Virus record (IMG/VR): IMGVR_UViG_3300042914_002215
Length of the DNA stretch: 64,000 nucleotides
Source of the DNA: a virus
Reading direction: 5' to 3' (one strand)
Each line of letters opens with the position of its first letter. Position 1 is the stretch's first letter. The position numbers and the translations under genes were made by a program. The notes below the pieces were generated by a model. The model did not search any database. It had not been told where the DNA came from and saw only the letters and a list, made by a program, of their open reading frames with translations. Of this stretch, positions 1 to 64,000 are shown piece after piece.

Positions 1-1
1 T

Positions 2-259
2 GGATTTATTGGCACAGTAGAATACTTTAGCAACACTGCCACAGGCACACTTGTTGTTACTGGTGGTAACAAATACATTGAAAGATACTATACACTTACG
101 GGTGATTATTCTGGTGCGTCATATAACGTAGCAACACTTGACATCAATTCAGTCAATGCTGCTGCTGTGATTACAGAACCAGATCCAACATCTTCATTAC
201 CAAATGCTAACTTTGGTTACATTGAAACAATTACAGAATGGCCTGATACATTATCATGA
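2..259 (+). CDS. gp15: C-terminal end of tail sheath stabilizer/terminator (gp15-like), partial
   Basis: Open frame from window start ending ...ANFGYIETITEWPDTLS*; stop overlaps gp16 ATG (ATGA); T4 synteny. Confidence 0.6.
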   Translation, partial: GFIGTVEYFSNTATGTLVVTGGNKYIERYYTLTGDYSGASYNVATLDINSVNAAAVITEPDPTSSLPNANFGYIETITEWPDTLS

Positions 260-657
260 AAAAACTAAATCAAAATTTATCTGAAATCTTTGACGTTGAA
301 CCCATTGAAGAAAAACCGATAGAATCATTACCTGTTGTGATTGACGATTCTGTTAATCAAGTTGATGCTGATGCTGAATTTGCTCGTAGCAATATGCGTA
401 CACTGATTACAAATGGTAACGATGCGTTAGAAAAATTGGCATATGTTGCTGATCAATCTGAATCACCACGTGCATACGAAGTCTTAGCCACAATGATGAA
501 AAATCTGGCTGAGATGAACAAAGATTTGTTGGAACTTCAGAAAAGGAAAAGAGAGCTTGCACCCCAATCTGAATCCGCAAAAGGAGTCAACATAGATAAA
601 GCAGTCTTTGTTGGCTCCACAACCGAATTACTGAAGATGATAAAGGCAAATAAATAA
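256..657 (+). CDS. gp16: Terminase small subunit
   Basis: SESPRAYEV and VFVGSTTELLKM motifs; upstream of gp17. Confidence 0.9.
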   Translation: MKKLNQNLSEIFDVEPIEEKPIESLPVVIDDSVNQVDADAEFARSNMRTLITNGNDALEKLAYVADQSESPRAYEVLATMMKNLAEMNKDLLELQKRKRELAPQSESAKGVNIDKAVFVGSTTELLKMIKANK

Positions 658-661
658 AACT

Positions 662-1096
662 ATGGAACAACTAATAGAACAAATGAAAATCATACTTGGT
701 ACAAACTTTGGTTTGTATTTCAAGGCACATACTTTTCACTGGAATGTGGAAGGACCCGACTTTGCTCAGTATCATGGATTCTTAGGTGACTTCTATGATT
801 CGGTATTTGATCAAACTGATCCAATCGCAGAACACATTCGTGCATTGGGTTCATATGCACCAACAACACTTGCACGAATGATGGAACTATCCAAAGTGCA
901 AGACTTAGTTGCTATACCTTCACCGCTTATCATGATGTCAGAACTTGCACAAGACAACGACAAGTACATCGTGGAACTACGTGCAGGTATCGCACTTGCA
1001 GATGCAGCAGATGAGCCTGCCGTCGGTAACTTCTTACAAGACATTCTTGACGCACATCAAAAGCATGGCTGGATGCTAAAGAGTTTCACACGATAA
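662..1096 (+). CDS. dps: Dps-family ferritin-like protein
   Basis: HWNVEGPDF, H..L...Y, D.IAEHIRALG and H.KH.WML motifs. Confidence 0.92.
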   Translation: MEQLIEQMKIILGTNFGLYFKAHTFHWNVEGPDFAQYHGFLGDFYDSVFDQTDPIAEHIRALGSYAPTTLARMMELSKVQDLVAIPSPLIMMSELAQDNDKYIVELRAGIALADAADEPAVGNFLQDILDAHQKHGWMLKSFTR

Positions 1097-1099
1097 ATT

Positions 1100-2731
1100 A
1101 TGGATGACGGGTATCTTGGTAATGCACGACTGAAGAAAGTCGGTGTTGAATTATCCCTAACAGAAGAACAAGTAAAAGAGTTTGCAAAGTGTGCCGAAGA
1201 TCCGGTATATTTTATTGCCAACTACGTAAAAATTGTCAACGTTGACCGTGGTCTTGTCCCATTTGATATGTGGGACTTTCAAAAAGAAATGGTCAAGACG
1301 TTTCATGAAAATAGATTCTGTATCGCAAAAATGCCACGACAGGTTGGTAAAACAACTACCACTGTCGGCTACATGTTATGGTCTGCTTTGTTCAACGAAG
1401 AGTTTGTTATTGGTATTTTGGCTAACAAACTTCAATTGGCACAAGACATTCTGGCTAAGATACAGAAAGCATACGAATATCTTCCACACTGGTTGCAGCA
1501 AGGGATTGTCAACTGGAACAAACGTTCTTTAGAACTGGAAAACGGTTCAAAGATTTATGCTTACGCTACGTCAGCAGCGGGTGTTCGAGGTGGTACGTAC
1601 AATCTAATCTTTCTTGATGAGTTCGCATTCGTGCCACATAATATGGCAGTTGATTTCTTTACGTCAACGTATCCTGTTATCTCATCTGGTAAGACATCAA
1701 AAGTAATTATTGTTTCTACACCGAACGGTCTAAATCTATTCTACAAAATGTGGATGGATGCATTAGAGGGACGTTCTCTTTATAAGACACTTGAAGTTCA
1801 CTGGTCAATGGTACCAGGTCGTGATGAAAAGTGGAAAGAAGAAACAATACGAAACACTTCTGAAGAACAGTTTCGTCAAGAGTTTGAGACTGAATTCATT
1901 GGTTCTTCAGCAACACTCATCTCTGGTGCCAAATTACGATCAATGGCATTTCGTGATCCGATGCGAATTGAAGATGATGGAAATCTCTTTATCTACGAAG
2001 ATCCACGCCCAGGACGTATCTATATTGCTACTGTAGACTGCTCGGAAGGTGTTGGACTAGACTATCATACCATCAATATGATTGACGCTACCGAAGCACC
2101 ATACAGACAAGTAGCCAGATACCGAAACAATAAGTTGCCATTATATTTTTTACCTACAATAATCTATTCACTGGTCAACCGTTACAATGAAGCGTATGTG
2201 TTGATTGAAACTAACAATGTCGGTCAGCAAGTAGTAGATATTCTACATTATGATCTGGAATATGAACACGTTTACAAGCTGGAACATCATCATATCAAAG
2301 GTCAAAGTATTTCTGCCGGCTTCAAACGCTCTGTTGGATTTGGTATCAAAACAACCAAATCGGTCAAGAAAATTGGTTGTGCTAACCTAAAAACTCTAAT
2401 TGAAAGTGATAAGTTGATCGTCAATGACTTTGATACTATTGCAGAACTGAACACTTTTGTGCGTAAAAAAGATACTTTCATGGCAGAAGAAGGCAACAAT
2501 GATGATATCGTTATGGGTCTGGTGCTTTATGCTTGGCTGACAGCACAGACTTTCTTCAAAGATGAAACACGAATTGATATCCGCAAGATTTTGTTAGAAG
2601 AACAGCAGTTGTTGGGTGAGGAAAGTGTTCTTCCGTTTGGTTTTATTGAGGATGGACTGCGCCGAGAAGTAGAGGTGGAAGATGGAGACATGTGGGAGCC
2701 TCCAGCTGGCTATTTATCATCAAGTTTGTAA
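1100..2731 (+). CDS. gp17: Terminase large subunit
   Basis: PRQVGKTT Walker A, IFLDEFAF Walker B, STPNG, C-terminal DDIVM nuclease motif. Confidence 0.97.
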   Translation: MDDGYLGNARLKKVGVELSLTEEQVKEFAKCAEDPVYFIANYVKIVNVDRGLVPFDMWDFQKEMVKTFHENRFCIAKMPRQVGKTTTTVGYMLWSALFNEEFVIGILANKLQLAQDILAKIQKAYEYLPHWLQQGIVNWNKRSLELENGSKIYAYATSAAGVRGGTYNLIFLDEFAFVPHNMAVDFFTSTYPVISSGKTSKVIIVSTPNGLNLFYKMWMDALEGRSLYKTLEVHWSMVPGRDEKWKEETIRNTSEEQFRQEFETEFIGSSATLISGAKLRSMAFRDPMRIEDDGNLFIYEDPRPGRIYIATVDCSEGVGLDYHTINMIDATEAPYRQVARYRNNKLPLYFLPTIIYSLVNRYNEAYVLIETNNVGQQVVDILHYDLEYEHVYKLEHHHIKGQSISAGFKRSVGFGIKTTKSVKKIGCANLKTLIESDKLIVNDFDTIAELNTFVRKKDTFMAEEGNNDDIVMGLVLYAWLTAQTFFKDETRIDIRKILLEEQQLLGEESVLPFGFIEDGLRREVEVEDGDMWEPPAGYLSSSL

Positions 2732-2786
2732 AAAACTAAATAGACAATAAAAAGAAAATTGACCCAACAATAAAAGGAGAAATCCA

Positions 2787-4478
2787 ATGGCATTTCAATT
2801 ATCACCAGGAGTAAACGTATCAGAGATTGATCTGACTACAGTTATTCCTTCAGTGGCCACTTCTACTGGCGCATTCGTAGGACCTTTTGCTTGGGGACCA
2901 ATTGGTGAAGTAACTACTATTTCCGATGAAGTTCGTCTTGTGAACACATTCGGCAAACCAGATAGCGATAATTATGAATATTGGTTCTCTGCTGCGAACT
3001 TCCTGGCTTACGGAAATAATCTAAAAATCGTTCGTACTCAAGGCGTCGGCGCATTAAATGCAACATCGAACGGCACAGGTTTACTAATCAAAAATGAAGA
3101 TGATTACAATGACAACCATTCAAGCTATGCTGCTGGTGCATACGGTGATACAGGTGGTTGGGCAGCACGTTATGCTGGTTCATTAGGTAATAGTCTAAGA
3201 GTTTCTATGGCAGATGCAAACACATGGAATGTGTGGACATATGCATCACAGTTTAGTGCAACACCAAATACATCATCATACGTAGCAAGCCGTGGCGGTG
3301 CTAACGACGAAGTTCATATTGTTGTTGTTGACGAAGATGGTCTGTGGACAGGTACATCTGGCACAGTCTTAGAAAAATACGCATTTGTTTCTAAAGCATC
3401 TGATGCTAAAGATGACAGCGGCAATTCAAACTATTATAAAGATGTTGTTAATAAACAGTCACAGTATATTTGGTCACTGTCACATCCAACTAATCTAGGT
3501 ACTGGTACTGCATGGGGATCAGTTGCTAATACATCTGCATTCAAATTGTTTACAAGTAACTCTGCTAACTCATTGTCAGCAGGTACAGTAGGTACATCAG
3601 GCACAGCAAACGTTACAACAGGTTGGGATTCATTTAAGAATGCTGAATCTGTAGATGTATCATTACTCGTAACTGGTACAGGTAATAGCACGGTTGCTTC
3701 ATATGTTATCAGCAACATTGCAGAATCACGTAAAGATTGCGTAGCGTTTATCTCTCCAGAAAAAGCAGACTGTGTTGACAATGCAGGCAATGAAGTTACA
3801 GATATCAAAGCATTCCGTAATGGTCTGACTTCATCTTCTTATGCATTCTTAGACTCAGGTTACAAATATCAGTACGACAAATACTCAGATGTTTATCGTT
3901 GGATTCCTCTGAACGGTGACATTGCGGGTCTGTGTGTACGTACCGACAACGAACGTGATCCTTGGTTCTCACCTGGCGGTTTCAATCGTGGTCAAATCAA
4001 GAACGTAATCAAACTTTCATGGAATCCAACAAAAGCAAATCGTGATGATCTGTACCAAGTTGGTGTAAACCCTGTCGTTTCGTTCCCAGGTGAAGGCACA
4101 GTTCTGTACGGAGATAAAACTCTGTTGAGCAAGCCAAGTGCATTTGATCGTATCAATGTACGCCGTCTGTTCATCACACTTGAGAAAGCAATCTCACGTG
4201 CAGCACGTTTCTCACTGTTTGAATTCAATGATCAGTTCACACGTGCTCAGTTTGTTGCTCTAGTTGAGCCATTCCTGCGTGACGTTCAAGGTCGCCGTGG
4301 TATCACTGACTTCCGTGTAGTCTGCGATGACACAAACAACACAGGAGAAGTTATTGACCGTAATGAATTTGTTGGTGACATTTACATTAAACCTGCTCGT
4401 TCTATCAACTTTATTCAACTTAACTTTGTTGCAGTACGCACAGGTGTAAGTTTCAATGAAGTTGTAGGTGCAGCTTAA
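2787..4478 (+). CDS. gp18: Contractile tail sheath protein
   Basis: SPGVNVSEIDLT, PWFSPGG, FDRINVRRLF, IKPARSINFIQLNF. Confidence 0.97.
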   Translation: MAFQLSPGVNVSEIDLTTVIPSVATSTGAFVGPFAWGPIGEVTTISDEVRLVNTFGKPDSDNYEYWFSAANFLAYGNNLKIVRTQGVGALNATSNGTGLLIKNEDDYNDNHSSYAAGAYGDTGGWAARYAGSLGNSLRVSMADANTWNVWTYASQFSATPNTSSYVASRGGANDEVHIVVVDEDGLWTGTSGTVLEKYAFVSKASDAKDDSGNSNYYKDVVNKQSQYIWSLSHPTNLGTGTAWGSVANTSAFKLFTSNSANSLSAGTVGTSGTANVTTGWDSFKNAESVDVSLLVTGTGNSTVASYVISNIAESRKDCVAFISPEKADCVDNAGNEVTDIKAFRNGLTSSSYAFLDSGYKYQYDKYSDVYRWIPLNGDIAGLCVRTDNERDPWFSPGGFNRGQIKNVIKLSWNPTKANRDDLYQVGVNPVVSFPGEGTVLYGDKTLLSKPSAFDRINVRRLFITLEKAISRAARFSLFEFNDQFTRAQFVALVEPFLRDVQGRRGITDFRVVCDDTNNTGEVIDRNEFVGDIYIKPARSINFIQLNFVAVRTGVSFNEVVGAA

Positions 4479-4502
4479 ATAAGAGAAACAGGAGAAAATT
4501 AA

Positions 4503-5048
4503 ATGGCATTTAACGTAAATCAGTTCCGTTCACAATTACAAGGTGACGGTGCCCGCCCAAATCTATTTGAGGTAAGTATGCCGTTTCCTGCGTTCTCACT
4601 GCCAGGAAACGCACAAACAAAAATGACGTTCATGTGTAAGACAGCACAACTTCCAGGTTCAACTCTGGGCGTTGTGCCTGTTCAATACTTTGGTCGTGAA
4701 TTGAAGTTTGTGGGCAATCGTACTTTTGCTGATTGGACAGTAACAATTATCAACGATGAAGATTTTGTTGTACGTAACGCATTTGAGCGTTGGATGAATG
4801 GTATCAATAGCCATAATCTGAACGTTCGTAATCCAGTTGCAGGTACACCACTAGGCTATACAGTTGATGGTGAAGTTACTCAGTTCGGTAAAGCAGGTAA
4901 CAACATCAAGAAATATAAGTTTGTAGGTATGTTCCCATCTGACATCACTCCAATTGATGTTGATTGGGGATCAAATGATACGATTGAAGAGTTTTCTGTA
5001 ACACTTACCTACCAGTGGTGGGAAGCAGTTGCAGATGGTGTGATCTAA
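4503..5048 (+). CDS. gp19: Tail tube protein
   Basis: GARPNLFEV, GNRTFADWTVTIINDEDF, IEEFSVTLTYQWW. Confidence 0.96.
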   Translation: MAFNVNQFRSQLQGDGARPNLFEVSMPFPAFSLPGNAQTKMTFMCKTAQLPGSTLGVVPVQYFGRELKFVGNRTFADWTVTIINDEDFVVRNAFERWMNGINSHNLNVRNPVAGTPLGYTVDGEVTQFGKAGNNIKKYKFVGMFPSDITPIDVDWGSNDTIEEFSVTLTYQWWEAVADGVI

Positions 5049-5049
5049 G

Positions 5050-5076
5050 AGTAAGGGTGTTTTACCCTTACTTTTT
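5050..5076 (+). terminator. Intrinsic terminator after gp19
   Basis: AGTAAGGGT-GTTTT-ACCCTTACT followed by TTTT. Confidence 0.7.
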
Positions 5077-5094
5077 AATTTAGGATGATATTTA

Positions 5095-6765
5095 ATGGCA
5101 ATTAAACTATTTGGTTTCACATTTGGTGGAAGGGATGTCGTTAAGGCTGAGAAGCCCGAACAGGCATCCTTTACACTGCCTTCTGCTGCACAGTTGGATG
5201 ATGGTGCAGTTACAGTCACGCAGAATGCCTACTACGGCACCTATGTTGACTTAGAAGGTTCAGTTCGCAATGAGATTGAACTCATCACACGATATCGTGA
5301 AATGTCCAATCATCCAGAATGTCAAATGGCAATTGATGAAATTGTCAATGAAGCCATCACACATGATGATCAAGGCAAAGTTGTTGACATCGTTCTTGAT
5401 AATTTGAAACAACCAGAATCAATTAAGAAAAAGATTATAGAAGAATTCAATAACGTTCAGAGAATGTTGAACTTTAATAATCTTGCTGACGATTTGTTCA
5501 AGCGTTGGTACATTGATGGTCGTATGTTTTATCATGTGATAGTAAACGACAAGAATCCAAAAGAAGGTATTCAAGAACTTAGATACATCGATCCACGTAA
5601 GATTCGTAAAGTACGTGAGATCAAAAAAGATCGTGATCCTAAGACAGGTGCAATGATCATCGTGTCGGTTGCTGAATACTACGTTTACAATGATCGTGGT
5701 ACAACAACACAAACATTTACAGCAAATGTAGGTCAAGGTCTCCGTATTGCACCAGACTCAATCATCAATGTGAATTCTGGTTTGATGGATGCTAAGAATA
5801 CATTTGTCATTTCATATTTACATAAAGCAATCAAGCCTCTCAATCAACTTAGAATGATTGAAGATGCGATTGTTATCTATCGTATTTCACGTGCACCTGA
5901 ACGCCGCATATTTTACATTGATGTAGGTAACTTACCACGTGGCAAAGCAGAACAATATCTACGTGACATCATGATCAAGTATCGTAATAAACTTGTCTAT
6001 GATGCCAACACAGGTGAGATTCGTGACGAGCGTAAGCATATGTCCATGTTAGAGGACTTCTGGCTACCACGCCGTGAAGGCGGTAAAGGTACAGAGATTA
6101 CAACTCTACCAGCAGGACAAAATCTTGGTGAACTAGAAGATGTAAAGTATTTCCAAAAGAAATTACTTCAATCTCTAAACGTGCCTTATTCACGCCTTGA
6201 ATCACAAGAAGGTGGTTTAGCAGGTCTTGGTCGTTCACAAGAAGTTACACGTGATGAACTGAAGTTTGCCAAGTTCGTTATTCGTCTGCGTAATAAGTTC
6301 TCACAAGTGTTTGATGATGCATTGAGAATTCAATTGACACTCAAAGGTATCTGCACACGTGAAGAGTGGGATGAGTTCAAAGAGAATATTTACTACGACT
6401 TCCGTAAAGACAATAACTTTACCGAGTTGCGTGAGGCAGAGTTACTACAAAACAGATTGCAAATGGTGCAGTTGGTTGATCCATTCGTTGGTCGTTATTT
6501 CTCCAATCATTACGTTCAGAATAAGATTCTTATGATGACTGATGAAGAGATTGAAGCAATGCAAAAACAGATTCAGGAAGAGAAAGAAACTTTGCCTGAT
6601 GACATGCAAGGTCCTGTATTGGGTGGTCCACCACAAGGTGCAGAACCACAAGCAGAGCCAGAAGATAACACGGTAGAAAATGCCGAAGAGCCTGAGTCAT
6701 TGACACCTCAACTTGACGATGAGGTAAACAGAGCGGTTGTCAACATAAATAATAGACGCAGATAA
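5095..6765 (+). CDS. gp20: Portal protein
   Basis: YRISRAPERRIFYIDVGNLP, EDFWLPRREGGKGTEITTLP. Confidence 0.97.
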   Translation: MAIKLFGFTFGGRDVVKAEKPEQASFTLPSAAQLDDGAVTVTQNAYYGTYVDLEGSVRNEIELITRYREMSNHPECQMAIDEIVNEAITHDDQGKVVDIVLDNLKQPESIKKKIIEEFNNVQRMLNFNNLADDLFKRWYIDGRMFYHVIVNDKNPKEGIQELRYIDPRKIRKVREIKKDRDPKTGAMIIVSVAEYYVYNDRGTTTQTFTANVGQGLRIAPDSIINVNSGLMDAKNTFVISYLHKAIKPLNQLRMIEDAIVIYRISRAPERRIFYIDVGNLPRGKAEQYLRDIMIKYRNKLVYDANTGEIRDERKHMSMLEDFWLPRREGGKGTEITTLPAGQNLGELEDVKYFQKKLLQSLNVPYSRLESQEGGLAGLGRSQEVTRDELKFAKFVIRLRNKFSQVFDDALRIQLTLKGICTREEWDEFKENIYYDFRKDNNFTELREAELLQNRLQMVQLVDPFVGRYFSNHYVQNKILMMTDEEIEAMQKQIQEEKETLPDDMQGPVLGGPPQGAEPQAEPEDNTVENAEEPESLTPQLDDEVNRAVVNINNRRR

Positions 6766-6776
6766 GAAAGGTTATT

Positions 6777-6983
6777 ATGGATATCAAAGATATTATCAAC
6801 AATATTGCTGCTGGTGATAACATTGCAGCAAAAGAAGGTATAGAAAATGTTTTATCAGCCAAAGCGTTCGATGCGCTCCAAGGTCGCAAGCAAGAAATCG
6901 CTACAACTCTTTTTGGCGGGAAAGAGCAAGAGTCAGAAGAAGTTACAGGCGATGAAGAAAGCGAAGAAGCAACAGAAGAATGA
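6777..6983 (+). CDS. gp67: Small acidic prohead core protein (gp67-like)
   Basis: Directly after portal; acidic C-terminus; CATAAATA late-promoter-like box at 6744-6751. Confidence 0.6.
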   Translation: MDIKDIINNIAAGDNIAAKEGIENVLSAKAFDALQGRKQEIATTLFGGKEQESEEVTGDEESEEATEE

Positions 6984-7639
6984 AATCATTACTTGAGTTC
7001 AAATCTATTGTAGAAGAAGAGAAGTCAGACTACTCTAAGTTTGACGCACTTGTTCGTGCAGGATTGGCAAACAAGGCACAGTTGAGTCGTATTCATAAAA
7101 TCTTAGATAAGATGGGTGAAGAACGTCCTGTGTTCAATAATGCTGACCGTGAAATCATGCGTAATCTATTCAATCGCATGGTAGATTTAGTTTCAAGTAA
7201 ACAGATGTTTACCAAAACAAAACAAGCAATACGTGAAGAAGTGGAACTGAATGAAGGTCCAATGGATACACCATTAGTTCCAGATCCACCGGTAATATTG
7301 GTAATCAAACGTAAAGCAGTAAGATTGTATCCAGATGGCACCCGTATTGCTCTGTATTGGAGTGATAAGATAAAAAGAGTTTTCAGTTTGCCATATGGTC
7401 CTGCTGTTCAGCCAGTGATTCAAGCAGAAGAATATGTGCAAGAATTGATGGAGTCTGAAGAGTTATTACTAAATGACGGTAATAAAATTACTCTATCTGA
7501 AGAATCAAAACAACAAATTATAAACACATACGAACAGTTAGACGAAGAAAGCAAAGATTACTTCTGGCAGCAACTAACTGAATCGGTATCAACATTTGGA
7601 AAACTGTATGAATTTTGTAGACTTAATTCTGCAAAATAA
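6980..7639 (+). CDS. Hypothetical head-internal/core protein
   Basis: In head morphogenesis cluster; MKSLLEFKSIVEE leader; internal IREE, ELNE, LTE sites. Confidence 0.5.
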   Translation: MKSLLEFKSIVEEEKSDYSKFDALVRAGLANKAQLSRIHKILDKMGEERPVFNNADREIMRNLFNRMVDLVSSKQMFTKTKQAIREEVELNEGPMDTPLVPDPPVILVIKRKAVRLYPDGTRIALYWSDKIKRVFSLPYGPAVQPVIQAEEYVQELMESEELLLNDGNKITLSEESKQQIINTYEQLDEESKDYFWQQLTESVSTFGKLYEFCRLNSAK

Positions 7640-8069
7640 ATTAGACGAAGCCAAAGAACTTATCTTTGCACGTTTAGACGAGATTGCTTCTGTTCGTATG
7701 GAAGAAGCGAAACCATATATTGTTGATGCGATGTATGAAGAGATTGAAGTTGACGAAGAAGTATTAGAAGAAGCAGCTAAGAAACGCAATCCAAACATTC
7801 AGAAGATGGGTCGTATTACAAAAATACGTCGCCGTATTCGTCGTAATAAAAAAGGTAGAATTATAGTTCAGCGCAATGTTAAGAAATCTGGACTTAAAGG
7901 TTATAGAATTTCTGGTAGCACAGTCAAACGTATACCAGCAACAGTAAGATTACGCAAAGCACGTTTATTAAAACGTTCTTGGAAAACAACTAGAAAAAGT
8001 AAACTAAGACGTACATTGATGAAGAGAAAAATGTCAATGCGCCGTCGTAAAGCTATGGGACTAAAATAA
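7608..8069 (+). CDS. gp68: Prohead core protein (gp68-like)
   Basis: Acidic N-half, very Arg/Lys-rich C-half (KRKMSMRRRKAMGL); synteny. Confidence 0.7.
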   Translation: MNFVDLILQNKLDEAKELIFARLDEIASVRMEEAKPYIVDAMYEEIEVDEEVLEEAAKKRNPNIQKMGRITKIRRRIRRNKKGRIIVQRNVKKSGLKGYRISGSTVKRIPATVRLRKARLLKRSWKTTRKSKLRRTLMKRKMSMRRRKAMGLK

Positions 8070-8070
8070 A

Positions 8071-8433
8071 ATGCCATTTGAAATTACCAATACTCTAAGA
8101 GGATCGTCAATTGTACGAGCAGTCGATCCTGGTACATATACAATCACTCTCAATAGTTTAAGAGCAAATACTACAACCGAGACTGTTACTGCTGCTGACA
8201 TCAAACATGTTTTGTGGTCAACAAACGGTAATATTCGTATCACAAGAAACGGTGTTCCTTTGTTAGCACTTCAAAATGGTGGTGACATGGATTTTGATTC
8301 GTATGGATATTCGGTTGCAAATAATAACACTCAAAGCATTGTAATTGAAATCAATACTGGCGGAACAATTATTTTACATCTTGCCAAGTATGCAACATAC
8401 AATGTTGATCCATATACAGGAGTAGCAATCTAA
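8071..8433 (+). CDS. Hypothetical virion protein
   Basis: 120-aa ORF between gp68 and gp21, tightly coupled. Confidence 0.55.
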   Translation: MPFEITNTLRGSSIVRAVDPGTYTITLNSLRANTTTETVTAADIKHVLWSTNGNIRITRNGVPLLALQNGGDMDFDSYGYSVANNNTQSIVIEINTGGTIILHLAKYATYNVDPYTGVAI

Positions 8434-9083
8434 TGAAACTCATCAAAGAACATATTGAGAATGTAAGATATCTTACCGAAAAAACGGAAGATGGTAAGAA
8501 ACAACTTTACATTGAAGGTACATTCCTTGTTGGTGATACAGTCAATCGCAACAACCGTATGTACAAAATGGACACACTTCGTAACGAAGTGCAACGATAC
8601 ACAGAAGAATACATCAATTCTAATCGTGCGCTTGGTGAACTAGGACATCCAGACACACCATCTCTAAATCTAGAACGTGTGTCACACAAGATTACAAGTT
8701 TGGTAGAGAACGGCAATACATTTGTCGGTAAAGCACTGATCATGGAAACACCATATGGTTTGATTGCTAAGAATCTTATTGAGTCTGGCGTTAATCTGGG
8801 TGTATCTTCACGTGCTTTAGGTTCTGTCGTTATGACTAAAGAAGGTTACAATCTGGTACAAGATGATTTGCGTCTTGCTACTGCTGCTGATATTGTTGCT
8901 GATCCTTCCGCTCCAGGTGCTTTTGTTCAAGGCATTATGGAAAACAAAGAATGGTTATTCGTAGAAGGTCGTTTTGTAGAATCTGATATCGACTATTCTA
9001 AGCAACAGATTCGTAAGGCATCACGCAGAGAGATTGAGGCTGTAGGATTACAGCTCTTCGAAAACTTCCTACGAAAACTTTAA
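8433..9083 (+). CDS. gp21: Prohead protease
   Basis: ALGELGHP, GVSSRALGS, DIVADPSAPGAFV. Confidence 0.96.
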   Translation: MKLIKEHIENVRYLTEKTEDGKKQLYIEGTFLVGDTVNRNNRMYKMDTLRNEVQRYTEEYINSNRALGELGHPDTPSLNLERVSHKITSLVENGNTFVGKALIMETPYGLIAKNLIESGVNLGVSSRALGSVVMTKEGYNLVQDDLRLATAADIVADPSAPGAFVQGIMENKEWLFVEGRFVESDIDYSKQQIRKASRREIEAVGLQLFENFLRKL

Positions 9084-9087
9084 AATT

Positions 9088-9095
9088 TATAAATA
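9088..9095 (+). promoter_or_regulatory. T4-type late promoter
   Basis: TATAAATA consensus upstream of gp22. Confidence 0.85.
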
Positions 9096-9117
9096 AGAAA
9101 TCATAAGGAGATATTCA

Positions 9118-10212
9118 ATGGCAACAACTAAACTAATGGAAGCCGCAGCAGATATTCTTGCAAAAAGCAAGTCATCCGCTGGTGGTATGCCAATGCCTAA
9201 ATTAACTCAGAACACACCTCCAGGCAATCCTGGAACACCTGAAGATTTAGGTGGTCCTACACCACAGAATTATAAGAACAACGATGATTCTGCTAAGTTG
9301 ACAAATAAAGCAACTGCTAAAAGTGCTTCTGCACCTACAACAAAGCCTTCGGCAGCATCAAGCGACGTTCAACTTGGAGACAAGAACATGAAAGCAGGCA
9401 CAGGTACAGCAATGATGCCTGAAGAGACAGAAGAAGGCGAACTGGTGCTTGACGATGAGTCAGCAATCGAAGAAATGAAAGCACAAATGAAAGAAGATGT
9501 TGCTTCATTGTTTGCCGATGACTCAAACATCTCTGAAGATTTCAAAGCAAAAGCAGCGACAATCTTTGAAGCACGTGTATTTGACCGTGTTGCTCAGATT
9601 CAAGAACAATTGGAAGCAGAATATGCTGGTCAATTAGAAGAAGCTGTTAATGCTATCCGTGATGAACTCACAGAAAAAGTAGATGATTACCTGAACTACG
9701 TAGTAGAGCAGTGGATGCAAGAAAACGAAATCGCAATTGAAAGCGGTCTACGTTCCGAAATCACTGAGGACTTTATTGCTGGTCTGCGTAATCTGTTTGC
9801 CGAAAACTATATCAACGTTCCAGAAGATAAAGTTGACCTAGTAGATGAACTAGCATCTAAGGTTGAAGAGCTGGAAGTTAAACTGAATGAAGAAATTGAA
9901 GCAAATGTTCAGTATAAAAAACAACTTACTGAAGCAATCAAAGCACAACTGGTAAATGAAGTATGCGAAGGTCTTACAGCAACTCAAGTAGAAAAAATTA
10001 AAGCACTTGCAGAGAGTGTAGAGTTCTCCACAGAGGAAGAATTCACAGAAAAACTTGAGACAATTCGTGAGAACTACTTCCCATCAGGCGTAAAGAAAGC
10101 CAATGCTTCACAGTTGCACGAAGAAGTGGAAGATGATGGCACTGAAAAGAAAGTTGCCGCTGATCCATACGTCGCTTCGGTTGCACAAGCAATTTCTAAA
10201 ATCAAAATCTAA
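9118..10212 (+). CDS. gp22: Prohead scaffold/core protein
   Basis: KAATIFEA, VDDYLNYVVEQWM; acidic coiled coil before MCP. Confidence 0.93.
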   Translation: MATTKLMEAAADILAKSKSSAGGMPMPKLTQNTPPGNPGTPEDLGGPTPQNYKNNDDSAKLTNKATAKSASAPTTKPSAASSDVQLGDKNMKAGTGTAMMPEETEEGELVLDDESAIEEMKAQMKEDVASLFADDSNISEDFKAKAATIFEARVFDRVAQIQEQLEAEYAGQLEEAVNAIRDELTEKVDDYLNYVVEQWMQENEIAIESGLRSEITEDFIAGLRNLFAENYINVPEDKVDLVDELASKVEELEVKLNEEIEANVQYKKQLTEAIKAQLVNEVCEGLTATQVEKIKALAESVEFSTEEEFTEKLETIRENYFPSGVKKANASQLHEEVEDDGTEKKVAADPYVASVAQAISKIKI

Positions 10213-10235
10213 AAATAAAATAAGGAGATACAAAG

Positions 10236-11579
10236 ATGTATTTGTCTGAAAATCTACAATCAAAATGGGAAAGCGTTCTGGATCATCCAGATATGCCAAA
10301 GATTGCTGACCCATATCGTAAAGCCGTTACAGCAGTCATTCTTGAGAACCAAGCTCAAGAAATGATCAAAGAAGGTGCAATCCTGAATGAAACAGGTTCA
10401 CCAACTAACTTTGCTGGTACAGGTGGTTTCAGTGGCGGTGCTGCTGCTGCTGGTCCAGTTGCTGGTTTTGATCCAATCCTGATCAGCCTGGTTCGTCGTT
10501 CACTACCTAATCTGATTGCGTATGACGTTTGCGGCGTTCAGCCAATGACAGGTCCTACAGGTCTGATTTTTGCGATGCGTACAAAATACTCATCACAAGG
10601 CGGTACAGAAGCATTCTACAACGAAGCTAACACAGCATTCTCTGGTGCTAATGGTGCTATCGTTGCTTCTTCAATGAGCATTTCTGGTAATACAACAGAC
10701 TATCTGTTTACAGGTAACGCTGCTCCAACAGGCGCAATGACAACTGGTTCTGCTGAAGCACTGGGTGATGGCGCTGCTGGTAACACATTCCAAGAAATGG
10801 CATTCTCAATTGAGAAAGTTACTGTAACAGCACGTACACGTGCTCTGAAAGCAGAATACTCAATGGAACTGGCACAAGACTTGAAAGCAGTTCATGGTCT
10901 TGACGCTGAGACAGAACTTGCAAACATTCTGTCTGCTGAAATTCTTGCTGAAATCAACCGTGAAGTTATCCGTACAATCTACAAGATTGCTAAGCCAGGT
11001 TGCCAAGCAGGTACAACAACCAAAGGTGCATTCAACTTAGACACAGACTCAAACGGTCGTTGGATGGTTGAAAAGATCAAAGGTCTGGCATTCCAGATTG
11101 AGCGTGAAGCAAATCAAATTGCAAAGACAACTCGTCGTGGTAAAGGTAACATCGTTATCTGTTCTTCAGACGTAGCATCTGCTCTTGCAATGGCTGGTAT
11201 CCTTGACTATAACTCAGCACTTGCTGGTCAAGTATCACTGACAGTTGACGATACAGGTAACACATTTGCTGGTACAATCTTCGGTCGTATCAAAGTTTAC
11301 ATCGATCCATACTTCCCAGTTGGCTCAACATCTGAGTTTGCTGTTGTAGGTTACAAGGGTACTAACGCATACGATGCTGGTATGTTCTACTGCCCATACG
11401 TTCCTCTACAAATGGTTCGTGCAGTTGATACTGGTACTTTCCAGCCAAAGATCGGCTTCAAGACTCGTTACGGTCTGGTAGCAAATCCATTCGCAGAAGG
11501 TACAGATCAAGGTCTTGGCGCTCTGAACGCACAGACAAACAACTACTACCGTGGTTTCCGTATTGCGAACCTGATGTAA
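10236..11579 (+). CDS. gp23: Major capsid protein
   Basis: GVQPMTGPTGLIFAMR, RALKAEYSMELAQDLKAVHGLDAE, FQPKIGFKTRYG. Confidence 0.98.
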   Translation: MYLSENLQSKWESVLDHPDMPKIADPYRKAVTAVILENQAQEMIKEGAILNETGSPTNFAGTGGFSGGAAAAGPVAGFDPILISLVRRSLPNLIAYDVCGVQPMTGPTGLIFAMRTKYSSQGGTEAFYNEANTAFSGANGAIVASSMSISGNTTDYLFTGNAAPTGAMTTGSAEALGDGAAGNTFQEMAFSIEKVTVTARTRALKAEYSMELAQDLKAVHGLDAETELANILSAEILAEINREVIRTIYKIAKPGCQAGTTTKGAFNLDTDSNGRWMVEKIKGLAFQIEREANQIAKTTRRGKGNIVICSSDVASALAMAGILDYNSALAGQVSLTVDDTGNTFAGTIFGRIKVYIDPYFPVGSTSEFAVVGYKGTNAYDAGMFYCPYVPLQMVRAVDTGTFQPKIGFKTRYGLVANPFAEGTDQGLGALNAQTNNYYRGFRIANLM

Positions 11580-11610
11580 TTGAAAAAGCCACCGCAGAGT
11601 GGTGTTTTAG

Positions 11611-11638
11611 AGAGGCTCCTTCGGGAGCCTCTTTTTTT
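11611..11638 (+). terminator. Intrinsic terminator after gp23 with UUCG tetraloop
   Basis: AGAGGCTCC-TTCG-GGAGCCTCT followed by T run. Confidence 0.92.
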
Positions 11639-11643
11639 ACGCA

Positions 11644-11651
11644 TATAAATA
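11644..11651 (+). promoter_or_regulatory. T4-type late promoter
   Basis: TATAAATA immediately after the gp23 terminator. Confidence 0.75.
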
Positions 11652-11656
11652 GGAGT

Positions 11657-11872
11657 ATGACTCAGATAATTATGATTACCGAGTTGCTTGACATACGCAA
11701 CCGTAAATTAAAAGAGTTACAGTTTTATACGGATCAACTTCAAGAACTGAAGTTGAAGATGGCATATATTCAACAAGAAATAGATTTGACTTCACGTATC
11801 ATAAAAATGATTGAGCAAGAATCGTTGGTCGATCTAAAACAATACATAAAAAATGACAGTTCTGACACGTAA
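11657..11872 (+). CDS. Hypothetical coiled-coil protein
   Basis: AGGAG SD; 71-aa ORF. Confidence 0.6.
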   Translation: MTQIIMITELLDIRNRKLKELQFYTDQLQELKLKMAYIQQEIDLTSRIIKMIEQESLVDLKQYIKNDSSDT

Positions 11873-12392
11873 TCCGACTAATCCAAACAGTCTACAGCCG
11901 AATAAGTTCACGCTGAATTTCTCACGTGCGCCTAATCTCCAATATTTTTGTCAGACTATTTCACTACCAGGTCTTTCAACATCTGAAATTCCAGTGCAGA
12001 ACCCGTTCGTTGAACTATATGCACCAGGTGAAAAGACTGTGTATGATGTACTTAACATTACCTTTATTGTTGATGCTGAGATGAAGAGTTGGTTGGAAGT
12101 ACATGATTGGATTCGTGCGATGACATTCCCGACAGAGTATGAAGAGTATCAGAATCTTGGTAAATTAACACAGTTCAATACAGCACAAGTCACTGCAACG
12201 CCACAATATGCAGATGGCGCAGTTACAATTTTATCAGCATCAAATAAACCATATTATCGTTTCAACTTCAAAGATTTATTTCCAATCTCATTGTCTGGCT
12301 TTGTAGTATCATCTACCGACACACCAGATACCATTATTACAGCAGACGCTACCTTCAGATTTACCTATTATAACGTAGAAAAATTATTCTAA
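11853..12392 (+). CDS. gp3: Tail tube terminator/completion protein (gp3-like)
   Basis: tube-like fold motifs (YFCQTISLPG, FKDLFPISLS, ADATFRFTYY); position before uvsY. Confidence 0.85.
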   Translation: MTVLTRNPTNPNSLQPNKFTLNFSRAPNLQYFCQTISLPGLSTSEIPVQNPFVELYAPGEKTVYDVLNITFIVDAEMKSWLEVHDWIRAMTFPTEYEEYQNLGKLTQFNTAQVTATPQYADGAVTILSASNKPYYRFNFKDLFPISLSGFVVSSTDTPDTIITADATFRFTYYNVEKLF

Positions 12393-12395
12393 TTG

Positions 12396-12404
12396 TGATA
12401 TAAT
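12396..12404 (+). promoter_or_regulatory. Extended -10 sigma70-type promoter for uvsY operon
   Basis: TGnTATAAT upstream of the uvsY SD. Confidence 0.5.
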
Positions 12405-12424
12405 TCCCGTAAGGGAGATAAACT

Positions 12425-12859
12425 ATGAGCAAACTTGACGAAGTATTACAAATGTGGACTGCGGATTCTAATATCGACCGCACTGAACCAGGTAAGGCAC
12501 TGATTGACATTCCAAAATTACATTCCAAATATCTGAATATCTTATCGTCACATCGGCTACTGGCCAAAGAAGCAGAGTTTCAGTATAATAAATGGCGAAA
12601 GTTAAAATGGGAATACTATACAGGTAAACTAGATGAAGATGATCTAGCAAAATATGGATGGCAGCCATTTCCTTATACCCTCAAATCAGAGATCAATACA
12701 TACTTAGAAGCAGATGAAGATATCAATAAGTATCTTGCAAGAAAACTTTTGCATGAAGAGATTGTTGATGTTTGCCAAGCCATACTAAAAGAATTGAACA
12801 ATAGAACGTGGGAACTTCGTTCATTTATTGATTGGGAAAAGTTTATTCAAGGTGTCTGA
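12425..12859 (+). CDS. uvsY: Recombination mediator UvsY
   Basis: IPKLHSKYL, KWEYYTGK, IDWEKF. Confidence 0.9.
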   Translation: MSKLDEVLQMWTADSNIDRTEPGKALIDIPKLHSKYLNILSSHRLLAKEAEFQYNKWRKLKWEYYTGKLDEDDLAKYGWQPFPYTLKSEINTYLEADEDINKYLARKLLHEEIVDVCQAILKELNNRTWELRSFIDWEKFIQGV

Positions 12860-14333
12860 TATTGTTCTCTACAAGCAAAATGAAGCATTCATCAAGTTTG
12901 ACTGTGAAAAAAGTATTGCACAAGAACTTGCCGACTACTTCACATTCTTTGTACCAGGTTATCAGTTTATGCCTGCGTACAAGAATCGTCTTTGGGATGG
13001 TAAGATAAGACTTGCTGATTTACGTACATATACTATCTATCATGGTCTTGTGCCGTACATTGAAAAGTTTTGTGAAGAAAGAGATTACAAACTTGAGATT
13101 GATTCGCCAGTAACTAGCACAGAGAACTTCTCAGCATTAGAAGCCAAAGAGTTTATACAGCAACTTCATCTAGACAAAAGCATTATAACAGAGGGTGTCA
13201 GGGAATATCAAGTCAAAGCCTTCTTATTTGCCGTAAGAAATAGACGAATGCTGTTATTATCACCGACTGGTTCTGGTAAATCTTTGATTCAGTATCTCAT
13301 TCTTAGGTATTTGCAACACAAAGGTTACAAGAAAGGACTGCTAATTGTTCCTACAACTTCTCTTGTTGAGCAAATGTATGCTGATTTTGTATCATATGGC
13401 TATGATGCCGCAGAGTATGCCCATAGACAGTATTCGGGAAAAGACAAGCATACAGATAAGTTTCTAACTATTACCACGTGGCAATCTATCTACAAGAATC
13501 CACCCGAATACTTTGAACAATTTGATTTTGTATTAGGTGATGAAGCACATCAGTTCAAAGCAAAGTCATTGACTACCATCATGACTGGTCTGAAGAATGC
13601 CGGATATAGAATAGGCTGTACAGGTACGATTGATGGTACGCAAACACATAAGTTGGTTCTAGAAGGTTTGTTTGGTCCAGTATATCAGTCTACTACCACA
13701 GCAAAACTAATTGAGAACAAGCAACTTGCAGACTTTCGTATCAAGTGTTTGGTACTGAAGTATCCAGATAACGTTTGCAAGATGTCACGTGAATGGGACT
13801 ATCAATCGGAAATAGACTACATAGTTAGTAGTAAAGCACGAAATGAGTTTGTTCGGAATCTAGCCTTGTCATTAGAGGGCAATTCACTTATATTATTCAA
13901 TCTGGTAGAGAAACATGGTAAACAACTTTACAAACTCATTAAAGAAAAAGCTGGTGACAGGCACGTTTTTTTTGTGTATGGTGGAACAGATGTGGAAGTC
14001 CGTGAGCAAGTCCGTTCAATAACGGAGAAACAGAATGGTGCGATTATTGTGGCTTCTTATGGTACATTCAGCACTGGTATTAACATTCGTAATCTTCACA
14101 ATGTTGTCTTTGCATCACCGTCTAAGTCTAGAGTTCGTAATCTACAGTCCATCGGCAGAGGTTTACGAATCGGAGACAATAAAACAGAAGCCGTTCTGTA
14201 TGATTTAGCAGACGATTTTCGTATTGGTAAACATGTCAACTTCACATTGAAACATCTCCAGGAACGTGTTAGAATATACGATGACGAAAAATTCAAGTAT
14301 AAATTTTACAATATAGAGGTCAAGAATGCATAA
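12852..14333 (+). CDS. uvsW: SF2 helicase UvsW
   Basis: WDGKIRL, SPTGSGKS, GDEAH, LQSIGRGLR. Confidence 0.95.
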   Translation: MSDIVLYKQNEAFIKFDCEKSIAQELADYFTFFVPGYQFMPAYKNRLWDGKIRLADLRTYTIYHGLVPYIEKFCEERDYKLEIDSPVTSTENFSALEAKEFIQQLHLDKSIITEGVREYQVKAFLFAVRNRRMLLLSPTGSGKSLIQYLILRYLQHKGYKKGLLIVPTTSLVEQMYADFVSYGYDAAEYAHRQYSGKDKHTDKFLTITTWQSIYKNPPEYFEQFDFVLGDEAHQFKAKSLTTIMTGLKNAGYRIGCTGTIDGTQTHKLVLEGLFGPVYQSTTTAKLIENKQLADFRIKCLVLKYPDNVCKMSREWDYQSEIDYIVSSKARNEFVRNLALSLEGNSLILFNLVEKHGKQLYKLIKEKAGDRHVFFVYGGTDVEVREQVRSITEKQNGAIIVASYGTFSTGINIRNLHNVVFASPSKSRVRNLQSIGRGLRIGDNKTEAVLYDLADDFRIGKHVNFTLKHLQERVRIYDDEKFKYKFYNIEVKNA

Positions 14334-14748
14334 CGTAAAACTTATAAGAATGCAATCTGGTGAAGATATTATGGCTTCTATGTTTGAGCAGGAAGATTCA
14401 GAACAAGTTCAACTCAATGATCCTATGCGTTTGGTATTTCGTCGTATGCCTACAGGTCAAACTGTAATGATGATGATGCCTTGGTTGCCAGTTGAATTGA
14501 TCAAAGAGAACTCAGCATTAGTATATACTTCTGATATCGTCACAGTTATAGATCCAAAAGAATCTATGATTCGTTATTATGATAAGTTAGTTGAAAGAAC
14601 AATAAATGATATGGCAGATTCAGACAAAATGCTTGATCAGTTATTGGAAGAACAGGAAGAAGAAGAGGATGAAAGTCAACAACAAGAAGAAATGATGCAA
14701 GAGTTGTTGCAACACATTCAGGAAGTAAAAAATAAAAAGTTACATTAA
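14326..14748 (+). CDS. Conserved T4-like hypothetical protein
   Basis: KLIRMQSGEDI...PW pattern; follows uvsW. Confidence 0.6.
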   Translation: MHNVKLIRMQSGEDIMASMFEQEDSEQVQLNDPMRLVFRRMPTGQTVMMMMPWLPVELIKENSALVYTSDIVTVIDPKESMIRYYDKLVERTINDMADSDKMLDQLLEEQEEEEDESQQQEEMMQELLQHIQEVKNKKLH

Positions 14749-14762
14749 AAGGAATTTTTGTT

Positions 14763-16286
14763 ATGTCAAAAGTGGTGACATTTGTTATACCGAGCAGTGC
14801 TGCACAAGCATACCAAGCACTTGCAAATAAATATTCTGCTATTGAACCTCCAACATGGGCATTATTGTTAGCCAATGCTGTTCGTGTTGAAGGTTATGAC
14901 CCATGTATTTTAGACTTTGATGCCGAGCCAGCAAGGGACTATGAACATGCTGCACATCAAATTGCAGAAACAGGAACAGATATAGCAGTCTTTGTTCTTT
15001 ACGGACAAAATCCAAACTCAGGCACCACAATGATGATTGGTGCATCCAAGTTAGCAACACAACTCAAACTTTCCTATCCTTCAATCAAGATCGTATTCAT
15101 CGGTTCACATGCATCTGCATTGCCATATGAAGTCATTGGTCTATCATATGTTGATTTTGTATTCATTAATGAAGGCGTATATGGTCTGTTAGATTTGTTG
15201 CAGACAAACTATGTTGATGGTTTAGATAAAGTTCGTGGTCTTGTTTATAAGAAACATGGATTTGCTGCAACTGGTGCACCGGGTGAGATTGTACAAACAA
15301 AAGACATGGATCGTGTGATGCCTGGTTATGCATGGGATTTGTTACCAAAGAAAAGAAAACTGTTAGACAAATATCGTGCTCACTATTGGCACAACTACTT
15401 CAAAGATGATGATGGACGTACACCGTTTGCTGCTATCTCAACATCATTAGGTTGTTCGTTCGGCTGTAACTTCTGTATGATCAACATTGTGAATCGTACA
15501 TCATATGAACAAGGTACAGTATCATCTGACTCACGTGGTATGCGTTTCTGGTCACCTGAATTGATGCTCAAAGAGTTTGAATATCTGTATGAGAATGGTG
15601 TTCGTACAGTTCGTCTAACAGATGAGATGTTCTTTTTGAATAAAAAGTATTACATACCAATTCTTGAAGGCATCAAACAGCGTGGTATGGACTTCAACTT
15701 CTGGGCATATGCACGTGTTGATTCTGTGCGTAAAGATCAATTAGAGTTATTCAAAGAAGCAGGTGTGAATTGGCTGTGCCTTGGTATTGAAGCAGCAAAT
15801 CAAAACGTGAGACTTGAAATTGAAAAAGGTAAGTTTGAAGATGTAGACATTCGTCGTGTTGTTTCTGACATCAAAGCAGCCGACATTAACATACTTGGTA
15901 ATTACATGTTTGGTTTTCCTGAAGATACAATGGAAACAATGCAAGAAACACTTGATCTGTCACTTGAATTGAATACAGAACATGCCAATTTCTATGCGGC
16001 AATGGCATTGCCAGGTAGTCCACTGTACATGTACGCAAAGAACAATGGATGGGAATTGCCAGAAAGATTTGAAGAGTTTGCATTCTTGTCTTATGACTGC
16101 AAACCACTACGCACAAAGACACTTGAAGGTGCAGAAGTGTTGAAGTTCCGTGATGAAGCATGGCACAAATACTTCTCACATGAGCCGTTCTTGAATCTTG
16201 TTGAAACAAAGTTTGGTGCAGACTCACGTGCAAACATTGAACAGATGTCAAAAATAAAATTGAAACGAAAAATACTTGGAGATTGA
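14763..16286 (+). CDS. Cobalamin-binding radical SAM enzyme
   Basis: N-terminal B12-binding-like domain (IGSHASALP, FINEG); SLGCSFGCNFC CxxxCxxC; LTDEMF, YARVD, LGIE, YMFGFPEDT. Confidence 0.9.
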   Translation: MSKVVTFVIPSSAAQAYQALANKYSAIEPPTWALLLANAVRVEGYDPCILDFDAEPARDYEHAAHQIAETGTDIAVFVLYGQNPNSGTTMMIGASKLATQLKLSYPSIKIVFIGSHASALPYEVIGLSYVDFVFINEGVYGLLDLLQTNYVDGLDKVRGLVYKKHGFAATGAPGEIVQTKDMDRVMPGYAWDLLPKKRKLLDKYRAHYWHNYFKDDDGRTPFAAISTSLGCSFGCNFCMINIVNRTSYEQGTVSSDSRGMRFWSPELMLKEFEYLYENGVRTVRLTDEMFFLNKKYYIPILEGIKQRGMDFNFWAYARVDSVRKDQLELFKEAGVNWLCLGIEAANQNVRLEIEKGKFEDVDIRRVVSDIKAADINILGNYMFGFPEDTMETMQETLDLSLELNTEHANFYAAMALPGSPLYMYAKNNGWELPERFEEFAFLSYDCKPLRTKTLEGAEVLKFRDEAWHKYFSHEPFLNLVETKFGADSRANIEQMSKIKLKRKILGD

Positions 16287-16288
16287 TT

Positions 16289-17059
16289 ATGGATTTGCAG
16301 AGACAAGCAAACTTATATCGTAAAGAATTATTTGAGAAGTTTGTAGAAGTTGGACAGGGACATCCTGGTTCTACATTCTCAATGTTAGAGATTGTGACTA
16401 CACTTTATCATGGCGGCTATGTTGGCTTTGAAGATAAAGTTCTTATCAGCAAAGGACATGCAACTGTTGCACTTTATCCTATTCTGAAAAACTTTGGAGT
16501 TATTGCTGAAGAAGATTGGAATAATTGGGGCAAAGGATTACCATCATGCTTGCGTGTGTTTGGTAACATTTCTATTCCAGGCATTGACATGACTTCAGGT
16601 TCATTGGGACATGGCGTTGGTGTTGGTGCAGGCATGGCAATTGGCAATCCAGATAGTCATGTGTATACAATCATCTCGGAAGGTGAACTGTATGAAGGTT
16701 CAACATGGGAAGGATTATTGTTCGTTGCACACCGTCAGTTGAAAAACATGACAATCTTTATTGATGTAAACAATCTTATTATTCTAGGAAAAACTGATGA
16801 TTGTCTGCGCCTTAATTCTATCAAAGACAAGCTATCTGGGTTTGAGTTTGATATTTACACTGTCGATGGTCACAACACAAACTCTATACAAGCAGCCTTG
16901 GATGCAGCCTCTAATCAACCAAAAATAATTATTGCAAACACTGTCAAAGGTAAAGGTTTTTCATTGATGGAGAACAAACCAGAATGGCATTACATGCAAG
17001 CAATTACACCAGAACAAATTGAACAGTGCCGTAAGGAGATTAATGATGCTACAGCGTGA
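16289..17059 (+). CDS. Transketolase-like protein, N-terminal (TPP-binding) subunit
   Basis: GHPGS, SKGHA, SGSLGHG, SEGELYEG..WE, VDGHN, TVKGKG. Confidence 0.9.
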   Translation: MDLQRQANLYRKELFEKFVEVGQGHPGSTFSMLEIVTTLYHGGYVGFEDKVLISKGHATVALYPILKNFGVIAEEDWNNWGKGLPSCLRVFGNISIPGIDMTSGSLGHGVGVGAGMAIGNPDSHVYTIISEGELYEGSTWEGLLFVAHRQLKNMTIFIDVNNLIILGKTDDCLRLNSIKDKLSGFEFDIYTVDGHNTNSIQAALDAASNQPKIIIANTVKGKGFSLMENKPEWHYMQAITPEQIEQCRKEINDATA

Positions 17060-17957
17060 TGCATTTATTGAAGAAGTAAAGAAACGTTTAGAGACTGATA
17101 AAGATATTTACTTTCTGTCTGCTGACTTTGGTGCAGCAGCGTTAGATAGTCTACGTGAAGAGTATCCAGATAACTTTGTTCACTGCGGTATCTCAGAGCA
17201 AGCAATGCTTGACATTGCAACTGGTCTTGCATTGCAAGGTAAAAAAGTATTCTGTTACGCCATGGCACCATTCATCTCACTCCGTGCTATTGAACAAATC
17301 AAATGCGGTCCATCAATGATGAATCTGCCTATTGCTATTCTTTCTGTTGGTATTGGTATTGGATATGCTGATGCCGGTCCTACTCATTACATCACAGAAG
17401 ATTTTGCATGTATGCGTTCAATCATCAATCTGAATGTATACACATTAGCAGATGCAAGTTCGGCTAAACGATTGGCTAATCAAGTATTAGACAATCCAGA
17501 ACTGTGTTACATTCGTTTTGATCGTCATGATCAACCAGAACTACCAGTAACTAATTTTAAGAATGATCTGACTTATCGTTTGATTGGTGATACTGTTGAT
17601 AAATCAAAAGTGTTATTGATTGGCTCGGGTAAAATGTCTCACATTATAAGTGAAGTGTGTAGAGAAAGAGATGATGTTGTTGGTGTTGATTTGATTCGTG
17701 CCAAACCATTTCCATTTTCTTTCTCTAACTTGTTGACTGAGTGTAAGGGTGTAATTGTTGTTGATGAACAAACACCATGCGGCTCATTGGGTGCAGCAGT
17801 CATGGAAGATATGGCATCAAACTCCATATTAAAACCTATACACGTTATCACATTGCCAGAACAATATTTGTTTGAGAATGGTGGTCGTGAATATTTGTTG
17901 AAGAAACATGGTCTGAGCAAAGAAAATATCATACAAAAACTGAATGATTATTTCTAA
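17043..17957 (+). CDS. Transketolase-like protein, C-terminal subunit
   Basis: LSADFG, GISEQAM, RAIEQIK, AGPTH. Confidence 0.9.
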   Translation: MMLQRDAFIEEVKKRLETDKDIYFLSADFGAAALDSLREEYPDNFVHCGISEQAMLDIATGLALQGKKVFCYAMAPFISLRAIEQIKCGPSMMNLPIAILSVGIGIGYADAGPTHYITEDFACMRSIINLNVYTLADASSAKRLANQVLDNPELCYIRFDRHDQPELPVTNFKNDLTYRLIGDTVDKSKVLLIGSGKMSHIISEVCRERDDVVGVDLIRAKPFPFSFSNLLTECKGVIVVDEQTPCGSLGAAVMEDMASNSILKPIHVITLPEQYLFENGGREYLLKKHGLSKENIIQKLNDYF

Positions 17958-18930
17958 AACACCGTATAGACTGTCACTATTTGGTGGTGGTACAGATTAT
18001 CCAGCGTGGTTTGAAACGAAACAAACGAAGATAATCTCGGCTGCTATGGCACATTATTGCTATGTCAGTTTGAAGAAACTGCCGCCATACTTTGATTATG
18101 TAAATAGAGTTATCTACTCAAAGATAGAGAGTGTAAAAGACATTTCAGATATAGATCATCCTTCTGTAAGGGAGTGTTTGAAATACTATGGAATACCTAA
18201 TGGCATTTCTATTAGCCATGACGGCGATCTACCTGCTCGGTCTGGCATTGGCTCATCTTCTTCATTTACTGTTGGACTAATCAATGCTATTCATACTTAC
18301 TTAGGGTATCGTAAAGTAAGTAAATTCCAATTAGCAAGTGAAGCAATCAATATTGAACAAAACTATATTGGTGAATCTGTTGGTGTGCAAGATCAAATTA
18401 TGGCTGCATATGGTGGCATTCGTGTCATTGAATTATCTGGTGCTAATATCAATGTTCGTGATCTGAGAGTGAAAGATAGTTATGTTCTTGATCTTGAAGA
18501 ACACATCATGTTGGGCTTTTCTGGTATAGATAGACTTTCTGACGTACATGCCAAACAACAGGTGCAGTCAATCAAAGAAGGTAAGTCGGTCAAATTATTG
18601 GAAGAAATAGCATCTATTACAAATAATGCATTGCATATATTTGAAAGTTATGGTAAAATAAAAGAAATAGGTGAGTTGTTAGACTATCAGTGGAAACGCA
18701 AACGTGAACTCACGAATAGTGTTACAACTGATTACATAGATAACATATACACTAAAGCAATGAATGCTGGTGCGTATGGTGGTAAGTTGATGGGTGCAGG
18801 TGGTGGTGGATTCTTTATGTTTCTTGCACCACCAGATGCACATGAGAAAATAAAACAAGCAATACCTGAAATCAACGTATGGGTGCCTTTTGCATTTGAT
18901 TACGAAGGCTCAAAAATTATTATGGAGTGA
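17944..18930 (+). CDS. GHMP sugar kinase, HddA-like heptose-7-phosphate 1-kinase
   Basis: TPYRLSLFGGGTDYP, LPARSGIGSSS, GVQDQ, GGKLMGAGGGGF. Confidence 0.88.
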   Translation: MIISKTPYRLSLFGGGTDYPAWFETKQTKIISAAMAHYCYVSLKKLPPYFDYVNRVIYSKIESVKDISDIDHPSVRECLKYYGIPNGISISHDGDLPARSGIGSSSSFTVGLINAIHTYLGYRKVSKFQLASEAINIEQNYIGESVGVQDQIMAAYGGIRVIELSGANINVRDLRVKDSYVLDLEEHIMLGFSGIDRLSDVHAKQQVQSIKEGKSVKLLEEIASITNNALHIFESYGKIKEIGELLDYQWKRKRELTNSVTTDYIDNIYTKAMNAGAYGGKLMGAGGGGFFMFLAPPDAHEKIKQAIPEINVWVPFAFDYEGSKIIME

Positions 18931-18932
18931 TT

Positions 18933-20105
18933 ATGAAGTACCCACTAATGTCAGACAATATTACTAGAGAAGATTTAGATTTGGTAATAGAGCATCTCAA
19001 AAAAGGTAATCCAAAACTAACTAATGGTCCAGAGTGCCGTGCTTTTGAAGAAGCATGGAGCAAATGGTTGGGTGTAAAGTATTCTGTGTTTGTAAACTCA
19101 GGTGCTTCTGCTAATCTATTGTCTATGACAATGTTGAAGATTCTACATCCAGAAGGCGGTGAAGTTATCGTGCCACCATTCACATGGATATCTGATGTTG
19201 CATCTGTTCTACAGTGTGGTTTTACACCAGTGTTTGTTGACATTGACTTGAATACACTTGGCATGAACACTGAAGGTATTCTCAAAGCAATTACACCAAA
19301 AACACGTGCAGTGTTTCTTACATATGCACAAGGCTTCAACTGTCTTACAGACGAATTGTTATTGAAACTACAAGCACTCAATATTCCATTGATTGAAGAT
19401 GTGTGTGAATCACATGGCGCAAAACACAACGACCAATTATTAGGTAGTTTTGGTTGGATGTCTAATTTCTCATTCTACTTTGCACATCATATGTCAACGA
19501 TTGAGGGTGGTATGGTATGCACAAACGATGAAAATGTATATCACACAGTTCGTATGCTTCGTTCACATGGCATGGTGCGTGAGTGTGGTTCAGAAAGCAT
19601 GAAGCAATCATATCAGGACATGTATCCTGAACTCAATCCTGATTTTATCTTTGCGTATCCAGCATATAACATGCGTAACACAGAGATTGGTGGTATACTT
19701 GGCCAGAATCAGTTGAAATATTTGGATGAAAATGTGTCCAAACGAAATGATAATTTACTTTACTTCATGAATAAATTGGATGGAACAAAATATAAAGTAG
19801 ATTTTAATTATGATGGTTGCAGTAACTATGCATTCAATATTGTGCTACAACCAGAATATGCCAACAAAGATTTTGCACAAAGACTCATGCACAAAATGCG
19901 TGATAATGAGATAGAGTATCGTCGTGGTTCTGCTGGTGGTGGTAATCAGTTGCGTCAGCCATATCTGACTGGTGTGTACGGTGATCATTACTTAGATTTT
20001 CCTAACACAGAACACATGCACTTCTACTCATTCTATATTGGAAATTATCCAACATTGAGTAAGATGGCAATTGATGAAATAACTGGCGTATTGAATAGGG
20101 TGTAA
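18933..20105 (+). CDS. DegT/DnrJ-family PLP enzyme, ColD-like NDP-4-keto-6-deoxysugar 3-dehydratase
   Basis: VNSGASANL, EDVCESHG, SFYFAHHMSTIEGG (His in place of Schiff-base Lys). Confidence 0.85.
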   Translation: MKYPLMSDNITREDLDLVIEHLKKGNPKLTNGPECRAFEEAWSKWLGVKYSVFVNSGASANLLSMTMLKILHPEGGEVIVPPFTWISDVASVLQCGFTPVFVDIDLNTLGMNTEGILKAITPKTRAVFLTYAQGFNCLTDELLLKLQALNIPLIEDVCESHGAKHNDQLLGSFGWMSNFSFYFAHHMSTIEGGMVCTNDENVYHTVRMLRSHGMVRECGSESMKQSYQDMYPELNPDFIFAYPAYNMRNTEIGGILGQNQLKYLDENVSKRNDNLLYFMNKLDGTKYKVDFNYDGCSNYAFNIVLQPEYANKDFAQRLMHKMRDNEIEYRRGSAGGGNQLRQPYLTGVYGDHYLDFPNTEHMHFYSFYIGNYPTLSKMAIDEITGVLNRV

Positions 20106-20107
20106 TT

Positions 20108-21049
20108 ATGGGACAATGGCGTGTATTAGTAACTGGTGGTGCTGGTTACATTGGTAGCATTCTTGTTGAATATCTTTTACAGATGGGTTGTTTAGTAACT
20201 GTAATTGATAACTTCATGTTCGGACAAACAAGTCTGAATCACTTGTGTGACAATAAAAATCTAAAGATTGTGAACGGTGACATTCGTAATCCATCACACA
20301 TGGCACCTCTACTAAAAGAAGCAGACATAGTTATACCTCTTGCTGCATTAGTGGGTGCACCACTGTGTAATAAAGATGTTGTTGGTGCAGACACGACAAA
20401 TAAAGATGCGATGTTCTGGATGCTGAATGCTGTATCTAAAAAACAACGCATTATTATGCCTACAACTAACTCAGCATATGGCACTGGCGATGAGAACAAC
20501 TTCTGTACAGAGGAATCACCACTGCGTCCAATCTCTAAGTATGCGATTGATAAAGTAGCAGTTGAAGAAAGATTGATGGAACGTGAGAACTCTATCAGTT
20601 ATAGACTAGCAACTGTGTTTGGTATGTCACCACGTATGCGTACTGACTTGTTAGTAAATGATTTGACATATCGTGCAGTCAATGATGGTTATGTTGTTAT
20701 CTTTGAAGGTCATTTCAAACGTAATTATATTCATGTACGTGATGTTTGTGAAGCATTCTTACATGCAATCTATCAGTTTGAAGAAATGAAAAGCAACATC
20801 TATAATGTAGGATTGTCATCTGCAAATGTATCTAAGTTGGAACTATGTGAGATTATCAAAAAACATGTGCCAAACTTTACGATTGTAGAAGGTGATATCA
20901 AGAAAGATCCAGATCAAAGAAACTACATTGTATCTAATGAGAAGTTGGAAGCAACTGGTTGGTATCCTTATCACACATTAGATGATGGCGTTGAAGAACT
21001 AATCAAAGGTTATCAGTATCTCAAAAACAATAAACACGGTAACGTATGA
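20108..21049 (+). CDS. NAD-dependent sugar epimerase/dehydratase/reductase
   Basis: TGGAGYIGS, YAIDK (YxxxK), RLATVFG, RNYIHVRD. Confidence 0.9.
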   Translation: MGQWRVLVTGGAGYIGSILVEYLLQMGCLVTVIDNFMFGQTSLNHLCDNKNLKIVNGDIRNPSHMAPLLKEADIVIPLAALVGAPLCNKDVVGADTTNKDAMFWMLNAVSKKQRIIMPTTNSAYGTGDENNFCTEESPLRPISKYAIDKVAVEERLMERENSISYRLATVFGMSPRMRTDLLVNDLTYRAVNDGYVVIFEGHFKRNYIHVRDVCEAFLHAIYQFEEMKSNIYNVGLSSANVSKLELCEIIKKHVPNFTIVEGDIKKDPDQRNYIVSNEKLEATGWYPYHTLDDGVEELIKGYQYLKNNKHGNV

Positions 21050-21585
21050 GCACAAACAACCATTATGTAAACAATGCTGACTTTCTTGCAGCACTCATCA
21101 AGTACCGTGATGAATGTGAACATGCAAAGAAAAACAGCACACAAGAACCAAAGATACCAGACTACATTGGTGAATGCTTTCTAAAGATTGCAGAACATCT
21201 ATCACGTAAGCCAAACTTTATTTCATACACATATCGTGATGAGATGATATCGGATGGTGTAGAAAACTGTCTGATGTATTTCCGTAACTTTGATCCTGCT
21301 AAGTCTAAGAATCCATTTGCTTACTTCACACAGATAATTTATTATGCCTTTCTGCGTAGAATTATGCGTGAGAAGAAGCAACTGTATGTAAAGTATAAGG
21401 CAACACAACAGTTTGGTTTGTTAGATGAAGGCGAAATGTACGAAGATGAAAACGGCAACATGAAACAGTTTGAGTTGTACGACAATATCTCCGAGTTCAT
21501 TCATAACTTTGAAGAAAACAAAAAGAAAAAGAAGGTAAAGAAGTTAGTTGGACTTGACAACTTTCTTGATGATGATATAATCTAA
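21046..21585 (+). CDS. gp55: Late transcription sigma factor
   Basis: HYVNNADF, YIGECFLKIA, NPFAYFTQIIYYAFLRRI. Confidence 0.96.
   Translation: MSTNNHYVNNADFLAALIKYRDECEHAKKNSTQEPKIPDYIGECFLKIAEHLSRKPNFISYTYRDEMISDGVENCLMYFRNFDPAKSKNPFAYFTQIIYYAFLRRIMREKKQLYVKYKATQQFGLLDEGEMYEDENGNMKQFELYDNISEFIHNFEENKKKKKVKKLVGLDNFLDDDII
21554..21581 (+). promoter_or_regulatory. Sigma70-type promoter for gp47 within the end of gp55
   Basis: TTGACA-16 nt-TATAAT with TG extension. Confidence 0.7.
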
Positions 21586-21587
21586 GT

Positions 21588-22658
21588 ATGAAACTATGCA
21601 TACTTGGTGACACGCATTTTGGAATGCGTAACGACTCTTTGGAATTTCATAAATATATTGAGAAGTTCTACGAGAACACTTTCTTTCCATATCTAAAAGA
21701 AAATGGTATTACAACCGTTGTACAACTTGGCGATCTATTCGACCGCCGTAAGTTTATTAACTTCAATTCACTCTATTTGTGTCGTAAATACTTCTTTGAT
21801 AAACTTAGAGAAAATGACATCAAGTTCATTACGCTTCTTGGCAACCACGATGTCGCATACAAGAATACGTTAGAGGTAAACTCATCTCAACTGTTACTAA
21901 ACGAATATGATAATATTACTATATACGATTCTTTTAGTACAGTTAATTTTGACGGTATTGATGTTGACATTGTACCTTGGTTATGTGACGACAACGAAAG
22001 TGAAATCCTTTCTCAAATAAAATCTTCCAAATCACAAATCTGTTTCGGTCACTTTGAAATAGAAGGCTTTGAGATGCAAGCGGGCATCATGCAACAAGAA
22101 GGTCTAGACCGCAGCAAATTAAAAAAATATGATGTAGTTCTCACTGGACATTTTCATCACAAGTCAACAGATGGTTCAATTACATACGTAGGCACACCGT
22201 ATGAAATGTTCTGGTCTGACTACAATGATCCACGTGGATTTCATATCTTTGATACTGATACACGTGAGTTAGAGTTCGTACAAAATCCATATAGAATGTT
22301 TTATAAGTTGAATTACAAAGATGATCTGGAGCACTTTGCAGAAAACTATCGGACATTTGATTATTCAATCTATAAAGATTCATATGTCAAAGTAGTAGTA
22401 TTGATAAAACAAAATCCATTTCTGTTTGATGTAGTAATTGATAATCTATACAAAGCTGGAGTTGCAGATGTAACTATTGTAGAAGATTTTACCGAAGTAG
22501 AAAATAATAACGATGAAGAATTGGTAGATCGTGCTGAAGATACCATGACAATTCTTTCCAAATATATTGATAACTTGACACTCAATGTGGAATCTGATAA
22601 ACTAAAGAACATTATGCAAGAACTTTATGTAGAAGCATTAAGTACCGAAACTGAATGA
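21588..22658 (+). CDS. gp47: Recombination nuclease, Mre11/SbcD-like
   Basis: GDTHFG, GDLFDRRK, GNHD, GHFH. Confidence 0.95.
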   Translation: MKLCILGDTHFGMRNDSLEFHKYIEKFYENTFFPYLKENGITTVVQLGDLFDRRKFINFNSLYLCRKYFFDKLRENDIKFITLLGNHDVAYKNTLEVNSSQLLLNEYDNITIYDSFSTVNFDGIDVDIVPWLCDDNESEILSQIKSSKSQICFGHFEIEGFEMQAGIMQQEGLDRSKLKKYDVVLTGHFHHKSTDGSITYVGTPYEMFWSDYNDPRGFHIFDTDTRELEFVQNPYRMFYKLNYKDDLEHFAENYRTFDYSIYKDSYVKVVVLIKQNPFLFDVVIDNLYKAGVADVTIVEDFTEVENNNDEELVDRAEDTMTILSKYIDNLTLNVESDKLKNIMQELYVEALSTETE

Positions 22659-24364
22659 TATTATTTAAAAGACTACGCTGGAAAAATTTACTCTCAACTG
22701 GCAATCACTTTACTGAGATATTACTAAACGGCAATCCAAACACGCTAATCGTAGGCACAAATGGCTCAGGTAAGTCAACGATGCTTGATGCTTTGTGTTT
22801 TGGTTTGTTTGGCAAGCCGTTTCGTAATATCAACAAGCCCAATCTCCTAAATAGTATTAATGGTAAAGATTGTGTAGTTGAGATTGAGTTTTCTGTTGGC
22901 AATAAAGAATATAAGATTGTTCGTGGTATCAAACCGAATGTGTTTGAGATATACCAAGACGCAGTTTTGCTGAACCAAGATGCGGCTGTAAGAGATTATC
23001 AAGACTACTTAGAGAAGTTCGTTCTCAAACTAAACTACAAGTCTTTCACGCAGATCGTTATTCTTGGTTCAGCATCCTTTACACCGTTCATGCAGTTATC
23101 TGCTGCTGATCGTCGTGCAATCATTGAAGATTTGTTAGACATTCAAATCTTTTCTACAATGAACAGTCTGGTAAAAGAAAGACTGTCAAATAATAAAGAG
23201 TTGACCATAGCCAAGAAGAACGATGTATCACTTCTTGAGCAAAAATATGAACTCAAAAAAGAGCATCAAGATAAACTCAATGAAGATATTGAAGTAAAGG
23301 TAAAAGAATATGAGAAAGAGATACTTCTGCACAGAGAAACAATACGCACCTTATGTGGAGAGATTGACGATCTGGAGCAATCAAAGAAAGCACTTGCCGA
23401 AATCTGTGCGAAAATTCCTGAAAATGAAAAGAAGATTGCTGCGTTTACAAAAGTTGAGTCACAGATTGAGAGCAAAATATCCAAAGTGGGAAATGATAGA
23501 AGTTTCTATGAACACAATGCTGATTGCCCAACCTGTAGGCAAGCCATTACCTTGGAGTTTAAAGAGGGGCAACTCACAGAACTTGCTACAAAAGAACAAG
23601 AACTCAGGAGTGGTCTAACAGAACTACAAACAAAAATAACAGAACAAGAAAATGTTATTGCCGATCTGCGTGAAAAAGAAAAAGAACTGTCTAATGTTCG
23701 TGTTCAAATCGCAACCACAAACACAAGCGTCAAAGGTTTGAATGACACAATCAAGAGACTTGAAAAAGAAATCAAAGAACTAAGAACACCGAAAGTAAAT
23801 AACACAGACACAAACGAATTGGAAACAATTCAAACACAGATAAAAGAATCACAAGAAGAACTAAAGCAGTTGATGATTGATAAAACATATCTTGATGTAG
23901 CATCAACTTTGTTGAAAGATACTGGTATCAAAACCAATATCATCAAACAATATTTGCCTGTGATAAACAAACTGGTAAACAAATATCTTACCAGTATGGA
24001 CTTCTTTGTGAACTTCAATCTTGATGAGTCTTTCAAAGAAACAATCAAGTCACGCCATCGTGATGATTTTAGTTATCACAATTTCTCAGAAGGTGAGAAG
24101 CAGCGTATTGATATGGCATTGATGTTGACATGGAGAGCAGTAGCCAAGTTGAAAAATTCCATAAATACAAACCTACTGATACTGGATGAGGTTTTTGATT
24201 CAAGCCTAGATACCAGTGGCACAGAAGATTTGATGAAGATACTACACACACTTGACAATGTAAATCTGTTTGTCATCAGTCATAAAGGTGACATACTACA
24301 AGATAAGTTTATGAATACAATACGATTTGAGAAAGTCAAAAACTTTTCAAGGATAATGAAATGA
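22655..24364 (+). CDS. gp46: Recombination ATPase, Rad50/SbcC-like
   Basis: GTNGSGKS, CPTC zinc hook, FSEGEK, LILDEVFD. Confidence 0.96.
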   Translation: MILFKRLRWKNLLSTGNHFTEILLNGNPNTLIVGTNGSGKSTMLDALCFGLFGKPFRNINKPNLLNSINGKDCVVEIEFSVGNKEYKIVRGIKPNVFEIYQDAVLLNQDAAVRDYQDYLEKFVLKLNYKSFTQIVILGSASFTPFMQLSAADRRAIIEDLLDIQIFSTMNSLVKERLSNNKELTIAKKNDVSLLEQKYELKKEHQDKLNEDIEVKVKEYEKEILLHRETIRTLCGEIDDLEQSKKALAEICAKIPENEKKIAAFTKVESQIESKISKVGNDRSFYEHNADCPTCRQAITLEFKEGQLTELATKEQELRSGLTELQTKITEQENVIADLREKEKELSNVRVQIATTNTSVKGLNDTIKRLEKEIKELRTPKVNNTDTNELETIQTQIKESQEELKQLMIDKTYLDVASTLLKDTGIKTNIIKQYLPVINKLVNKYLTSMDFFVNFNLDESFKETIKSRHRDDFSYHNFSEGEKQRIDMALMLTWRAVAKLKNSINTNLLILDEVFDSSLDTSGTEDLMKILHTLDNVNLFVISHKGDILQDKFMNTIRFEKVKNFSRIMK

Positions 24365-24954
24365 GTGAAATACTAACAATTGATACCGCTGCTGGCATAC
24401 AACAAGTAGAACAAGTAGAGCCACTACAAGTGTTTGATGATAACTACTTTATGCTTCAGCAAAAAATACCAGAATACACTGGTGGATTTCCAGCACCAGC
24501 AATGGTAAACTTAGCCAAAAGATTGAAGTTGACAATGAAACTTTATTCTGGTCTTGGTCTTGCTGCTAATCAATGTGGTATTGCAGAGCGAATGTTTGTT
24601 ATTGGTACAGATGAGTTTCAAATGGTATGTATCAATCCAAAAGTATTAGATGAAGATGATGAATGGGAAAAAGGTAAAGAAGGATGTCTATCCTCACCCG
24701 GATTGTTTCTGAATATTGAAAGACCGAAGTCAATCAAAGTAGGATTTACCGATGAGTTTGGTGAATACAAAGAAGCAATGTTACAAGGATTATCTGCTCG
24801 TTGTTACCTTCATGAGCTTGACCATCTGAATGGAATCAAGTATACTAGCTATGTAAAACCACTTGCACTTAGAATGGCAAAACAGAAAGCAAACAAAATT
24901 GTGAAGAAAATTATTAGGAATCACAAAAATGGAAAACAAAGTTCAAGAATCTAG
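24361..24954 (+). CDS. def: Peptide deformylase
   Basis: GLGLAANQ, EGCLS, HELDH motifs. Confidence 0.93.
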   Translation: MSEILTIDTAAGIQQVEQVEPLQVFDDNYFMLQQKIPEYTGGFPAPAMVNLAKRLKLTMKLYSGLGLAANQCGIAERMFVIGTDEFQMVCINPKVLDEDDEWEKGKEGCLSSPGLFLNIERPKSIKVGFTDEFGEYKEAMLQGLSARCYLHELDHLNGIKYTSYVKPLALRMAKQKANKIVKKIIRNHKNGKQSSRI

Positions 24955-25279
24955 TTCATATGAAAACTGCATGGAGTTGTTGACCGATGAGTATCAACCT
25001 CCAACACTAAGCAGATTTTTTGGTGAAGAAGAAAATGATGAAGATGGTGGTGTAGATACCGAAAATGCCGAATGGAAAAAGCATTGGGTTGGTATGCCAG
25101 AGTTCGTCCAGAACGACAAGAAAACATTCAAGACAATTTATCTACATTTCCGCAATCAAGAAGATTATGATGCATTTGCCAAATTGGTTGATCAGAATCT
25201 CACTATGAAAACAAAGTCTATCTGGTATCCAAAACTAGAGCGTGATGAAAACTCACTCAAGAGATGGATTGAAGAGTGA
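24929..25279 (+). CDS. Hypothetical protein, possible partner of the TAGT-like glycosyltransferase
   Basis: W.GMPEF.Q...HFRNQED...KTKSIWYP; recalled as recurring next to such GTs (unverified). Confidence 0.55.
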   Translation: MENKVQESSSYENCMELLTDEYQPPTLSRFFGEEENDEDGGVDTENAEWKKHWVGMPEFVQNDKKTFKTIYLHFRNQEDYDAFAKLVDQNLTMKTKSIWYPKLERDENSLKRWIEE

Positions 25280-25280
25280 A

Positions 25281-26072
25281 ATGGATTTTCTGAAAGAAAA
25301 GCCTCAGGTTCTGTTTGAATATTTTCTACAAGACTATGGCAGTTTATTTGATATAGACGCTGAAGAGTGTAGAGCACTAAGAAAAACAGATAAGATTTTC
25401 CAAGAACTGTCAATAAAATGGTATGATGATCTGGAACATGAGCATGAAAGAAACATTTATGAGGTGTACAATCACGATTACTATTTTATAGATATCTTCA
25501 ATTGTTTTGTTACCTATAGCAGAGATTATATCAAACGTATAATCAAGTCATCACACTTTCAGGAACTCAAAGATGCCAAAGTAATCGTTGACATCGGTTG
25601 TGGAATAAGTTATAGTACATGCTTACTGAAGCAAATATTTCCTGAAGCAAAAGTCTATGCCATAAATCTCAAAGGCACCAAACAATGGAAGTTATGTGAG
25701 ATAATGGCGCAAAGATTTGATTTCAATCTTGTTGAATCTATTCATGACATTGAAGAATCGGTTGATATTCTATGGGCTTCAGAATACTTTGAGCACATTT
25801 ATAATCCAATTGAACATGTTGATGATATAATTAAAACACTGAATCCAAAACATATGATTGTAGCAAACTCATTCAACACATGGGGAATGGGACACTTTAC
25901 AAAGTATGATGTCTATGGTACAATAGTAAGTCAAGACAAAGTTAGTAAAATGTTCAATCAACATTTGATGGCAAAACAATATGAGAATGTCAAATGTGGA
26001 ATATGGAATAACAAACCTATAGTATGGAAAAGAAATGACCAATCCAACACATCCAGTTTATATCGTTTCTAA
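25281..26072 (+). CDS. Class I SAM-dependent methyltransferase
   Basis: IVDIGCG motif I; SEYFEHI. Confidence 0.75.
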   Translation: MDFLKEKPQVLFEYFLQDYGSLFDIDAEECRALRKTDKIFQELSIKWYDDLEHEHERNIYEVYNHDYYFIDIFNCFVTYSRDYIKRIIKSSHFQELKDAKVIVDIGCGISYSTCLLKQIFPEAKVYAINLKGTKQWKLCEIMAQRFDFNLVESIHDIEESVDILWASEYFEHIYNPIEHVDDIIKTLNPKHMIVANSFNTWGMGHFTKYDVYGTIVSQDKVSKMFNQHLMAKQYENVKCGIWNNKPIVWKRNDQSNTSSLYRF

Positions 26073-26931
26073 AGGTCGTTCAGACACAATGATCACCTCA
26101 CGATCATTGTCACGCATGAGAGTACCACACTACATTGTAATTGAACCACAAGATAAAAAGCCATATGAGGATGCACTTGATAAGTTCGGCATTCGTGACT
26201 ATGTAACATTGATTGTCGCACCGTTCAGTAATCATGGTGATGGTCCTGGTCGTGCAAGGAACTTTGCATGGGATCATTCTATCTCTATCGGTGCAGAGAA
26301 ACATTGGGTGCTTGATGATAATATCGCAGACTTCTACCGCTTGCATAACAACTATCGTATTCGTGTAGAGTCTGGCTGCATCTTCAAAGCAGCAGAAGAT
26401 TTCATTGATAGATTTGAAAATGTGCCAATCTCTGGCTTTCAGTATCGTTTCTTCATTGCACCAAATCAAAGTTATCCACCATATGTAAAGAATACACGAA
26501 TCTATTCTACACTATTGATTGATAATAATTGCAAGCACCGTTGGCGTGGTAGATATAATGAAGATACTGATATCTGTCTGCGTGTATTGAAAGATGGTGA
26601 CTGCACCATTCAATTTAATGCATTTCTTCAAGGCAAAGCAGCGACACAAACTGTCAAGGGTGGTAATACAGAAGAGTTCTATCACAAAGAAGGTGTTGAA
26701 AAGAATCATTGGGTAGATGGTGTCAATGCTGAAGGTACCAGAAACAAATCAGAAATGCTGGTACGTATGCATCCAGATGTAGCACGAATGGTATGGAGAT
26801 ACAAACGCTGGCATCATTATGTTGATTATTCACCGTTCAAGAAGAATGAACTGCGTTATAAAAAGAACATCACAATACCAACTGGTACAAATGAATATGG
26901 TATGAAATTGGTAACTAATTTCAAGTCTTGA
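26035..26931 (+). CDS. TET-associated/GREB1-like glycosyltransferase (putative DNA base glycosyltransferase)
   Basis: YIVSKGR, ARNFAWDH, WVLDDNI, NTRIYS, GRYNEDTD, KGGNT. Confidence 0.75.
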   Translation: MTNPTHPVYIVSKGRSDTMITSRSLSRMRVPHYIVIEPQDKKPYEDALDKFGIRDYVTLIVAPFSNHGDGPGRARNFAWDHSISIGAEKHWVLDDNIADFYRLHNNYRIRVESGCIFKAAEDFIDRFENVPISGFQYRFFIAPNQSYPPYVKNTRIYSTLLIDNNCKHRWRGRYNEDTDICLRVLKDGDCTIQFNAFLQGKAATQTVKGGNTEEFYHKEGVEKNHWVDGVNAEGTRNKSEMLVRMHPDVARMVWRYKRWHHYVDYSPFKKNELRYKKNITIPTGTNEYGMKLVTNFKS

Positions 26932-26956
26932 CAATTGCGTCCATCTCTGTTATTAT
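26928..26956 (+). promoter_or_regulatory. Sigma70-type early promoter
   Basis: TTGACA-17 nt-TATTAT. Confidence 0.75.
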
Positions 26957-26985
26957 TACCATATAGTGATTAACAGGAGATGATG

Positions 26986-27144
26986 ATGTCAGAATTACAA
27001 GACTTTGTTGACGAAAATGAAACAAATTACCAATTTGCTTTGCTTGATGTCAAAAATGCAATAGATACATATGGCATTGAAATAGTGTTTGAAGCACTAG
27101 ACTTGACAAATATCGTCATGCTTGATACAATGTATGTTCAGTAA
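26986..27144 (+). CDS. Small acidic hypothetical protein (52 aa, not in ORF track)
   Basis: AGGAG SD then MSELQDFVDENETNYQFALLDVKNAIDTYG... Confidence 0.6.
   Translation: MSELQDFVDENETNYQFALLDVKNAIDTYGIEIVFEALDLTNIVMLDTMYVQ
27103..27131 (+). promoter_or_regulatory. Sigma70-type early promoter
   Basis: TTGACA-17 nt-TACAAT upstream of the vWA gene. Confidence 0.7.
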
Positions 27145-27160
27145 TTGATAGGAATATCAA

Positions 27161-29422
27161 ATGAGCAACATTCAAAATCAAAAATCTGGTCTTGCCAAAC
27201 TGATGGCGACCGAGAATCTCACAGTTCAACATGCTAAAACAAATACAGCATCGTTTGATCCCAAAAATCGTATTCTAACTTGCCCAATCTGGTCAGAAAT
27301 GTCTGGCGATCTTTATGACTTGCTGATGGGTCATGAAGTTGGTCACGCTATTGATACACCTGCTGATGGTTGGCACGGTGCAGTACATGATCGTGGTGCA
27401 AATTACAAAGGCTTTCTCAATGTGGTTGAAGATGCACGTATTGAGAAACGCCAGAAACGCCGTTATCCCGGTCTGCGTCGATCATTCATCAACGGCTTCA
27501 ATGAGTTGATGAAGCGTGACTTCTTTGGTATCGGTGATCGTGAAGTCAATACATTCCCATTCATTGATCGTTTGAACATGTATACCAAATCTGGTTATAC
27601 AATGCAGATTGCATTCAATGCAAAAGAACAGGACTTTGTTGACCGTGTTCAAGCCTGCGAAACTTGGGAAGATGTTCTCAAAGTTACAGATGAGATTTGG
27701 GATTACTCTAAACAAGAACAATCACAAACCAACATGCCGCAAGATAGTTTCGGCTTCAGTGATGAAGATGCTGATGGTCAACAAGAAACTGGTGCCAATG
27801 AGGGTGATGCTGAGACTCAAGCAAAAGGTAACAATGAGTCTAAGGCAAGTGATAAGGGTGATGGTGGTGATCAAGAAAAAGAATCACAATCATCAAGTGG
27901 CGATGCACAAGAAAATGGCGACAATGAAGATGGTGAAGATGGTGATGCCATCAACCGTTTCAAAGAATCACAGAATACACGTGATGATGTTGAGCCACGG
28001 TGTGAGACTGATGAAAACTTCCGTCGCAACGAATCTTCTTTGATTGACAAGAAAGCACGTGAGTATGTGTATGTCAACATACCACAAGCCAATCTGAAGA
28101 AAATTATCACGCCAGCAAAACGTGTACAAGAACTTCTGACCGCTGAGTTTTCCGACCAGCGTAAAGACTATGAAACAGTTGCTAACAATTTGTACAATGA
28201 GTTCCGTCGTAAAAACGAACGATTCATTTCTCTGTTGGCAAAAGAGTTTGAGATGCGTAAAGCGGCTGATAAGTTTGCGAAAGCAAAAACATCGGACACT
28301 GGTGATATTGACGTTAGCCGTATCTTCAAATATCAGATTGATGATGCTATCTTCAAAAAAGTCATGCGTGTACCGAAAGGTAAATCACATGGCTTAATTC
28401 TGTTACTTGATAAGTCTGGCTCAATGTTTGAGAATCTGGCGGCATCATATGAACAGATTTTGATACTGGCTATGTTCTGCCGTAAAGTAAATATTCCTTT
28501 TACTGCCTACGGCTTCGGCAATTCTGAGGGCGTTCGTGACATTGATTTTCCCAATGGCCGAACTGATGAATACTCATATGAATGTTTTAGTAAATCATAC
28601 AAAGATATGGCTTTGTCGGATGTCTTTCTGCGTGAGATGATCAATTCTAAAATGAGTAACTCAGAATTTTCAAAAGCAGTAAAAAATATTCTTTGTCTCA
28701 AAGATTCGTACTCAGGTCGTAACAGATATTCATATCATGGTACAAACTTCTATCGTCCACAATCCGATAGTTTGTCTAACACACCATTGTCTGAGGCATT
28801 GGTTGCTTGTCAACCATTGATCAATGAGTTCCGTCAAGTGAACAATCTTGATATCGTGAATCTGTGTGTGGTACATGATGGTGATGCTGATGAAGTTCGT
28901 AATTATTACGATTCAACTCAACGCCGTGAATTCTTTGGTCCCAGGTATCAAAATGTTTTTCTTGTAGATAAGAAAAATAAAGTACAACAAGAAGTGCCCG
29001 CTATTGAAGATGGTGTACGAATTGCTGTGGCTAAATGGTTGTCTAAGACAACTGGTGTAAAGATTATTGGTTTCTATCTTGCACCACACAGTCAAGTCAA
29101 GGGTGCACTACGCCGTCGTTTGTATAATGATGAAATTAACCCGTTGCGTGATGATGCAAACAAACGGTATGAATTGTTTGATGTGATGAGTAAATACCAA
29201 AAGATACTAAAGAAAGAAAAGTATCTTGAATCAAAGAATGATGGTTATGAATCATTCTTTATTCTACCTGGCGGTAATGAACTCGGTGTTGATGATGAAG
29301 AATTTGAAGCACCAGAAAAAGTTACTACGGCATCTTTGACTAAAGCGTTTTCTAAGTACACCAAGAATCGCCAAGTCAACCGTGTGTTGGTATCACGTTT
29401 CATCGGTATGATAGCAGTTTGA
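27161..29422 (+). CDS. Metallopeptidase-like plus vWA domain protein (CobT-like partner of MoxR ATPase)
   Basis: HEVGH, NVVEDARIE, acidic linker, LLLDKSGSM MIDAS, HDGD. Confidence 0.85.
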   Translation: MSNIQNQKSGLAKLMATENLTVQHAKTNTASFDPKNRILTCPIWSEMSGDLYDLLMGHEVGHAIDTPADGWHGAVHDRGANYKGFLNVVEDARIEKRQKRRYPGLRRSFINGFNELMKRDFFGIGDREVNTFPFIDRLNMYTKSGYTMQIAFNAKEQDFVDRVQACETWEDVLKVTDEIWDYSKQEQSQTNMPQDSFGFSDEDADGQQETGANEGDAETQAKGNNESKASDKGDGGDQEKESQSSSGDAQENGDNEDGEDGDAINRFKESQNTRDDVEPRCETDENFRRNESSLIDKKAREYVYVNIPQANLKKIITPAKRVQELLTAEFSDQRKDYETVANNLYNEFRRKNERFISLLAKEFEMRKAADKFAKAKTSDTGDIDVSRIFKYQIDDAIFKKVMRVPKGKSHGLILLLDKSGSMFENLAASYEQILILAMFCRKVNIPFTAYGFGNSEGVRDIDFPNGRTDEYSYECFSKSYKDMALSDVFLREMINSKMSNSEFSKAVKNILCLKDSYSGRNRYSYHGTNFYRPQSDSLSNTPLSEALVACQPLINEFRQVNNLDIVNLCVVHDGDADEVRNYYDSTQRREFFGPRYQNVFLVDKKNKVQQEVPAIEDGVRIAVAKWLSKTTGVKIIGFYLAPHSQVKGALRRRLYNDEINPLRDDANKRYELFDVMSKYQKILKKEKYLESKNDGYESFFILPGGNELGVDDEEFEAPEKVTTASLTKAFSKYTKNRQVNRVLVSRFIGMIAV

Positions 29423-29428
29423 TAATGG

Positions 29429-29465
29429 ACCACTACTTGACAAAGTGGTGGTTCTCTTTTATAAT
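29429..29465 (+). promoter_or_regulatory. Overlapping terminator-like hairpin and sigma70 promoter
   Basis: ACCACTACTT-GACA-AAGTGGTGGT hairpin plus T-rich tail; TTGACA(29437)-17-TATAAT(29460). Confidence 0.8.
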
Positions 29466-29497
29466 GATAGTTCCTACAGTGATGGAGAATTTATATT

Positions 29498-30685
29498 ATG
29501 GCAACACGTGCTGAAAAACGCCAAGCATTTATTGATGCTATTCTGGCAACTGGTAAGACTCAAGTTACCACTGATGATATTCGTGATATCGTAGAACAAA
29601 CTGGCCTGAAGTGGCCACAGTGGTTCACTAAAGATGAATCATATCGTATCAAGCGTGGTGTGTTCCGTGTTCCTGGTGTCTCCAATGAAGCACCAGAGCC
29701 AATCAATATGGTCGCACAAGTAATACCCATGGCAAAACCTGCTGCTCCTGTTGCTGGCAATCGTATTGCTAATGTGACAACTGATCTTGAAATTGAGAAT
29801 CTGATTCCAACTCAATACAAAAACTATGTACCTTTTGGCAACTTTGAAGATGTGTTGTCAATCGTACAATCTAGTCAATTCTTCCCTGTGTTCATTACTG
29901 GTCAATCTGGTAATGGTAAAACAATGTCAATTGAACAGGCTTGTGCCAAAGCAAAACGCAAATTTGTTTGCGTATCAATGACACCTGACACCGACGAAGG
30001 CGATCTTCTTGGTAACTATGTTCTGATCAACGGTCAGATGGAATGGCGTGATGGTCCTGTCACGGTTGCAGCCCGTCAGGGTGCTGTACTCTGTATTGAT
30101 GAGATTGATTACGGTGCTCAGAATCTTTCCTGTCTCCAACGTGTACTTGAAGGTAAACCATTCTTGCTGAAGAAAAAGAATGAACTGGTTACACCTGCAC
30201 CTGGTTTCACTGTCTTTGCTACTGCTAATACCAAGGGTAAAGGCTCTGAAGATGGTCGTTATATGTTTACCAACGTGTTGAACGAAGCGTTTCTTGAGCG
30301 TTTTCCTAACACTATGGAACAAGATTGGCCGCCGGCTAAGATTGAAGAAAAGATTATCGGCAAAGAACTTGATGCAGTTGGTCGTCCTGATGCATCATTT
30401 GCCAAGAATCTTGTGACATGGGCGAATGCAATTCGTACTACATTTGCCGATGGTGGCTGTGATGAAGTTATCTCCACACGCCGTCTGGTACACATTGTCA
30501 AAACTTTCGGTATCTACAATGATAAAAAGAAAGCGATTGAGTATTGCTTGAATCGTTTTGATGCCGATACTAAGGCTACCTTCTTTGACTTGTATACCAA
30601 AGTTGATGCTGGTGTTGATCCTACTGTCGCACCTCCACATGAAGAGAAGTCTACCGCAACTGAAGGTGAAGAGATTCCATTCTAA
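29498..30685 (+). CDS. MoxR/CobS-like AAA+ ATPase
   Basis: GQSGNGKT, LCIDEID, ATANTKGKG, NEAFLERF, ISTRRL. Confidence 0.9.
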   Translation: MATRAEKRQAFIDAILATGKTQVTTDDIRDIVEQTGLKWPQWFTKDESYRIKRGVFRVPGVSNEAPEPINMVAQVIPMAKPAAPVAGNRIANVTTDLEIENLIPTQYKNYVPFGNFEDVLSIVQSSQFFPVFITGQSGNGKTMSIEQACAKAKRKFVCVSMTPDTDEGDLLGNYVLINGQMEWRDGPVTVAARQGAVLCIDEIDYGAQNLSCLQRVLEGKPFLLKKKNELVTPAPGFTVFATANTKGKGSEDGRYMFTNVLNEAFLERFPNTMEQDWPPAKIEEKIIGKELDAVGRPDASFAKNLVTWANAIRTTFADGGCDEVISTRRLVHIVKTFGIYNDKKKAIEYCLNRFDADTKATFFDLYTKVDAGVDPTVAPPHEEKSTATEGEEIPF

Positions 30686-30707
30686 GGTAATCTTTCACCT
30701 TTACCAG

Positions 30708-30744
30708 AGGGAGTGTTGACACACTCCCTTTTTTTGTCTATAAT
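30708..30744 (+). promoter_or_regulatory. Overlapping intrinsic terminator and sigma70 promoter
   Basis: AGGGAGTGT-TGAC-ACACTCCCT plus T run; TTGACA(30716)-17-TATAAT(30739). Confidence 0.85.
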
Positions 30745-30753
30745 GTAACGTAT

Positions 30754-30796
30754 GTAGAGAAAAGTCGCCTCTACTATTTGATCATTTGGTGCGACT
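30754..30796 (+). ncRNA. Putative H-type pseudoknot in a 5' leader
   Basis: Stem 1 GTAGAG/CTCTAC; loop AGTCGC pairs with downstream GCGACT. Confidence 0.5.
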
Positions 30797-30818
30797 AATT
30801 TTTTATGGAGTAAATTGA

Positions 30819-31082
30819 ATGTCTGCTAAACAGAAAATCCTCAACTATCTTTCTAAAGATTCTGGCTACAACACATTGACTGCTGCTCAGATTCGTTCAC
30901 GTTTCGGTATTACAAATGTTGGTGCACGTATTGAAGAACTACGTGCTGAAGGTCACTGCATCTATACTAACAAGAAAACCCTAAACGACGGTCGTACAAT
31001 CACTGTCTATCGTCTAGGTAAACCTAGCAAGGCAATGGTAGCAGCAGCACACGCTTTGCTTGGCGGACAAGCATTTGCCTAA
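30819..31082 (+). CDS. Small winged helix-turn-helix DNA-binding protein
   Basis: KILNYL...LTAAQIRSRFGI.NVGARIEELRAEGH.I pattern. Confidence 0.7.
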   Translation: MSAKQKILNYLSKDSGYNTLTAAQIRSRFGITNVGARIEELRAEGHCIYTNKKTLNDGRTITVYRLGKPSKAMVAAAHALLGGQAFA

Positions 31083-31100
31083 AAAAGGCTAAAAATCAGC

Positions 31101-31143
31101 AGAGTGAAAGCATATATATTTGTATGTGTTTTCACTCTTTTTT
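31101..31143 (+). terminator. Long hairpin terminator
   Basis: AGAGTGAAA...TTTCACTCT followed by T run. Confidence 0.65.
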
Positions 31144-31154
31144 ATGGATAGATT

Positions 31155-31970
31155 ATGCAACTACAAGTTAACCTTGAACAACTAAGAAAAAATAAACTGT
31201 TCGTTGCTACACCAATGTATGGTGGCATGAACCACGGTTTGTACATGAAGTCATGTCTTGACTTGCAAACCATCATGATACGTTATGGTATCGAAACAAA
31301 ATTCTCCTTTCTCTTCAACGAATCCCTAATCACACGTGCTCGTAATTATCTGGTAGATGAATTTCTGCGTACAGATTTTACACACATGATGTTCATTGAC
31401 TCCGATATTCATTTTGATCCAAATGATATTATTGCATTGATGGCACTTGATAAAGATGTTATCGGTGGTCCTTATCCTAAGAAGTCAATCAATTGGGGTA
31501 ACATTGCTGAGACAGCACGTAAACATCCTGATTTGAATCCAAAAGAACTTGAGAATCTTGTTGGTGAATATGTGTTCAACGTAGTAAAAGGCACACAACA
31601 ATTCCAAGTATCAGAACCTCTAGAAGTTATGGAGATTGGTACAGGTCACATGATGATCAAACGTGGAGTGTTTGATAAGATGAAAGAGGCGTATCCTTTC
31701 ATTCGTTATAAGCCTGATCATATTGGTCAAGCACACTTTGACGGTTCACGTTACATTCACGCATACTTTGATACTGTAATTGATACTACTGATTCATGTG
31801 TGGGTGGTGGTTCTGATCGTTATCTGTCAGAGGATTACATGTTCTGTCAGATGTGGCGCAAGATAGGTGGTCAAGTTTATCTGTGCCCATGGATGAAAAC
31901 TCAACACATTGGTACATACGCATTTACTGGCAACATGCCCGCTGTTGCTCAGTATACTGGTAGACTTTGA
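31155..31970 (+). CDS. GT-A fold glycosyltransferase-like protein
   Basis: ESLITRARN, FIDSDI (DxD), GTGHMMIKR, YLSEDYMFC. Confidence 0.75.
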   Translation: MQLQVNLEQLRKNKLFVATPMYGGMNHGLYMKSCLDLQTIMIRYGIETKFSFLFNESLITRARNYLVDEFLRTDFTHMMFIDSDIHFDPNDIIALMALDKDVIGGPYPKKSINWGNIAETARKHPDLNPKELENLVGEYVFNVVKGTQQFQVSEPLEVMEIGTGHMMIKRGVFDKMKEAYPFIRYKPDHIGQAHFDGSRYIHAYFDTVIDTTDSCVGGGSDRYLSEDYMFCQMWRKIGGQVYLCPWMKTQHIGTYAFTGNMPAVAQYTGRL

Positions 31971-32236
31971 TTGATTACAAATATAGTGAGGACCGTATTC
32001 TTGAAGAAGTAAAAAAATACATCGACAAGACATACGGTCAACACTATTCACTAAACAAATTCCAAACTTCAGAATTCATTATAGACTGTGGGCACGGTGA
32101 AGGATTCTTTATTGGAAATATTATGAAGTATGCACAGCGTTATGGTAAAAAGAATGGCTACAATCGTGATGACTTGATGAAAGTCGTTCACTATGCTATA
32201 ATGGCTTTACATAATCATGACTTGACGAGGAAATAA
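31967..32236 (+). CDS. Conserved phage protein (DUF3310-like)
   Basis: HY, GFFIGNIMKYAQRYGKK, DLMKVVHY. Confidence 0.7.
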   Translation: MIDYKYSEDRILEEVKKYIDKTYGQHYSLNKFQTSEFIIDCGHGEGFFIGNIMKYAQRYGKKNGYNRDDLMKVVHYAIMALHNHDLTRK

Positions 32237-32239
32237 ATT

Positions 32240-32920
32240 ATGAAACTATCTAATGACACAATCACTCTTTTGAAGAACTTTGCTTCAATCAATCAGGGTA
32301 TTCTTTTCAAGAAAGGTAAGACACTCCGTACCGTATCTGCACAAAAGACTGTAATGGCAGAAGCAACTGTCGGTGAAGAGTTTCCTACCGAGTTCGGCGT
32401 GTACGACCTCAACAACTTTCTTTCAGTTCTTTCACTACACAAAGAAGATCCAGTTCTTGACTTTCAAGATAACAGTGTAATTATTTCTGGACTACAGGGT
32501 CGTAGTAAGATCAAGTATCGTTTCTGCATGCCTGGAATGATTGTCACTGCATCTGACAAGCCAATCACAATGCCCGACTGCGAAATCTCATTTGAGTTAA
32601 AGCAGGAAGATTTTGATTGGGCATTGAAAGCAGCTGGTGTTCTTTCATCACCAAATCTTGCAGTCGAATCTGATGGAGAAAAAATCTTTATCACCGCATT
32701 TGATCCTACAAATGATGCTGCACACACGGACTCACTTGAAGTTGCTAAAGGAAATGGCGACACATACAAAATCATTTTCAAACTAGAAAATTTGAAAGTA
32801 ATTTCTGGTAGTTATGATGTCAAGATTTCTTCTAAAGGTATCTCAAACTTCAAACACAAAACACTAAATCTCCAGTATTGGATTGCAACCGAAACTGGTT
32901 CAACATATCAAAAGGGATAA
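32240..32920 (+). CDS. gp45: Sliding clamp
   Basis: MKLSNDTITLLKNFASINQGI, FGVYDLNNFL, YWIATE. Confidence 0.95.
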   Translation: MKLSNDTITLLKNFASINQGILFKKGKTLRTVSAQKTVMAEATVGEEFPTEFGVYDLNNFLSVLSLHKEDPVLDFQDNSVIISGLQGRSKIKYRFCMPGMIVTASDKPITMPDCEISFELKQEDFDWALKAAGVLSSPNLAVESDGEKIFITAFDPTNDAAHTDSLEVAKGNGDTYKIIFKLENLKVISGSYDVKISSKGISNFKHKTLNLQYWIATETGSTYQKG

Positions 32921-32921
32921 T

Positions 32922-33137
32922 ATGGCAAAGTTAGTTCCATTTACAAACGCATCACAAGCATTTGATGGCGATTCTATCTTCATCAATGCCGAAATCGTGG
33001 CATCAGTATTTGAGATTATTGATCCCGATGAAAATGCAAAACTTCAACGATACACAGTCATCTATGGTGTAAACAATGTTGATTGGCGTGTCAAAGAAAG
33101 TTTACTTGAAGTTACAGCAGCATTGAACAACGCTTAA
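32922..33137 (+). CDS. Hypothetical protein
   Basis: SD and ORF between gp45 and gp44. Confidence 0.55.
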   Translation: MAKLVPFTNASQAFDGDSIFINAEIVASVFEIIDPDENAKLQRYTVIYGVNNVDWRVKESLLEVTAALNNA

Positions 33138-33173
33138 TTTTATTTTATATTATGATTTATGTGAAAGGAAACC

Positions 33174-34106
33174 ATGGAACATCTTCTGTGGACAGAAAAG
33201 TATCGCCCGCAAACAGTCGAGGACTGTATCTTACCAGAACGCTTGAAAGCAGTGTTTCAAGAGTATGTGAACCAGAAGCAGATACCAAATCTTCTTCTGG
33301 CTGGTGGAGCGGGCGTAGGCAAGACGACAATCGCCAAAGCCATGTGCAACGAGATCGGTTGCGACTTCATGGTAATCAATGGTTCTGATGAATCGGGTAT
33401 TGATACATTCAGAGTCAAAATCAAAAACTATGCTTCATCAATGTCATTGACTGGTGGCCGTAAGGTCATCATTATTGACGAAGCAGACTATCTAAATCCA
33501 AACTCAACTCAGCCAGCACTACGTAATGCAATTGAAGAGTTTGCAATAAACTGTTCATTCATTTTTACGTGTAACTACAAAAGCAAGATCATTGATCCAC
33601 TTCATAGTCGCTGTGCTGTTGTTGAATTCGGCATGAAGAACGGTGAGAAGCAAAAAATGGCTGCTGCTTTCTTCAAACGCACAACACAGATACTTGATAC
33701 AGAAAAGGTTGAATACGATGAAAAGGTAATTGCTGAAGTAGTCAAGAAGCACTTTCCAGATTTCCGTCGTGTCATCAATGAACTGCAACGCTATTCCAAA
33801 CTCGGCAAGATTGATGTAGGTATTCTTTCTCAGATTGGTGACATTTCTATCTCACAGATTGTCAAACATCTGAAAGAAAAAGACTTTGCATCCGTTCGCA
33901 AGTGGGCAGCCACGACTGATGTTGATAGCACAACATTCTTTCGTAAGTTGTATGATGCACTGTATGATGTGGTAAAGCCTCAGAGCATACCACAAGCCGT
34001 GATCATTCTTGCTGACTATCAGTACAAGCAAGCATTCGTGGCTGATCAAGAAATCAATCTGGTGGCATGTCTGACACAGATTATGGCTGATGTGGAATTC
34101 AAATGA
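33174..34106 (+). CDS. gp44: Clamp loader large subunit
   Basis: LWTEKYRP, GGAGVGKTT, IIIDEAD, PLHSRC. Confidence 0.96.
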   Translation: MEHLLWTEKYRPQTVEDCILPERLKAVFQEYVNQKQIPNLLLAGGAGVGKTTIAKAMCNEIGCDFMVINGSDESGIDTFRVKIKNYASSMSLTGGRKVIIIDEADYLNPNSTQPALRNAIEEFAINCSFIFTCNYKSKIIDPLHSRCAVVEFGMKNGEKQKMAAAFFKRTTQILDTEKVEYDEKVIAEVVKKHFPDFRRVINELQRYSKLGKIDVGILSQIGDISISQIVKHLKEKDFASVRKWAATTDVDSTTFFRKLYDALYDVVKPQSIPQAVIILADYQYKQAFVADQEINLVACLTQIMADVEFK

Positions 34107-34690
34107 TACCAATTGAAGAACTTTTTCAAGATGGTCAGTTTAGTGCATTCATGAATGAAAAGTCCACTAATGCGTGGAAAGGAACATTGTTTGAAAAATA
34201 TTATGAAATTTCTAATCATAACAAAGGAATTTTAGGAGAAAAGATAGCCGCGAAGCACATGAGAAATTTGAATCATGATGTAAGACCTAGAGTGATTGCA
34301 GGACAAGATTTTATGATAGACGGATACAAAACAGAAGTTAAATTAAGTCTTGCACAAAAAGCAATCCAAAATAGATTTGCATTAAATCATATCTCAATGA
34401 AAAAAGATTGGGAAAGATTAATTTTTCTTGGAATAAATTATGATTACTCAAAGTCTAAAATGGTATTCTTCACAAGAGAAGATTTTATAGACTACATGGA
34501 AACCGAAGATTTTCCACTTTTTAGACATCAACAAGGCGGTGAAAAAATAAAAAATGATGATTACTTTTTTATGGGAAATTTCAATAAGTTTTTTTTATTA
34601 GACTTTGTTTATGATATCTCCGAATGGAGAGACAAGAAAGAAAAAAGAGATGGAACAATTAAAAAAGGATTGGAACTTTGGTTCAGTTAG
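34103..34690 (+). CDS. Putative PD-(D/E)XK endonuclease
   Basis: KGILGE...QDFMIDGYKTEVKLS; AT-rich; coupled to MTase. Confidence 0.55.
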   Translation: MIPIEELFQDGQFSAFMNEKSTNAWKGTLFEKYYEISNHNKGILGEKIAAKHMRNLNHDVRPRVIAGQDFMIDGYKTEVKLSLAQKAIQNRFALNHISMKKDWERLIFLGINYDYSKSKMVFFTREDFIDYMETEDFPLFRHQQGGEKIKNDDYFFMGNFNKFFLLDFVYDISEWRDKKEKRDGTIKKGLELWFS

Positions 34691-35688
34691 AAAAATATCT
34701 TAATGTTAGATTTAGTACAAGAAATTTAACAGATGTGGAATTTCATTCTATAGTTGATGATCTTGCAGAATCAATTCAATCCGTAGATTATAAAACATAT
34801 TACTCAGATGATAAGTTGAATAAAGACTGGAATGATTTGAAGAAATGGAAATCATTTGAAACCAATATCAATTCTACTTCCAGAATTGGAATGAAATTGT
34901 GTGAACATTTTTTTCCAAACTTCTATGAAATAGAAGATAATAAAGGAAGAAGTTTCTCAAATAGTTGGACAAAAGAGAATCTAAAAAAAATTCTTGCTTG
35001 GAATAGAAAAAGTCACAGCACACCATATCTTTCTGAATTAAAACGTGGCATATATTTTTGCTGTGGTCTAACAAAGAGTACGATGTATAGACCACAGATG
35101 GCAAAATTGTTATGCATGAATCATAAACCAAATGTTGTTTTAGATCCTTGTGCAGGTTGGGGTGGCAGAATGATGGGTGTTGTTTCTAGTGGTGCAAAAT
35201 ATATTGCGTTTGAACCTAACACAGAGACATACAACAATCTACAGAGATTGGTGCAGTTTCTAAACATTCAAGATCAAGTAACATTAATTTGTGATGATGC
35301 ACTTAAAATGGATCAATACGACATACCTAAAGTAGATATGGTATTGACAAGTCCACCTTACTTTGATGTAGAAGTATATACAAAAGAAAGCACACAGTCT
35401 ATAACAAACATTACAAATTATGAGACTTGGGTGAATGAGTTTTTAGAACCTCTTGTCATCAAAGCAGTTAGTCACTTAAACACTGACGGTGTTAGTTGTT
35501 GGAATGTTGGTAAAGTTGCCAATAAAAATATGGCAGATGACATCAAACGTATACATGATAAGTTAAACTTTAAAAAGATCAATACATTTTCAGTGGTTAG
35601 CAGCAAAAGGCAAGCATTACAAAACGAATCTAAAAATCAAAAGAACTTTGATAATACGGAAGTATTTAAAAATGAGCAATCCATTTGA
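34678..35688 (+). CDS. DNA amino-methyltransferase (N4-C/N6-A)
   Basis: VLDPCAGWGGR motif I and LTSPPYF motif IV. Confidence 0.85.
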   Translation: MVQLEKYLNVRFSTRNLTDVEFHSIVDDLAESIQSVDYKTYYSDDKLNKDWNDLKKWKSFETNINSTSRIGMKLCEHFFPNFYEIEDNKGRSFSNSWTKENLKKILAWNRKSHSTPYLSELKRGIYFCCGLTKSTMYRPQMAKLLCMNHKPNVVLDPCAGWGGRMMGVVSSGAKYIAFEPNTETYNNLQRLVQFLNIQDQVTLICDDALKMDQYDIPKVDMVLTSPPYFDVEVYTKESTQSITNITNYETWVNEFLEPLVIKAVSHLNTDGVSCWNVGKVANKNMADDIKRIHDKLNFKKINTFSVVSSKRQALQNESKNQKNFDNTEVFKNEQSI

Positions 35689-36058
35689 CTATGTAAACTC
35701 CATTCTACAGACCAAGAAACAACTTATTGTAGATGAAATCACAGAGAAGGACTATGTTCCTTTTCTGTCTAATCGTGCTCTGTCCCAGCACAAAGATTGT
35801 CTGGCCTATGCCAATGAGATGAATAGTAGGCACTACCTGGATAAGAAGCTACAATTTGACTATTTACTAAATACTGTCAGGTCTATGAAAAGACCATTTG
35901 CGAAGTGGGCAAAGGCAGAAAAAAACGATGATTTGGAATGTGTAAAATTGGTCTATGGCCTTTCCGACTCCAAAGCACGTGATGCTTTGCGCCTACTAAG
36001 CAAAGAACAAATCCAAAAACTAAAAGAACAAACCTTCACGGGTGGGTTAGGAAAATGA
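35672..36058 (+). CDS. gp62: Clamp loader small subunit
   Basis: PFDYVNSI, YVPFLSNRALS, ANEMN, LQFDYLLN. Confidence 0.92.
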   Translation: MSNPFDYVNSILQTKKQLIVDEITEKDYVPFLSNRALSQHKDCLAYANEMNSRHYLDKKLQFDYLLNTVRSMKRPFAKWAKAEKNDDLECVKLVYGLSDSKARDALRLLSKEQIQKLKEQTFTGGLGK

Positions 36059-36059
36059 C

Positions 36060-36464
36060 ATGGTTGATTTATCTAAATTTGTCGAAGTCACCTTGCCTAA
36101 ACAAGATGACTTTCTAAAAGTACGTGAGACACTAACACGCATTGGTGTCTCAAGTCGGAAAGAAAAGGTACTCTATCAATCTTGCCATATACTGCATAAG
36201 CAAGGCAAGTATTATATTGTACATTTCAAAGAACTGTTTGCACTAGACGGTAAGCTATCAACGATTACCGAGAATGATATACAAAGACGTAACGCTATTG
36301 CCAATTTATTAGAAGAATGGGGCTTGCTAAAGATTGTAAACTATGATATAGTAGAACATAACATGGCACCAATTCATCAGATTAAGATCATTGCTTTCAA
36401 AGAAAAGGATGATTGGGAACTGATTGCTAAATACAATATAGGTAAAAAAGGTAAAGTAGATTAA
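36060..36464 (+). CDS. regA: Translational repressor RegA
   Basis: DDFLKVRETLTRIGV, LYQSCHILHKQGKYYIVHFKELFALDG. Confidence 0.97.
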   Translation: MVDLSKFVEVTLPKQDDFLKVRETLTRIGVSSRKEKVLYQSCHILHKQGKYYIVHFKELFALDGKLSTITENDIQRRNAIANLLEEWGLLKIVNYDIVEHNMAPIHQIKIIAFKEKDDWELIAKYNIGKKGKVD

Positions 36465-36476
36465 TGGTGATATATC

Positions 36477-36659
36477 ATGAGCAAAGTGAAAAAGAATCCA
36501 GTGAAACTGATTAACAAGTATACCAAAGAAGAAGTGTATACTCGGGATTACGATGATGTGATCAAAGAAGGCTCTAATGAGTTTATCAAAGTGTTTAATC
36601 AAAGTAATCCACAAAGAACTTATCTTGTCAATCGGACAGCATTTTCGATTGCCAAGTAA
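36477..36659 (+). CDS. Hypothetical protein
   Basis: 60-aa ORF after regA. Confidence 0.55.
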   Translation: MSKVKKNPVKLINKYTKEEVYTRDYDDVIKEGSNEFIKVFNQSNPQRTYLVNRTAFSIAK

Positions 36660-36661
36660 GT

Positions 36662-36717
36662 CGTGATGCCTAATGGATCACGTTGCTTTTAACTTGCTTA
36701 AAAAGGAGAAAAAAATG
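36662..36717 (+). promoter_or_regulatory. ROSE-like RNA thermometer leader of hsp20
   Basis: CGTGAT...ATCACG hairpin, then CTTGCTT pairing with AAGGAG SD with a bulged G. Confidence 0.5.
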
Positions 36718-37194
36718 ACAGTAGGACGTATTGCTTTTGGACCTTTGTTCCATCAAACTCTTGGTTTTGAAAAGTTCATTCATGATGTTGAGAGCATTCT
36801 GAATGATACTAAACCTGTAACAAACTTTCCTCCACATAACATCATCAAACTTGATGATAATAAGTATGTGGTTGAACTTGCTGTTGCTGGTTTTGGTAAA
36901 GATGAAATTGATATTCAAGTGCAAGAAAATACCTTGACTATCAAAGGTGAGAAGGCCGAAGGCACACCAAATCTTGAATATCTACATCGTGGTATTGGCA
37001 CTCGTTCTTTCACTAAAACAATCACTATTGCTGACACCATTGAAGTAAAAGGTGCAGAATACAAAGATGGTATTCTACGTGTTGGGTTAGAGAATATCGT
37101 ACCTGAACATAAGAAACCACGCAAGATTGAAATTGGTAATGAACTAAAAACATTCCAGCCACAACTTTTACAAGAAGAAAAGAAGGCTGCGTAA
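36715..37194 (+). CDS. Small heat shock protein (IbpA-like)
   Basis: FPPHNIIK, ELAVAGF, YLHRGIGTRSF, A.YKDGIL. Confidence 0.93.
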   Translation: MTVGRIAFGPLFHQTLGFEKFIHDVESILNDTKPVTNFPPHNIIKLDDNKYVVELAVAGFGKDEIDIQVQENTLTIKGEKAEGTPNLEYLHRGIGTRSFTKTITIADTIEVKGAEYKDGILRVGLENIVPEHKKPRKIEIGNELKTFQPQLLQEEKKAA

Positions 37195-37197
37195 TAG

Positions 37198-37217
37198 AGT
37201 GGGGCGCAAGCCCCACT
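37198..37217 (+). terminator. GC-rich hairpin with GNRA loop after hsp20
   Basis: AGTGGGGC-GCAA-GCCCCACT; weak T tract. Confidence 0.55.
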
Positions 37218-37236
37218 TGTTGAAAAAAGGTATATA

Positions 37237-37812
37237 ATGGATAAAGACTTACGATCATATCTCAAAATCTATTCTGATTGGCTCACACCAGAAGTGTGTG
37301 AAGAGACTGTTGATGAACTTGAAAAAATAGAAGGACAGTTTCAGACACACGCTTTCTATGACTATCACAATGATAGCCACCATTCTTACAATAATGAATT
37401 GTCTGTCACATGGTCAAACGTGAGACACAAAGAATACATCATGAAAAGAATATGGGAGGGTCTACAAAGATATCATCAAGAACTTACAGCATGGGGTTGC
37501 ACATGGTATTCTTCATGGCAAGGTTATACAGAAGTTCGTTTTAATCGTTATCGTGAAGATACAAACATGAAATTACATTGTGATCACATTCATTCAATGT
37601 TTGATGGGCAACGAAAAGGCATTCCAACATTGACTGTTCTTGGTGGTTTAAATAATGGATATGAAGGTGGTGATCTTGTATTTTGGGAAGATACTCATAT
37701 AACTTTGAAATCCGGTGAGATAATGATATTCCCATCAAATTTTCTTTATCCACACAGAGTTGATATGGTGACAAAGGGTACACGATACTCATATGTTTCT
37801 TGGACATGGTAA
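37237..37812 (+). CDS. 2OG-Fe(II) oxygenase (prolyl-4-hydroxylase-like)
   Basis: HCD, YEGGDL, FPSNFLYPHRV, G.RYS. Confidence 0.88.
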   Translation: MDKDLRSYLKIYSDWLTPEVCEETVDELEKIEGQFQTHAFYDYHNDSHHSYNNELSVTWSNVRHKEYIMKRIWEGLQRYHQELTAWGCTWYSSWQGYTEVRFNRYREDTNMKLHCDHIHSMFDGQRKGIPTLTVLGGLNNGYEGGDLVFWEDTHITLKSGEIMIFPSNFLYPHRVDMVTKGTRYSYVSWTW

Positions 37813-37976
37813 TGAAATCTAATTCAAATTTTAAAATGAATAAAGCATTGAAGATATCACTTTCTTCAATGTCGGGTGAGCGTAAGCGTGATTACAAACA
37901 AGAGATGATCAAAGCAATCATTGCTCCACGCATCGAATTCAAAAAGAAAGCAAAAGTAGAGACAACAGATGAATGA
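37812..37976 (+). CDS. Small basic hypothetical protein (54 aa, not in ORF track)
   Basis: MKSNSNFKMNKALK...; overlaps both neighbours. Confidence 0.55.
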   Translation: MKSNSNFKMNKALKISLSSMSGERKRDYKQEMIKAIIAPRIEFKKKAKVETTDE

Positions 37977-38784
37977 CATATTGATGGTAAGTCACTTTCA
38001 CAAGGACTTTCCATTCAATCATGATTCAAGTTGGATGAAAGCCGCTTTTGCTGGTGGCAGATATCCTTATGGATGGAATCCACCTGGACCCGGCAATTAC
38101 GTCAACACTACACAGATGCATAGTATTCACGAATACATGCATTACTATTCTGGTTGCCATGAGGATGAGTTTCTTCGTGCAATGGGTCAACAAGCATCTG
38201 AATATTACCTGTGGAAGTATGGTCAAGCAGACTACATTGGGTGCACCACATATCGTCGGTACCTGAAGTTTGATGATGGACTTGAACCGAATGTCATCAA
38301 AGCAGGTATGGCACCGACAATTCAAAGTGCAAATTATCTTTCTTCCGATCAACAACGAGATGCAGCATTGACATTGTTGCAAACTCATGATATAATAACA
38401 AATAGACTGACACCTCTACCATGCTCAGTGATTGATCAATATTTACAGTCACAGCCGTCAGAGTATATCAATTTATTCTTAGATGGTATTGAACAATTGA
38501 TGCCAGATTACCGAAGTAAGATGAGCTGGTGGCATGGTAATGAAGCAAGTTTTGAGACTTGCTATATGATGCGTAAGCAACTGTTCAAGAAGTATGTCAG
38601 TGAATTATTTGAACTATTAGAATATGTATGGAAAAATGCAAAAACAGCATATCCAAGAATGCCGACAACATCAGAACCACTGCCGTGGCGATATCCAGGC
38701 TTCTTGGGTGAAAGATTCTTGCCATTCTTTATATACGCAAATGATGTAAACGTGTTTCGGGTTCCGCTTGTGATTCTGGAGTAA
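37969..38784 (+). CDS. DUF4422-like glycan-related protein
   Basis: DYIGCTTYRRY, YMMRKQLF.KY..LF, RYPGFLGERF. Confidence 0.7.
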   Translation: MNDILMVSHFHKDFPFNHDSSWMKAAFAGGRYPYGWNPPGPGNYVNTTQMHSIHEYMHYYSGCHEDEFLRAMGQQASEYYLWKYGQADYIGCTTYRRYLKFDDGLEPNVIKAGMAPTIQSANYLSSDQQRDAALTLLQTHDIITNRLTPLPCSVIDQYLQSQPSEYINLFLDGIEQLMPDYRSKMSWWHGNEASFETCYMMRKQLFKKYVSELFELLEYVWKNAKTAYPRMPTTSEPLPWRYPGFLGERFLPFFIYANDVNVFRVPLVILE

Positions 38785-38838
38785 CCCGGAACGATTTTTC
38801 GACAAAACTCTTATATGCAAGTGAGTGCTTACTTCTAA

Positions 38839-39333
38839 ATGAAAGAGAAATACGTAAAAGCCCATATGAAAGCAGCCAGCGTTTATGCTGAACTTTCTAC
38901 CGCACAAAGATTACAGGTAGGATGTGTAATCGTCAAAGACAACACAATTATTGGTATCGGTTACAATGGTATGCCATCGGGCTGGAATAATATGTGTGAA
39001 GAAGTTGAATTCATTTTCAAAGATGAGTGTCATTACACAAATGAATGGCTGATAGAAAATGGTTTTACCGAAACCGCACATGGATGGACAAGATTGCGTT
39101 CCAAAGCAGAAGTGCTTCATGCTGAATCCAACGCTATTGCAAAAGTTTCTCGGTCAACAAACTCAAGTGATGGGGCATCAATGTTTATTACCCACGCACC
39201 ATGCTTAGAATGTGCTAAAATGATATATCAGTCAGGAATCAAGGAGGTCTATTACAAGCACGATTATAGAAGTAGTGCCGGAATCAACTTTTTGAAACAG
39301 TGTGAAGTTAAAGTTAATAAATGTGAGGAGTAA
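38839..39333 (+). CDS. cd: dCMP deaminase
   Basis: VGCVIV, GYNG, HAESNAI, PCLEC. Confidence 0.92.
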   Translation: MKEKYVKAHMKAASVYAELSTAQRLQVGCVIVKDNTIIGIGYNGMPSGWNNMCEEVEFIFKDECHYTNEWLIENGFTETAHGWTRLRSKAEVLHAESNAIAKVSRSTNSSDGASMFITHAPCLECAKMIYQSGIKEVYYKHDYRSSAGINFLKQCEVKVNKCEE

Positions 39334-39336
39334 ATT

Positions 39337-39567
39337 ATGAGCAATATTACAAAAGTGGCTAAGCAACTTGCTGAAGCAAATTCCAAACTTCCTAAAGCAT
39401 ACAAGTATGATCTTGTAATGCGTGATTTCGACAATAAAGTCGAACTAATCGGTCTTGTTGATGATCCAACATATGACATTGCTGACTTTCGTGGTCGTGA
39501 AATGTTGTTTCCTAAAAAATGGGTCACACTTGACGTTTATGAACCAACAACAAAGGTAACAGTATGA
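39337..39567 (+). CDS. Hypothetical protein
   Basis: GAGGAG SD; ORF. Confidence 0.6.
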   Translation: MSNITKVAKQLAEANSKLPKAYKYDLVMRDFDNKVELIGLVDDPTYDIADFRGREMLFPKKWVTLDVYEPTTKVTV

Positions 39568-39872
39568 GTGATATAAGATGTTTTACATTTAAAACACACC
39601 AAACTATTATTGGTGAAGTAGTGAGTCAAGGTGATGTGGGTTTTTCAATTAAAAATCCAGTTCAAGTAATTTCTGTGCCACCACGTTCAGCAAATGATCC
39701 TGGTGGTGTTGGATTTGCTCCTTATCTTGCTTTCGTTGAAGAGTTTGATAAAGGCATTGCTTTGAAATGGACAGATATTCTCACAAACAATACACCTGTT
39801 CCTGATCTATTGGAACAATATCGTAGAATGTTTAGCCGTATTGAACTAGCACCAGCAGGACTAAAACTTTAA
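39564..39872 (+). CDS. Conserved hypothetical protein upstream of DNA polymerase
   Basis: Coupled ORF; typical position. Confidence 0.6.
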   Translation: MSDIRCFTFKTHQTIIGEVVSQGDVGFSIKNPVQVISVPPRSANDPGGVGFAPYLAFVEEFDKGIALKWTDILTNNTPVPDLLEQYRRMFSRIELAPAGLKL

Positions 39873-42403
39873 TGTCAAAATACTATACAAACGTATGTGT
39901 TCACAGTAATCATATATTGTTTCGTGGTGTAACAAACGGTCGGAGAGTAAAGAGCAAAGTCAAATACTCTCCGACTTTGTTTTTACAGTCTAACAAACAA
40001 TCACAATGGCGTTCATTGTTTAACGACCCATTGGAACCTATGAAATTTGAAACTATTCGGGAGGCACGTGATTTTGTCAAACGTTATGAAGAAGTTGCAA
40101 ACTTTAAAATCTATGGTAATACACGCTATGAATACGCATTCATTGCTGACACTTTTAGAGGCGTTATTGATTGGGACATTTCTCAGTTACATGTTGCTTT
40201 CATAGACATTGAGGTTGGTTCAGAGAATGGCTTTCCTAATCCATATAAAGCAACTGAACCTATCACTGCAATTGGTATTCACAGACTGGGTGGTAAAACT
40301 AAAGTCTATGGATGTGGATCATATCGCAACAATGATGAGAATGTAGATTATGTTACTTGCAAAGATGAAATCGACTTGTGTGAACGTTTCCTTGCTGATT
40401 GGACAAGCGATCACCCTGACGTTGTTACTGGTTGGAATATCAAGTTCTTTGATGTACCTTACCTTGTCAATCGTATTACACGTATACTTGGCGAAGATGA
40501 CGTAAAGAAAATGTCACCTTGGGAAATAATCTCTCAACGTGACACCGTGTTCAAAGGCAAAGAACAAACAGTTTATGATATTGTGGGTGTGTCTGCACTT
40601 GACTATCTTGAATTGTATCAGTGGTATGCGCCCGGTGGCAGAAACATTGAAAACTATCGTCTTGATACGGTCGCAAACGTAGAACTTGGTGAAAGCAAGT
40701 TGTCATATGATGAGTATGACAGCCTTCATCAATTATACAAACTTGACTATCAAAAGTTCATTGACTATAACATCAAAGATGTAAAACTGGTTCTGAGACT
40801 TGAAGATAAGTTGAAGTTGATTGAACTAGCACTGACTCTTGCGTATGATACCAAGACAAATTATGATGATGTTTTTGCACAGACAAGAATGTGGGACGCA
40901 CTGATCTACAACTATCTGCTAGAAAGAAATGTTGTTGTACCTCCACGCCGTATTGCGAAAAAGAATGAAGCGTTTGAGGGTGCATATGTCAAAGAGCCAC
41001 AGATTGGTATGCACGATTGGGTTGCATCATTTGACTTGAACAGTCTGTATCCACATTTGATTATGCAATACAATATTTCGCCAGAAACACTTGTTGAGAC
41101 ACGTGATTATACTGATGAAATGCGTGATCTTGCAGTGAAAGCATCCGTTGAAAGTTTACTGAATAAAGAACTAAACACTAGTAAACTTGAAAAGGTCACA
41201 ATCACACCAAATGGACAGTTCTTCCGCACAGACAAGCAAGGCTTTCTGCCAGCCATGATGGTCGATATGTATGAAGATCGTAAGAAGTTCAAGAAGTTGA
41301 TGATTCAATCACAGAAAGATTACGAAAAAGAAACAAATGAATCTAAAAGAAAAGAAATTGAAAAGCTGATTGCAAGATATAACAATCTTCAACTTGCCAA
41401 GAAAGTTTCACTAAACTCAGCCTACGGCGCAATGGGCTCTCAGTATTTCAGGTTTTATGATTTGCGTCAAGCACTTGCTATTACTCAAGCTGGTCAATTA
41501 TCCATTCGTTGGATTGAAAACAAACTCAACGAATATTTGAATAAAATCCTAAAATCTAATACTGACTATGTTATTGCTTCGGATACAGATTCTATCTATC
41601 TCAATCTTGGTCCATTGGTTAATTCTGTGTATGAGAAAAAACCATCAACTGAGAAAGTTATCGCCTTCATGGACAAAATCTGTGAGGAGAAGATTCAACC
41701 ATATATCGATCAGAGTTATCAGGAACTTGCTGAATATGTTCATGCGTTCGACCAAAAAATGCAAATGAAACGTGAAGGCTTGTCCGATAAAGGTATCTGG
41801 ACTGCAAAGAAACGATATATTCTGAATGTGTATAACAATGAAGGTGTTCAGTATGCCAAGCCAAAACTCAAAGTCATGGGTCTTGAAATGGTCAAGTCAT
41901 CAACACCTACTGTTGTACGTGACAAGATGTATGAATTGGTAGATTTGGTTGTAAACACAGATGAACAAACCGTTCAAAAGTTTATTGCCGATTTCAAACA
42001 AGAGTTTATGAAACTACCTGTTGAAGATATATCTTTTCCACGTGGACTCAATGGTTTGAAAGATTATTCTGATTCCAAAACAATATATAAAAAGGGAACA
42101 CCTATTCATGTCAAGGGTGCTATACTTTACAATCACTTCCTAAAAGAGTATAATATAACTAATAAGTATCCTCTTTTGCAAGAAGGTGAGAAACTAAAGT
42201 TTACCTATCTAAAAACGCCAAATCATTTCAAAGATACAGTAATCTCATTTCCAATGAGATTGCCTAAAGAGTTTGATTTGCAGCCCTTTATTGATTATGA
42301 AACACAATTTGAAAAGACTTTCATTGATCCAATTCAAATCATTCTAACATGCATTGGTTGGAACACTGAGAAAAAATCTACACTAGAAGATTTCTTCGGA
42401 TGA
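39872..42403 (+). CDS. gp43: DNA polymerase family B
   Basis: DIEV exonuclease, SFDLNSLYP, KVSLNSAYG, SDTDS, KKRY. Confidence 0.98.
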   Translation: MSKYYTNVCVHSNHILFRGVTNGRRVKSKVKYSPTLFLQSNKQSQWRSLFNDPLEPMKFETIREARDFVKRYEEVANFKIYGNTRYEYAFIADTFRGVIDWDISQLHVAFIDIEVGSENGFPNPYKATEPITAIGIHRLGGKTKVYGCGSYRNNDENVDYVTCKDEIDLCERFLADWTSDHPDVVTGWNIKFFDVPYLVNRITRILGEDDVKKMSPWEIISQRDTVFKGKEQTVYDIVGVSALDYLELYQWYAPGGRNIENYRLDTVANVELGESKLSYDEYDSLHQLYKLDYQKFIDYNIKDVKLVLRLEDKLKLIELALTLAYDTKTNYDDVFAQTRMWDALIYNYLLERNVVVPPRRIAKKNEAFEGAYVKEPQIGMHDWVASFDLNSLYPHLIMQYNISPETLVETRDYTDEMRDLAVKASVESLLNKELNTSKLEKVTITPNGQFFRTDKQGFLPAMMVDMYEDRKKFKKLMIQSQKDYEKETNESKRKEIEKLIARYNNLQLAKKVSLNSAYGAMGSQYFRFYDLRQALAITQAGQLSIRWIENKLNEYLNKILKSNTDYVIASDTDSIYLNLGPLVNSVYEKKPSTEKVIAFMDKICEEKIQPYIDQSYQELAEYVHAFDQKMQMKREGLSDKGIWTAKKRYILNVYNNEGVQYAKPKLKVMGLEMVKSSTPTVVRDKMYELVDLVVNTDEQTVQKFIADFKQEFMKLPVEDISFPRGLNGLKDYSDSKTIYKKGTPIHVKGAILYNHFLKEYNITNKYPLLQEGEKLKFTYLKTPNHFKDTVISFPMRLPKEFDLQPFIDYETQFEKTFIDPIQIILTCIGWNTEKKSTLEDFFG

Positions 42404-43311
42404 TACATGTAATATTGCCATTTTTGACTGCCATTGCTTTATCGGGTATTGCTGCATATTACTCGGTGATTGGTCTTGCACAGATATTTCCAGGTTCATA
42501 CTGGCCCATCATCATCATGGGTTCTGTGCTTGAAGCAGCAAAATTGGTAACTGTATCGTGGGTATATAATCATTGGAAGTCAACATTCTCTGCACTCAAA
42601 CTTTATTTTCTCATTGCTGTAGTGCTGTTGATGGGCATCACTTCAATGGGAATCTTTGGTTATCTTTCAAAGGCACACATTGAACATTCAAGCACTGTAG
42701 CACCACAAGTAGCAAAGGTAGAAATCTATGAGGAAAAGATCAAAGTTATTCAATCGCAGATTGAGAGGAACAACAAGAATCTTAGTCAGTATGATGAGGC
42801 TGTCGATCAAGTTATGGTCAGGTCGAAGGATGAGAAAGGTGCCGAAAAGGCGAACCAAATACGTAAAGCCCAACAGAAAGACCGTGAGAGAATCATTGCA
42901 GAGACTAAGAGGCTACAAAAAGAGATACAGTTACTCACGGAAGAAAAACTTCCTCTATCCTTGGAAGTTCGCAAGGCTGAGTCGGATTTGGGGCCTATAA
43001 AATATGTTGCTGAAGTTGTATATGGCACACATGATCGTGACTTGATTGATAAAGCAGTTCGTTTGGTAATCTTTGTCATCATTGTGGTATTTGATCCGTT
43101 GGCAGTATTGTTGTTGATAGCAGCCAATCAAACATACCGCAGAATCAAAGAAGAGAAAGATGAACCTGAGCCAGTCAAAAAGGTAGCAAAGAAGAAAAAG
43201 ATTGACACACCACCAACAAATAGTTTAGAATCATTCTTTAGTGATGATAAACACACAGTAATACCAAAAGACAAAATCGCAAATATTGGAGAAATTGATG
43301 AGCGTACTTGA
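42400..43311 (+). CDS. Membrane protein with coiled-coil region
   Basis: Three N-terminal hydrophobic helices, coiled coil, VFDPLAVLLL helix. Confidence 0.65.
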   Translation: MIHVILPFLTAIALSGIAAYYSVIGLAQIFPGSYWPIIIMGSVLEAAKLVTVSWVYNHWKSTFSALKLYFLIAVVLLMGITSMGIFGYLSKAHIEHSSTVAPQVAKVEIYEEKIKVIQSQIERNNKNLSQYDEAVDQVMVRSKDEKGAEKANQIRKAQQKDRERIIAETKRLQKEIQLLTEEKLPLSLEVRKAESDLGPIKYVAEVVYGTHDRDLIDKAVRLVIFVIIVVFDPLAVLLLIAANQTYRRIKEEKDEPEPVKKVAKKKKIDTPPTNSLESFFSDDKHTVIPKDKIANIGEIDERT

Positions 43312-44359
43312 TAAACTGAAGAAAGCATCAACGATCAAAGAAACATCGGTGCTTTCTAAATCTAAGTTCTTTACAGAGAAAGACATGATTCAAACTGATG
43401 TGCCAATTGTGAATGTGGCACTATCAGGCAATCTTGATGGTGGTCTGACACCAGGATTGACGATGTTTGCGGGTCCATCGAAACACTTCAAAACCGCCTT
43501 TGCACTTTTGATGGCAAAATCATACATGAACAAGTATGATGATGCAGTTGTTTTGTTTTATGATTCAGAGTTTGGCACACCACAATCATACTTTGATGCT
43601 TTTGGTATTGATACTGAGCGTGTTCTACATACACCTATCACAGATGTTGAACAATTGAAACATGATATCATGAATCAATTACAGAACATTGAAAAGACTG
43701 ATAAAGTAATTATCATTCTTGACTCTATTGGTAATCTTGCATCAAAGAAAGAAGTTGAAGATTCAATTGAAGGCAAATCTGTTGCTGATATGAGCCGAGC
43801 AAAACAGATGAAGTCTTTGTTTCGTATGGTGACGCCACATCTGACAATCAAAGATATTCCTATGGTTGTTGTCAATCACACATACAAAGAGATTGGTTTG
43901 TATCCTAAAGATATTGTTGGTGGTGGCACAGGCTCATATTATTCAGCAGATACAATCTGGATTCTAGGTCGTCAACAAGACAAAGATGGTACAGAGATTG
44001 TCGGCTACAACTTCATCATCAATGTAGAAAAGAGTAGATATGTCAGAGAAAAATCCAAAATACCTGTTACTGTATCTTTTGACGGTGGTATCAACAAGTG
44101 GTCTGGTTTATTGGATATTGCACTCGAAGGCAATTTCGTCACTAAGCCAAGCAATGGTTGGTATGCCAAAGTAGATCAAGAAACTGGTGAAGTTCTTGAA
44201 AAGAAACGCTTTGCTGATACACAGACAGAAGAATTCTGGAAAGATATTCTTGCTGATGAACGTTTCAAAGAGTTTGTAAGGAAAAAATATGAAATCACTT
44301 ATAGCAGCATTATGGGACAAGATGTCGTTCAGGAAGAAGAAGTTGAAATATCAGATTAA
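43298..44359 (+). CDS. uvsX: RecA-like recombinase UvsX
   Basis: AGPSKHFKT, FYDSEFG, DSIGNLASKKE. Confidence 0.95.
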   Translation: MSVLDKLKKASTIKETSVLSKSKFFTEKDMIQTDVPIVNVALSGNLDGGLTPGLTMFAGPSKHFKTAFALLMAKSYMNKYDDAVVLFYDSEFGTPQSYFDAFGIDTERVLHTPITDVEQLKHDIMNQLQNIEKTDKVIIILDSIGNLASKKEVEDSIEGKSVADMSRAKQMKSLFRMVTPHLTIKDIPMVVVNHTYKEIGLYPKDIVGGGTGSYYSADTIWILGRQQDKDGTEIVGYNFIINVEKSRYVREKSKIPVTVSFDGGINKWSGLLDIALEGNFVTKPSNGWYAKVDQETGEVLEKKRFADTQTEEFWKDILADERFKEFVRKKYEITYSSIMGQDVVQEEEVEISD

Positions 44360-44654
44360 CGAAGATTTTCAATTTCTTCCATCTGATGATGACAAGATAA
44401 CTGGCATCGGCATACTGAAAGGAAAGTATGCTGGTGTTCTTTATCATTATGGCAAAGCAAGAGTGATAGAAGAGGGTGATTTTGCAAGATTAACTTTTGA
44501 CTATACTATCATTCACACACCCACATTCACCGTTCATGAGTTGCAAACTGATGAAGAATTTCATACAATGATAGGTGATATACTAACTGAAATACTCATG
44601 GAACAATCCGATGAAAAGACTCGAAACAATTATTCTGAAGAACTTGATATTTAA
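44289..44654 (+). CDS. Hypothetical protein (gp40 position)
   Basis: Between uvsX and gp41. Confidence 0.5.
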   Translation: MKSLIAALWDKMSFRKKKLKYQINEDFQFLPSDDDKITGIGILKGKYAGVLYHYGKARVIEEGDFARLTFDYTIIHTPTFTVHELQTDEEFHTMIGDILTEILMEQSDEKTRNNYSEELDI

Positions 44655-46014
44655 TGAAGAATATGCACGAAAAATTATTCCGTTTCTGAAAAACGAATAC
44701 TTCTCAGATACCACAGAGAAAAATCTTTTTGAGGAAATTAATAGTCACATCCACCAATTCAAACATCTTCCAACATACGAATCACTTGTAATAAACTTTA
44801 CTGAATCACGTAAACTGACAGAAGAGCAGGTCAGAAATGCTGTTGAAATGATTCGTGAAATCAACGCAGACAAAAATGATCCAACTGACGTAGACTGGCT
44901 CATCAAGCAAACTGAAAAGTTTTGCCAAGACAAAGCAATCTACAATGCCATCATGAAGTCTGTTAAGATTCTTGATGAAAGAGAAAACAAAGAAGATAAG
45001 GGTGTAATTCCAAAGTTGTTGAGTGATGCACTTGGTGTGTCATTTGACAGGTCTGTCGGTCATGATTATATTGATGACTCAGACAACCGATTTGAATTCT
45101 ATCATCGTCACGAAACAAAGATACCATTTGATCTTGACCTATTCAACAAGATTACAAAAGGCGGTCTGCCAAAGAAAACACTAAACATTGCACTTGCTGG
45201 TACTGGTGTTGGTAAGTCACTGTTCATGTGTCATGTTGCCGGTTCTTGTCTTGCACAAGGTCTGAATGTGTTGTACATCACGATGGAAATGGCAGAAGAA
45301 CGAATTGCCGAACGTATTGATGCCAATCTATTGAATATTGATATTGCAGACTTGAACTCTATCAGTAAACAAGACTATGATCGAAAGTTCTCCGCACTCA
45401 AAGTAAAGACGCATGGTAAACTGATCATCAAAGAATATCCAACAGCAGCAGCATCAGCACTCCACTTCAGAGCATTGTTAAACGAATTGCAACTAAAGAA
45501 AAGTTTTAAACCTGACATCATCTTTATTGACTATCTTAACATTTGTGCAAGTGCCAGAATCAAGCCTGGTGCTAACGTAAACAGTTATTCTTATATCAAG
45601 GCTATTGCCGAAGAATTGAGAGGTCTGGCCGTTGAGTTTGATGTTCCGATAGTCTCTGCTACTCAGACTACCAGAAGCGGCTTCACCAGCTCGGATCCAG
45701 GTTTGGAAGATACGTCAGAGTCGTTTGGTCTGCCAGCCACAGCAGATTTTATGTTTGCTTTGATAAGCACAGAAGAGTTGCAACAATTGAATCAGATAAT
45801 GATCAAACAACTCAAAAATCGTTACAATGATCCAAATTATTTCAAACGATTCGTTGTGGGTATTGACAGAGCCAAGATGAAATTGTATGATGTTGAACAG
45901 GGAGCACAAGATGATCTGGTAGATGCAGGTCAAGTGCCACCAGACAAGCCTTTGAATACCTTCGGTGAACGTGAAAGACAGTCGGGTAATAAGTTCGGAG
46001 GCTTCAAAGTATAA
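44611..46014 (+). CDS. gp41: Replicative DNA helicase
   Basis: AGTGVGKS, IFIDYLNI, ATQTTRSG, SESFGLPATAD, KQLKNRY. Confidence 0.96.
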   Translation: MKRLETIILKNLIFNEEYARKIIPFLKNEYFSDTTEKNLFEEINSHIHQFKHLPTYESLVINFTESRKLTEEQVRNAVEMIREINADKNDPTDVDWLIKQTEKFCQDKAIYNAIMKSVKILDERENKEDKGVIPKLLSDALGVSFDRSVGHDYIDDSDNRFEFYHRHETKIPFDLDLFNKITKGGLPKKTLNIALAGTGVGKSLFMCHVAGSCLAQGLNVLYITMEMAEERIAERIDANLLNIDIADLNSISKQDYDRKFSALKVKTHGKLIIKEYPTAAASALHFRALLNELQLKKSFKPDIIFIDYLNICASARIKPGANVNSYSYIKAIAEELRGLAVEFDVPIVSATQTTRSGFTSSDPGLEDTSESFGLPATADFMFALISTEELQQLNQIMIKQLKNRYNDPNYFKRFVVGIDRAKMKLYDVEQGAQDDLVDAGQVPPDKPLNTFGERERQSGNKFGGFKV

Positions 46015-46017
46015 ATA
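46010..46017 (+). promoter_or_regulatory. T4-type late promoter
   Basis: TATAAATA overlapping the gp41 stop. Confidence 0.8.
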
Positions 46018-46038
46018 CTCTAATAACTTGGAGGATTT

Positions 46039-46791
46039 ATGGCTGCACAACAGGGATTTCAGTATGAAAAAAATGCAGCAGCAGAGCTGAAAAAATTTGG
46101 TCTTGTTCCCAAAAGTTTCGTGCCAGCCGGTGCGGGTCATGATCAGCCCGACTTGTTACTAGAGTATAAGAAAAAAAAATCTGGTTGTGAGTTGAAGATT
46201 ACTGCCGCATCTGCTGGTTCTCTTGTCATGAAGTATGATATAAACGATAAGAAAAATCCATGGAAATTTGGTGATATCAAAGCAGATGATGATGAAAAAT
46301 TATTCATTCGTGATCTAGCATATGAAGTTGGACTTTTTGATATAATCAAAAAACAATGGAAAGATGTGCCATATAAAAGAGATAAAGATGCTAAGTGGGA
46401 AGCAACAGCAGGTAAACTAACACCACAGCAACGATATGAACGTGATAGAGATACCTTCAAAGATATTCGTGGAGAAATATCAGCAACGAAAATTGAAGAA
46501 TATTATAACAAAAAAGATACGTATTACGTGAATGTTGGTACTCACGGATTTTATTTGATGGGTATCAAAAATCCACTAAAACTCAAAGACGTGCCGATGT
46601 TTGGTAAGTCAGCAAAGGCAACATATCGTGCAAGAGTACAATACAAAGGCAGTGGCAATTATCAATTTACTTTTGAGATGCAGTTCTCAATACCAGCAAA
46701 TAAAAAATCACCATTCAATATAGCGCCAGTAAGTGGCAAGAATGTAAACATAATAAAAAAAGAAATCAATCTAAGCTGTTTCGACATATGA
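46039..46791 (+). CDS. Putative PD-(D/E)XK nuclease-fold protein
   Basis: GFQYE...PDLLL...GCELK. Confidence 0.5.
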   Translation: MAAQQGFQYEKNAAAELKKFGLVPKSFVPAGAGHDQPDLLLEYKKKKSGCELKITAASAGSLVMKYDINDKKNPWKFGDIKADDDEKLFIRDLAYEVGLFDIIKKQWKDVPYKRDKDAKWEATAGKLTPQQRYERDRDTFKDIRGEISATKIEEYYNKKDTYYVNVGTHGFYLMGIKNPLKLKDVPMFGKSAKATYRARVQYKGSGNYQFTFEMQFSIPANKKSPFNIAPVSGKNVNIIKKEINLSCFDI

Positions 46792-48011
46792 AATTCATGG
46801 ACTATCTAAAAGAGAGTAAAGAGGGCAAGAATGTTCATTTAGAACATCTTGAGGATAATGTATTAAACAATGGAGTTACAGGTGCACGTGAAGCAATAGA
46901 TTTTCTGCGTTCTTTACGTAACATGCTTGCAGGTCACACAGGCACAAAAATGAATGTGACTACAAAATGGGATGGTGCACCGGCAATCTTTGCTGGCACA
47001 AATCCAGAGAATGGTAAGTTTTTTGTTGGTACTAAATCAGTGTTTGCAAAAAATGCAAAATTGAATTATACTGATGAAGATATTGATGAAAATCATCCGA
47101 GTGAAGGACTCAATCAAAAACTAAAACTTGCATTAGCATTCTTACCTAAGTTAGGTATCAAAGGTGTTCTGCAAGGTGATATGATGTTCTCTAAAGGAGA
47201 TATCAAGCATGAGACAATCGATGGAGAAGATTATATCATCTTTCAACCAAATACAATCGTATATGCAGTCCCAACAAAATCAAAGTTGGCACAAGCAATG
47301 CTTGCTGCACAAATTGGCGTGGTATTCCATACATCATACTCTGGTAAAACACTTGAGACAATGAAAGCGTCATTTAACATTGATATTGGTCACTTGAAAA
47401 CTACCAAAGATGTTTGGTTTCGTGATGCATCATTCACTGACGCATCTGGTTCAGCTACATTCACCGAAGAAGAAACGGCCGAAATCACATCAATTCTTTC
47501 ACAAGCAGGTCGTGTATTTCAAACAATACCTGCACTGACATTGAATCGTGTTGCTGCATCTGATGTGTTTCTGACACAAATTAAAACGTTCAATAATACC
47601 AAAGTTCGTGAAGGTAAAAAGATTGCAGACACCAGAATTCATACACAAGAACTGATAAACTGGGTTGAAGCAAAACTAAACAAAGAAGTATTAGCCGCAA
47701 AGAAAGAAGATACAAAACAGAAACGTATCAAAGAGAAAAATGAAGTCATGCGTTTTTATCGTTCAAATGCAATCTATCTAAAACAAATATTTGATTTGAT
47801 GAATCTGATTGTTGATGCCAAGTTGATGATTATCCGTAAACTTGAAACAATTAGGAGCATCGGCACGTTTGTACGTACCGATGACGGTTTTCGTATTACG
47901 GCTCCCGAAGGGTTTGTTGCCGTTGATCACTTAGGCAAAGCATTGAAACTGGTAGATAGATTAGAATTCAGTCACAAAAACTTTACAGCACAGAAAGCGT
48001 GGGACAAATGA
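46788..48011 (+). CDS. Nucleic-acid-ligase-like protein with capsid-targeting-like leader
   Basis: MKFMDYLKE leader; TKWDG (KxDG motif I), LQGDMM, EGFVAV, LKLVD. Confidence 0.6.
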   Translation: MKFMDYLKESKEGKNVHLEHLEDNVLNNGVTGAREAIDFLRSLRNMLAGHTGTKMNVTTKWDGAPAIFAGTNPENGKFFVGTKSVFAKNAKLNYTDEDIDENHPSEGLNQKLKLALAFLPKLGIKGVLQGDMMFSKGDIKHETIDGEDYIIFQPNTIVYAVPTKSKLAQAMLAAQIGVVFHTSYSGKTLETMKASFNIDIGHLKTTKDVWFRDASFTDASGSATFTEEETAEITSILSQAGRVFQTIPALTLNRVAASDVFLTQIKTFNNTKVREGKKIADTRIHTQELINWVEAKLNKEVLAAKKEDTKQKRIKEKNEVMRFYRSNAIYLKQIFDLMNLIVDAKLMIIRKLETIRSIGTFVRTDDGFRITAPEGFVAVDHLGKALKLVDRLEFSHKNFTAQKAWDK

Positions 48012-48280
48012 GTTACGATATCAATAAGATTTTAGCAGAGTATGCAGATGATGACTTTGGCTTCAGTGCAGTAGATGAAGTTGAATATGAAGCAGTCATT
48101 GCAGAAAAAGACGAAACTGTTGAAGAGTACAAAGAAAGACTTCAACAAGTAGAAAAGATTATCATGCCATTTCTGACCAATCTATACAAGACTGCCAGCC
48201 AGCCATACATTCATTGGCCTAATCGTGGTCCTATTATTGAGAAACAGATGCAGAAAATTCTGACATTGACGAGGGGCTAA
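48008..48280 (+). CDS. Conserved hypothetical protein
   Basis: [23 protein letters not shown]. Confidence 0.6.
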
Positions 48281-48600
48281 TGTTCAACATCACATCAACT
48301 GCTGCAAAGAAAATCAAATCAATAATTGATGAAGAAAACCCAGATTTGAAACTACGTGTGTTCGTACAGGGTGGTGGTTGCACAGGTTTTCAGTATGGCT
48401 TTACACTTGAAGAACAATCAGAAGCCGATGATCATGTGTTTGAACGTGATGGCATACAGGTTGTCATAGATAGTATTAGTATGCATTATGTGAATGATGC
48501 GGAAATTGATTATGAAGAATCATTGATGGGTTCACAATTCAAAATCAAAAATCCTAATGTAACTGCAACTTGCGGTTGTGGTTCATCATTTGCCGTATGA
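48280..48600 (+). CDS. erpA: Fe-S cluster insertion protein (ErpA/IscA family)
   Basis: [20 protein letters not shown]...CGCGSSF. Confidence 0.93.
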
Positions 48601-48770
48601 AAACATTCAAAGAATATCTAACAGAGAAACAAGAGTTTGTATCAAAGGCTGGTGCTGGTGAATGGGGTCGTCCAGAACTGAGAGATAAATATCTCACTGA
48701 CACGCCAGGTCAAAGTACAAAACAATACAAAAAGTTTACAGGAAACTGGGCAACGACAGACAGAAAATAA
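48597..48770 (+). CDS. Small putative internal head protein
   Basis: [10 protein letters not shown] leader resembles the T4 internal-protein capsid targeting sequence. Confidence 0.6.
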
Positions 48771-48785
48771 ATTATTGGAGATATT

Positions 48786-49628
48786 ATGAAGGATTTGATA
48801 GTGGGTTGTGCGACCAATTATGATTGGTCAAAACTAAAATATTGGGTAAACTCAATCAACGCATCAGGATTTGAAGGTGATAAAGTCCTGATTCTTATGA
48901 ACTGCGACAAAGATACCGTACAAAAAGTAACTGACGCAGGCTTCTCAATCATAGCATTCAATCAAGATAAAGATGGTAATCTAACATATCAGTCACAACT
49001 GATGGTTCATGTTGAACGCTTCATTCACATTTATAAACTACTCAAAGATAATCTTTATCGTTATGTTATTACAACAGATGTAAAAGATGTTATCTTTCAA
49101 AAGAATCCATCTGAGTGGTTGGAACAAAATCTAGTTAAAGAAGAACATCTGGTATTTTCATCTGAGAGCATGAAATACAAAGATGAGCCGTGGGGACGTG
49201 AGAATCTAACACAGTGTTATGGTCAAAGCATCTACGAAGATTTCAAGAACAATACCATTTTCAATGTGGGTGTTCTTGCAGGTCGTGGTTATGCGATGAG
49301 AGATTTGGTATTACAATTATTCCTAAATTGTATCAATCGCCCAATTCCTATCGTTGATCAAGCGGTATTTAATGTAATGATTTCAAGACATCCTTATATT
49401 GAATCTTCAATGTATACCGCATCAGAAACAGGATGGGCATGTCAATTAGGTACAACGGCTGATCCAAGCAAGATTGATTCATTTAGACCACATCTATTAG
49501 AACCTTCACCGAAGATGGAAGGTGATAAAGTATTGACATCTACTGGAATTGAGTATACAATAGTACATCAATATGATCGTGTACCAGAATGGAAGAAAGT
49601 GATTGAGGCAAAATATGACGACAAATAG
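48786..49628 (+). CDS. GT-A-like glycosyltransferase
   Basis: YVITTDVKDVIFQKNP, NVGVLAG, DQAVFN, HQYDR. Confidence 0.6.
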   Translation: MKDLIVGCATNYDWSKLKYWVNSINASGFEGDKVLILMNCDKDTVQKVTDAGFSIIAFNQDKDGNLTYQSQLMVHVERFIHIYKLLKDNLYRYVITTDVKDVIFQKNPSEWLEQNLVKEEHLVFSSESMKYKDEPWGRENLTQCYGQSIYEDFKNNTIFNVGVLAGRGYAMRDLVLQLFLNCINRPIPIVDQAVFNVMISRHPYIESSMYTASETGWACQLGTTADPSKIDSFRPHLLEPSPKMEGDKVLTSTGIEYTIVHQYDRVPEWKKVIEAKYDDK

Positions 49629-50295
49629 AATAAAAGAACTGTTTTGGGAATTAGATAAACCATCTACAAAATGGTCAGGTTACTTTGATGTTTATGAACG
49701 ACATCTGAAAAAGTTTGTGGGTAAAGCACCACGCATACTTGAAATTGGTGTGCTTGGCGGTGGTTCAATTGAACTATGGCTAAAGTATTTTGGACCAGGC
49801 ACCTCTGTTGTTGCCGTTGATATCAATGAAGAGTGTTTGAAATATGAATACAACGGTGATGTCAAAATTGTGATGGGTAATCAAGGTGATCCTGTATTTT
49901 GGGATGACTTTCTTGCGACACAAAACAAATTTGATATTGTCATTGATGATGGTTCACATGTAATGAATCATCAGATTACAACACTTAACAAAGTATTTCC
50001 ACACATCAAAGAGGGTGGAGTATTCATCTGTGAAGATACACACACAAGTTATTGGCCACAGCCATGGGGTGGTGTGTTCCGTGGTGCAGGTACATTCTTA
50101 GAGCATTCTAAACGTGTGACAGATATTCTCAATCAACAACACTTTCAGGGCGCACCGATTGCAGATGATGTTCTAAACACATATCATAATCTGCATTCAG
50201 TAGCATTTTACAATAGCATGGTTGTGATGGAAAAAGAAGAATTGAAAACATTTGGTATCACAGACAATAAAGCAAACGTAGGAAGAGAACTATGA
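49615..50295 (+). CDS. Class I SAM-dependent (sugar O-) methyltransferase
   Basis: ILEIGVLGGGS, DIVIDDGSH, GGVFICEDTHTSYW. Confidence 0.85.
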   Translation: MTTNRIKELFWELDKPSTKWSGYFDVYERHLKKFVGKAPRILEIGVLGGGSIELWLKYFGPGTSVVAVDINEECLKYEYNGDVKIVMGNQGDPVFWDDFLATQNKFDIVIDDGSHVMNHQITTLNKVFPHIKEGGVFICEDTHTSYWPQPWGGVFRGAGTFLEHSKRVTDILNQQHFQGAPIADDVLNTYHNLHSVAFYNSMVVMEKEELKTFGITDNKANVGREL

Positions 50296-51005
50296 AAATA
50301 GCACTGTGTATCTCCGGTCAACCACGTATGTGGGAAAAAGGTTTTGAGTATCACAATACAAACATCATCAAAGGTAATGATGTAACTGTATTTCTACATT
50401 CGTGGGAAATGCCAGCAGAACAAATGCAGCAGATTTCAGAAAAGTATCAAGCAAAGAGTTTCATCACATCACCAAATCCTACGATTGATTTATCAAAATA
50501 CACCAACACACCACCACCATCACCAAACTGGAAAGTCAAAGATGGTCGTATGTCAACGTGGGCACAAATGTATGCAATTTATGAATGTATGCGTACAAAA
50601 CGTGAGTATGAAGAATATCATAATATGAAGTTTGATTGGGTCGTTCGTTCACGATTTGACTTTGCAATCAACATTCGTATACCGTTTGATACGCTGAATC
50701 CAAATAAACTGTACATACCAAACTGTCGTATGTCACTCAATCGTGACTTTGGTAATGATCAGTTTGCATTCTCATCATCAGAAAACATGGACAAGTATTC
50801 GTATGCTTATCAGCACTACGATGAGTTTTATAAACAAGGTGTGCAGTTCATGATGGAAGATTTCATGAGTGCAAACTGGAAAAAGTATGGTCTTGTTGGT
50901 GATAATCTTGTGTACTGTGATGTCAATCACCCATTCTCACCAGGTGAATATAATGGCACATGGCACTCACTTTTACGAAATGACATGGAAGAATGGCTGA
51001 AATAA
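50292..51005 (+). CDS. Putative glycosyltransferase-like protein
   Basis: KIALCISGQPR, FDWVVRSRFD, NDQFA. Confidence 0.55.
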   Translation: MKIALCISGQPRMWEKGFEYHNTNIIKGNDVTVFLHSWEMPAEQMQQISEKYQAKSFITSPNPTIDLSKYTNTPPPSPNWKVKDGRMSTWAQMYAIYECMRTKREYEEYHNMKFDWVVRSRFDFAINIRIPFDTLNPNKLYIPNCRMSLNRDFGNDQFAFSSSENMDKYSYAYQHYDEFYKQGVQFMMEDFMSANWKKYGLVGDNLVYCDVNHPFSPGEYNGTWHSLLRNDMEEWLK

Positions 51006-51721
51006 ATCTTGTTATCTGTATGGCGGGTTATAACACACGCTTTCACGATGTTGGCTTTGATATTCCAAAGTATCTGTTACCTTGGAATGGTAAGACAATC
51101 ATTCATGATATTCTAAAGAATCTACACAAAGATTGTCATGTTCTTCTTGTTGCTAACAAGCGTGACATTTATTTTCAAGATCAACTTCTTGAAACGATTG
51201 AACCTTTTGGTTTGAATGAAAGAAACATTCTGTACATTGGCGACACAAGAGGTCAGGCACATACAGCAGCAATCGGTATTGGTCATCTGTATCATCCAGA
51301 CTTACCAACTTTTATTCACAATGGAGATACGATTGTAACTGATCGTAATTTGAAATTGATGAGTGAAATGCTTGCTGATCCTTATCTTGCTTATGTTGAT
51401 GTGTTTGTGGGCAATTCACCAAAGTATTCTTATGTTCGTATGTTTGAGGAAACTGTGGTAGAGATTGTAGAGAAAAAACAAATATCACCATATGCATCAT
51501 CAGGACTCTATGGATTTGAATCTGGCACAAAGTATCTTGAATATTACGATAAACTTCAATCTACAGATGAACTTTATATTTCAAATGTAATTCAAAATAT
51601 GATTGCAGATGGCAAATCTGTGTTCACAAATGGTTTATCAAATAAACAAGAAACAATTGTGTTAGGCAGCCCACAAGAATACGGTATTGAGTTAGCAAGA
51701 CAAACATTAGGTGCAAAATGA
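50993..51721 (+). CDS. Sugar-phosphate nucleotidyltransferase
   Basis: ICMAGYNTRF...PKYLL, TRGQAHT, HNGD, EKK.IS..ASSGLY. Confidence 0.8.
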   Translation: MAEINLVICMAGYNTRFHDVGFDIPKYLLPWNGKTIIHDILKNLHKDCHVLLVANKRDIYFQDQLLETIEPFGLNERNILYIGDTRGQAHTAAIGIGHLYHPDLPTFIHNGDTIVTDRNLKLMSEMLADPYLAYVDVFVGNSPKYSYVRMFEETVVEIVEKKQISPYASSGLYGFESGTKYLEYYDKLQSTDELYISNVIQNMIADGKSVFTNGLSNKQETIVLGSPQEYGIELARQTLGAK

Positions 51722-52686
51722 CTATAGTTATTCCATTGAAAGGTGGTTCTCTAAGTAAAACTTACAGATTACCACAATATGATATAGTTCGTAAAGAAGT
51801 ATCACGTACAGAAAATCGTGAGTATGGTTTTATGCGTTGGTATTCTCAGTTGATGAAACTACAACACTTCAATCAGATTTATCCAGGTCTGTTTGCAGAA
51901 GTTGTTGCTGTTGGCTCTACTGGTGTTGATGCATGGTTTGATTTGAAATATCTTCATGGTTTCCGTGACATCAAATCTATTCTCAGTGGTGAACCACTCA
52001 AAGAAGAAACAATATTCAAAATCAGCAAAGCAGTATGGAAAGGTTTGAACACAGTTCACTCTGTTGGTAGAACACCAATACCTGGCGCACCATCACTTTA
52101 CTTCCGTGAAGAGATACATCAAAAGTTAATGGATGCATTGAAGATACCAGCATTTGATGATTTCTTTAGAAAAGGTAGTTATTGGTTGAACAGTAGACCA
52201 GTCACGGGTCTTACTGGCACATTAGCAATTCATGGACCAATTCATGAATTCTTTTCACATCTTGAGAATGATGATGAGTGTAATATTCATGGCAATCCTA
52301 CATTAGAAAACATCATGTATTCTTTTGATGAAGATCGTGTTGTATTCATTGACACGTATGAAGAAAGTATGTGGAATACAAAATATCTTGATTATGCACA
52401 AGTTCTTCAGTGCTCACGTAGTCATTATGGTTTTATTAATGATCGTGATGTTCGTGTGGTTGAAACTGATTTCATGAATCCAAACACAATACCGAAGAAC
52501 TTTGAAATCTTCAATGAGCACTTCGTGGCTGAACTGCCAAAAGATAAAATGAAACTCATAGATATATTAGAAGCATCACAGTTTATTCGTATGCTTCCAT
52601 TTAAGTTGATTGCTGGCGACATCAACAAAGCAAAATATTTTTATGTACATGCATCCAAATTGTTTCATGAGGCTTTAGATGAGTGA
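51718..52686 (+). CDS. APH/choline-kinase-like phosphotransferase
   Basis: LKGGS glycine loop, IHGNPTLENIM, FIDT. Confidence 0.65.
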   Translation: MTIVIPLKGGSLSKTYRLPQYDIVRKEVSRTENREYGFMRWYSQLMKLQHFNQIYPGLFAEVVAVGSTGVDAWFDLKYLHGFRDIKSILSGEPLKEETIFKISKAVWKGLNTVHSVGRTPIPGAPSLYFREEIHQKLMDALKIPAFDDFFRKGSYWLNSRPVTGLTGTLAIHGPIHEFFSHLENDDECNIHGNPTLENIMYSFDEDRVVFIDTYEESMWNTKYLDYAQVLQCSRSHYGFINDRDVRVVETDFMNPNTIPKNFEIFNEHFVAELPKDKMKLIDILEASQFIRMLPFKLIAGDINKAKYFYVHASKLFHEALDE

Positions 52687-53815
52687 TGAGTTTATGATGG
52701 ACTATGACAAGTTCAAACGAACTTGGAAAGTAAAAACAGAACTACCAGTAGAATTCAAACTAACATATTCGGCTGATATATTCAATCCGAGTAATCAAGA
52801 CATAGCAAATCTTTCCGAAAGCAATCGTAGAATCATTGTGATTGATACTGAGGTATGGAATCTATACAAAGATAAGATTGATGCATACTTCGGTGCAACA
52901 AAACTTGAATCACAAATACTGATTATTGATTGCAAGGAAGAAAATAAGAACTGGAAGAACGCCGATGAAATTGTTACATTCTTTGAGAAACAAGGAGTCC
53001 TTCGTCGTGAGAAGATTATTGCGATTGGCGGTGGTGTCCTTCTGGACATTGTTGGTTTTGCTTGTAGCATTTATCGCCGTGGAATACCATATATCAAAAT
53101 CCCTACAACACTTCTTGCAATTGTTGATGCCTCTGTAGGTTCAAAAGTAGCAGTCAATCATCTTGGTCGTCGTAATAGAATCGGCGCATACTATCCACCA
53201 GAAGCAACATTCATTGACAAAAAGTTTATTGCAACACAAAGTGAACGTGAGATTGTCAATGGTATTGCAGAGATATTCAAACTTGCAGTCATCAAGTCAC
53301 CAGAACTTTTTAAGTTACTTGAAGAAAACGCAGAGATGTTGATTGAAGAAAAGTTTCAACATGGTGCAGTGCCAGTTCGTGTAATCAATCTTGCTATCAC
53401 AGACATGATAGAAGAACTCGGCCCTAATCTGTGGGAGAAACGATTAGATCGTTGTGTAGATTTTGGTCACACATTCAGTCCAGTGATTGAGATGGCAAAC
53501 ATACCAAACCTATTGCATGGTGAAGCAGTAGCACTTGATTGTTTACTCAGTTCATGTATCGCATTCAGCAGAACATACATTGGCTCAGATGAACTCAAAA
53601 GAATATTTGATGTAGCAAAACGATTGAAACTCAAAACATTCCATCCAGACTTTACAAACATGAAGATGTTGAAGGAAAGTTTGGGTGATGCAACAAAACA
53701 CCGTAACGGTAATCAGTTTGCACCATTGCCAATTCACATTGGTAATTACAAGATTGTAAATGATATCACAGATGAAGATATACAATATGGTATTGCTATT
53801 TTTGAGGAGATGTGA
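52679..53815 (+). CDS. Sedoheptulose 7-phosphate cyclase, 2-epi-5-epi-valiolone synthase type
   Basis: DHQS-fold GGGVLLD/PTTLLAIVDAS plus EEVS-type MIEELGPNLWE..LDRCVDFGHTFSP and HRNG. Confidence 0.82.
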   Translation: MSDEFMMDYDKFKRTWKVKTELPVEFKLTYSADIFNPSNQDIANLSESNRRIIVIDTEVWNLYKDKIDAYFGATKLESQILIIDCKEENKNWKNADEIVTFFEKQGVLRREKIIAIGGGVLLDIVGFACSIYRRGIPYIKIPTTLLAIVDASVGSKVAVNHLGRRNRIGAYYPPEATFIDKKFIATQSEREIVNGIAEIFKLAVIKSPELFKLLEENAEMLIEEKFQHGAVPVRVINLAITDMIEELGPNLWEKRLDRCVDFGHTFSPVIEMANIPNLLHGEAVALDCLLSSCIAFSRTYIGSDELKRIFDVAKRLKLKTFHPDFTNMKMLKESLGDATKHRNGNQFAPLPIHIGNYKIVNDITDEDIQYGIAIFEEM

Positions 53816-54480
53816 TGCGTAAAGTTGCTGTTGTCACTGGTTGCAGTTATGGTCTTGGCTTTGAAATAGCAGATAGACTTATTGACGAAGGCTATTTTGT
53901 CTGCGGTCTATCACGTTCACAACCCCCAATGAAATTGTTTTCTGCTCCTGATACATTTCAATGGATAGAATGTGATGTATCAAATGCAGAAGAAGTGAAG
54001 TTGGCATTTGAAAAGATGGGCGTGTTCATTGATGTGCTAGTCAATAATGCTGGTGTGTTTGAGTATGGTGAGTTTTCTTCTCAGTCAATTAAAACGATTG
54101 ATAAAATTATTGATATCAATGTCAAGGGCACGATGTATGTGACTAAAGCAGCACAGAAATATTTGTCACGTGGTTCAAATGTTTTCTTTATCAACTCTGT
54201 TGCTGGTTTGTACGAGATAAAGAATGAAGCAATCTATGCAGCATCAAAACATGCTCTCACAGCATTTGCTGGTATTCTTGGTGAAGAACTTCGTAATGAT
54301 GGAATTAGAGTGACTAGCATTCATCCTGGCGGTATTGATACGCCAATGCAAAGAACAAATCCAATCAAAAAAGAATTACTTCAACCGACAGAGATATCAA
54401 ATCTAATCGTAAATGTAATCAATTCTAAAGCAACATATAAAACAATCAAACTATTTCCTGAATCAGAATGGCATCAATAA
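53812..54480 (+). CDS. SDR-family oxidoreductase
   Basis: TGCSYGLG, NNAG, YAASK, PGGIDT. Confidence 0.9.
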   Translation: MMRKVAVVTGCSYGLGFEIADRLIDEGYFVCGLSRSQPPMKLFSAPDTFQWIECDVSNAEEVKLAFEKMGVFIDVLVNNAGVFEYGEFSSQSIKTIDKIIDINVKGTMYVTKAAQKYLSRGSNVFFINSVAGLYEIKNEAIYAASKHALTAFAGILGEELRNDGIRVTSIHPGGIDTPMQRTNPIKKELLQPTEISNLIVNVINSKATYKTIKLFPESEWHQ

Positions 54481-55178
54481 TTCCAACTCAGCAGTTGTTC
54501 ATCGTAACATCTGCACTCAATCCAAGAATGGGTGTTATTAGTCGTGAAGATAGACTTCAACAAACAATTGATGGTCTAAAGTCATTACGTGAAAAATGTC
54601 CAGATGCAATTGTCATACTTGCGGAAGGCTCACCAGATAAAGTTGAAGAAGAGAAAATAAAAGAACTGGCAGATTATGTTGATATGGTAGCAGATTTCTC
54701 TGGTAATAGAGATATTTCACAGTTTGCATCAGTAGGCAAAAAGAGTGAAGCAGAGAATGTGCTCATGCTCAAAATGATGATGTTGTTGAAACAAGAGCCA
54801 AGTTTAATGAAACTTCGTCATTCAGTAAGTCGCATTTACAAACTATCGGGACGAACAATAATCAATGATGGTTTTGATATCAATGATCATAATCGGTTTG
54901 GTAAATATGTGTTCAAGAAACGTATGCCAACATGGCTACAAGGTGAACGTGCCGAGATTTTTACAGATTTGTTGATTACCAGATTATTCTCATTCTGCCC
55001 AAGTCTGATTGATGATTACATGATAGTATGTCAAAGAAACATAGGCGTGGTCAACGATGCTGGTATTGACACCGAACACGCTCACTTTTTCAATATAAAT
55101 CCAAATTACCTCATAGAACTTGACGATATTCACTGCCAGGGCATCATGGCAGGCACAGGAGCCACGGAAATCTACTAA
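54468..55178 (+). CDS. Hypothetical glycosyltransferase-like protein
   Basis: FIVTSAL, RLQQT, RIYKLSGR; within glycan island. Confidence 0.45.
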   Translation: MASIIPTQQLFIVTSALNPRMGVISREDRLQQTIDGLKSLREKCPDAIVILAEGSPDKVEEEKIKELADYVDMVADFSGNRDISQFASVGKKSEAENVLMLKMMMLLKQEPSLMKLRHSVSRIYKLSGRTIINDGFDINDHNRFGKYVFKKRMPTWLQGERAEIFTDLLITRLFSFCPSLIDDYMIVCQRNIGVVNDAGIDTEHAHFFNINPNYLIELDDIHCQGIMAGTGATEIY

Positions 55179-55188
55179 ATACTAAATA
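55174..55188 (+). promoter_or_regulatory. Tandem late-promoter-like boxes
   Basis: ACTAAATACTAAATA upstream of the 896-aa ORF; the ACTAAATA variant also precedes gp18. Confidence 0.6.
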
Positions 55189-55220
55189 ACAGAAACAACT
55201 GCCGCAGAGGTAGAGGGATT

Positions 55221-57911
55221 ATGAAATTTAGAGATTTTCTACGTGAACAGAAGGAAAAACATGCCGTCCTGGCTTTTGGACGCATGAATCCAATCACAAA
55301 TGGTCACGAAAAATTAGTCAATAAAGTCAAAGAAATTGCCGATAAAGTCGGTGGTTCACATCACATCGTCCTGTCACATTCGCAGGACGCAAAGAAAAAT
55401 CCCCTTACAGCAGATCAAAAAGTCAAACATGCCAGCAGAGCATTTCCTGGCACAAACTTCAAAGCAGCGTCTAAAGACAAACCAACTTTCTTTGATCATG
55501 CAGAAGAACTGCACAAGAAAGGTGTAACACATCTGCACATGGTAGGTGGTTCTGATCGTACAGAAGAATATCACAGACTGCTGCACAAATATAATGGCAC
55601 ACATGAAGGTGCTCGTTTCAACTTCAAAAAAATTACAGTACACTCTGCTGGCGAACGTGATCCAGATGCAGAAGGTGTAACTGGTATCTCAGCATCAAAG
55701 ATGCGTGAACATGCAAAGAATGGCGATTTGAATTCATTCAAGCAAGGTGCACCATCATCAATGTCACATGCACATGTCAAACAAATGTACAACGATGTCC
55801 GTAAGGGCATGAGATTGCACGAAGAAATCATTCGTGAAGGTGTACATGACAAAGGTATTTTCAAAGCAGTATTCTTAGGCGGTGGTCCTGGCTCAGGTAA
55901 AGATTACGTTCTATCAAATACATTAGATGGTCACGGTCTTGTTGAGATCAATTCAGACAAAGCACTTGAATATTTGATGGACAAAGAAAATCTGGACAAG
56001 AAGATGCCAGATAGTGAAGAGAAACAACGTAATGAAGTTCGTAAACGTGCAAAGAATATTACAGAGTTGCGTCAACGTTTAGCCCTTCATGGTCGTAATG
56101 GTCTTATCATCAATGGTACTGGTGATGATCCTGAGAAATACATGAAGATCAAAGAGATGCTTGAGAAACTTGGCTACGACACACATATGGTTATGGTAAA
56201 CACCAAAGATGAAGTTTCTAAGGCAAGAAATATAGAACGTGGTCAACGTGGTGGTCGTACAGTGCCAGAGGATATTCGTAGAGAAAAATGGGAAGCAGTA
56301 CAACAAGCAAGACCACAGTTTGCAAAGATGTTTCGTGATAACTATGTTGAGTTTGATAACTCAGCAGATTTGCGTGAAGCACCACCAGAACTTGTTGATG
56401 CTAAGAAAAAAGAAATGGAAAATATCTACAAACGTATTCAAAAGTTTGTAGGTCAACCGCCAAAAGCAGATCAAGCAAAAGGTTGGATTGCAACAGAATT
56501 AGGTAAGAAAGATACAGCACCGATTCGTCGTGATACAAAGCCACACGATGCTGCTGGCACACATGATCAAATGAATACGATGGGTCTAGAGTATTATGGT
56601 TTTGGTCGTTACGGCAAAGATGGCAAAGTAACTCATCGTTCAGTACATGGTTCACTTGTGCCAGTAGAGAAGATTGCAAAAACTGTAGAGACACATCAAA
56701 AGAAAATGCAAAAGATGAATGAGGCAGTCACAGTCTCAATCACTGGCGATACAGTAGAAGAAGTAACACGCACAATCAAGTTTTTGAAAACAGATGATGA
56801 AGTAGAAATGGCAGAGGAAGAAGAAGTAAATACAATGTCCGATCCTGGTGCATACAATTTACTCACACTCGGTCATGGCATGATCAAAGAAGATTTACGT
56901 CAATGGTTTGATCCAAAACATCCAAAGGGTGGATGGAAACGTATCAACAGTAAAGGTGAAGCGATTGGTCCTTGTGCCCGTGAGCCAGGTGAAGCAAAAC
57001 CAAAATGCATGTCAAATGAAAAACGTGCATCACTATCCAAGAAAGAACGTGCTTCAGCAGTCGCAGCAAAACGCCGTCACGATCCAAATCCAGAACGTCA
57101 AGGTAAACCGATCAATGTATCAAGTTTTGGTAAAGGTAAAATAAGTGAAGCGGCATATGAGGGCAATATTGGCATGATGGAAGTCATGAAGTTTCATCAG
57201 AAGGCAACTGACGAGCAGAAAAAACAATTCAAGAAACACATGGCAGATAAGAATCATAAAGAAGCATGGAAGTTAGTTCAACACGTATCGGGTACAAAAC
57301 TTGTTGGTAAACAATTTGAAGAAACAGAAAAGAAACAAAAACTAATGACTGACAATAAAGGTAAACCAAGAGTGTTTCACTTTAGAATGTCAGCAGCAAA
57401 AGAAGCGCACCGTAATGGTGGCACTGTAGCAAAAGTTGGAAACAAATATGTTGTCAAACTAAAAGAGGACTTAGATGAAGTTTATACACCAAGTGATTCT
57501 ACAATTGAAATCCATTATGGACAGAATAGTTCCACCCCTTCCGCAAAAGAATTGGGAAAGGTTAGAACCAACACTGGAAGAAAAGAAAGACCCAGTGCAG
57601 ACAAACCCGTTGCCGAAGCAAGAAGAACCATCACCCTCAACACAATCAAAGAAAACTTCCAGAAGAAAGTCCAAGAGTCAATTGACAAAGGAATAGAACC
57701 TGGTATTTCTATGGCTGGTGCTGGTGAGTCTCCTGCACGTGACATGGGTGAGAAGTTGAGCAAGAAAGGTAAAGCAACACAAGTTGTGCCTAAGAGAATT
57801 GATGAGTTGACTGGCGATACAACAACAGCAAGCATCGGTGATCAAAAAGAAGATGAGTTGAAGAAAAAAGGTATCTCACTAACTACATTCAAAAAGAGAA
57901 ACTACGTATGA
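55221..57911 (+). CDS. Multidomain putative head-packaged polyprotein: HIGH-type nucleotidyltransferase, P-loop kinase, small modules
   Basis: MKFRDFLRE leader; FGRMNPITNGH and ISASKMR; GGPGSGK; modules bounded by IRE, MNE, IKE, ISE, LKE, VQE, IDE. Confidence 0.7.
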   Translation: MKFRDFLREQKEKHAVLAFGRMNPITNGHEKLVNKVKEIADKVGGSHHIVLSHSQDAKKNPLTADQKVKHASRAFPGTNFKAASKDKPTFFDHAEELHKKGVTHLHMVGGSDRTEEYHRLLHKYNGTHEGARFNFKKITVHSAGERDPDAEGVTGISASKMREHAKNGDLNSFKQGAPSSMSHAHVKQMYNDVRKGMRLHEEIIREGVHDKGIFKAVFLGGGPGSGKDYVLSNTLDGHGLVEINSDKALEYLMDKENLDKKMPDSEEKQRNEVRKRAKNITELRQRLALHGRNGLIINGTGDDPEKYMKIKEMLEKLGYDTHMVMVNTKDEVSKARNIERGQRGGRTVPEDIRREKWEAVQQARPQFAKMFRDNYVEFDNSADLREAPPELVDAKKKEMENIYKRIQKFVGQPPKADQAKGWIATELGKKDTAPIRRDTKPHDAAGTHDQMNTMGLEYYGFGRYGKDGKVTHRSVHGSLVPVEKIAKTVETHQKKMQKMNEAVTVSITGDTVEEVTRTIKFLKTDDEVEMAEEEEVNTMSDPGAYNLLTLGHGMIKEDLRQWFDPKHPKGGWKRINSKGEAIGPCAREPGEAKPKCMSNEKRASLSKKERASAVAAKRRHDPNPERQGKPINVSSFGKGKISEAAYEGNIGMMEVMKFHQKATDEQKKQFKKHMADKNHKEAWKLVQHVSGTKLVGKQFEETEKKQKLMTDNKGKPRVFHFRMSAAKEAHRNGGTVAKVGNKYVVKLKEDLDEVYTPSDSTIEIHYGQNSSTPSAKELGKVRTNTGRKERPSADKPVAEARRTITLNTIKENFQKKVQESIDKGIEPGISMAGAGESPARDMGEKLSKKGKATQVVPKRIDELTGDTTTASIGDQKEDELKKKGISLTTFKKRNYV

Positions 57912-58492
57912 AAAAGTTTAGCGCATTCTTAGATGAAGCTGGTCGTTGCTGGCCGGGATATAAACCAGTACCGGGTAAAAAGCCATATACATTAGGCTCA
58001 TGTAGAAAAGAAGAAGTTGAACAAGAAACTGAAACATTAGAAGAAAAGGGTCCTGGTCTGTGGGCAAACATTCGTGCAAAGAGAGCACGTGGTGAACGTA
58101 TGAGAAAGCCTGGTGAAAAAGGTGCACCAACAGATGCACACATCAAAATGGCAAGAGAAGAATACGAAGCAGATGATGGTCCACTCACAGAAGAACAACT
58201 AGAACAATTGAGACAAGAATCGGAAGCATGGCAGCGTAAGGAAGGCCAATCTGAGTCTGGTGGTCTGAATCGTAAAGGTATTGAATCATATCGTCGTGCT
58301 AATCCAGGTTCAAAGTTATCAATGGCTGTAACAACAAAACCAAGCAAATTGAAACCTGGTTCTAAAGCAGCAAATCGTCGTAAGTCATTCTGTGCAAGAA
58401 TGGGCGGAATGAAGAAAAGATTGACATCTGCAAAGACAGCACGTGATCCAGATTCACGTATCAACAAAGCATTGAGAAAGTGGAACTGCTAA
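57908..58492 (+). CDS. Basic modular putative internal head protein
   Basis: MKKFSAFLDE leader; modules CWPGY...SC, GLWANIRAKR, RRKSFCARM...KWNC separated by acidic linkers. Confidence 0.65.
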   Translation: MKKFSAFLDEAGRCWPGYKPVPGKKPYTLGSCRKEEVEQETETLEEKGPGLWANIRAKRARGERMRKPGEKGAPTDAHIKMAREEYEADDGPLTEEQLEQLRQESEAWQRKEGQSESGGLNRKGIESYRRANPGSKLSMAVTTKPSKLKPGSKAANRRKSFCARMGGMKKRLTSAKTARDPDSRINKALRKWNC

Positions 58493-59803
58493 GTGGCACA
58501 GTTTAGAACGGACTTACATAAGATAGATTCGGGACAAGTATTCACTCGTTATGAAGTGAATATGATGTCTGATCGTCTTTCACCATCTGGCACATTGACA
58601 GATGCGTTTGGCCGTTTGCGTATATCACAACCACTTACTCTATTTGATAGCACACACCGTTTTGCTGACAATGGATTGTGGGTAACATCAAACACAGCAG
58701 GAAATAGTTCATATGCTTTTGTGAATAATCAAAGCATGATTACGATGACTGTAGAAACAACTGCAAATGCAGAAGTCATTCGTGAAACAACAAAAGTATT
58801 TTCATATCAGCCAGGCAAATCTTTGTTGATGATGTCAACATTTGCTATGGAAACACCAAAAGCAAATCTCCGTCAAAGAGTTGGATACTATGGTGCTGAG
58901 AATGGTATTTACTTTGAAAATGACGGCACAACAAACTACTTTGTATTGAAAAGTAATACAACAGGAACAATCACAGAGACAAAAGTTGCACAATCAAATT
59001 GGAATGTAGACAAGTTTGATGGCACAGGTTACTCAGCACAGAGTGGTGGTGCAGAACATACTGGTGGACTTGATGTGAGTAAAACAAACATTCTTTGGAT
59101 GGATATTGAGTGGTTAGGTGTTGGTGATGTTCGTTGTGGTTTTGTAGTTGATGGAAAAATGCTTCCAGCACACATATTCCACAATGACAATAAAAACATT
59201 GTTCCTTACATGACAACTGCAACATTACCGTTGCGATATGAAATCAAGAATACTGGAGTTACCGCAAGTAACTCAACAATGAAGCAAATCTGCTCAACAG
59301 TAATTTCAGAGGGTGGATACGAATTATATGGCTCACAACAGGCAATTCAAACACCTGTCACTGCTCCAATAGATTTGCCTGTCCCAGGAACATATTATAA
59401 TTTGATTTCTTTGAGATTGAAATCGGGTAGATTAGACGCAGTTGCTATTCTTACTGCAATTTCATTGCTGGGTGTGACAAACAATGCATACTATAACTGG
59501 CAAGTTAGAGCGAGCGGTACTACAACAGGTGGAACATGGGTAAGTGCAGGAGATAATTCTGCGATAGAATATAAAATAGATGCTGCAACGATTACTGGTG
59601 GAAGAATATTAGCATCAGGATTTACAACAGCCACAACACAAAGTGCTGTGCCTGTAGATATTCTCAAAGAAGCATTGTTCAAGTTTCAATTAGAAAGAAA
59701 TGGTTTAACCGGCACACCGTATGAACTGACACTGTGTGCCGCATCTCAAACTGCTGGTGCTGATATCTACGCATCAATGGATTGGGAAGAGATTACAAGA
59801 TAA
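58493..59803 (+). CDS. Putative virion structural protein
   Basis: GTG start; Thr/Gly/Ser-rich beta-type composition; DAFGRLR motif. Confidence 0.6.
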   Translation: MAQFRTDLHKIDSGQVFTRYEVNMMSDRLSPSGTLTDAFGRLRISQPLTLFDSTHRFADNGLWVTSNTAGNSSYAFVNNQSMITMTVETTANAEVIRETTKVFSYQPGKSLLMMSTFAMETPKANLRQRVGYYGAENGIYFENDGTTNYFVLKSNTTGTITETKVAQSNWNVDKFDGTGYSAQSGGAEHTGGLDVSKTNILWMDIEWLGVGDVRCGFVVDGKMLPAHIFHNDNKNIVPYMTTATLPLRYEIKNTGVTASNSTMKQICSTVISEGGYELYGSQQAIQTPVTAPIDLPVPGTYYNLISLRLKSGRLDAVAILTAISLLGVTNNAYYNWQVRASGTTTGGTWVSAGDNSAIEYKIDAATITGGRILASGFTTATTQSAVPVDILKEALFKFQLERNGLTGTPYELTLCAASQTAGADIYASMDWEEITR

Positions 59804-59826
59804 TAAAACTAAATCAGGAGAACAAC

Positions 59827-60870
59827 ATGTCAATTTTCAATGACAAAGCACTGAAAGGTGTAGCAGAAGCAGCAGCAAAAATCATGGCAGAAACAAGCCA
59901 TGGTCTAAAGGGTAATCAGCATAAAATTGATGCCAACAAAAATGGTAAAATTGATGCTCATGACTTCAAACTTCTACGTGCAGGTAAAAAGCCAGCGATG
60001 AAGAAAGAAGAAGTTGAACAAATTGATGAACTGTCAAGAAGTAGTTTAGCATCATATACTAATAAAGCAGCACGTAATATGTCTACAATGACGGGAATAG
60101 CCGCAAAACAAACAACACCAGGAGGTAATCCTAAAAAAGGCACCGAAGAAAAGGCTAAAAAAATTGCTAATACCATTAGCAAAAGAATGCATGGTATCAA
60201 TAAGGCAACATCTCGTTTGGCTAAAGAAGAAGTTGAATTGAACGAAGAAACAGAACAACTTCAAGAGTATGAGTCAAAAGGTGGTACATATCAGCACAAA
60301 GGTAATTACGGCACTTCATACAAGACAGATGAAGAAGGTAATGAAATCAAGCCAGCAAAACAAAAAGGCTACGGTGCTCGTCAAAACTATGTTCGTGGCA
60401 CAAGCACAGGCGAAAAGAAAAAGATGAAAGAAGAACTATCATTCACAGAAATGCTTGAACTGTACAACGAGCATGGTCTAAAAGTTCTTGCACCAATTGA
60501 AAAAGAAGAACAACAAATTGGTGATCAAACAGTTGAAGTTATTGATGCCGACAAAGTAAATGGTGTTGTTGCAACTATCGTTGAAGAGCCAACAGAAGAA
60601 GAGTTCAACAAAGAATTGAAAGATCAACAAGATAGTTTTGCTGGTAAAAAGAAACAACCAAAAGTTGCTGCTGGTAAAACAACTGGTGTAAAAGTTATGC
60701 CAGAAGAAGTTGAACTTGATGAGCGCACATTGACATCTGGTGAAGCCAAAAAGAAAGAAGAGTATGTCAAAGGCATGAAGAAAGGTCTTTCTGGTTTCAA
60801 ACAGCGTTATGGTGAACGTGCTAAATCAGTAATGTACGCAACAGCAACTAAGATGGCAAAGAAAGACTAA
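59827..60870 (+). CDS. Modular putative internal head protein with EF-hand-like motif
   Basis: IDANKNGKIDAHDF; modules separated by QIDE, ELNE, LQE, ELDE. Confidence 0.6.
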   Translation: MSIFNDKALKGVAEAAAKIMAETSHGLKGNQHKIDANKNGKIDAHDFKLLRAGKKPAMKKEEVEQIDELSRSSLASYTNKAARNMSTMTGIAAKQTTPGGNPKKGTEEKAKKIANTISKRMHGINKATSRLAKEEVELNEETEQLQEYESKGGTYQHKGNYGTSYKTDEEGNEIKPAKQKGYGARQNYVRGTSTGEKKKMKEELSFTEMLELYNEHGLKVLAPIEKEEQQIGDQTVEVIDADKVNGVVATIVEEPTEEEFNKELKDQQDSFAGKKKQPKVAAGKTTGVKVMPEEVELDERTLTSGEAKKKEEYVKGMKKGLSGFKQRYGERAKSVMYATATKMAKKD

Positions 60871-60871
60871 T

Positions 60872-62155
60872 ATGAAAGTCAAACCTCTAAAAATCAAAAT
60901 AAAGCAGCAGCCGCCAACTGCTGCTGAGAGGTTATATCAGAGACATCAGGCAATTCGTAAAGAAAAAGGATTGCCTGATCCATCCGAATATAAAAAGAAG
61001 TTGGAAGGTATGAAAGAAGATACCGAACAACTTGATGAGATGCCAGAATCAAGTATGAAAACACGTGATGTACATTCACACTTGAAGAAAGCAGGTTGGG
61101 CAATAGCAAGAACTGGTGGTGGTCATGACATTTATAGTCATCCACAAGCAAAGCGTATTATTGCCGTGCCAAGACATAAACAATTGAAAGCACCTCTCAT
61201 CAAAGGTATTCTCAAAGCATCAAAGGTATCTGAAGAAACAGAGATTGAAGAACAATTAGAGAAGAAGGGGCGATTCGTGTCTGGACCACCAAAGAAAACA
61301 TTCAAAGCACCTACGATTGTATCGCCAATGAAAGAAGCAAAAGACACACGTGAATATGATTATGAAGGTGATATGGCAATGTCACAACTTCGTTCATTGG
61401 TATTCAATGCAGAAGATTTGATGGAAATGATGGATGAGAATACAAATCTTCCTGAGTGGGTACAATCAAAGATTACACTTGCTGAAGATTATATCTCTAC
61501 AGCAGCAAACTATCTGCGTGGTGAATTGACAGAAGAAGTGAATCTAAATGAAGGTCGTCCATCTCAGCGTCATCCATTAGAAGATCATGATTATCACAAG
61601 AAGTCTAATGATGCATTGGTTCATATCGCAAAAGATGCTCATCAAGCAGCAGAAGCAATGAAGGGTCACAATACACAAGCAGAAAACAAGTATCGTGATC
61701 AAGCAAATGATTCTGCAACTGTAAGACATTGGAGAAGTAAGAATGGTATGCCTGATTGGTACAGAAAGAAATACGGGCATGTAATTGATGGTAAAGTAAT
61801 GCTCCCTGTACACACAGGTAGTATGAAAAAAGAAGAGATTGAGTATCTTGAAGAAAAGAATGCTCCAACTAATCCTGAACTGTGGTCAAGAGCAAAAGCA
61901 CTTGCACGTTCCAAATTTGATGTGTATCCATCAGCATACGCTAATGGCTGGGCAGCAAAGTGGTACAAGTCCAAAGGCGGTGGTTGGAAAACTGTCAGTG
62001 AAGAAGCAGAAGAGCCAAGCATGGCAGCAAGAACTCTGTCACGTAAAGCACAGATCGTAAAAGATGCTGCGAAAAGCAAGAAAAACGAAGCAGAAGAGGC
62101 ATCGGACAAGTTTCAAAAAGACCCCGAATTGTCCAGCGATATACAGAAAACATAA
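60872..62155 (+). CDS. Modular protein containing a HicA-like RNase domain
   Basis: LKKAGW...GGHDIYSHP....IAVPRH...LIKGILK bounded by QLDE and VSEE; further modules after LNE and LEE. Confidence 0.7.
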   Translation: MKVKPLKIKIKQQPPTAAERLYQRHQAIRKEKGLPDPSEYKKKLEGMKEDTEQLDEMPESSMKTRDVHSHLKKAGWAIARTGGGHDIYSHPQAKRIIAVPRHKQLKAPLIKGILKASKVSEETEIEEQLEKKGRFVSGPPKKTFKAPTIVSPMKEAKDTREYDYEGDMAMSQLRSLVFNAEDLMEMMDENTNLPEWVQSKITLAEDYISTAANYLRGELTEEVNLNEGRPSQRHPLEDHDYHKKSNDALVHIAKDAHQAAEAMKGHNTQAENKYRDQANDSATVRHWRSKNGMPDWYRKKYGHVIDGKVMLPVHTGSMKKEEIEYLEEKNAPTNPELWSRAKALARSKFDVYPSAYANGWAAKWYKSKGGGWKTVSEEAEEPSMAARTLSRKAQIVKDAAKSKKNEAEEASDKFQKDPELSSDIQKT

Positions 62156-62158
62156 ATA
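62151..62158 (+). promoter_or_regulatory. Late-promoter-like box
   Basis: CATAAATA upstream of 62187 ORF. Confidence 0.6.
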
Positions 62159-62186
62159 ACTAATCAAAGATTTATAGGAGAAAAAC

Positions 62187-62765
62187 ATGTCACTTTGGGG
62201 AAACGTAGATGCATCTAACAATGCTCCAAACTTTTCAGGTCTAACTGGCTACGATACATCAACTACAGGTGAAAGTCTGGCTAACTCTCAGCCTTCATCA
62301 GTATTTGGTAATACATATATCAGCGCCACAAGAACAGGTGTGGAGTTTGGTGTATTTGGTATTGATGCCACAGAAGAAGGACTTATCACTGACGGACAGC
62401 CAACACACGCTGGTTGGGTAGCACGTACAAAGGGTGCTGGTCCAGTTGTATCAGTCACAGCAAACACTGATGCTGTAGGTCCTGCTGCAACAGCATGTAC
62501 ATATACACTTGTTATTTCAAACGGTGGTATAAACAATACTGCTGCTCAAGTTAGCGTAACTACTGCTGCTACTGGTAGAATCTCTAGCATTTCAATTCTG
62601 AACGGTGGTTTGTATACTGCTACACCAACAGCAAATACATTCGGTAACACTGCATTCACCTTCACAATGGGTGGACGCAATGGTCGCACCACATTTGAAA
62701 CTCTGGTAGCAATGGGTTCAATGACTGGTGATGCTTCCGACGACGCTATTGCGCCTGATTCCTAA
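62187..62765 (+). CDS. Putative virion structural protein
   Basis: MSLWG start, HAGWV, ETLVAM; Thr/Gly/Ala-rich. Confidence 0.6.
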   Translation: MSLWGNVDASNNAPNFSGLTGYDTSTTGESLANSQPSSVFGNTYISATRTGVEFGVFGIDATEEGLITDGQPTHAGWVARTKGAGPVVSVTANTDAVGPAATACTYTLVISNGGINNTAAQVSVTTAATGRISSISILNGGLYTATPTANTFGNTAFTFTMGGRNGRTTFETLVAMGSMTGDASDDAIAPDS

Positions 62766-62774
62766 TATATTATA

Positions 62775-62796
62775 GCGGCTGGCTTCGGTCAGCCGC
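62775..62796 (+). terminator. UUCG hairpin (terminator or stabiliser)
   Basis: GCGGCTGGC-TTCG-GTCAGCCGC; no strong T tract. Confidence 0.5.
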
Positions 62797-62803
62797 ATTC
62801 ATT

Positions 62804-63196
62804 ATGTCGTTTGAAAATCTAACTGATGAGAATATGATGTTGTACGCAGCCAAGGCCTACGATAAGCCTAACTGTATCATGAGTGAGTTTACCGAAGATA
62901 TGAAGCGATTGAATTATCTCAAACGACTATTCAGGCGTTACAAGAAACATGGTGAAATGCGTGAACGTCTGATACTCAATCACATTGTAGTTCTCTACAA
63001 TCTGTTCGGACCAGAAGTAACAACAAGATTATTGTTCTTCAGTGCAAATAAAGAAGATTACACAATACTGAAAACTTATTTGTTATTTCTAAATCTAATG
63101 CCCGAGCGTGTTCGTGGCATCAATGGCAAAGATATTCTGTCCTCTGATATAGCAGTTGATATGGATATAGCAGAAGTTCTAAGAAATCTAAAATGA
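62804..63196 (+). CDS. Conserved T4-like hypothetical protein
   Basis: YAAKAYDKP.C, RERLILNHIVVLYNLFG. Confidence 0.7.
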   Translation: MSFENLTDENMMLYAAKAYDKPNCIMSEFTEDMKRLNYLKRLFRRYKKHGEMRERLILNHIVVLYNLFGPEVTTRLLFFSANKEDYTILKTYLLFLNLMPERVRGINGKDILSSDIAVDMDIAEVLRNLK

Positions 63197-63924
63197 CAAT
63201 CATCATAGGACCAGGCATAACAATTACCGGTGGTATTGGTGTCAATGGTGGTGTTCCTCCGCCATTACCTTCTGGTGTTTATACATTAGAAGTTGGAACA
63301 AAAGCGCCCGTTCTTGGCGCTGGCGCACAAAATCCTTTTCCTGCATCTGGTTGGACATCCATCATTTCTTCAACAGGTGATGATGCCAACACGAATGTGT
63401 CTTTACCATTTACATGGACATATAACGCTAATAATTACACAAGTTTTTTTCCAAACTCAAACTATTATGTAACGTTTGGTTCCGGCTCAAATCAGTTCAA
63501 TAGTTTGAGTGCGTCATCACCAGCACTAAACAAAATATATTTTGCTGGTGTTGATAACTCTTGGCAAAGAGTGTCCACATTTGTTTCTGGCACAGACTAT
63601 AGAAGATTGCGTTGGGAAGGCACGGCTTCTACTACTGGCACACCAGGTAATCCTAACATGGTGTATGAATTGACATTCTTCAACCCAAGTTTGACTGGCG
63701 GTAATCCTTGGTTAGAGTTGCTTGTCGGCGTACAGGCAAGAGGAAATTCAAATCCTGCTGTTATTTCTGGATTATACAGTTCAAGCGCAAAACTGACAGG
63801 TGGTGATTTGGGACCATCAAATCGTGGTGTCACTGCTAATCAGAGTTATGTTATGGTAGGGAATAGTACAGGAACATCATGGACTGTATATACTGGTTAT
63901 AATGTTGGTGGAACAGGGTACTAA
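63193..63924 (+). CDS. Putative virion/fibre-associated protein
   Basis: IIIGPGITITGGI N-terminus; Gly/Ser/Thr/Asn-rich. Confidence 0.5.
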   Translation: MTIIIGPGITITGGIGVNGGVPPPLPSGVYTLEVGTKAPVLGAGAQNPFPASGWTSIISSTGDDANTNVSLPFTWTYNANNYTSFFPNSNYYVTFGSGSNQFNSLSASSPALNKIYFAGVDNSWQRVSTFVSGTDYRRLRWEGTASTTGTPGNPNMVYELTFFNPSLTGGNPWLELLVGVQARGNSNPAVISGLYSSSAKLTGGDLGPSNRGVTANQSYVMVGNSTGTSWTVYTGYNVGGTGY

Positions 63925-63940
63925 TAACATAAATAAACTC

Positions 63941-64000
63941 ATGTCTAACGAACTCAAAAAAGAATGTGGTCAAGGCTACTACTGGTGCAATACAGATAAA
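63941..64000 (+). CDS. Start of a truncated ORF (MSNELKKECGQGYYWCNTDK)
   Basis: CATAAATA late box at 63928-63935; runs off window. Confidence 0.45.
   Translation, partial: MSNELKKECGQGYYWCNTDK

Follow-up and report, generated by a model that had tools for sequence, protein, structure and literature searches.

An uncultured T4-like water phage carries a four-gene module (D-G) that, judged from sequence, probably forms a self-contained and horizontally mobile pathway turning host sedoheptulose 7-phosphate (S7P) into a nucleotide-activated C7 cyclitol (carbasugar). The module lies within the hypervariable glycan island of this phage group, and its likely product would be a nucleotide-activated, reduced C7 cyclitol destined for a glycoconjugate. 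It forms part of a cluster of eight plus-strand open reading frames (ORFs A-H) at positions 48786-55178 of the window (the whole stretch of DNA analyzed, 64,000 nt). Neighboring ORFs overlap by 4-26 nt, and the eight overlapping genes of the original prediction were borne out by the computed ORF boundaries and by family matches for most of the products. T4-like core genes adjoin the cluster, with the replication genes gp43, UvsX, and gp41 just before it, and the phage DNA polymerase is ~51% identical to those of cyanomyophages. The features discussed below are as follows.

46010..46017, + strand: TATAAATA, match to the T4-type late promoter, the only one upstream of the cluster (2.8 kb upstream, four ORFs between)
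48786..49628, + strand: A, glycosyltransferase (GT)-like protein, 280 aa, constant frame (phrog_1579 glycosyltransferase, E 2.5e-6)
49603..50295, + strand: B, SAM-dependent methyltransferase of the Methyltransf_24 type, constant frame (PF13578, E 1.2e-5; phrog_21658 methyltransferase, 7.7e-20)
50292..51005, + strand: C, DUF7796 protein with a modeled GT-A fold, constant frame (DUF7796 at 26.7 bits, cut-off 27; AF2 model)
50993..54480, + strand: D-E-F-G, exchangeable four-gene module (DNA homology breakpoints against sister phage L190)
50993..51721, + strand: D, sugar-1-phosphate-type nucleotidyltransferase (NTase), first gene of the module (PF00483 NTP_transferase, E 3.4e-10)
51718..52686, + strand: E, kinase-like protein of the protein-kinase/APH fold in which HGN replaces HxD (motif pattern, orthologue and profile matches)
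52679..53815, + strand: F, predicted EEVS-type sedoheptulose-7-phosphate cyclase (DHQ_synthase N-terminal and C-terminal domains, PDB scores, active-site signature)
53812..54480, + strand: G, classical SDR and last module gene, presumed to reduce a ketocyclitol (adh_short, E 2.4e-41)
54468..55178, + strand: H, 236 aa, modeled GT-A/nucleotide-diphospho-sugar-transferase fold, constant frame (AF2 model)

A swappable module inside a constant frame

The conservation across phage metagenomes that the original prediction named as a check holds: the gene order of A-H recurs in ~30 uncultured viral contigs (IMG/VR). Purifying selection acts on all eight genes, with dN/dS values of 0.02-0.27 against three orthologous loci, and this selection together with the shared gene order indicates that the cluster is more than a chance assembly. 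When we compared the phage with its sister L190, DNA homology ended at the stop codon of C and returned where H starts; the L190 genes in the gap encode an APH kinase, an NTase-HAD fusion, and an NDP-sugar dehydratase/epimerase. In sister phages whose flanks are 92-96% identical, exactly D-G is swapped for other kinase, NTase, and dehydratase cassettes, with the breaks at gene borders, and nine related loci carry other cassettes at this site. A, B, C, and H form a constant frame around D-G, which is a swappable module. The eight genes had been read as a single pathway: the coupling of D-G and the GT-like proteins on its flanks stand, but the cluster is not one dedicated pathway, as A, B, C, and H stay when D-G is swapped.

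Among the frame proteins, A also occurs in loci without the cyclitol module; it has no Pfam match and no PDB sequence match, and its T-D-V-x-D (DxD-like) motif is invariant in seven orthologues, down to 41% identity. B, which shows the motifs ILEIGVLGGGS and IDDGSH and whose counterpart in L196 also matches TylF, is retained in L129, L190, and L186, all without the cyclase; it survives replacement of the cyclitol module and is therefore not specific to the cyclitol. The true start of B is possibly the ATG at 49615. Their models make C and H GT-A-fold proteins, each with hundreds of GT-A chains at a VIA Z of at least 8. The C model (AF2 pLDDT 80.1) matches GT6/GT-A chains in Foldseek (E ~1e-5) and the WrtF fucosyltransferase in VIA (Z 11.7, rmsd 3.3, 161 residues), and in a Balneolaceae MAG, the gene just upstream of the module kinase encodes a 26% homologue of C. 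H has no family match in Pfam or PHROG searches, and a search of the ESM Atlas returned only viral hypothetical clusters and a weak lead to WavE; its model (AF2 pLDDT 82.8) matches glycogenin and GT6 in Foldseek (E ~3e-6) and alpha-1,3-GalT in VIA (Z 12.6, rmsd 3.9, 196 aligned), with near-ties to KdsB (12.2) and an NDP-sugar pyrophosphorylase (12.1), the superfold being shared with nucleotidyltransferases. This tie counts against the overall reading proposed below. The Pfam search of the cluster gave no GT-B family match. C (81%) and H (84% identical) are also present in loci with a different donor module, and since the same GTs serve such loci, it may be that none of them is the cyclitol transferase.

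The cyclase and its partner enzymes

F is predicted to be of the EEVS type, and neither a DHQS nor a DDGS. The original prediction had said so from the motifs MIEELGPNLWE and VDFGHTFSP, both of which are present, and PDB scores, a 20-site signature, and a tree all support it. The protein has the two-domain DHQS-like fold (PF01761 at 2.1e-36; PF24621 at 1.4e-19), and E198, H264, and H280, which align with the metal ligands, do not vary among 27 relatives or in any row of the 20-site alignment. In phmmer against the PDB, F scored 295 bits with ValA (4p53), 217 with DDGS (5tpr), at most 137 with DHQS, and 90 with DOIS. It shares PNLWE, VDFGH.FSP, and KHR.G with ValA, where DDGS has PNLHE, IAYGHTWSP, and TLTRDG. 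At the active site, all 20 inspected positions, which were chosen partly from the alignments and do not derive from the published 14-site list, are identical to those of actinobacterial EEVS-like proteins. In a tree built without ValA, AcbC, EVS, EboD, or DDGS reference sequences, F groups with module-linked cyclases (SH-aLRT 97), in a clade that stands beside, and separate from, the actinobacterial one. We know of no characterized member in the sub-clade of F itself; among EEVS, EVS, and DDGS, differences in product arise from subtle changes. That F might be an ordinary 3-dehydroquinate synthase, carried as an auxiliary gene for aromatic amino acids, is suggested by its top family names (Pfam DHQ_synthase, NCBIfam aroB) and by the JGI label of 3-dehydroquinate synthase on many F orthologues. 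We regard this as extremely improbable: F scores 218.8 with the aroB model, where the cut-off is 305, and its DHQS scores in the PDB are less than half of its ValA score; its 20-site signature differs from that of the housekeeping AroB of five genomes, which have N and G-H at the sites where F has D261 and S267-P268; and other shikimate genes are absent near F.

The partner enzymes are assigned with differing ease. G has intact SDR motifs (TGxxxGxG-like, NNAG, YAASK), and its slot is filled by aldo-keto reductases in L036 and L039; L040 also lacks an SDR match. D, with the motifs MAGYNTRF and PKYLLP, has weak matches, far under the cut-offs, to models of the archaeal GlmU N-domain, RmlA, and MurU, and its gene accompanies those of E and F in cellular genomes. 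For E, the kinase assignment of the original prediction holds as to the protein-kinase/APH-like pattern but not as to the catalytic loop, which reads HGN rather than HxD. The Gly-rich loop (LKGGSLS), the beta3 lysine K26, and the Mg-binding aspartate D212 (FIDxYE) are all invariant, as are K8-G-G-S, E35, G192, and E197-N198, in 23 sequences down to 29% identity. The catalytic loop (HGNxTLEN) lacks the canonical catalytic aspartate of HxD, position 193 being N in 22 of the 23 sequences and HGD occurring only in L041. E of the phage itself has no family match that passes the threshold (Pfam; PHROG); weak Pfam APH matches are found for its orthologues (L108, 1.5e-4; L030, 8.5e-3), and the best PDB match of the family profile is the JAK2 JH2 pseudokinase domain (E 0.005, aligned at 'IHGN'), with APH(2'')-Id at E 0.13. 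This loop, the JAK2 match, and the lack of a Pfam match above threshold for the phage protein would fit a pseudokinase, or an enzyme of kinase fold that does something else, in which case activation would follow a route other than cyclase, reductase, kinase, and NTase. We hold this to be improbable, as the invariance of the Gly-rich loop, the beta3 lysine, the E-N pair, and the Mg-binding aspartate would be unexpected in a dead enzyme, and the constant pairing of E with an NTase, an enzyme whose substrate has to be a phosphate ester, argues for phosphotransfer.

The pathway that we propose would begin with F, whose homology and active-site identity suggest that it cyclizes S7P to a 2-epi-5-epi-valiolone-type ketocyclitol. 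G would reduce the ring ketone, in keeping with its catalytic motifs and with the aldo-keto reductases that take its place in other lineages; E would phosphorylate the cyclitol, the simplest site being the new pseudo-anomeric hydroxyl at C1, with a loop atypical for this task; and D would join the phosphate to an NMP, giving an NDP-cyclitol. A, C, and H, together with B, may build and tailor a glycan that the cyclitol enters as a residue or cap.

Cellular copies and known systems

The module is not phage-specific: several bacterial and archaeal phyla carry cellular copies in their loci for surface polysaccharides. Genes for all four functions, kinase, cyclase, reductase, and NTase, neighbor one another in Polynucleobacter, Balneolaceae, Myxococcota, Desulfobulbaceae, Fibrobacteria, Woesearchaeota, a gammaproteobacterial MAG, Magnetovibrionaceae, and Prochlorococcus SAGs, and the genes adjoining them encode ManC, GT2, Wzz, GMD, DegT, Wzx, an ABC exporter, GT1, GT9, and GT61. 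Polynucleobacter sp. 80A-SIGWE is among the carriers. Phages and cells alike couple only four enzyme functions to the cyclase. The expectation that the neighbors co-occur with the cyclase in other genomes is confirmed for the kinase-like protein, the NTase, and the reductase, and homology and gene context support their coupling to the cyclase after the logic of the GDP-valienol branch of acarbose synthesis.

In acarbose biosynthesis, a cyclitol 1-kinase, a cyclitol-1-phosphate nucleotidyltransferase, and a transferase act in sequence (PMC9200736). The GDP-valienol branch of acarbose and validamycin (AcbC/ValA; AcbU; AcbR/VldB; AcbS/VldE) is like the module in that an EEVS-type cyclase acts on S7P first, and the cyclitol is reduced, phosphorylated at C1, nucleotidylated, and passed to a transferase (PMC9200736), the likeness of E and D to AcbU and AcbR/VldB being drawn from their roles. 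Family searches of the eight phage proteins detected no ROK-type 7-kinase, epimerase, dehydratase, HAD phosphatase, phosphomutase, or aminotransferase, and the donor would therefore be saturated rather than an allylic valienol. The transferases of the branch are GT-B enzymes, whereas those of the phage are small proteins with a modeled GT-A fold, and the branch belongs to an antibiotic gene cluster rather than to a phage glycan island or cellular polysaccharide loci.

The setting of the module has parallels among aquatic phages. Pelagimyophages and cyanomyophages have a hypervariable region between their replication and structural modules, with clusters of sugar-nucleotide and GT genes (PMC7029224). 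The description of these islands lists rfaE, UDP-glucose dehydrogenase, and mostly GT8-type transferases, does not mention a cyclase or cyclitol, and offers as a hypothesis that the islands change the host O-chain against co-infection (PMC7029224). Those islands are likewise found in T4-like aquatic myophages, combine sugar-nucleotide with GT genes, and vary in content between close relatives; the cyclase module sets the present phage apart. A literature search found no publication describing such a cyclitol cassette in a virus, and a database search found the module in no deposited phage genome, in line with the claim that the cluster had not previously been described in phages.

Use of the product and its acceptor

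Without a ring oxygen to stabilize the transition state, a saturated carbasugar makes a poor glycosyl donor, and the known pseudoglycosyltransferases are GT-B enzymes that use allylic GDP-valienol, whereas C and H of the phage are modeled as GT-A. Phosphodiester transfer needs no oxocarbenium ion, and CDP-glycerol, CDP-ribitol, CDP-choline, and CDP-inositol are precedents for such donors. The NDP-cyclitol (e.g. a CDP-cyclitol) could accordingly be a phospho-alcohol donor that passes cyclitol phosphate to a glycan as a phosphodiester-linked decoration, which we consider a possible but clearly less probable use. An APH-fold kinase beside a small NTP_transferase, acting on a free alcohol or sugar, is the architecture of LicA/LicC and AmgK/MurU; the weak MurU match of D and the weak APH matches of the E orthologues recall these pairs, and loci of the module include Wzz or ABC-transporter genes, a setting known for chain-terminating caps. 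Here, however, the pair would act on a carbocyclic C7 polyol synthesized in situ, and the loop is HGN rather than HxD. Family searches of the eight proteins found no LicD-, TagF-, or Stealth-type phosphotransferase, the predicted folds of C and H are those of GT-A enzymes, and nothing in the data supports CTP as the nucleotide. We think it unlikely that the module makes a free small molecule instead of a glycan building block, such as a validamycin/valienol-type glycosidase inhibitor, a gadusol-like sunscreen, or an osmolyte. The characterized EEVS products are all secondary metabolites or sunscreens (PMC12904256, PMC4426668), and in the gadusol pathway of vertebrates and algae (EEVS + MT-Ox), an EEVS-type cyclase is likewise found near a methyltransferase and an oxidoreductase (PMC4426668). 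The phage methyltransferase B, however, belongs to the frame and persists in loci whose cyclase has been exchanged. The cyclase itself always comes with a kinase-like protein and an NTase, the cellular copies of the module lie in polysaccharide loci, and family searches of the cluster gave no aminotransferase, ATP-grasp, or MT-Ox-type partner, fused or separate.

For an NDP-cyclitol used in glycan synthesis, the acceptor is about as likely to be a host envelope glycan as a virion protein. The original prediction had favored the virion on account of a late promoter, an argument that carries little weight: the lone TATAAATA is far from the cluster, and sites of this type occur at chance level in the whole window (3 observed, 3.05 expected). 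DNA is an unlikely acceptor. Hypermodification of phage DNA with a pseudo-sugar, like the glucosyl- and arabinosyl-hydroxymethylcytosine of T-even phages, would suit a cluster placed just after replication genes and soluble GT-A-fold proteins without membrane segments, and the swapping of sugar types among related phages resembles the DNA sugar diversity of T-even phages. We nevertheless give this very little credence, as a complete sibling genome of 172,439 bp, whose cyclase is 97-98% identical, has no gene for a ThyA-family hydroxymethylase or a C5 DNA methylase, and the cellular homologues of the module sit in surface-glycan loci. A TET/JBP search of the genomes gave no match, but its control was silent in every genome as well, so the result carries no weight.

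More broadly, and only tentatively, we propose that carbasugars are genuine building blocks of glycoconjugates, that a minimal path of cyclase, reductase, kinase, and NTase supplies NDP-C7-cyclitols to surface polysaccharides in many phyla, and that aquatic T4-like phages captured this path to place a non-hydrolyzable sugar mimic on the envelope of the infected cell or on their virions. If so, the mimic could, for example, resist glycan-cleaving enzymes or block receptor recognition by competing phages, and it would do so in abundant aquatic T4-like phages through a module shared with many bacterial and archaeal phyla.

The eight-gene cluster, its cyclase and its kinase-like protein

Family searches identified a family-B DNA polymerase (39872-42403), UvsX (43286-44359) and a gp41-type helicase (44611-46014) in the window, which on this gene content is a T4-like phage; its polymerase shares about 51% identity with the enzymes of cyanomyophages and uncultured marine viruses. 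Between these core genes and the eight genes that we refer to as A-H come a DUF6267 gene and three small ORFs.

Genes of the cluster and their family matches
A, 48786-49628, + strand: match to a PHROG glycosyltransferase
B, 49603-50295, + strand: SAM methyltransferase
C, 50292-51005, + strand: DUF7796, slightly below the cut-off
D, 50993-51721, + strand: NTP_transferase (nucleotidyltransferase, NTase)
E, 51718-52686, + strand: no family match (kinase-like)
F, 52679-53815, + strand: DHQ-synthase-like cyclase
G, 53812-54480, + strand: classical SDR
H, 54468-55178, + strand: no family match

Consecutive genes overlap by 4-26 nt each, the base composition of the region equals that of the rest of the window, and comparison with three orthologous loci gave dN/dS values of 0.02-0.27, with all eight genes under purifying selection. 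The original observation of an overlapping eight-gene cluster is confirmed.

F had been predicted to be a cyclase of the EEVS type (EEVS, the synthase of 2-epi-5-epi-valiolone) rather than a dehydroquinate synthase or DDGS. Against PDB sequences, its top match was the validamycin EEVS ValA (4p53; 295 bits, E 5.8e-87), followed by Anabaena DDGS (217 bits), dehydroquinate synthases (≤137 bits) and DOIS (90 bits). In the alignment, F and ValA have PNLWE, VDFGH.FSP and KHR.G in common, where DDGS has PNLHE, IAYGHTWSP and TLTRDG. We also read a 20-position signature surrounding the metal and substrate sites. It is RDKNEKNLWERDHFSPEHHR in every phage, module-linked cellular and actinobacterial EEVS-like cyclase, and the housekeeping AroB proteins of five of the same genomes differ at known discriminating sites. 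The scores, motifs and signature together bear out the predicted class. When a maximum-likelihood tree was rooted on these AroB proteins, the proteins with the EEVS signature grouped together with support (SH-aLRT 99); within this group, the phage cyclases share a clade (SH-aLRT 97) with nearly all cyclases adjoining the same kinase-like gene, separate from the actinobacterial clade. With the tree covering EEVS-signature and AroB proteins, we assign F to the EEVS type as a sub-family of its own, and infer its product. Two cellular cyclases branch among the phage copies. They come from L034, a gammaproteobacterial MAG contig of 262 kb, and L035, a 4-kb contig binned as 'Candidatus Caenarcanales'; the two are near-identical (branches of 0.003 and 0.07), and one of the bins is probably wrong. 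For 10 distant cyclase relatives, listing of cluster members gave no informative names.

In 23 sequences with identities as low as 29%, E conserves a Gly-rich loop (LKGGSLS), K26, E35, a loop H-G-N-x-T-L-E-N and an Asp (D212) in FIDxYE, in the order of protein kinases and APH enzymes. Its orthologues give weak Pfam APH matches, and the family profile matches APH(2'')-Id weakly and aligns to the JAK2 pseudokinase domain at the latter's own 'IHGN' loop. The catalytic-Asp position is Asn in 22 of the 23 sequences, as might be expected if E were not a kinase at all; we consider this unlikely, however, given that the remaining catalytic residues are strongly conserved and the pairing with the NTase is fixed. 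For these same reasons a phosphotransfer role is our best guess for E.

Exchange of the module among phages and its cellular counterparts

Searching viral contigs with the upstream DUF6267 protein as query, we found the full eight-gene cluster in most close relatives. Nine loci retain A, and most of these also B, C or H, with other content at the position of D-G.

Content in place of D-G in related viral loci
L129, L190 (92-97% identity to the window in the flanks): APH-family kinase, NTase-HAD fusion, NDP-sugar 4,6-dehydratase/epimerase
L186, L196 (L194 similar by tblastn): APH-family kinase, NTase-HAD fusion
L200, 7066-14235 (L201 similar, by tblastn only): NDP-sugar dehydratase, sugar C-methyltransferase (Methyltransf_14), HAD phosphatase, PfkB-type kinase, NTase fused to an RpiB/LacAB-type isomerase
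L203: epimerase, UDP-glucose-dehydrogenase-like protein

DNA homology between the window and L190 extends to the stop codon of C, is then absent, and returns from the start of H, so that D-G (50993-54480), judged from these sequence comparisons, is one exchangeable unit within a hypervariable glycan island. The L200 cassette resembles a route for heptose-type activation; such a route would likewise start from a sugar phosphate of the pentose phosphate pathway. We also considered the cyclitol as a carba-analogue of a heptose possibly made by the alternative cassettes, and dropped this reading; C7 cyclitols mimic hexoses or heptuloses. Hypervariable islands with LPS-related sugar and glycosyltransferase genes are known from pelagimyophages and cyanomyophages (PMC7029224); they resemble the island of the window in their variable gene content, but were described without a cyclase. 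In a different genomic context, NTase, kinase, cyclase and SDR are also found in a more distantly related phage lineage (L029 and L030), with a methyltransferase and GT8-, GT2- and GT29-like genes alongside.

Protein identity between the viral contig L003 (IMGVR_UViG_3300032050_005595) and window 50292-55178 is 98% for C, 68% for D, 65% for E, 90% for F, 66% for G and 83% for H, a mosaic which indicates that recombination cuts inside the four-gene module too. Downstream of the island, at 55221-57911, an 896-aa protein combines an N-terminal cytidylyltransferase-like domain (phrog_3041, 7e-64; PF01467) with a Zeta-toxin/AAA_33 P-loop kinase domain after it, a NadR-like arrangement. One family, phrog_455, joins this cytidylyltransferase with DUF6267 (gene at 46788-48011), so the two genes flanking the island are fused in other phages.

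A cyclase profile search of one genome per prokaryotic species gave, as a lower bound, more than 600 matching stretches. Among the 80 loci inspected, 20 have homologues of E and D within a few kb of the cyclase, 14 of them with a G homologue also nearby. In cells the module most often runs kinase, cyclase, reductase, NTase. L034 (cyclase 62% identical) and its near-identical short contig L035 have the arrangement of the phage, G lying downstream. L036 (Magnetovibrionaceae) and the Prochlorococcus loci L039 and L040 begin with NTase, kinase and cyclase as in the phage and have no G. An aldo-keto reductase gene lies 3' of the cyclase in L036 (9206-10258) and in the single-cell genome L039 (5981-7060), and L040 likewise has no SDR match. 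The non-homologous replacement of the SDR in L036 and L039 argues that ketoreduction comes after cyclisation.

Neighbours of the module in cellular genomes
Polynucleobacter sp. 80A-SIGWE: ManC, GT2, Wzz, ABC-type ATPase, GT9-like protein, GDP-mannose dehydratase, DegT
Balneolaceae MAG: ABC exporter, formyltransferase, methyltransferases, DegT, DUF7796 homologue, GT2, GT1
Woesearchaeote: Wzx-type flippase
Desulfobulbaceae MAG: GT1, Wzz
L036: GT61
L039: FkbM methyltransferase, GT9-like protein, CMP-sugar-type cytidylyltransferase

By their predicted families, these neighbours are surface-polysaccharide genes. Within Polynucleobacter, the module kinase gave a strong match in one genome and a weak match in one more, of 151 species genomes, and on these matches the distribution of the module is sporadic. 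Variable O-antigen and capsule genes show such a sporadic distribution.

Proposed route, transferases and acceptor

We propose that F would convert sedoheptulose 7-phosphate (S7P) to a ketocyclitol, G would reduce its ketone, E would place a phosphate on the alcohol left by this reduction, and D would form an NDP-cyclitol. A transferase encoded by the frame (A, B, C and H) or a host enzyme would then add the cyclitol to a glycan, and B may methylate the glycan bearing it. Acarbose synthesis, in which AcbU serves as cyclitol 1-kinase, AcbR/VldB as nucleotidyltransferase and AcbS as pseudoglycosyltransferase, provides a chemical precedent for the kinase, NTase and transferase steps (PMC9200736). 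The route in the phage is far shorter, and the donor it yields would be saturated. Glycosyl transfer from a donor of this kind is chemically difficult, and for this reason transfer of the cyclitol phosphate, as known for CDP-glycerol or CDP-choline, has to be taken seriously as an alternative.

The AlphaFold model of C (pLDDT 80) matches GT6 enzymes (Foldseek E ~1e-5) and the WrtF fucosyltransferase (VIA Z 11.7), and that of H (pLDDT 83) matches glycogenin (Foldseek E ~3e-6) and alpha-1,3-galactosyltransferase (VIA Z 12.6); both predicted folds thus match GT-A glycosyltransferases. For H, KdsB and NDP-sugar pyrophosphorylase, which have the same superfold, tie with GT-A, so that this modelled protein may instead be a nucleotidyltransferase. 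The evidence for A consists of the PHROG match and an invariant T-D-V-x-D motif. Against PDB sequences, phmmer gave no significant match for A, C, E or H, nor did a profile of A, and hhalign detected no homology of A to H or of C to H, so that by sequence these proteins are not paralogues. In the ESM Atlas, H and C matched only viral hypothetical or DUF7796 clusters, plus a weak WavE lead. No membrane segments are evident in the GT-like proteins, and neither a flippase nor a polymerase is encoded in the cluster.

For genome-wide absences, a 172,439-bp sibling genome with terminal repeats and a cyclase 97-98% identical stands in for the phage of the window. It contains neither a ThyA-family enzyme nor a C5 DNA methylase; a TET/JBP search gave no match, but says little, as its control was silent in every genome. 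With no hydroxymethyl-pyrimidine route in sight, glycosylation of DNA, one of the targets originally suggested, is unlikely. The virion had been favoured on account of an upstream late promoter, an argument that is weak: it depends on a single TATAAATA at 46010, and the window contains three such sites (9088, 11644 and 46010), with three expected by chance. All lie upstream of ORF starts, two at 23 and 22 nt and the third at about 200 nt, and may be real late promoters despite their chance-level number. Scans for sigma-70 promoters and for terminators did not rise above chance. A host envelope glycan and a virion protein are about equally plausible acceptors. The sibling genome has no transaldolase gene, and hence no phage-encoded S7P supply of that kind. 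It carries a GT2-family glycosyltransferase gene at 50709-51083, far from the island.

Relation to known cyclitol pathways

The C7 cyclitols that EEVS-type cyclases make are known constituents of sunscreens (gadusol) as well as of antibiotics and inhibitors (acarbose, validamycin and kirkamide). Our literature search found no paper tying EEVS or valiolone to a phage, and none linking cyclitols, sedoheptulose and O-antigens; a cyclitol review of 2026 makes no mention of viruses (PMC12904256). In 50,697 deposited phage genomes, blastn gave no match to the cluster, and tblastn with the cyclase gave only AroB-like matches of about 29% identity; that several of these come from short fragments or from entries bearing a bacterial name suggests host DNA. 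The expectation that such a pathway had not been described in phages is upheld by both searches. The cluster would combine two known kinds of system, one being the glycan island of aquatic myophages and the other the kind of NDP-cyclitol logic used for acarbose and validamycin. Unlike in the known antibiotic and sunscreen settings, the EEVS-type cyclase is here wired to a minimal activation route, located in surface-glycan loci of several cellular phyla and in a swappable island of widespread uncultured phages. If the proposed route is correct, a carbocyclic pseudo-sugar would join the repertoire of glycan building blocks, phages swapping 'serotype' cassettes would gain a new case, and how a GT-A enzyme or phosphotransferase handles a donor without a ring oxygen would become an enzymological question. 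Polynucleobacter sp. 80A-SIGWE, an isolate according to its record, carries the module, which makes the idea directly testable. Hundreds of close variants of the cyclase are present in metagenomes, on contigs of up to 184 kb.

Follow-up and report, generated by a model that had tools for sequence, protein, structure and literature searches.

The prohead protease of bacteriophage T4, gp21, cuts after the glutamate of L/I-x-E (PMC9026906). T4 internal proteins IPII and IPIII begin with MKTYQEFIAE followed by A, and IPI begins with MKTFKEF. Targeting depends on positions 4 and 7 of these leaders, and processing on positions 8 and 10 (Mullaney & Black 1996, reviewed in PMC9026906 and PMC3012670). 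The phiKZ-like giant phages (201phi2-1, phiKZ and SPN3US) have a diverged gp21 homologue that also cuts many head proteins after Glu in a three-residue motif, some of them at several points; the resulting fragments remain in the head and are then ejected (PMC9026906, PMC5694885). Polyvalent proteins of phages and conjugative elements (Iyer et al. 2017, PMC5512222), whose listed domains include a zeta-toxin-like kinase, are predicted to accompany the DNA into the host and to function there early.

Homologues of the proteins described here are already known from virions. Published proteomics of cyanophage S-SM1 (Sullivan et al. 2010, PMC3037559) report the cyanophage core gene clusters T4-GC190 ('cytitidyltransferase', 25 peptide counts) and T4-GC119 ('structural protein', 13 counts), and the products of genes flanking GC190 are also found in the virion; peptide counts are silent on whole versus processed protein. 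T4-GC190 of S-SM1 begins with MKKFSAFLNE and is a direct homologue of the nucleotidyltransferase module discussed below. T4-GC119 is a polyprotein directly homologous to the DLRxWF, PTNP, CWPGYK and DUF6321 modules. In that study both are only unexplained virion proteins: leader, junction motif and cassette build are undescribed, and GC119 gene sizes of 276 to 2985 nt are left uncommented. No paper describing such cargo polyproteins was found in the literature.

The locus compared here occupies positions 55221-62155 of a 64,000-nt viral DNA (IMG/VR record IMGVR_UViG_3300042914_002215) from a T4-like marine phage; this whole stretch is called the window. Five ORFs are closely packed: A and B overlap in ATGA, B abuts C, and D and E lie one base apart.

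55221..57911, + strand: ORF A, putative cargo polyprotein of 896 aa, with modules assigned by PHROG and Pfam
57908..58492, + strand: ORF B, 194 aa, with leader MKKFSAFLDE, a CWPGYK mini-module, a GLWANI module and a C-terminal DUF6321 module
58493..59803, + strand: ORF C, virion structural protein by homology, amid the operon (phrog_1645, 5e-136)
59827..60870, + strand: ORF D, 347 aa, with an N-terminal module that is kept among relatives and has an EF-hand-like loop, then cassettes
60872..62155, + strand: ORF E, 427 aa, multi-module chain

A reading made from the sequence alone had proposed that the ORFs starting at 55221, 57908, 59827 and 60872 (A, B, D and E) are strings of small modules, and this is what they are. 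Separate stretches match separate PHROG and Pfam families, including nucleotidyltransferase, P-loop kinase, HicA and DUF6321, together with several small basic modules. ORF A consists of a leader, the nucleotidyltransferase, the P-loop kinase, an ill-defined middle, the DLRxWF basic module and C-terminal modules. ORF B ends in a PF19846 match (1.3e-16) to DUF6321. ORF E carries a conserved N-terminal module, HicA, a YDYEGD helical module, a second helical module (residues 235-303), the PTNP module and a C-terminal tail. The sites listed earlier are all present: IIRE/G, MIKE/D and KISE/A in A; QIDE/L, ELNE and ELDE/R in D, where the cassette linkers KEEVEQIDE, KEEVELNE and PEEVELDE each end at a site; and QLDE/M, NLNE/G and YLEE/K in E. 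ORF C, which had been set apart from this architecture, is by homology an ordinary virion structural protein and not a polyprotein. Its PHROG match is phrog_1645 ('virion structural protein'), it shares 60% identity with a virion structural protein of cyanophage S-RIM8, and it has no [ILVM]xE enrichment against shuffles (z -0.1). The description of the chains as late fared less well, in that TATAAATA was looked for upstream of 55221 and is absent, only TACTAAATACTAAATAA being there, and ORF A has no clear T4-type late promoter.

The individual modules and joints on which the comparison with relatives depends are as follows.

55248..55814, + strand: nucleotidyltransferase module with HIGH motif (PF01467, phrog_3041/395)
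55815..55838, + strand: nucleotidyltransferase-kinase joint LHE/EIIRE/G, with two candidate cleavage sites
55839..56498, + strand: P-loop kinase module, Zeta-toxin/AAA_33-like (PF06414 5e-14, PF13671)
56892..57149, + strand: DLRxWF basic two-Cys module, flanked by GMIKE and KISE
61040..61234, + strand: predicted HicA-like RNase module (PF07927, 1.7e-10), flanked by EQLDE/M and KVSE/E
61526..61552, + strand: cassette insertion point ELTE/EVNLNE/G of ORF E, empty in the present phage
61859..62002, + strand: PTNPxLW...YPSAYANGWA module, flanked by EYLEE/K and TVSE/E

The nucleotidyltransferase belongs to the cyanophage 'cytidylyltransferase', T4-GC190 family, and its joint to the kinase keeps [IL]xE followed by G in all homologues. 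The kinase, which has sequence and fold matches in the PDB to NMP kinases and polynucleotide kinases, is a stand-alone gene in pelagiphage HTVC008M, where gp129 begins MIPFILKE and continues GLYDPGIF. The DLRxWF module also occurs behind leaders and as a 91-aa stand-alone ORF, and hydrophobic-x-E ends exactly at its start in 19 of 21 non-redundant homologues with upstream sequence. Both sites flanking HicA are kept in all ORF E orthologues (121/121), and a site lies one residue upstream of the PTNP module in 23/23 non-redundant instances with upstream sequence.

In AF2 models of ORFs A and E, the joints fall in predicted low-confidence linkers that separate confident domains. Residues 1-430 of ORF A form two domains with a mean pLDDT of 81.5, and the sole long stretch below 50 within the model (200-208) is the nucleotidyltransferase-kinase joint. 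The leader has low pLDDT with a short helix at 3-8. In ORF E, HicA (57-119) is the best-predicted part, the PTNP module reaches pLDDT 75-78, and the low-confidence linkers carrying joints are 39-56, 120-176, 208-234, 304-329 and 374-395.

The junction motif was surveyed in 80 related viral contigs and in cultured cyanophages, counting a hit when [ILVMF]xE lies within -4..+2 residues of a non-redundant module start. T4-like loci have a site at 98 of 106 module starts, against a rate of 17.4% for positions drawn at random from these proteins; the contigs were retrieved via one module (DUF6321) and are not phylogenetically independent, so the statistical strength is overstated. The distance from site to module start is fixed for each module family across homologues, and P3 is Leu or Ile at 74/94 junctions although the search admitted seven residues there, in keeping with the L/I-x-E rule of T4 gp21. 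By sequence comparison, the positional signal at joints is strong. Raw [ILVM]xE frequency is weak evidence, because z scores against shuffles are modest (A 2.8, E 2.7, D 1.2, B 0.2; 1.6-1.8x enrichment in A and E, none in B), the motif is in 1.26x background excess over the window as a whole, and a z of 3.5 is seen in one non-virion ORF. The density of sites in acidic context is 5.1x higher across the four ORFs than over the remainder of the window. A number of [ILVM]xE sites fall within folded modules, where they are probably left uncut.

Relatives gain, lose and reorder modules exactly at x-E sites, as had been predicted. At ELTE/EVNLNE/G, the main insertion hot spot (mean 44 inserted residues), the number of different cassettes ranges among ORF E orthologues from zero to at least four, and nearly all of these cassettes end in hydrophobic-x-E, mostly EEVELxE. 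In the related locus L009, the nucleotidyltransferase-kinase joint has a 70-aa cassette inserted between its two sites. Eight module families are seen in 29 different orders. Because each cassette carries its own linker and site, it can be added, removed or moved in frame while its neighbours stay unaffected, and such exchange gives a combinatorial cargo repertoire. The modules also occur as stand-alone ORFs, another anticipated feature, in a different phage lineage where they are separate genes and have a site at 0/45 module starts.

Both leaders proposed earlier are found at the starts of ORFs A and B, and related leaders precede other genes outside the locus.

55221..55247, + strand: capsid-targeting-like leader MKFRDFLRE of ORF A, a 9-residue variant
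57908..57937, + strand: capsid-targeting-like leader MKKFSAFLDE of ORF B
46788..48011, + strand: ligase-like ORF with leader MKFMDYLKE
48597..48770, + strand: 57-aa ORF with a 10-residue leader, its first six residues identical to T4 IPI (MKTFKEF...)

The pattern MK.?[FYLW]..[FYLW][LIVMF].E occurs at about 38 non-redundant ORF starts versus 1 of 2005 opposite-strand ORFs, and only twice at internal positions across 192,342 residues. Unrelated cargo follows it (nucleotidyltransferase, ligase-like, HicA, DUF6321 and other modules), and leader codons differ while residue class is preserved, which places conservation at the peptide level. An MKFRDFLRE-type leader also precedes the nucleotidyltransferase in L008, L009, L015, L016, L024 and L038. 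In the ORF B leader F4, F7, L8 and E10 match MKTYQEFIAE of T4 IPII and IPIII. Together these comparisons strongly support the reading of the A and B leaders as capsid-targeting sequences like those of T4. A leader of this kind is absent from the N-termini of ORFs D and E.

The window also encodes the proposed processing enzyme and its expected substrates.

6980..8069, + strand: two ORFs at the gp67/gp68 prohead-core position, with linkers AIRE/EVELNE/G and YEEIEVDE/EVLEE
8433..9083, + strand: gp21-type prohead protease, proposed processing enzyme (phrog_207, 6e-72)
9118..10212, + strand: gp22 scaffold (phrog_237), the motif-richest protein of the window

The protease is 36% identical to T4 gp21 and conserves GELxHP and GVSSRxLGS. 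The expected gp21 substrates are the richest in the motif, with 22 sites versus 10.9 expected in gp22 (z 4.2) and z 2.9 and 2.2 for the two core-position ORFs; even EEVELNE is present. For gp23, an ILNE/T site had been placed at the maturation position. The site exists (L50-N51-E52/T53), and its position agrees approximately, about 8 alignment columns upstream of the column aligned to T4 L63-T64-E65/A66, in a gapped region.

Sequence and comparison establish that the chains are modular, that A and B carry the leader, that the joints bear the motif and exchange cassettes, and that the phage has the protease gene. ORFs A, B, D and E are probably head cargo polyproteins that would be packaged, cut by gp21 and partly ejected with the DNA. 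During prohead assembly, A and B would be drawn to the scaffolding core by their 9-10-residue capsid-targeting sequences, homologous to those of T4; recruitment of D and E would depend on conserved N-terminal modules of their own or on association. The gp21-type protease would cut after Glu in the (L/I/V/M)-x-E that ends each acidic linker, removing leaders and freeing the modules as separate products: the nucleotidyltransferase, the P-loop kinase, the HicA-type RNase and small, very basic peptides (DLRxWF, CWPGYK, GLWANI, PTNP and DUF6321). The DNA-filled head would retain these products, of which at least some would pass into the cell along with the DNA. Of the original proposal of a packaged effector-cassette system, exchange at joints, the leader match and homologues in S-SM1 virions bear out their parts, and cleavage, retention, ejection and the cargo's role in the cell are inferred.

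It is possible, though unlikely, that packaging and cutting take place as above but yield no effectors. In that case the basic peptides would be DNA counter-ions, spacers or disposable core parts like gp22, gp67 and gp68, the enzymes would work in the head or during assembly, and the next host would receive nothing functional. Most cassettes are indeed short, Lys/Arg-rich and devoid of an enzyme signature, the same linker motif appears in the prohead-core-position ORFs, one of them extremely basic in its C-terminal half, and most core-protein fragments of T4 exit the head (PMC9026906). However, a HicA RNase well above the Pfam threshold (41.3 bits versus a cutoff of 27), a nucleotidyltransferase-kinase pair and a ligase-like protein have no obvious capsid job. 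Quick cassette turnover among near-identical phages looks like arms-race variation, and in T4 both the internal proteins and Alt enter the host by injection and act on it (PMC3012670). Still less probable are uncleaved, ordinary multidomain proteins, virion-associated or not, in which acidic EEVELxE is a favoured flexible or helical linker promoting recombination and MKxFxxFLxE serves folding, expression or binding to another partner: cleavage is the inferred part of the polyprotein reading, the linker DNA repeat AAAGAAGAAGTTGAA (three occurrences) could spread the linker by recombination alone, and multidomain phage proteins without known processing exist (PMC5512222), but recombination would not hold Leu/Ile at P3 and Glu at P1 while other linker positions and codons vary, nor put a site right before modules behind a leader (MKTFFDLHE/DLR, MKSFKNFIAE/RCW), the motif is missing where modules are separate genes, and the leader matches experimentally defined T4 targeting residues.

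As probable head cargo polyproteins, the four ORFs resemble polyvalent proteins in being multidomain with highly variable domain order. The polyvalent hallmark domains (MuF, ARTs and DarB-type helicase/methylase) are absent here, and neither a uniform protease-site linker nor a T4-type leader is described for that group; its description leaves cyanophages and HicA unmentioned and treats T4-like phages only for Alt/ModA/ModB, called not genuine polyvalent proteins (PMC5512222). The phiKZ-like giants, for which no shared ten-residue leader is described, differ in using S/A/G-x-E instead of L/I-x-E and in having large substrates with propeptides rather than interchangeable small cassettes. The likeness to T4 extends to a ten-residue N-terminal leader (aromatic at 4 and 7, aliphatic at 8, Glu at 10, as in IPI, IPII, IPIII and Alt) that is common to unrelated cargo, to cargo of enzymes and basic proteins that varies between related phages, and to a gp21-family protease, whose specificity here is assigned by analogy with T4's. 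Unlike enteric T4, these phages have a marine and freshwater host range, and their cargo families are nucleotidyltransferase, P-loop kinase, HicA and DUF6321. In T4, each packaged protein has a single domain, its own gene and its own leader, and only its termini are removed by cleavage. Here, in contrast, a gene holds up to about six modules with a site at each internal joint, such that one leader or N-terminal module would bring in several products.

To judge from its recognisable genes, which by PHROG matches include terminase, sheath, tube and portal (5095-6765), the source of the window is a T4-like myophage. Genes for gp20, gp22 and gp23 adjoin that of a gp21-type protease in a T4-type head gene cluster, and the capsid protein shares 62-64% identity with its counterparts in Prochlorococcus and Synechococcus myophages. 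A megablast search of 50,697 phage records gave no nucleotide-level match for the region. The relevant features are:

8433-9083, gp21-type prohead protease (phrog_207, 6e-72)
9118-10212, gp22 scaffold
10236-11579, gp23 major capsid protein
55221-57911, plus strand, ORF A, proposed cargo polyprotein
57908-58492, plus strand, ORF B, proposed cargo polyprotein
58493-59803, plus strand, ORF C, virion structural protein
59827-60870, plus strand, ORF D, proposed cargo polyprotein
60872-62155, plus strand, ORF E, proposed cargo polyprotein

The five ORFs at 55221-62155 form one tight operon: A overlaps B in ATGA, C follows B without a gap, and a single base lies between D and E. The sequence-only reading had described A, B, D and E as chains of modules joined at hydrophobic-x-Glu (x-E) sites, where a prohead protease would cut (marked |). 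ORF calls and translation recovered all four ORFs, the x-E sites quoted for them and the capsid-targeting-like leaders on A and B. ORF C was rightly set apart from this architecture. It has no site enrichment, matches phrog_1645 (5e-136) and is 60% identical to a virion protein of cyanophage S-RIM8, matches that identify it as a plain virion structural protein. S-CAM9 gp098, considered as an ORF C homologue, was ruled out by comparison and looks ligase-like instead. Late expression of the polyprotein ORFs is an assumption: the T4 late promoter TATAAATA was not found upstream of ORF A, and the looser TAAATA pattern is no more frequent than expected by chance. The stretch directly upstream of ORF A (48786-55178) is occupied by overlapping genes for sugar modification: methyltransferase, nucleotidyltransferase, kinase-like, sugar-phosphate cyclase-like and SDR.

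Relatives were drawn from 80 IMG/VR loci fetched via ORF B and from cultured phages (L codes below), with all ORFs called. The pattern MK.?[FYLW]..[FYLW][LIVMF].E, which describes the leader, begins about 38 non-redundant forward ORFs versus 1 of 2005 opposite-strand ORFs, and occurs internally twice in 192,342 residues. Codons vary at the conserved leader positions (TTT/TTC; TTT/TAT/TAC/TTC; eight codons at position 8) while residue class is kept, which argues for selection on the leader peptide and not on the mRNA. At least eight types of cargo follow the leader, including the nucleotidyltransferase, a ligase-like protein, HicA, DUF6321 and the module families CWPGYK, DLRxWF and PTNP; HicA stands behind it in L021 (MKTFKAFISE|EVELLDE|MPG...).

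In the T4 leader, targeting depends on positions 4 and 7, and processing on positions 8 (aliphatic) and 10 (Glu). The T4 record has MKTYQEFIAE|A at the start of IPII and IPIII and MKTFKEF... at the start of IPI. ORF B (MKKFSAFLDE) agrees at all four positions (F4, F7, L8, E10), as does the leader of a 57-aa ORF at 48597. The leader of ORF A (MKFRDFLRE) is one residue shorter (F3, F6, L7, E9), a variant shared by the ligase-like ORF at 46788. The N-termini of D and E lack the leader. Their N-terminal modules are conserved among relatives and the remainder varies, so these modules may be another means of entering the head.

The ligase-like protein (KWDG motif; 46788-48011) carries the leader in the window phage, L019 and L022. 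Its S-SM1 homologue (T4-GC71, L090:1796-2770) is without a leader and was absent from the virion proteins detected, so phages may differ in whether they package this enzyme.

The expectation that x-E sites would be unusually frequent in the cargo ORFs held only in part. Compared with shuffled sequences, [ILVM]xE is modestly in excess in A (24 versus 14.7 expected, z 2.8) and E (14 versus 7.7, z 2.7), but D (z 1.2) and B (z 0.2) are low, the window proteome as a whole exceeds expectation 1.26-fold, and a z of 3.5 is reached by one non-virion ORF. Because raw frequency is too weak for the claim, it was replaced by positional tests. The window proteins with most of the motif, gp22 (z 4.2) and a pair of ORFs at the gp67/gp68 position (z 2.9 and 2.2), are all expected gp21 substrates. 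When only sites that follow three or more acidic residues are counted, their density in A, B, D and E (9 in 1879 aa) is 5.1 times that in the rest of the window (18 in 19,173 aa). The EEVELNE| linker of ORF D also occurs in one ORF of this pair, at 6980. In gp23, the proposed maturation site LNE|T is present, a few residues upstream of where T4 LTE65|A aligns. In the other ORF of the gp67/gp68 (prohead-core) pair, at 7596-8069, the N-terminal half is acidic and contains several sites (NKLDE|A, ARLDE|I, EIEVDE|EVLEE|), and the C-terminal half is extremely rich in Arg and Lys; from this composition it looks like a protamine-like internal DNA-binding protein freed by the protease.

Site position was examined with profile HMMs built from eight window-protein modules; a locus counted as T4-like if it had a homologue of the nucleotidyltransferase, the kinase or ORF C. 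In these loci, [ILVMF]xE lies within -4 to +2 residues of 98 of 106 non-redundant module starts, compared with 17.4% of random positions in the same proteins. The offset between site and module is fixed for each family: DLRxWF starts right after the Glu in 19 of 21 cases and PTNP one residue after it in 23 of 23. The site is kept whatever lies upstream of DLR (GMIKE|, AELKE|, EVFTE|, SPISE|, VQLSE|, EQVDE|). In the junction logo (n=94), P3 is Leu or Ile in 74 cases where seven residues were permitted, and P5-P8 are mostly Glu, in agreement with the L/I-x-E cleavage rule of T4 gp21 (PMC9026906). A different repeated linker (YEPEGEMVE| / YEPEGDQIDE|) occurs in S-CAM9 gp096 (L002:7879-10029), a large protein encoded after the cytidylyltransferase. 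It also ends in hydrophobic-x-E, and linker dialects seem to vary between cyanophage lineages.

A second phage lineage, marked by portal phrog_1216, a GroES-like gene and capsid phrog_371, carries the same modules as separate 47-115-aa genes between the portal and capsid genes. PTNP-like, DLRxWF-like and DUF6321 genes stand in a row there and have Gly-rich tails (L075:3356-4267, L078:574-1598, L070, L048). The starts of these modules read M(A)(N)GLRKW, MAKLC... or ...GGTP-AWQRK, and an x-E site is present in 0 of 45. The contrast in site presence between the T4-like phages and this lineage is clear; the nominal p-values of 3e-64 and 1e-30 overstate the case, since the contigs are related and the counts are not independent. 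The location between portal and capsid genes argues that the module families are head-associated beyond T4-like phages.

Modules had been predicted to be gained, lost or reordered at the Glu sites, and to occur also as stand-alone ORFs; the relatives bear out both predictions. A metagenome protein collection contains more than 5,500 relatives of ORF E, and the ORF E junction sites are 99-100% conserved among 121 orthologues. The main insertion hot spot in these orthologues is the joint ELTE|EVNLNE|G, which holds from zero to at least four different small cassettes (none in the window phage), nearly all ending in hydrophobic-x-E and mostly in EEVELxE|. In L009, a 70-residue cassette lies between the two sites of the nucleotidyltransferase-kinase joint, and the eight module families are found in 29 different orders. 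Separate genes encode the modules in the second lineage and the kinase in pelagiphage HTVC008M, where it still starts MIPFILKE|G. The linker DNA AAAGAAGAAGTTGAA(CAA) is identical at 58007-58024, 60004-60021 and 60223-60237 (ORFs B and D), and related copies lie at 60698 and 61527. The repeat may provide microhomology for cassette exchange, with codon bias as the alternative. Codon bias can largely account for the three copies, and their identity was not counted as evidence of a recombination signal.

The window gp21 homologue shares 36% identity with the T4 protein, and its GELxHP and GVSSRxLGS motifs are conserved. An AF2 model of ORF A residues 1-430 (mean pLDDT 81.5) has two confident domains, and its sole long low-confidence stretch, 200-208, is exactly the joint LHE|EIIRE|G; the leader is modeled as a short helix with low confidence. 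For ORF E the model is poor as a whole (mean pLDDT 54) and served only to place domain and linker boundaries. Its confident blocks are 57-119 (HicA), 235-303 and 330-373, and the junction sites fall in the low-confidence linkers between them.

Published virion data bear on homologues of these proteins. The leader of S-SM1 GC190 (MKKFSAFLNE|AERS) is nearly that of ORF B, and GC119 strings together DLRxWF-type, PTNP-type, CWKGYE and DUF6321 modules, with an x-E joint ahead of most of them. Sullivan et al. (2010, PMC3037559) reported 'a putative citidylyltransferase (T4-GC190)' in purified S-SM1 virions. Peptide counts in their Table S8 are 25 for T4-GC190, 13 for the 'structural protein' T4-GC119, and 12, 10 and 7 for the GC190 neighbours GC1453, GC1454 and GC1455, in mass spectrometry of whole virions that is not head-localised and in which whole and cut proteins are indistinguishable (PMC3037559). 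The T4-GC119 gene ranges from 276 to 2985 nt among cyanophages (PMC3037559).

ORF A encodes a HIGH-motif nucleotidyltransferase (PF01467; phrog_3041, 7e-64) followed by a Zeta-toxin/AAA_33-type P-loop kinase (PF06414, 5e-14), with additional stretches that match other PHROGs. NadR is a bifunctional NMN adenylyltransferase and ribosylnicotinamide kinase. In fold searches that gave low TM-scores, the nucleotidyltransferase-kinase layout at 55221-56510 matches two-domain NadR (E 4e-7), and ATP sulfurylase/APS kinase matches the pair equally well (E 4e-8); two-domain matches span E 4e-8 to 1e-5. Single-domain fold matches are to NaMN adenylyltransferase and to NMP and polynucleotide kinases. A PDB sequence search with the nucleotidyltransferase gave no match, and in NCBIfam it reached NMNAT and PPAT models only below threshold, NMNAT far below cutoffs. 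NAD salvage by the core 'cytidylyltransferase' of cyanophages is a lead suggested by the two-domain layout.

The C-terminal end of ORF B is DUF6321. Residues 65-117 of ORF E match HicA (PF07927, 41.3 bits versus a cutoff of 27), with the GGGH and VPRH motifs kept across 47 aligned orthologues. This HicA is embedded in a 427-aa chain and is not a stand-alone small toxin; Pfam searches of the neighbours D and 62187-62765 gave no match to the HicB antitoxin at E <= 0.01. The N-terminal module of ORF D (59827-60020), conserved in D-type proteins, has a canonical-looking EF-hand loop DANKNGKIDAHDF and weak Pfam EF-hand matches, which would place a calcium-binding module at the front of this cargo chain. 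Most remaining cassettes are short and very basic. An effector role is plausible for the enzyme modules. The basic peptides are at least as likely to serve as DNA counter-ions as to be effectors.

The polyprotein interpretation is supported for targeting, site placement and shuffling at the sites, and has indirect published support for virion presence through the S-SM1 homologues. Cleavage after Glu at the joints by the prohead protease is proposed from motif and position. A full scheme of plug-and-play cargo in abundant marine and freshwater T4-like phages is tentative, and we think it rather unlikely that all its steps hold jointly. Under such a scheme, an acidic (L/I)-x-E linker would let any small protein join a head-targeted chain in frame, and one linker would be both protease site and recombination joint. 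The prohead protease would free the cargo, which would be injected before gene expression. The HicA RNase would be harmless inside the precursor, and the nucleotidyltransferase-kinase would be NadR-like. The cargo would be a fast-evolving kit for pre-emptive anti-defence and host takeover.

Among known systems, polyvalent proteins share one trait with A, B, D and E, which carry several domain activities per polypeptide (2 to 15 in the polyvalent criterion) in an order that varies among relatives. The paper on polyvalent proteins makes no mention of cyanophages or HicA and treats T4-like phages only for Alt/ModA/ModB, which it judges not to be genuine polyvalent proteins (Iyer et al. 2017, PMC5512222). 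Pfam searches found none of the polyvalent hallmark domains (MuF, ART, DarB-type helicase/methylase, peptidases) in A, B, D or E; only the zeta-like kinase overlaps. In phiKZ-like giant phages, many head proteins are cut after S/A/G-x-E, but the substrates are not cassette chains. No published description of the present system was found in a limited literature search (DUF6321, 'cytitidyltransferase', and capsid targeting with cyanophage).

The T4 capsid-targeting sequence and its internal proteins are a textbook case of proteins delivered with DNA. To our knowledge, T4-type internal proteins are known essentially from enteric T-even phages, with one protein per gene. This is the closest system, sharing with the window phage the leader, the shared-leader logic, the protease family and the motif. 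The finding suggests that the same leader and protease logic also runs in the T4-like phages that dominate oceans and lakes, and that it has been extended there to multi-cassette polyproteins with cargo swapped at the protease sites. Such an extension would account for two cyanophage virion proteins that have long lacked an explanation: T4-GC190, the 'cytidylyltransferase', and T4-GC119 with its variable size. Several interchangeable cassettes per gene with a site at each joint, which the window phage has, are not described for the T4 internal-protein system.

Follow-up and report, generated by a model that had tools for sequence, protein, structure and literature searches.

In the 64,000-nucleotide stretch of viral DNA analysed here (the window), which comes from an uncultured T4-like water phage, the open reading frame (ORF) at positions 60872–62155 (+ strand; 427 aa) encodes a mosaic, "beads-on-a-string" protein, predicted to be late, in which residues 57–121 form a genuine HicA-type domain with the Gly/His pair of toxicity (G83 and H85). 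Among related phage proteins this domain is a mobile unit, or "bead". We propose that it is a toxin cargo without an antitoxin, which would be loaded into the capsid, excised by the phage's head protease and then injected, a reading of the sequence to which we give an even chance of being correct. That the HicA cargo is expressed late, packaged, cleaved and injected, and that it targets RNA, is what we infer.

The identity of the domain (61040–61234, +; codons 57–121), a putative RNase, was established by profile and structural comparisons. Pfam HicA_toxin (PF07927) matched residues 65–117 with an E-value of 1.7e-10 and 41.3 bits (gathering cut-off, 27), PHROG 353, annotated as "toxin", matched the module at 7.5e-13, and a phmmer search of the PDB retrieved 1whz, 4c26 and 6g26. 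The AlphaFold model, with a pLDDT of about 80 across residues 60–118, shows a dsRBD-like alpha-beta-beta-beta-alpha fold (helices 64–73 and 107–117; strands 77–82, 85–89 and 96–100). When this model was compared with the PDB using Foldseek, the top five matches were all HicA structures, the best being 6g26_E (target TM, 0.83; rmsd, 1.1 Å). HicA was the sole module of the 427-aa model that Foldseek recognised, with no HicB-like fold, and it is the only recognisable effector in the ORF by Pfam and Foldseek. A sequence-only reading of the window had described a 65-aa match to HicA, quoting a peptide that corresponds to residues 62–117, with a catalytic G-x-H His and with QLDE and VSEE at its flanks. 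The profile and structural matches bear out the assignment; QLDE (residues 53–56) lies directly upstream of the module, and VSEE (residues 119–122) closes it. The His is likewise upheld, since in the alignment with 4c26 the turn G83-G84-H85 (61118–61126, +) corresponds to G22-S23-H24 of Burkholderia pseudomallei HicA, with G83 at the position of G22 and the candidate catalytic H85 at that of the H24A substitution. Toxicity of the B. pseudomallei protein requires both residues, as neither the G22C nor the H24A mutant is toxic (PMC3969222). The catalytic-position His is kept in at least 90% of 95 divergent mosaic proteins, and the G-x-H turn and a P-R-H loop are invariant or almost so across them. 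The domain is probably catalytically competent. It is not a free-standing protein of about 60–100 aa, being embedded in the 427-aa ORF.

The 427-aa protein (pI 9.1) belongs to a large family of over 5,500 homologues. PF07927 was present in 119 of the 120 best ones. In the family alignment the HicA module is the best-conserved stretch, the N-terminus forms a distinct conserved module (PTAAERLYQRHQ...), and modules are gained or lost exactly at the linkers. We scanned 95 HicA-bearing cluster representatives, all of which were matched by Pfam HicA; boundaries were analysed in 89 of these and the upstream motif was counted in 88. The HicA-bearing proteins are 125–1097 aa long, with the domain at positions ranging from 1 to 768, and fall into about 90 clusters at 50% identity; free HicAs of 58–90 aa turn up only at about 50% identity and below. 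The modules that flank HicA vary between phages. Relatives pair it with an Alt-like ADP-ribosyltransferase (ART) or a Zeta-like kinase, and the gene in the equivalent position of two of them, L092 and L093, encodes ART plus HicA or HicA plus DUF5824. Compared with free relatives, the embedded modules contain half as much Glu. They also tend to have fewer internal [LIVM]-x-E sites, which is a trend only, the sites having been counted from a loose anchor that misplaced several sequences; the "L-E" of helix 1 in free HicAs is "L-K" in the embedded modules. In a breakpoint test, BLAST homology blocks ended at linkers with only 2–4-fold enrichment, and this result is given little weight because it is partly circular, every sequence having the linker plus HicA in common. 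Among isolate phages, megablast of the region gave no match, and in the phage collection the full 427-aa protein or its type of HicA was absent from every isolate or cultured phage.

The module is bounded by acidic linkers that are candidate protease sites. Upstream, the linker EDTEQLDE (residues 49–56; 61016–61039, +) immediately precedes Met57 and has a model pLDDT below 50; the family consensus at this junction is EEVEQLDE followed by MPGANM. A [LIVM]-x-E motif stands exactly before the first Met of the module in 74 of 88 embedded modules, against a background of 2.6%. Downstream, the linker VSEETEIEE (residues 119–127; 61226–61252, +) contains both V-S-E and I-E-E, and the first [LIVM]-x-E occurs 35–42 residues past the G-x-H turn in 71/89 modules. 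The downstream V-x-E may, however, be in part the ancestral C-terminus of a free HicA, to judge from the "GLTEE" of 1whz; because of this resemblance, the upstream site alone is counted as independent evidence. Two further linkers separate other modules of the protein. EEVNLNE (residues 221–227; 61532–61552, +) precedes a GRPSQ module in a conserved EEV-x-L-x-E/GRPSQ context, and EEIEYLEE (residues 321–328; 61832–61855, +) precedes a DUF5872-like module, also present in cyanophage proteins, in a conserved EE-x-E-x-L-E-E/KN-PT context; variable cassettes are inserted just upstream of the former and also upstream of the latter. With a regular expression set post hoc, after the sequences had been inspected, four linker motifs were counted in the 427-aa ORF against 0.135 expected, and the motif occurs once in each of three prohead-core or scaffold ORFs. 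The linker codons in the window differ at synonymous sites, which indicates selection on the protein; for this reason the linkers were rejected as DNA-level recombination signals. An internal translation start at Met57 was rejected as a general module separator, since Gly, Lys or Ala is the first residue of other modules.

The proposed processing enzyme is a gp21-type prohead protease encoded at 8433–9083 (+; phrog_207 at 6e-72), which shares 36% identity with T4 gp21 and conserves the His (GELxHP), Ser (GVSSR) and Asp positions. In the major capsid protein of the window, the inferred propeptide cleavage site is L50-N51-E52 (10383–10391, +). The junction reads L-x-E followed by Thr or Ala in the window, in the relatives G001 and G002, and in P-TIM68, S-RIM8 and S-SM1, and its T4 counterpart is L-T-E65 followed by Ala; the conserved L-x-E was shown by a seven-sequence alignment, the pairwise capsid alignment with T4 having misplaced the known L-T-E65. 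This conservation suggests that the gp21-like protease of the window has T4-type specificity. At the sequence level, L/I-x-E at the unit boundaries matches the phage's own capsid-protein site; the residue after the candidate upstream HicA cut is Met, and that after the inferred capsid-protein sites is Thr or Ala.

No HicB was detected by Pfam in the six ORFs neighbouring the 427-aa ORF, nor did any of 36 small ORFs on the + strand of the window give a match at E<5e-4, in agreement with the absence of HicB from the window that had been noted previously. The genome-wide search for hicB used G001, a complete, syntenic relative of 172,439 bp, in place of the phage's own genome. Six-frame searches of G001 gave a match of only 15 bits, with stops, for PF15919 and no match for PF05534. 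The positive control was a HicA encoded as a separate protein, with 51% identity to the module; a HicB gene of the PF15919 type follows it immediately. This pair was detected, and no adjacent hicB of the type II kind was found beside the embedded module.

The HicA gene lies within a gap-free operon, behind a late-promoter-like motif and adjoining a homologue of a virion structural protein. Two overlapping ACTAAATA motifs (55174–55188, +) are located 40–47 nt before ORF 55221. ACTAAATA, a variant that departs from TATAAATA, is also found upstream of the sheath gene, and NNTAAATA motifs precede structural genes, those for sheath and scaffold among them, by 13–52 nt. No terminator-like hairpin was found on the + strand before position 62775. 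The first gene of the operon (55221–57911, +) encodes a cytidylyltransferase, a P-loop kinase and further modules according to PHROG matches, and its leader, MKFRDFLRE, resembles the T4 leader MKTYQEFIAE. It is followed by a small mosaic protein (57908–58492, +) that combines the leader MKKFSAFLDE with a DUF6321 module (Pfam, 1.3e-16), a module that also ends the virion-detected T4-GC119 protein of S-SM1. The third product (58493–59803, +) is the homologue of a cyanophage "virion structural protein" (phrog_1645 at 5e-136) and is 60% identical to S-RIM8 gp145, which itself adjoins a large hypothetical protein between gp16 and gp17. The fourth (59782–60870, +), directly preceding the HicA gene, is another mosaic protein with four linker motifs (0.16 expected), whose modules stand directly before HicA in other phages. 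T4-like leaders occur in 15–28 of 107 family members and also at the start of ORFs 55221, 57908 and 6980, and in two proteins of the family, P0172 and P0190, the leader sits directly on HicA to give a minimal "leader-L-x-E-HicA" arrangement. The 427-aa ORF itself starts with MKVKPLKIKIKQQPP, has no L-x-E within the first 20 residues and has no T4-like capsid-targeting leader.

The sequence-only reading had suggested a toxin kept inactive in the precursor or inside the head, freed by gp21 and injected for host shutoff or against RNA-based defences, a scheme that the comparative evidence supports in part. According to our proposal, HicA would have been captured from a bacterial hicAB pair and become one of the exchangeable units of a late "cargo" protein, basic and hypervariable, of T4-like aquatic phages. 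This mosaic protein would be synthesized late and incorporated into the prohead core, and the gp21-type prohead protease would cleave it after Glu in [L/I/V]-x-E linkers. The predicted cuts in the window protein fall between E56 of L-D-E and M57 on the upstream side, and after V-S-E121 or I-E-E127 on the downstream side, so that the product would be a free HicA of about 65–71 aa, which matches natural HicA toxins in size. The freed toxin would then enter the next cell along with the DNA and cleave RNA early in infection. No antitoxin would be needed, because the toxin would be made only late, in an already doomed cell; HicA might also be restrained while fused, which would be a further reason for needing none.

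In an alternative that is unlikely in our judgment but to be taken seriously, the product is an uncleaved multidomain late protein, either virion-associated or cytoplasmic. HicA would then bind or cleave RNA in cis, as a domain of the whole protein, and the acidic EEVE-x-L-x-E segments would be flexible or helical spacers and preferred recombination joints. The model does contain short helices in the linkers at 120–132 and 321–327, homology blocks start and stop near linkers as expected of recombination joints, the 427-aa ORF lacks a targeting leader, and polyvalent virion proteins are packaged unprocessed in some cases, such as N4 vRNAP (PMC5512222). However, conservation is confined to a hydrophobic residue at the third position ahead of the proposed cut and to the Glu immediately preceding it, with a variable residue in the middle, which is the pattern of a protease site, and the propeptide junction of the capsid protein bears the same pattern. 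The minimal leader-bearing HicA proteins and the synonymous variation of the linker codons also argue against spacers in an uncleaved protein.

Other readings accept the domain and dispute its role. The HicA module could have been exapted as a basic, nucleic-acid-binding internal peptide that, like the internal proteins and peptides of T4, condenses or accompanies DNA, with no RNase role; in its favour are the composition of the mosaic proteins (basic modules; pI 9–10), the dsRBD-like, positively charged surface of HicA (PMC3969222) and the presence, in the head-gene cluster, of a protamine-like ORF with a similar acidic leader. We find this improbable, given that charge neutralisation would not need the G-x-H turn and P-R-H loop that are (near-)invariant in the 95 proteins. 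Still less credible, to our mind, is a conventional toxin–antitoxin or exclusion module whose antitoxin, which might be an RNA, a flanking module or some other gene of the phage, has escaped recognition. A HicA ordinarily depends on HicB, such a gene accompanies the nearest free relative, and many modules of the 427-aa protein are without an assigned function; yet Pfam finds no HicB in the complete relative, Foldseek detected no HicB-like fold in the model, and the window shows only a late- and virion-gene context, with no lysogeny or plasmid-maintenance context noted. In addition, the flanking modules differ from phage to phage, and hence HicA has no obligate partner among them.

Beyond HicA, we tentatively suggest, with more doubt than confidence, that aquatic T4-like phages may carry "cargo-cassette" polyproteins, shuffled at L-x-E linkers, which would be harmless while fused, enter the prohead, be split by the head protease and be injected as a variable set of early effectors. 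The cargo that can be named, with toxins that lack antitoxins, comprises the HicA RNase, an Alt-like ADP-ribosyltransferase, a Zeta-like kinase, a cytidylyltransferase and many small basic modules. If the proposal is true, environmental phages of a very abundant group bring an RNase toxin, ready-made, into the cell with their DNA, along with other effectors, and polyprotein latency plus a capsid protease replace the antitoxin. The T4 internal-protein paradigm of "one leader, one cargo" would widen to include shuffled polyproteins, a polyprotein version of the T4 internal-protein arms race, and virion proteins of cyanophage-like myoviruses that are now called "hypothetical", such as T4-GC119, DUF6321 and DUF5872, would gain a function by the hundreds. 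The old question of what T4-like phages inject besides DNA, and why such cargo evolves fast, becomes testable, and the linker and leader pair might be used in engineering to tag proteins for packaging and release.

A literature search on HicA with cyanophages or prohead proteases found nothing relevant, and comparisons were made with four known systems. The module shares with bacterial type II HicAB the fold, the Gly/His turn and a similar size of the excised unit, and its nearest free relatives (about 50% identity) include one hicA–hicB pair. It differs in being embedded in a 427-aa protein without HicB, in the late-gene context of a lytic phage, and in the helix-1 replacement and halved Glu content described above. 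The "structural protein" T4-GC119 of marine cyanomyoviruses is likewise mosaic and very variable in length (genes of 276–2985 nt; Sullivan et al. 2010, PMC3037559), and has PEWVQSK, DUF5872-like and DUF6321 modules and KKEE-x-E-L-x-E linkers in common with the window operon. T4-GC119 was detected in S-SM1 virions with 13 peptides, as was the cyanophage cytidylyltransferase T4-GC190, which likewise has modules in common with the operon, with 25, and the paper is silent on processing (PMC3037559). The link of the window operon to the virion-detected S-SM1 protein consists of short shared modules with a pairwise E-value of 0.004. Unlike the window protein, the cultured S-SM1 and S-SM2 members lack HicA, the phage collection holds no close match to the module, and the T4-GC119 gene lies between gp16 and gp17 (in S-SM1 and S-SM2, with the same layout in P-TIM68 and S-RIM8), whereas the window gene lies elsewhere.

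The T4 internal proteins IPI, IPII, IPIII and Alt, which bear a capsid-targeting sequence and are processed by gp21, resemble the proposed cargo in being diverse, basic and dispensable-looking and in belonging to a T4-type phage with a gp21 homologue (PMC9026906, PMC3012670). Short N-terminal leaders of the MK-x-F-x-E-F-x-x-E type occur in the neighbouring ORFs and in many family members, the candidate cuts follow Glu in L/I-x-E, and one relative of the 427-aa protein fuses an Alt-like ADP-ribosyltransferase to HicA. In contrast, T4 uses one leader per protein, while here many unrelated units and internal linkers share one polypeptide and the 427-aa ORF has no leader; T4 has no HicA cargo, and the window system is known from sequence alone. 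The polyvalent proteins of phages and conjugative elements (Iyer et al. 2017, PMC5512222) and MuF-fused toxins are also extensively mosaic multi-effector proteins among late or virion genes with predicted DNA co-delivery, and ADP-ribosyltransferases and RNase domains of the toxin type are among their parts. That study names neither HicA nor cyanophages, and Pfam detected none of the polyvalent hallmarks (zincin-like peptidase, ParB/DdrB, MuF and others) in the 427-aa ORF or the 95 mosaic proteins. A further difference from polyvalent proteins is that processing here would be carried out by the prohead protease at a repeated linker.

Nucleotides 61040–61234 correspond exactly to codons 57–121 of a 427-aa ORF on the + strand (60872–62155; hereafter the HicA ORF). 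The window belongs to a T4-like myovirus (GC content, ~38%) and encodes the large terminase, tail sheath, portal, a gp21-type prohead protease, scaffold and a gp23-type capsid protein. The sequence-only reading had proposed a HicA-like module with the catalytic G-x-H histidine at this position, and both points held. The module scored 41.3 bits in an HMM search against Pfam HicA_toxin (gathering cut-off, 27), the HicA ORF matched PHROG 353 “toxin” (7.5e-13), and a PDB sequence search retrieved the TTHA1913 and Burkholderia pseudomallei HicA structures. An AlphaFold model, with pLDDT ~80 across residues 60–118, had the element order alpha-beta-beta-beta-alpha, and the best five Foldseek matches were all HicA structures (top, 6g26_E; target TM 0.83, rmsd 1.1 Å). 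G83 and H85 aligned with two residues of the B. pseudomallei HicA, Gly22 and His24, and mutation of either of these abolishes the toxicity of that protein (PMC3969222). By several independent tests, residues 57–121 are a HicA domain.

The absence of HicB from the window, also claimed earlier, was borne out: no HicB family matched any of the six ORFs neighbouring the HicA ORF, and none of the 36 small ORFs of the window matched HicB at a significant level. The complete syntenic relative G001 (172,439 bp, terminal repeats, 100% complete) carries a capsid-protein N-terminus 97% identical to that of the window and a HicA-ORF orthologue that is 80% identical. In a six-frame search of G001, no HicB emerged (the sole PF15919 match scored 15 bits and had three internal stops; PF05534 had none), and HicA was confined to the orthologue. 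The control was a free-standing HicA of 59 aa that shares 51% identity with the module; a PF15919 gene lies directly 3′ of it.

The whole protein has >5,500 homologues, and PF07927 was present in 119 of the 120 best (391–652 aa). Alignment of 24 homologues showed conserved modules parted by acidic linkers, with extra cassettes gained or lost exactly at the linkers. When the 65-aa module alone was searched against 1.84 billion cluster representatives, 250 matches were obtained; about 90 of the best lay in proteins of 125–1097 aa, at positions from residue 1 to 768, and free 58–90-aa HicAs appeared among the matches only at ~50% identity and below. Pfam HicA was matched by all of the mosaic proteins tested (95/95). 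Among relatives, P0144 joins HicA to an Alt-like ADP-ribosyltransferase (50.5 bits), and P0163 joins it to a Zeta-toxin/AAA_33 kinase and starts with MKFTDFLTE. The mosaic proteins have a basic pI of 9–10, whereas the scaffold is acidic. In two related phages, the gene that occupies the corresponding place, just 5′ of a conserved 186–192-aa gene and a DUF7207 gene, encodes an ADP-ribosyltransferase with HicA (L092:8001–9983) or HicA with DUF5824 (L093:885–3266); because its composition differs in this way, we regard the locus as a module-exchange hot spot. The DUF7207 (phrog_407) gene, at 62804–63196 (+) in the window, is kept a few genes 3′ of the mosaic gene in all three. Compared with free relatives, embedded modules tended to have fewer internal [LIVM]-x-E motifs, about half the Glu content, and L-K-K rather than L-E-x in helix 1, trends that are confounded by relatedness.

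The flanks of 89 embedded modules, each from a separate 50%-identity cluster, were then compared. The upstream consensus was EEVEQLDE/MPGANMDTR (the slash marks the candidate cut), and [LIVM]-x-E formed the three residues directly before the first Met of the module in 74 of 88 cases, against a per-position background of 2.6% in the same proteins. The hydrophobic residue at the third position before the cut and the Glu directly before it were conserved, and the middle residue was variable. Downstream, the first [LIVM]-x-E lay 35–42 residues past the G-x-H turn in 71/89; because free HicAs have a similar C-terminus (G-L-T-E-E in 1whz), the upstream site alone was counted as independent evidence. 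Met follows the upstream L-x-E in 72 of the 89 modules (Met57, 61040–61042, in the window), and free relatives begin at the same Met, which may be a retained start codon, a preferred post-cut residue or an internal start. A linker regex, set after the sequences had been seen, occurred four times in the HicA ORF (0.135 expected), four times in the upstream neighbour ORF (0.16 expected), once in the scaffold protein, and once in each of two ORFs located between the genes for portal and protease. The HicA ORF linkers have pLDDT <50 in the AlphaFold model.

The cleavage motif of the T4 prohead protease is L/I-x-E, reportedly described by Black et al. in 1994. The gp21 homologue of the window shares 36% identity with T4 gp21, with the His, Ser and Asp positions conserved. 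When capsid-protein N-termini were aligned, L-x-E followed by Thr or Ala was found in all seven, 8–12 residues before a conserved Gly-rich stretch: L-N-E/T in the window, L-Q-E/T in G001, L-S-E/T in the related phage G002 and in S-RIM8, L-M-E/A in P-TIM68, L-T-E/T in S-SM1 and L-T-E65/A in T4, the last being the known cleavage site. Since L-x-E is kept at these junctions, the protease specificity that a cargo model requires is plausible in this lineage. After the cut, the HicA junction would have Met, whereas the capsid-protein sites have Thr or Ala. Prohead proteases of the T4 type and of giant phages all cut after Glu within a short motif (PMC5694885; PMC9026906).

In the series of ORFs 55221, 57908, 58493, 59782 and 60872, each gene touches or overlaps the next. 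This operon is preceded by two ACTAAATA motifs, at 55174/55181, and the same variant lies 5′ of the sheath gene. NNTAAATA motifs occur 13–52 nt 5′ of structural and putative cargo genes (2735, 4474, 6744, 9088, 11644, 46010, 55174/55181 and 62151); exact TATAAATA by itself was not enriched in the window (3 versus 3.05 expected). No + strand terminator-like hairpin was found between the operon start and 62775. A strong GC-rich hairpin at 62775–62796 (+; 9 pairs, 7 G-C), 3′ of a 192-aa ORF, is the first such site past the operon. The first gene (55221–57911, +) encodes an 896-aa protein in which an N-terminal cytidylyltransferase is combined with small modules and a P-loop kinase of PNK or Zeta-like type. 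ORF 58493 shows strong homology to a “virion structural protein” of a cyanophage (phrog_1645, 5e-136); it shares 60% identity with S-RIM8 gp145, itself next to a large hypothetical protein in the gp16–gp17 interval. Purified S-SM1 virions contained the T4-GC119 “structural protein” (13 peptides), the T4-GC190 cytidylyltransferase (25 peptides) and T4-GC15 (12 peptides) (Sullivan et al. 2010, PMC3037559). S-SM2 gene 109, a GC119 member, has a PEWVQSK module (E=1e-11) and a DUF5872-like module in common with the HicA protein, and bears KKEE-F-E-L-D-E-type linkers; for the S-SM1 GC119 protein, the shared parts are the DUF5872-like module (E=0.004) and a DUF6321 end, the latter also present in ORF 57908. 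The operon, the structural neighbour, the S-SM1 proteomics and the shared modules point indirectly to virion association of the HicA ORF product.

T4 encodes the leader MKTYQEFIAE twice, and similar starts were seen in ORFs 55221 (MKFRDFLRE), 57908 (MKKFSAFLDE) and 6980 (MKSLLEFKSIVEE). Among 107 HicA mosaic proteins starting with Met, 28 had an MK-x-F-like start and 15 a short leader whose final Glu is at position 9–11; P0172 and P0190 have a leader of this kind sitting directly on HicA via L-D-E or I-D-E. The HicA ORF has no such leader; its N-terminus is formed by a different conserved module (PTAAERLYQRHQ...), common to close relatives. ORF 6980–7639 (+) lies at the place of T4 gp68; its start resembles the T4 capsid-targeting sequence, and it contains EEVELNE/G, a linker that the HicA protein has too. 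ORF 7596–8069 (+; 157 aa), located between the genes for portal and prohead protease, opens with an acidic leader of 54 aa whose last residues are EEIEVDE, continues into a 103-aa tail of net charge +38 with a protamine-like look, and is a candidate for a cleavable DNA-condensing internal protein.

Our best reading, to which we give about an even chance, treats HicA as a single unit within a polyprotein of head cargo. This unit would be packaged in latent form, released by the prohead protease, and injected alongside the DNA to act on an RNA target. A less probable but serious alternative is a multidomain late protein that stays uncleaved, its linkers serving as spacers or as joints for recombination. 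An internal peptide that binds nucleic acid and lacks an RNase role appears unlikely. Set beside the HicB searches of the window and G001, a toxin whose antitoxin goes unrecognised is the most improbable.

No isolate phage in the phage collection carried a HicA module of this type, and no description of one turned up in the literature searches; the paper defining “polyvalent proteins” mentions neither HicA nor cyanophages. Read as head cargo, the HicA ORF product would be a polyprotein counterpart to T4's internal proteins and to Alt, as well as a variation on the polyvalent-protein theme.
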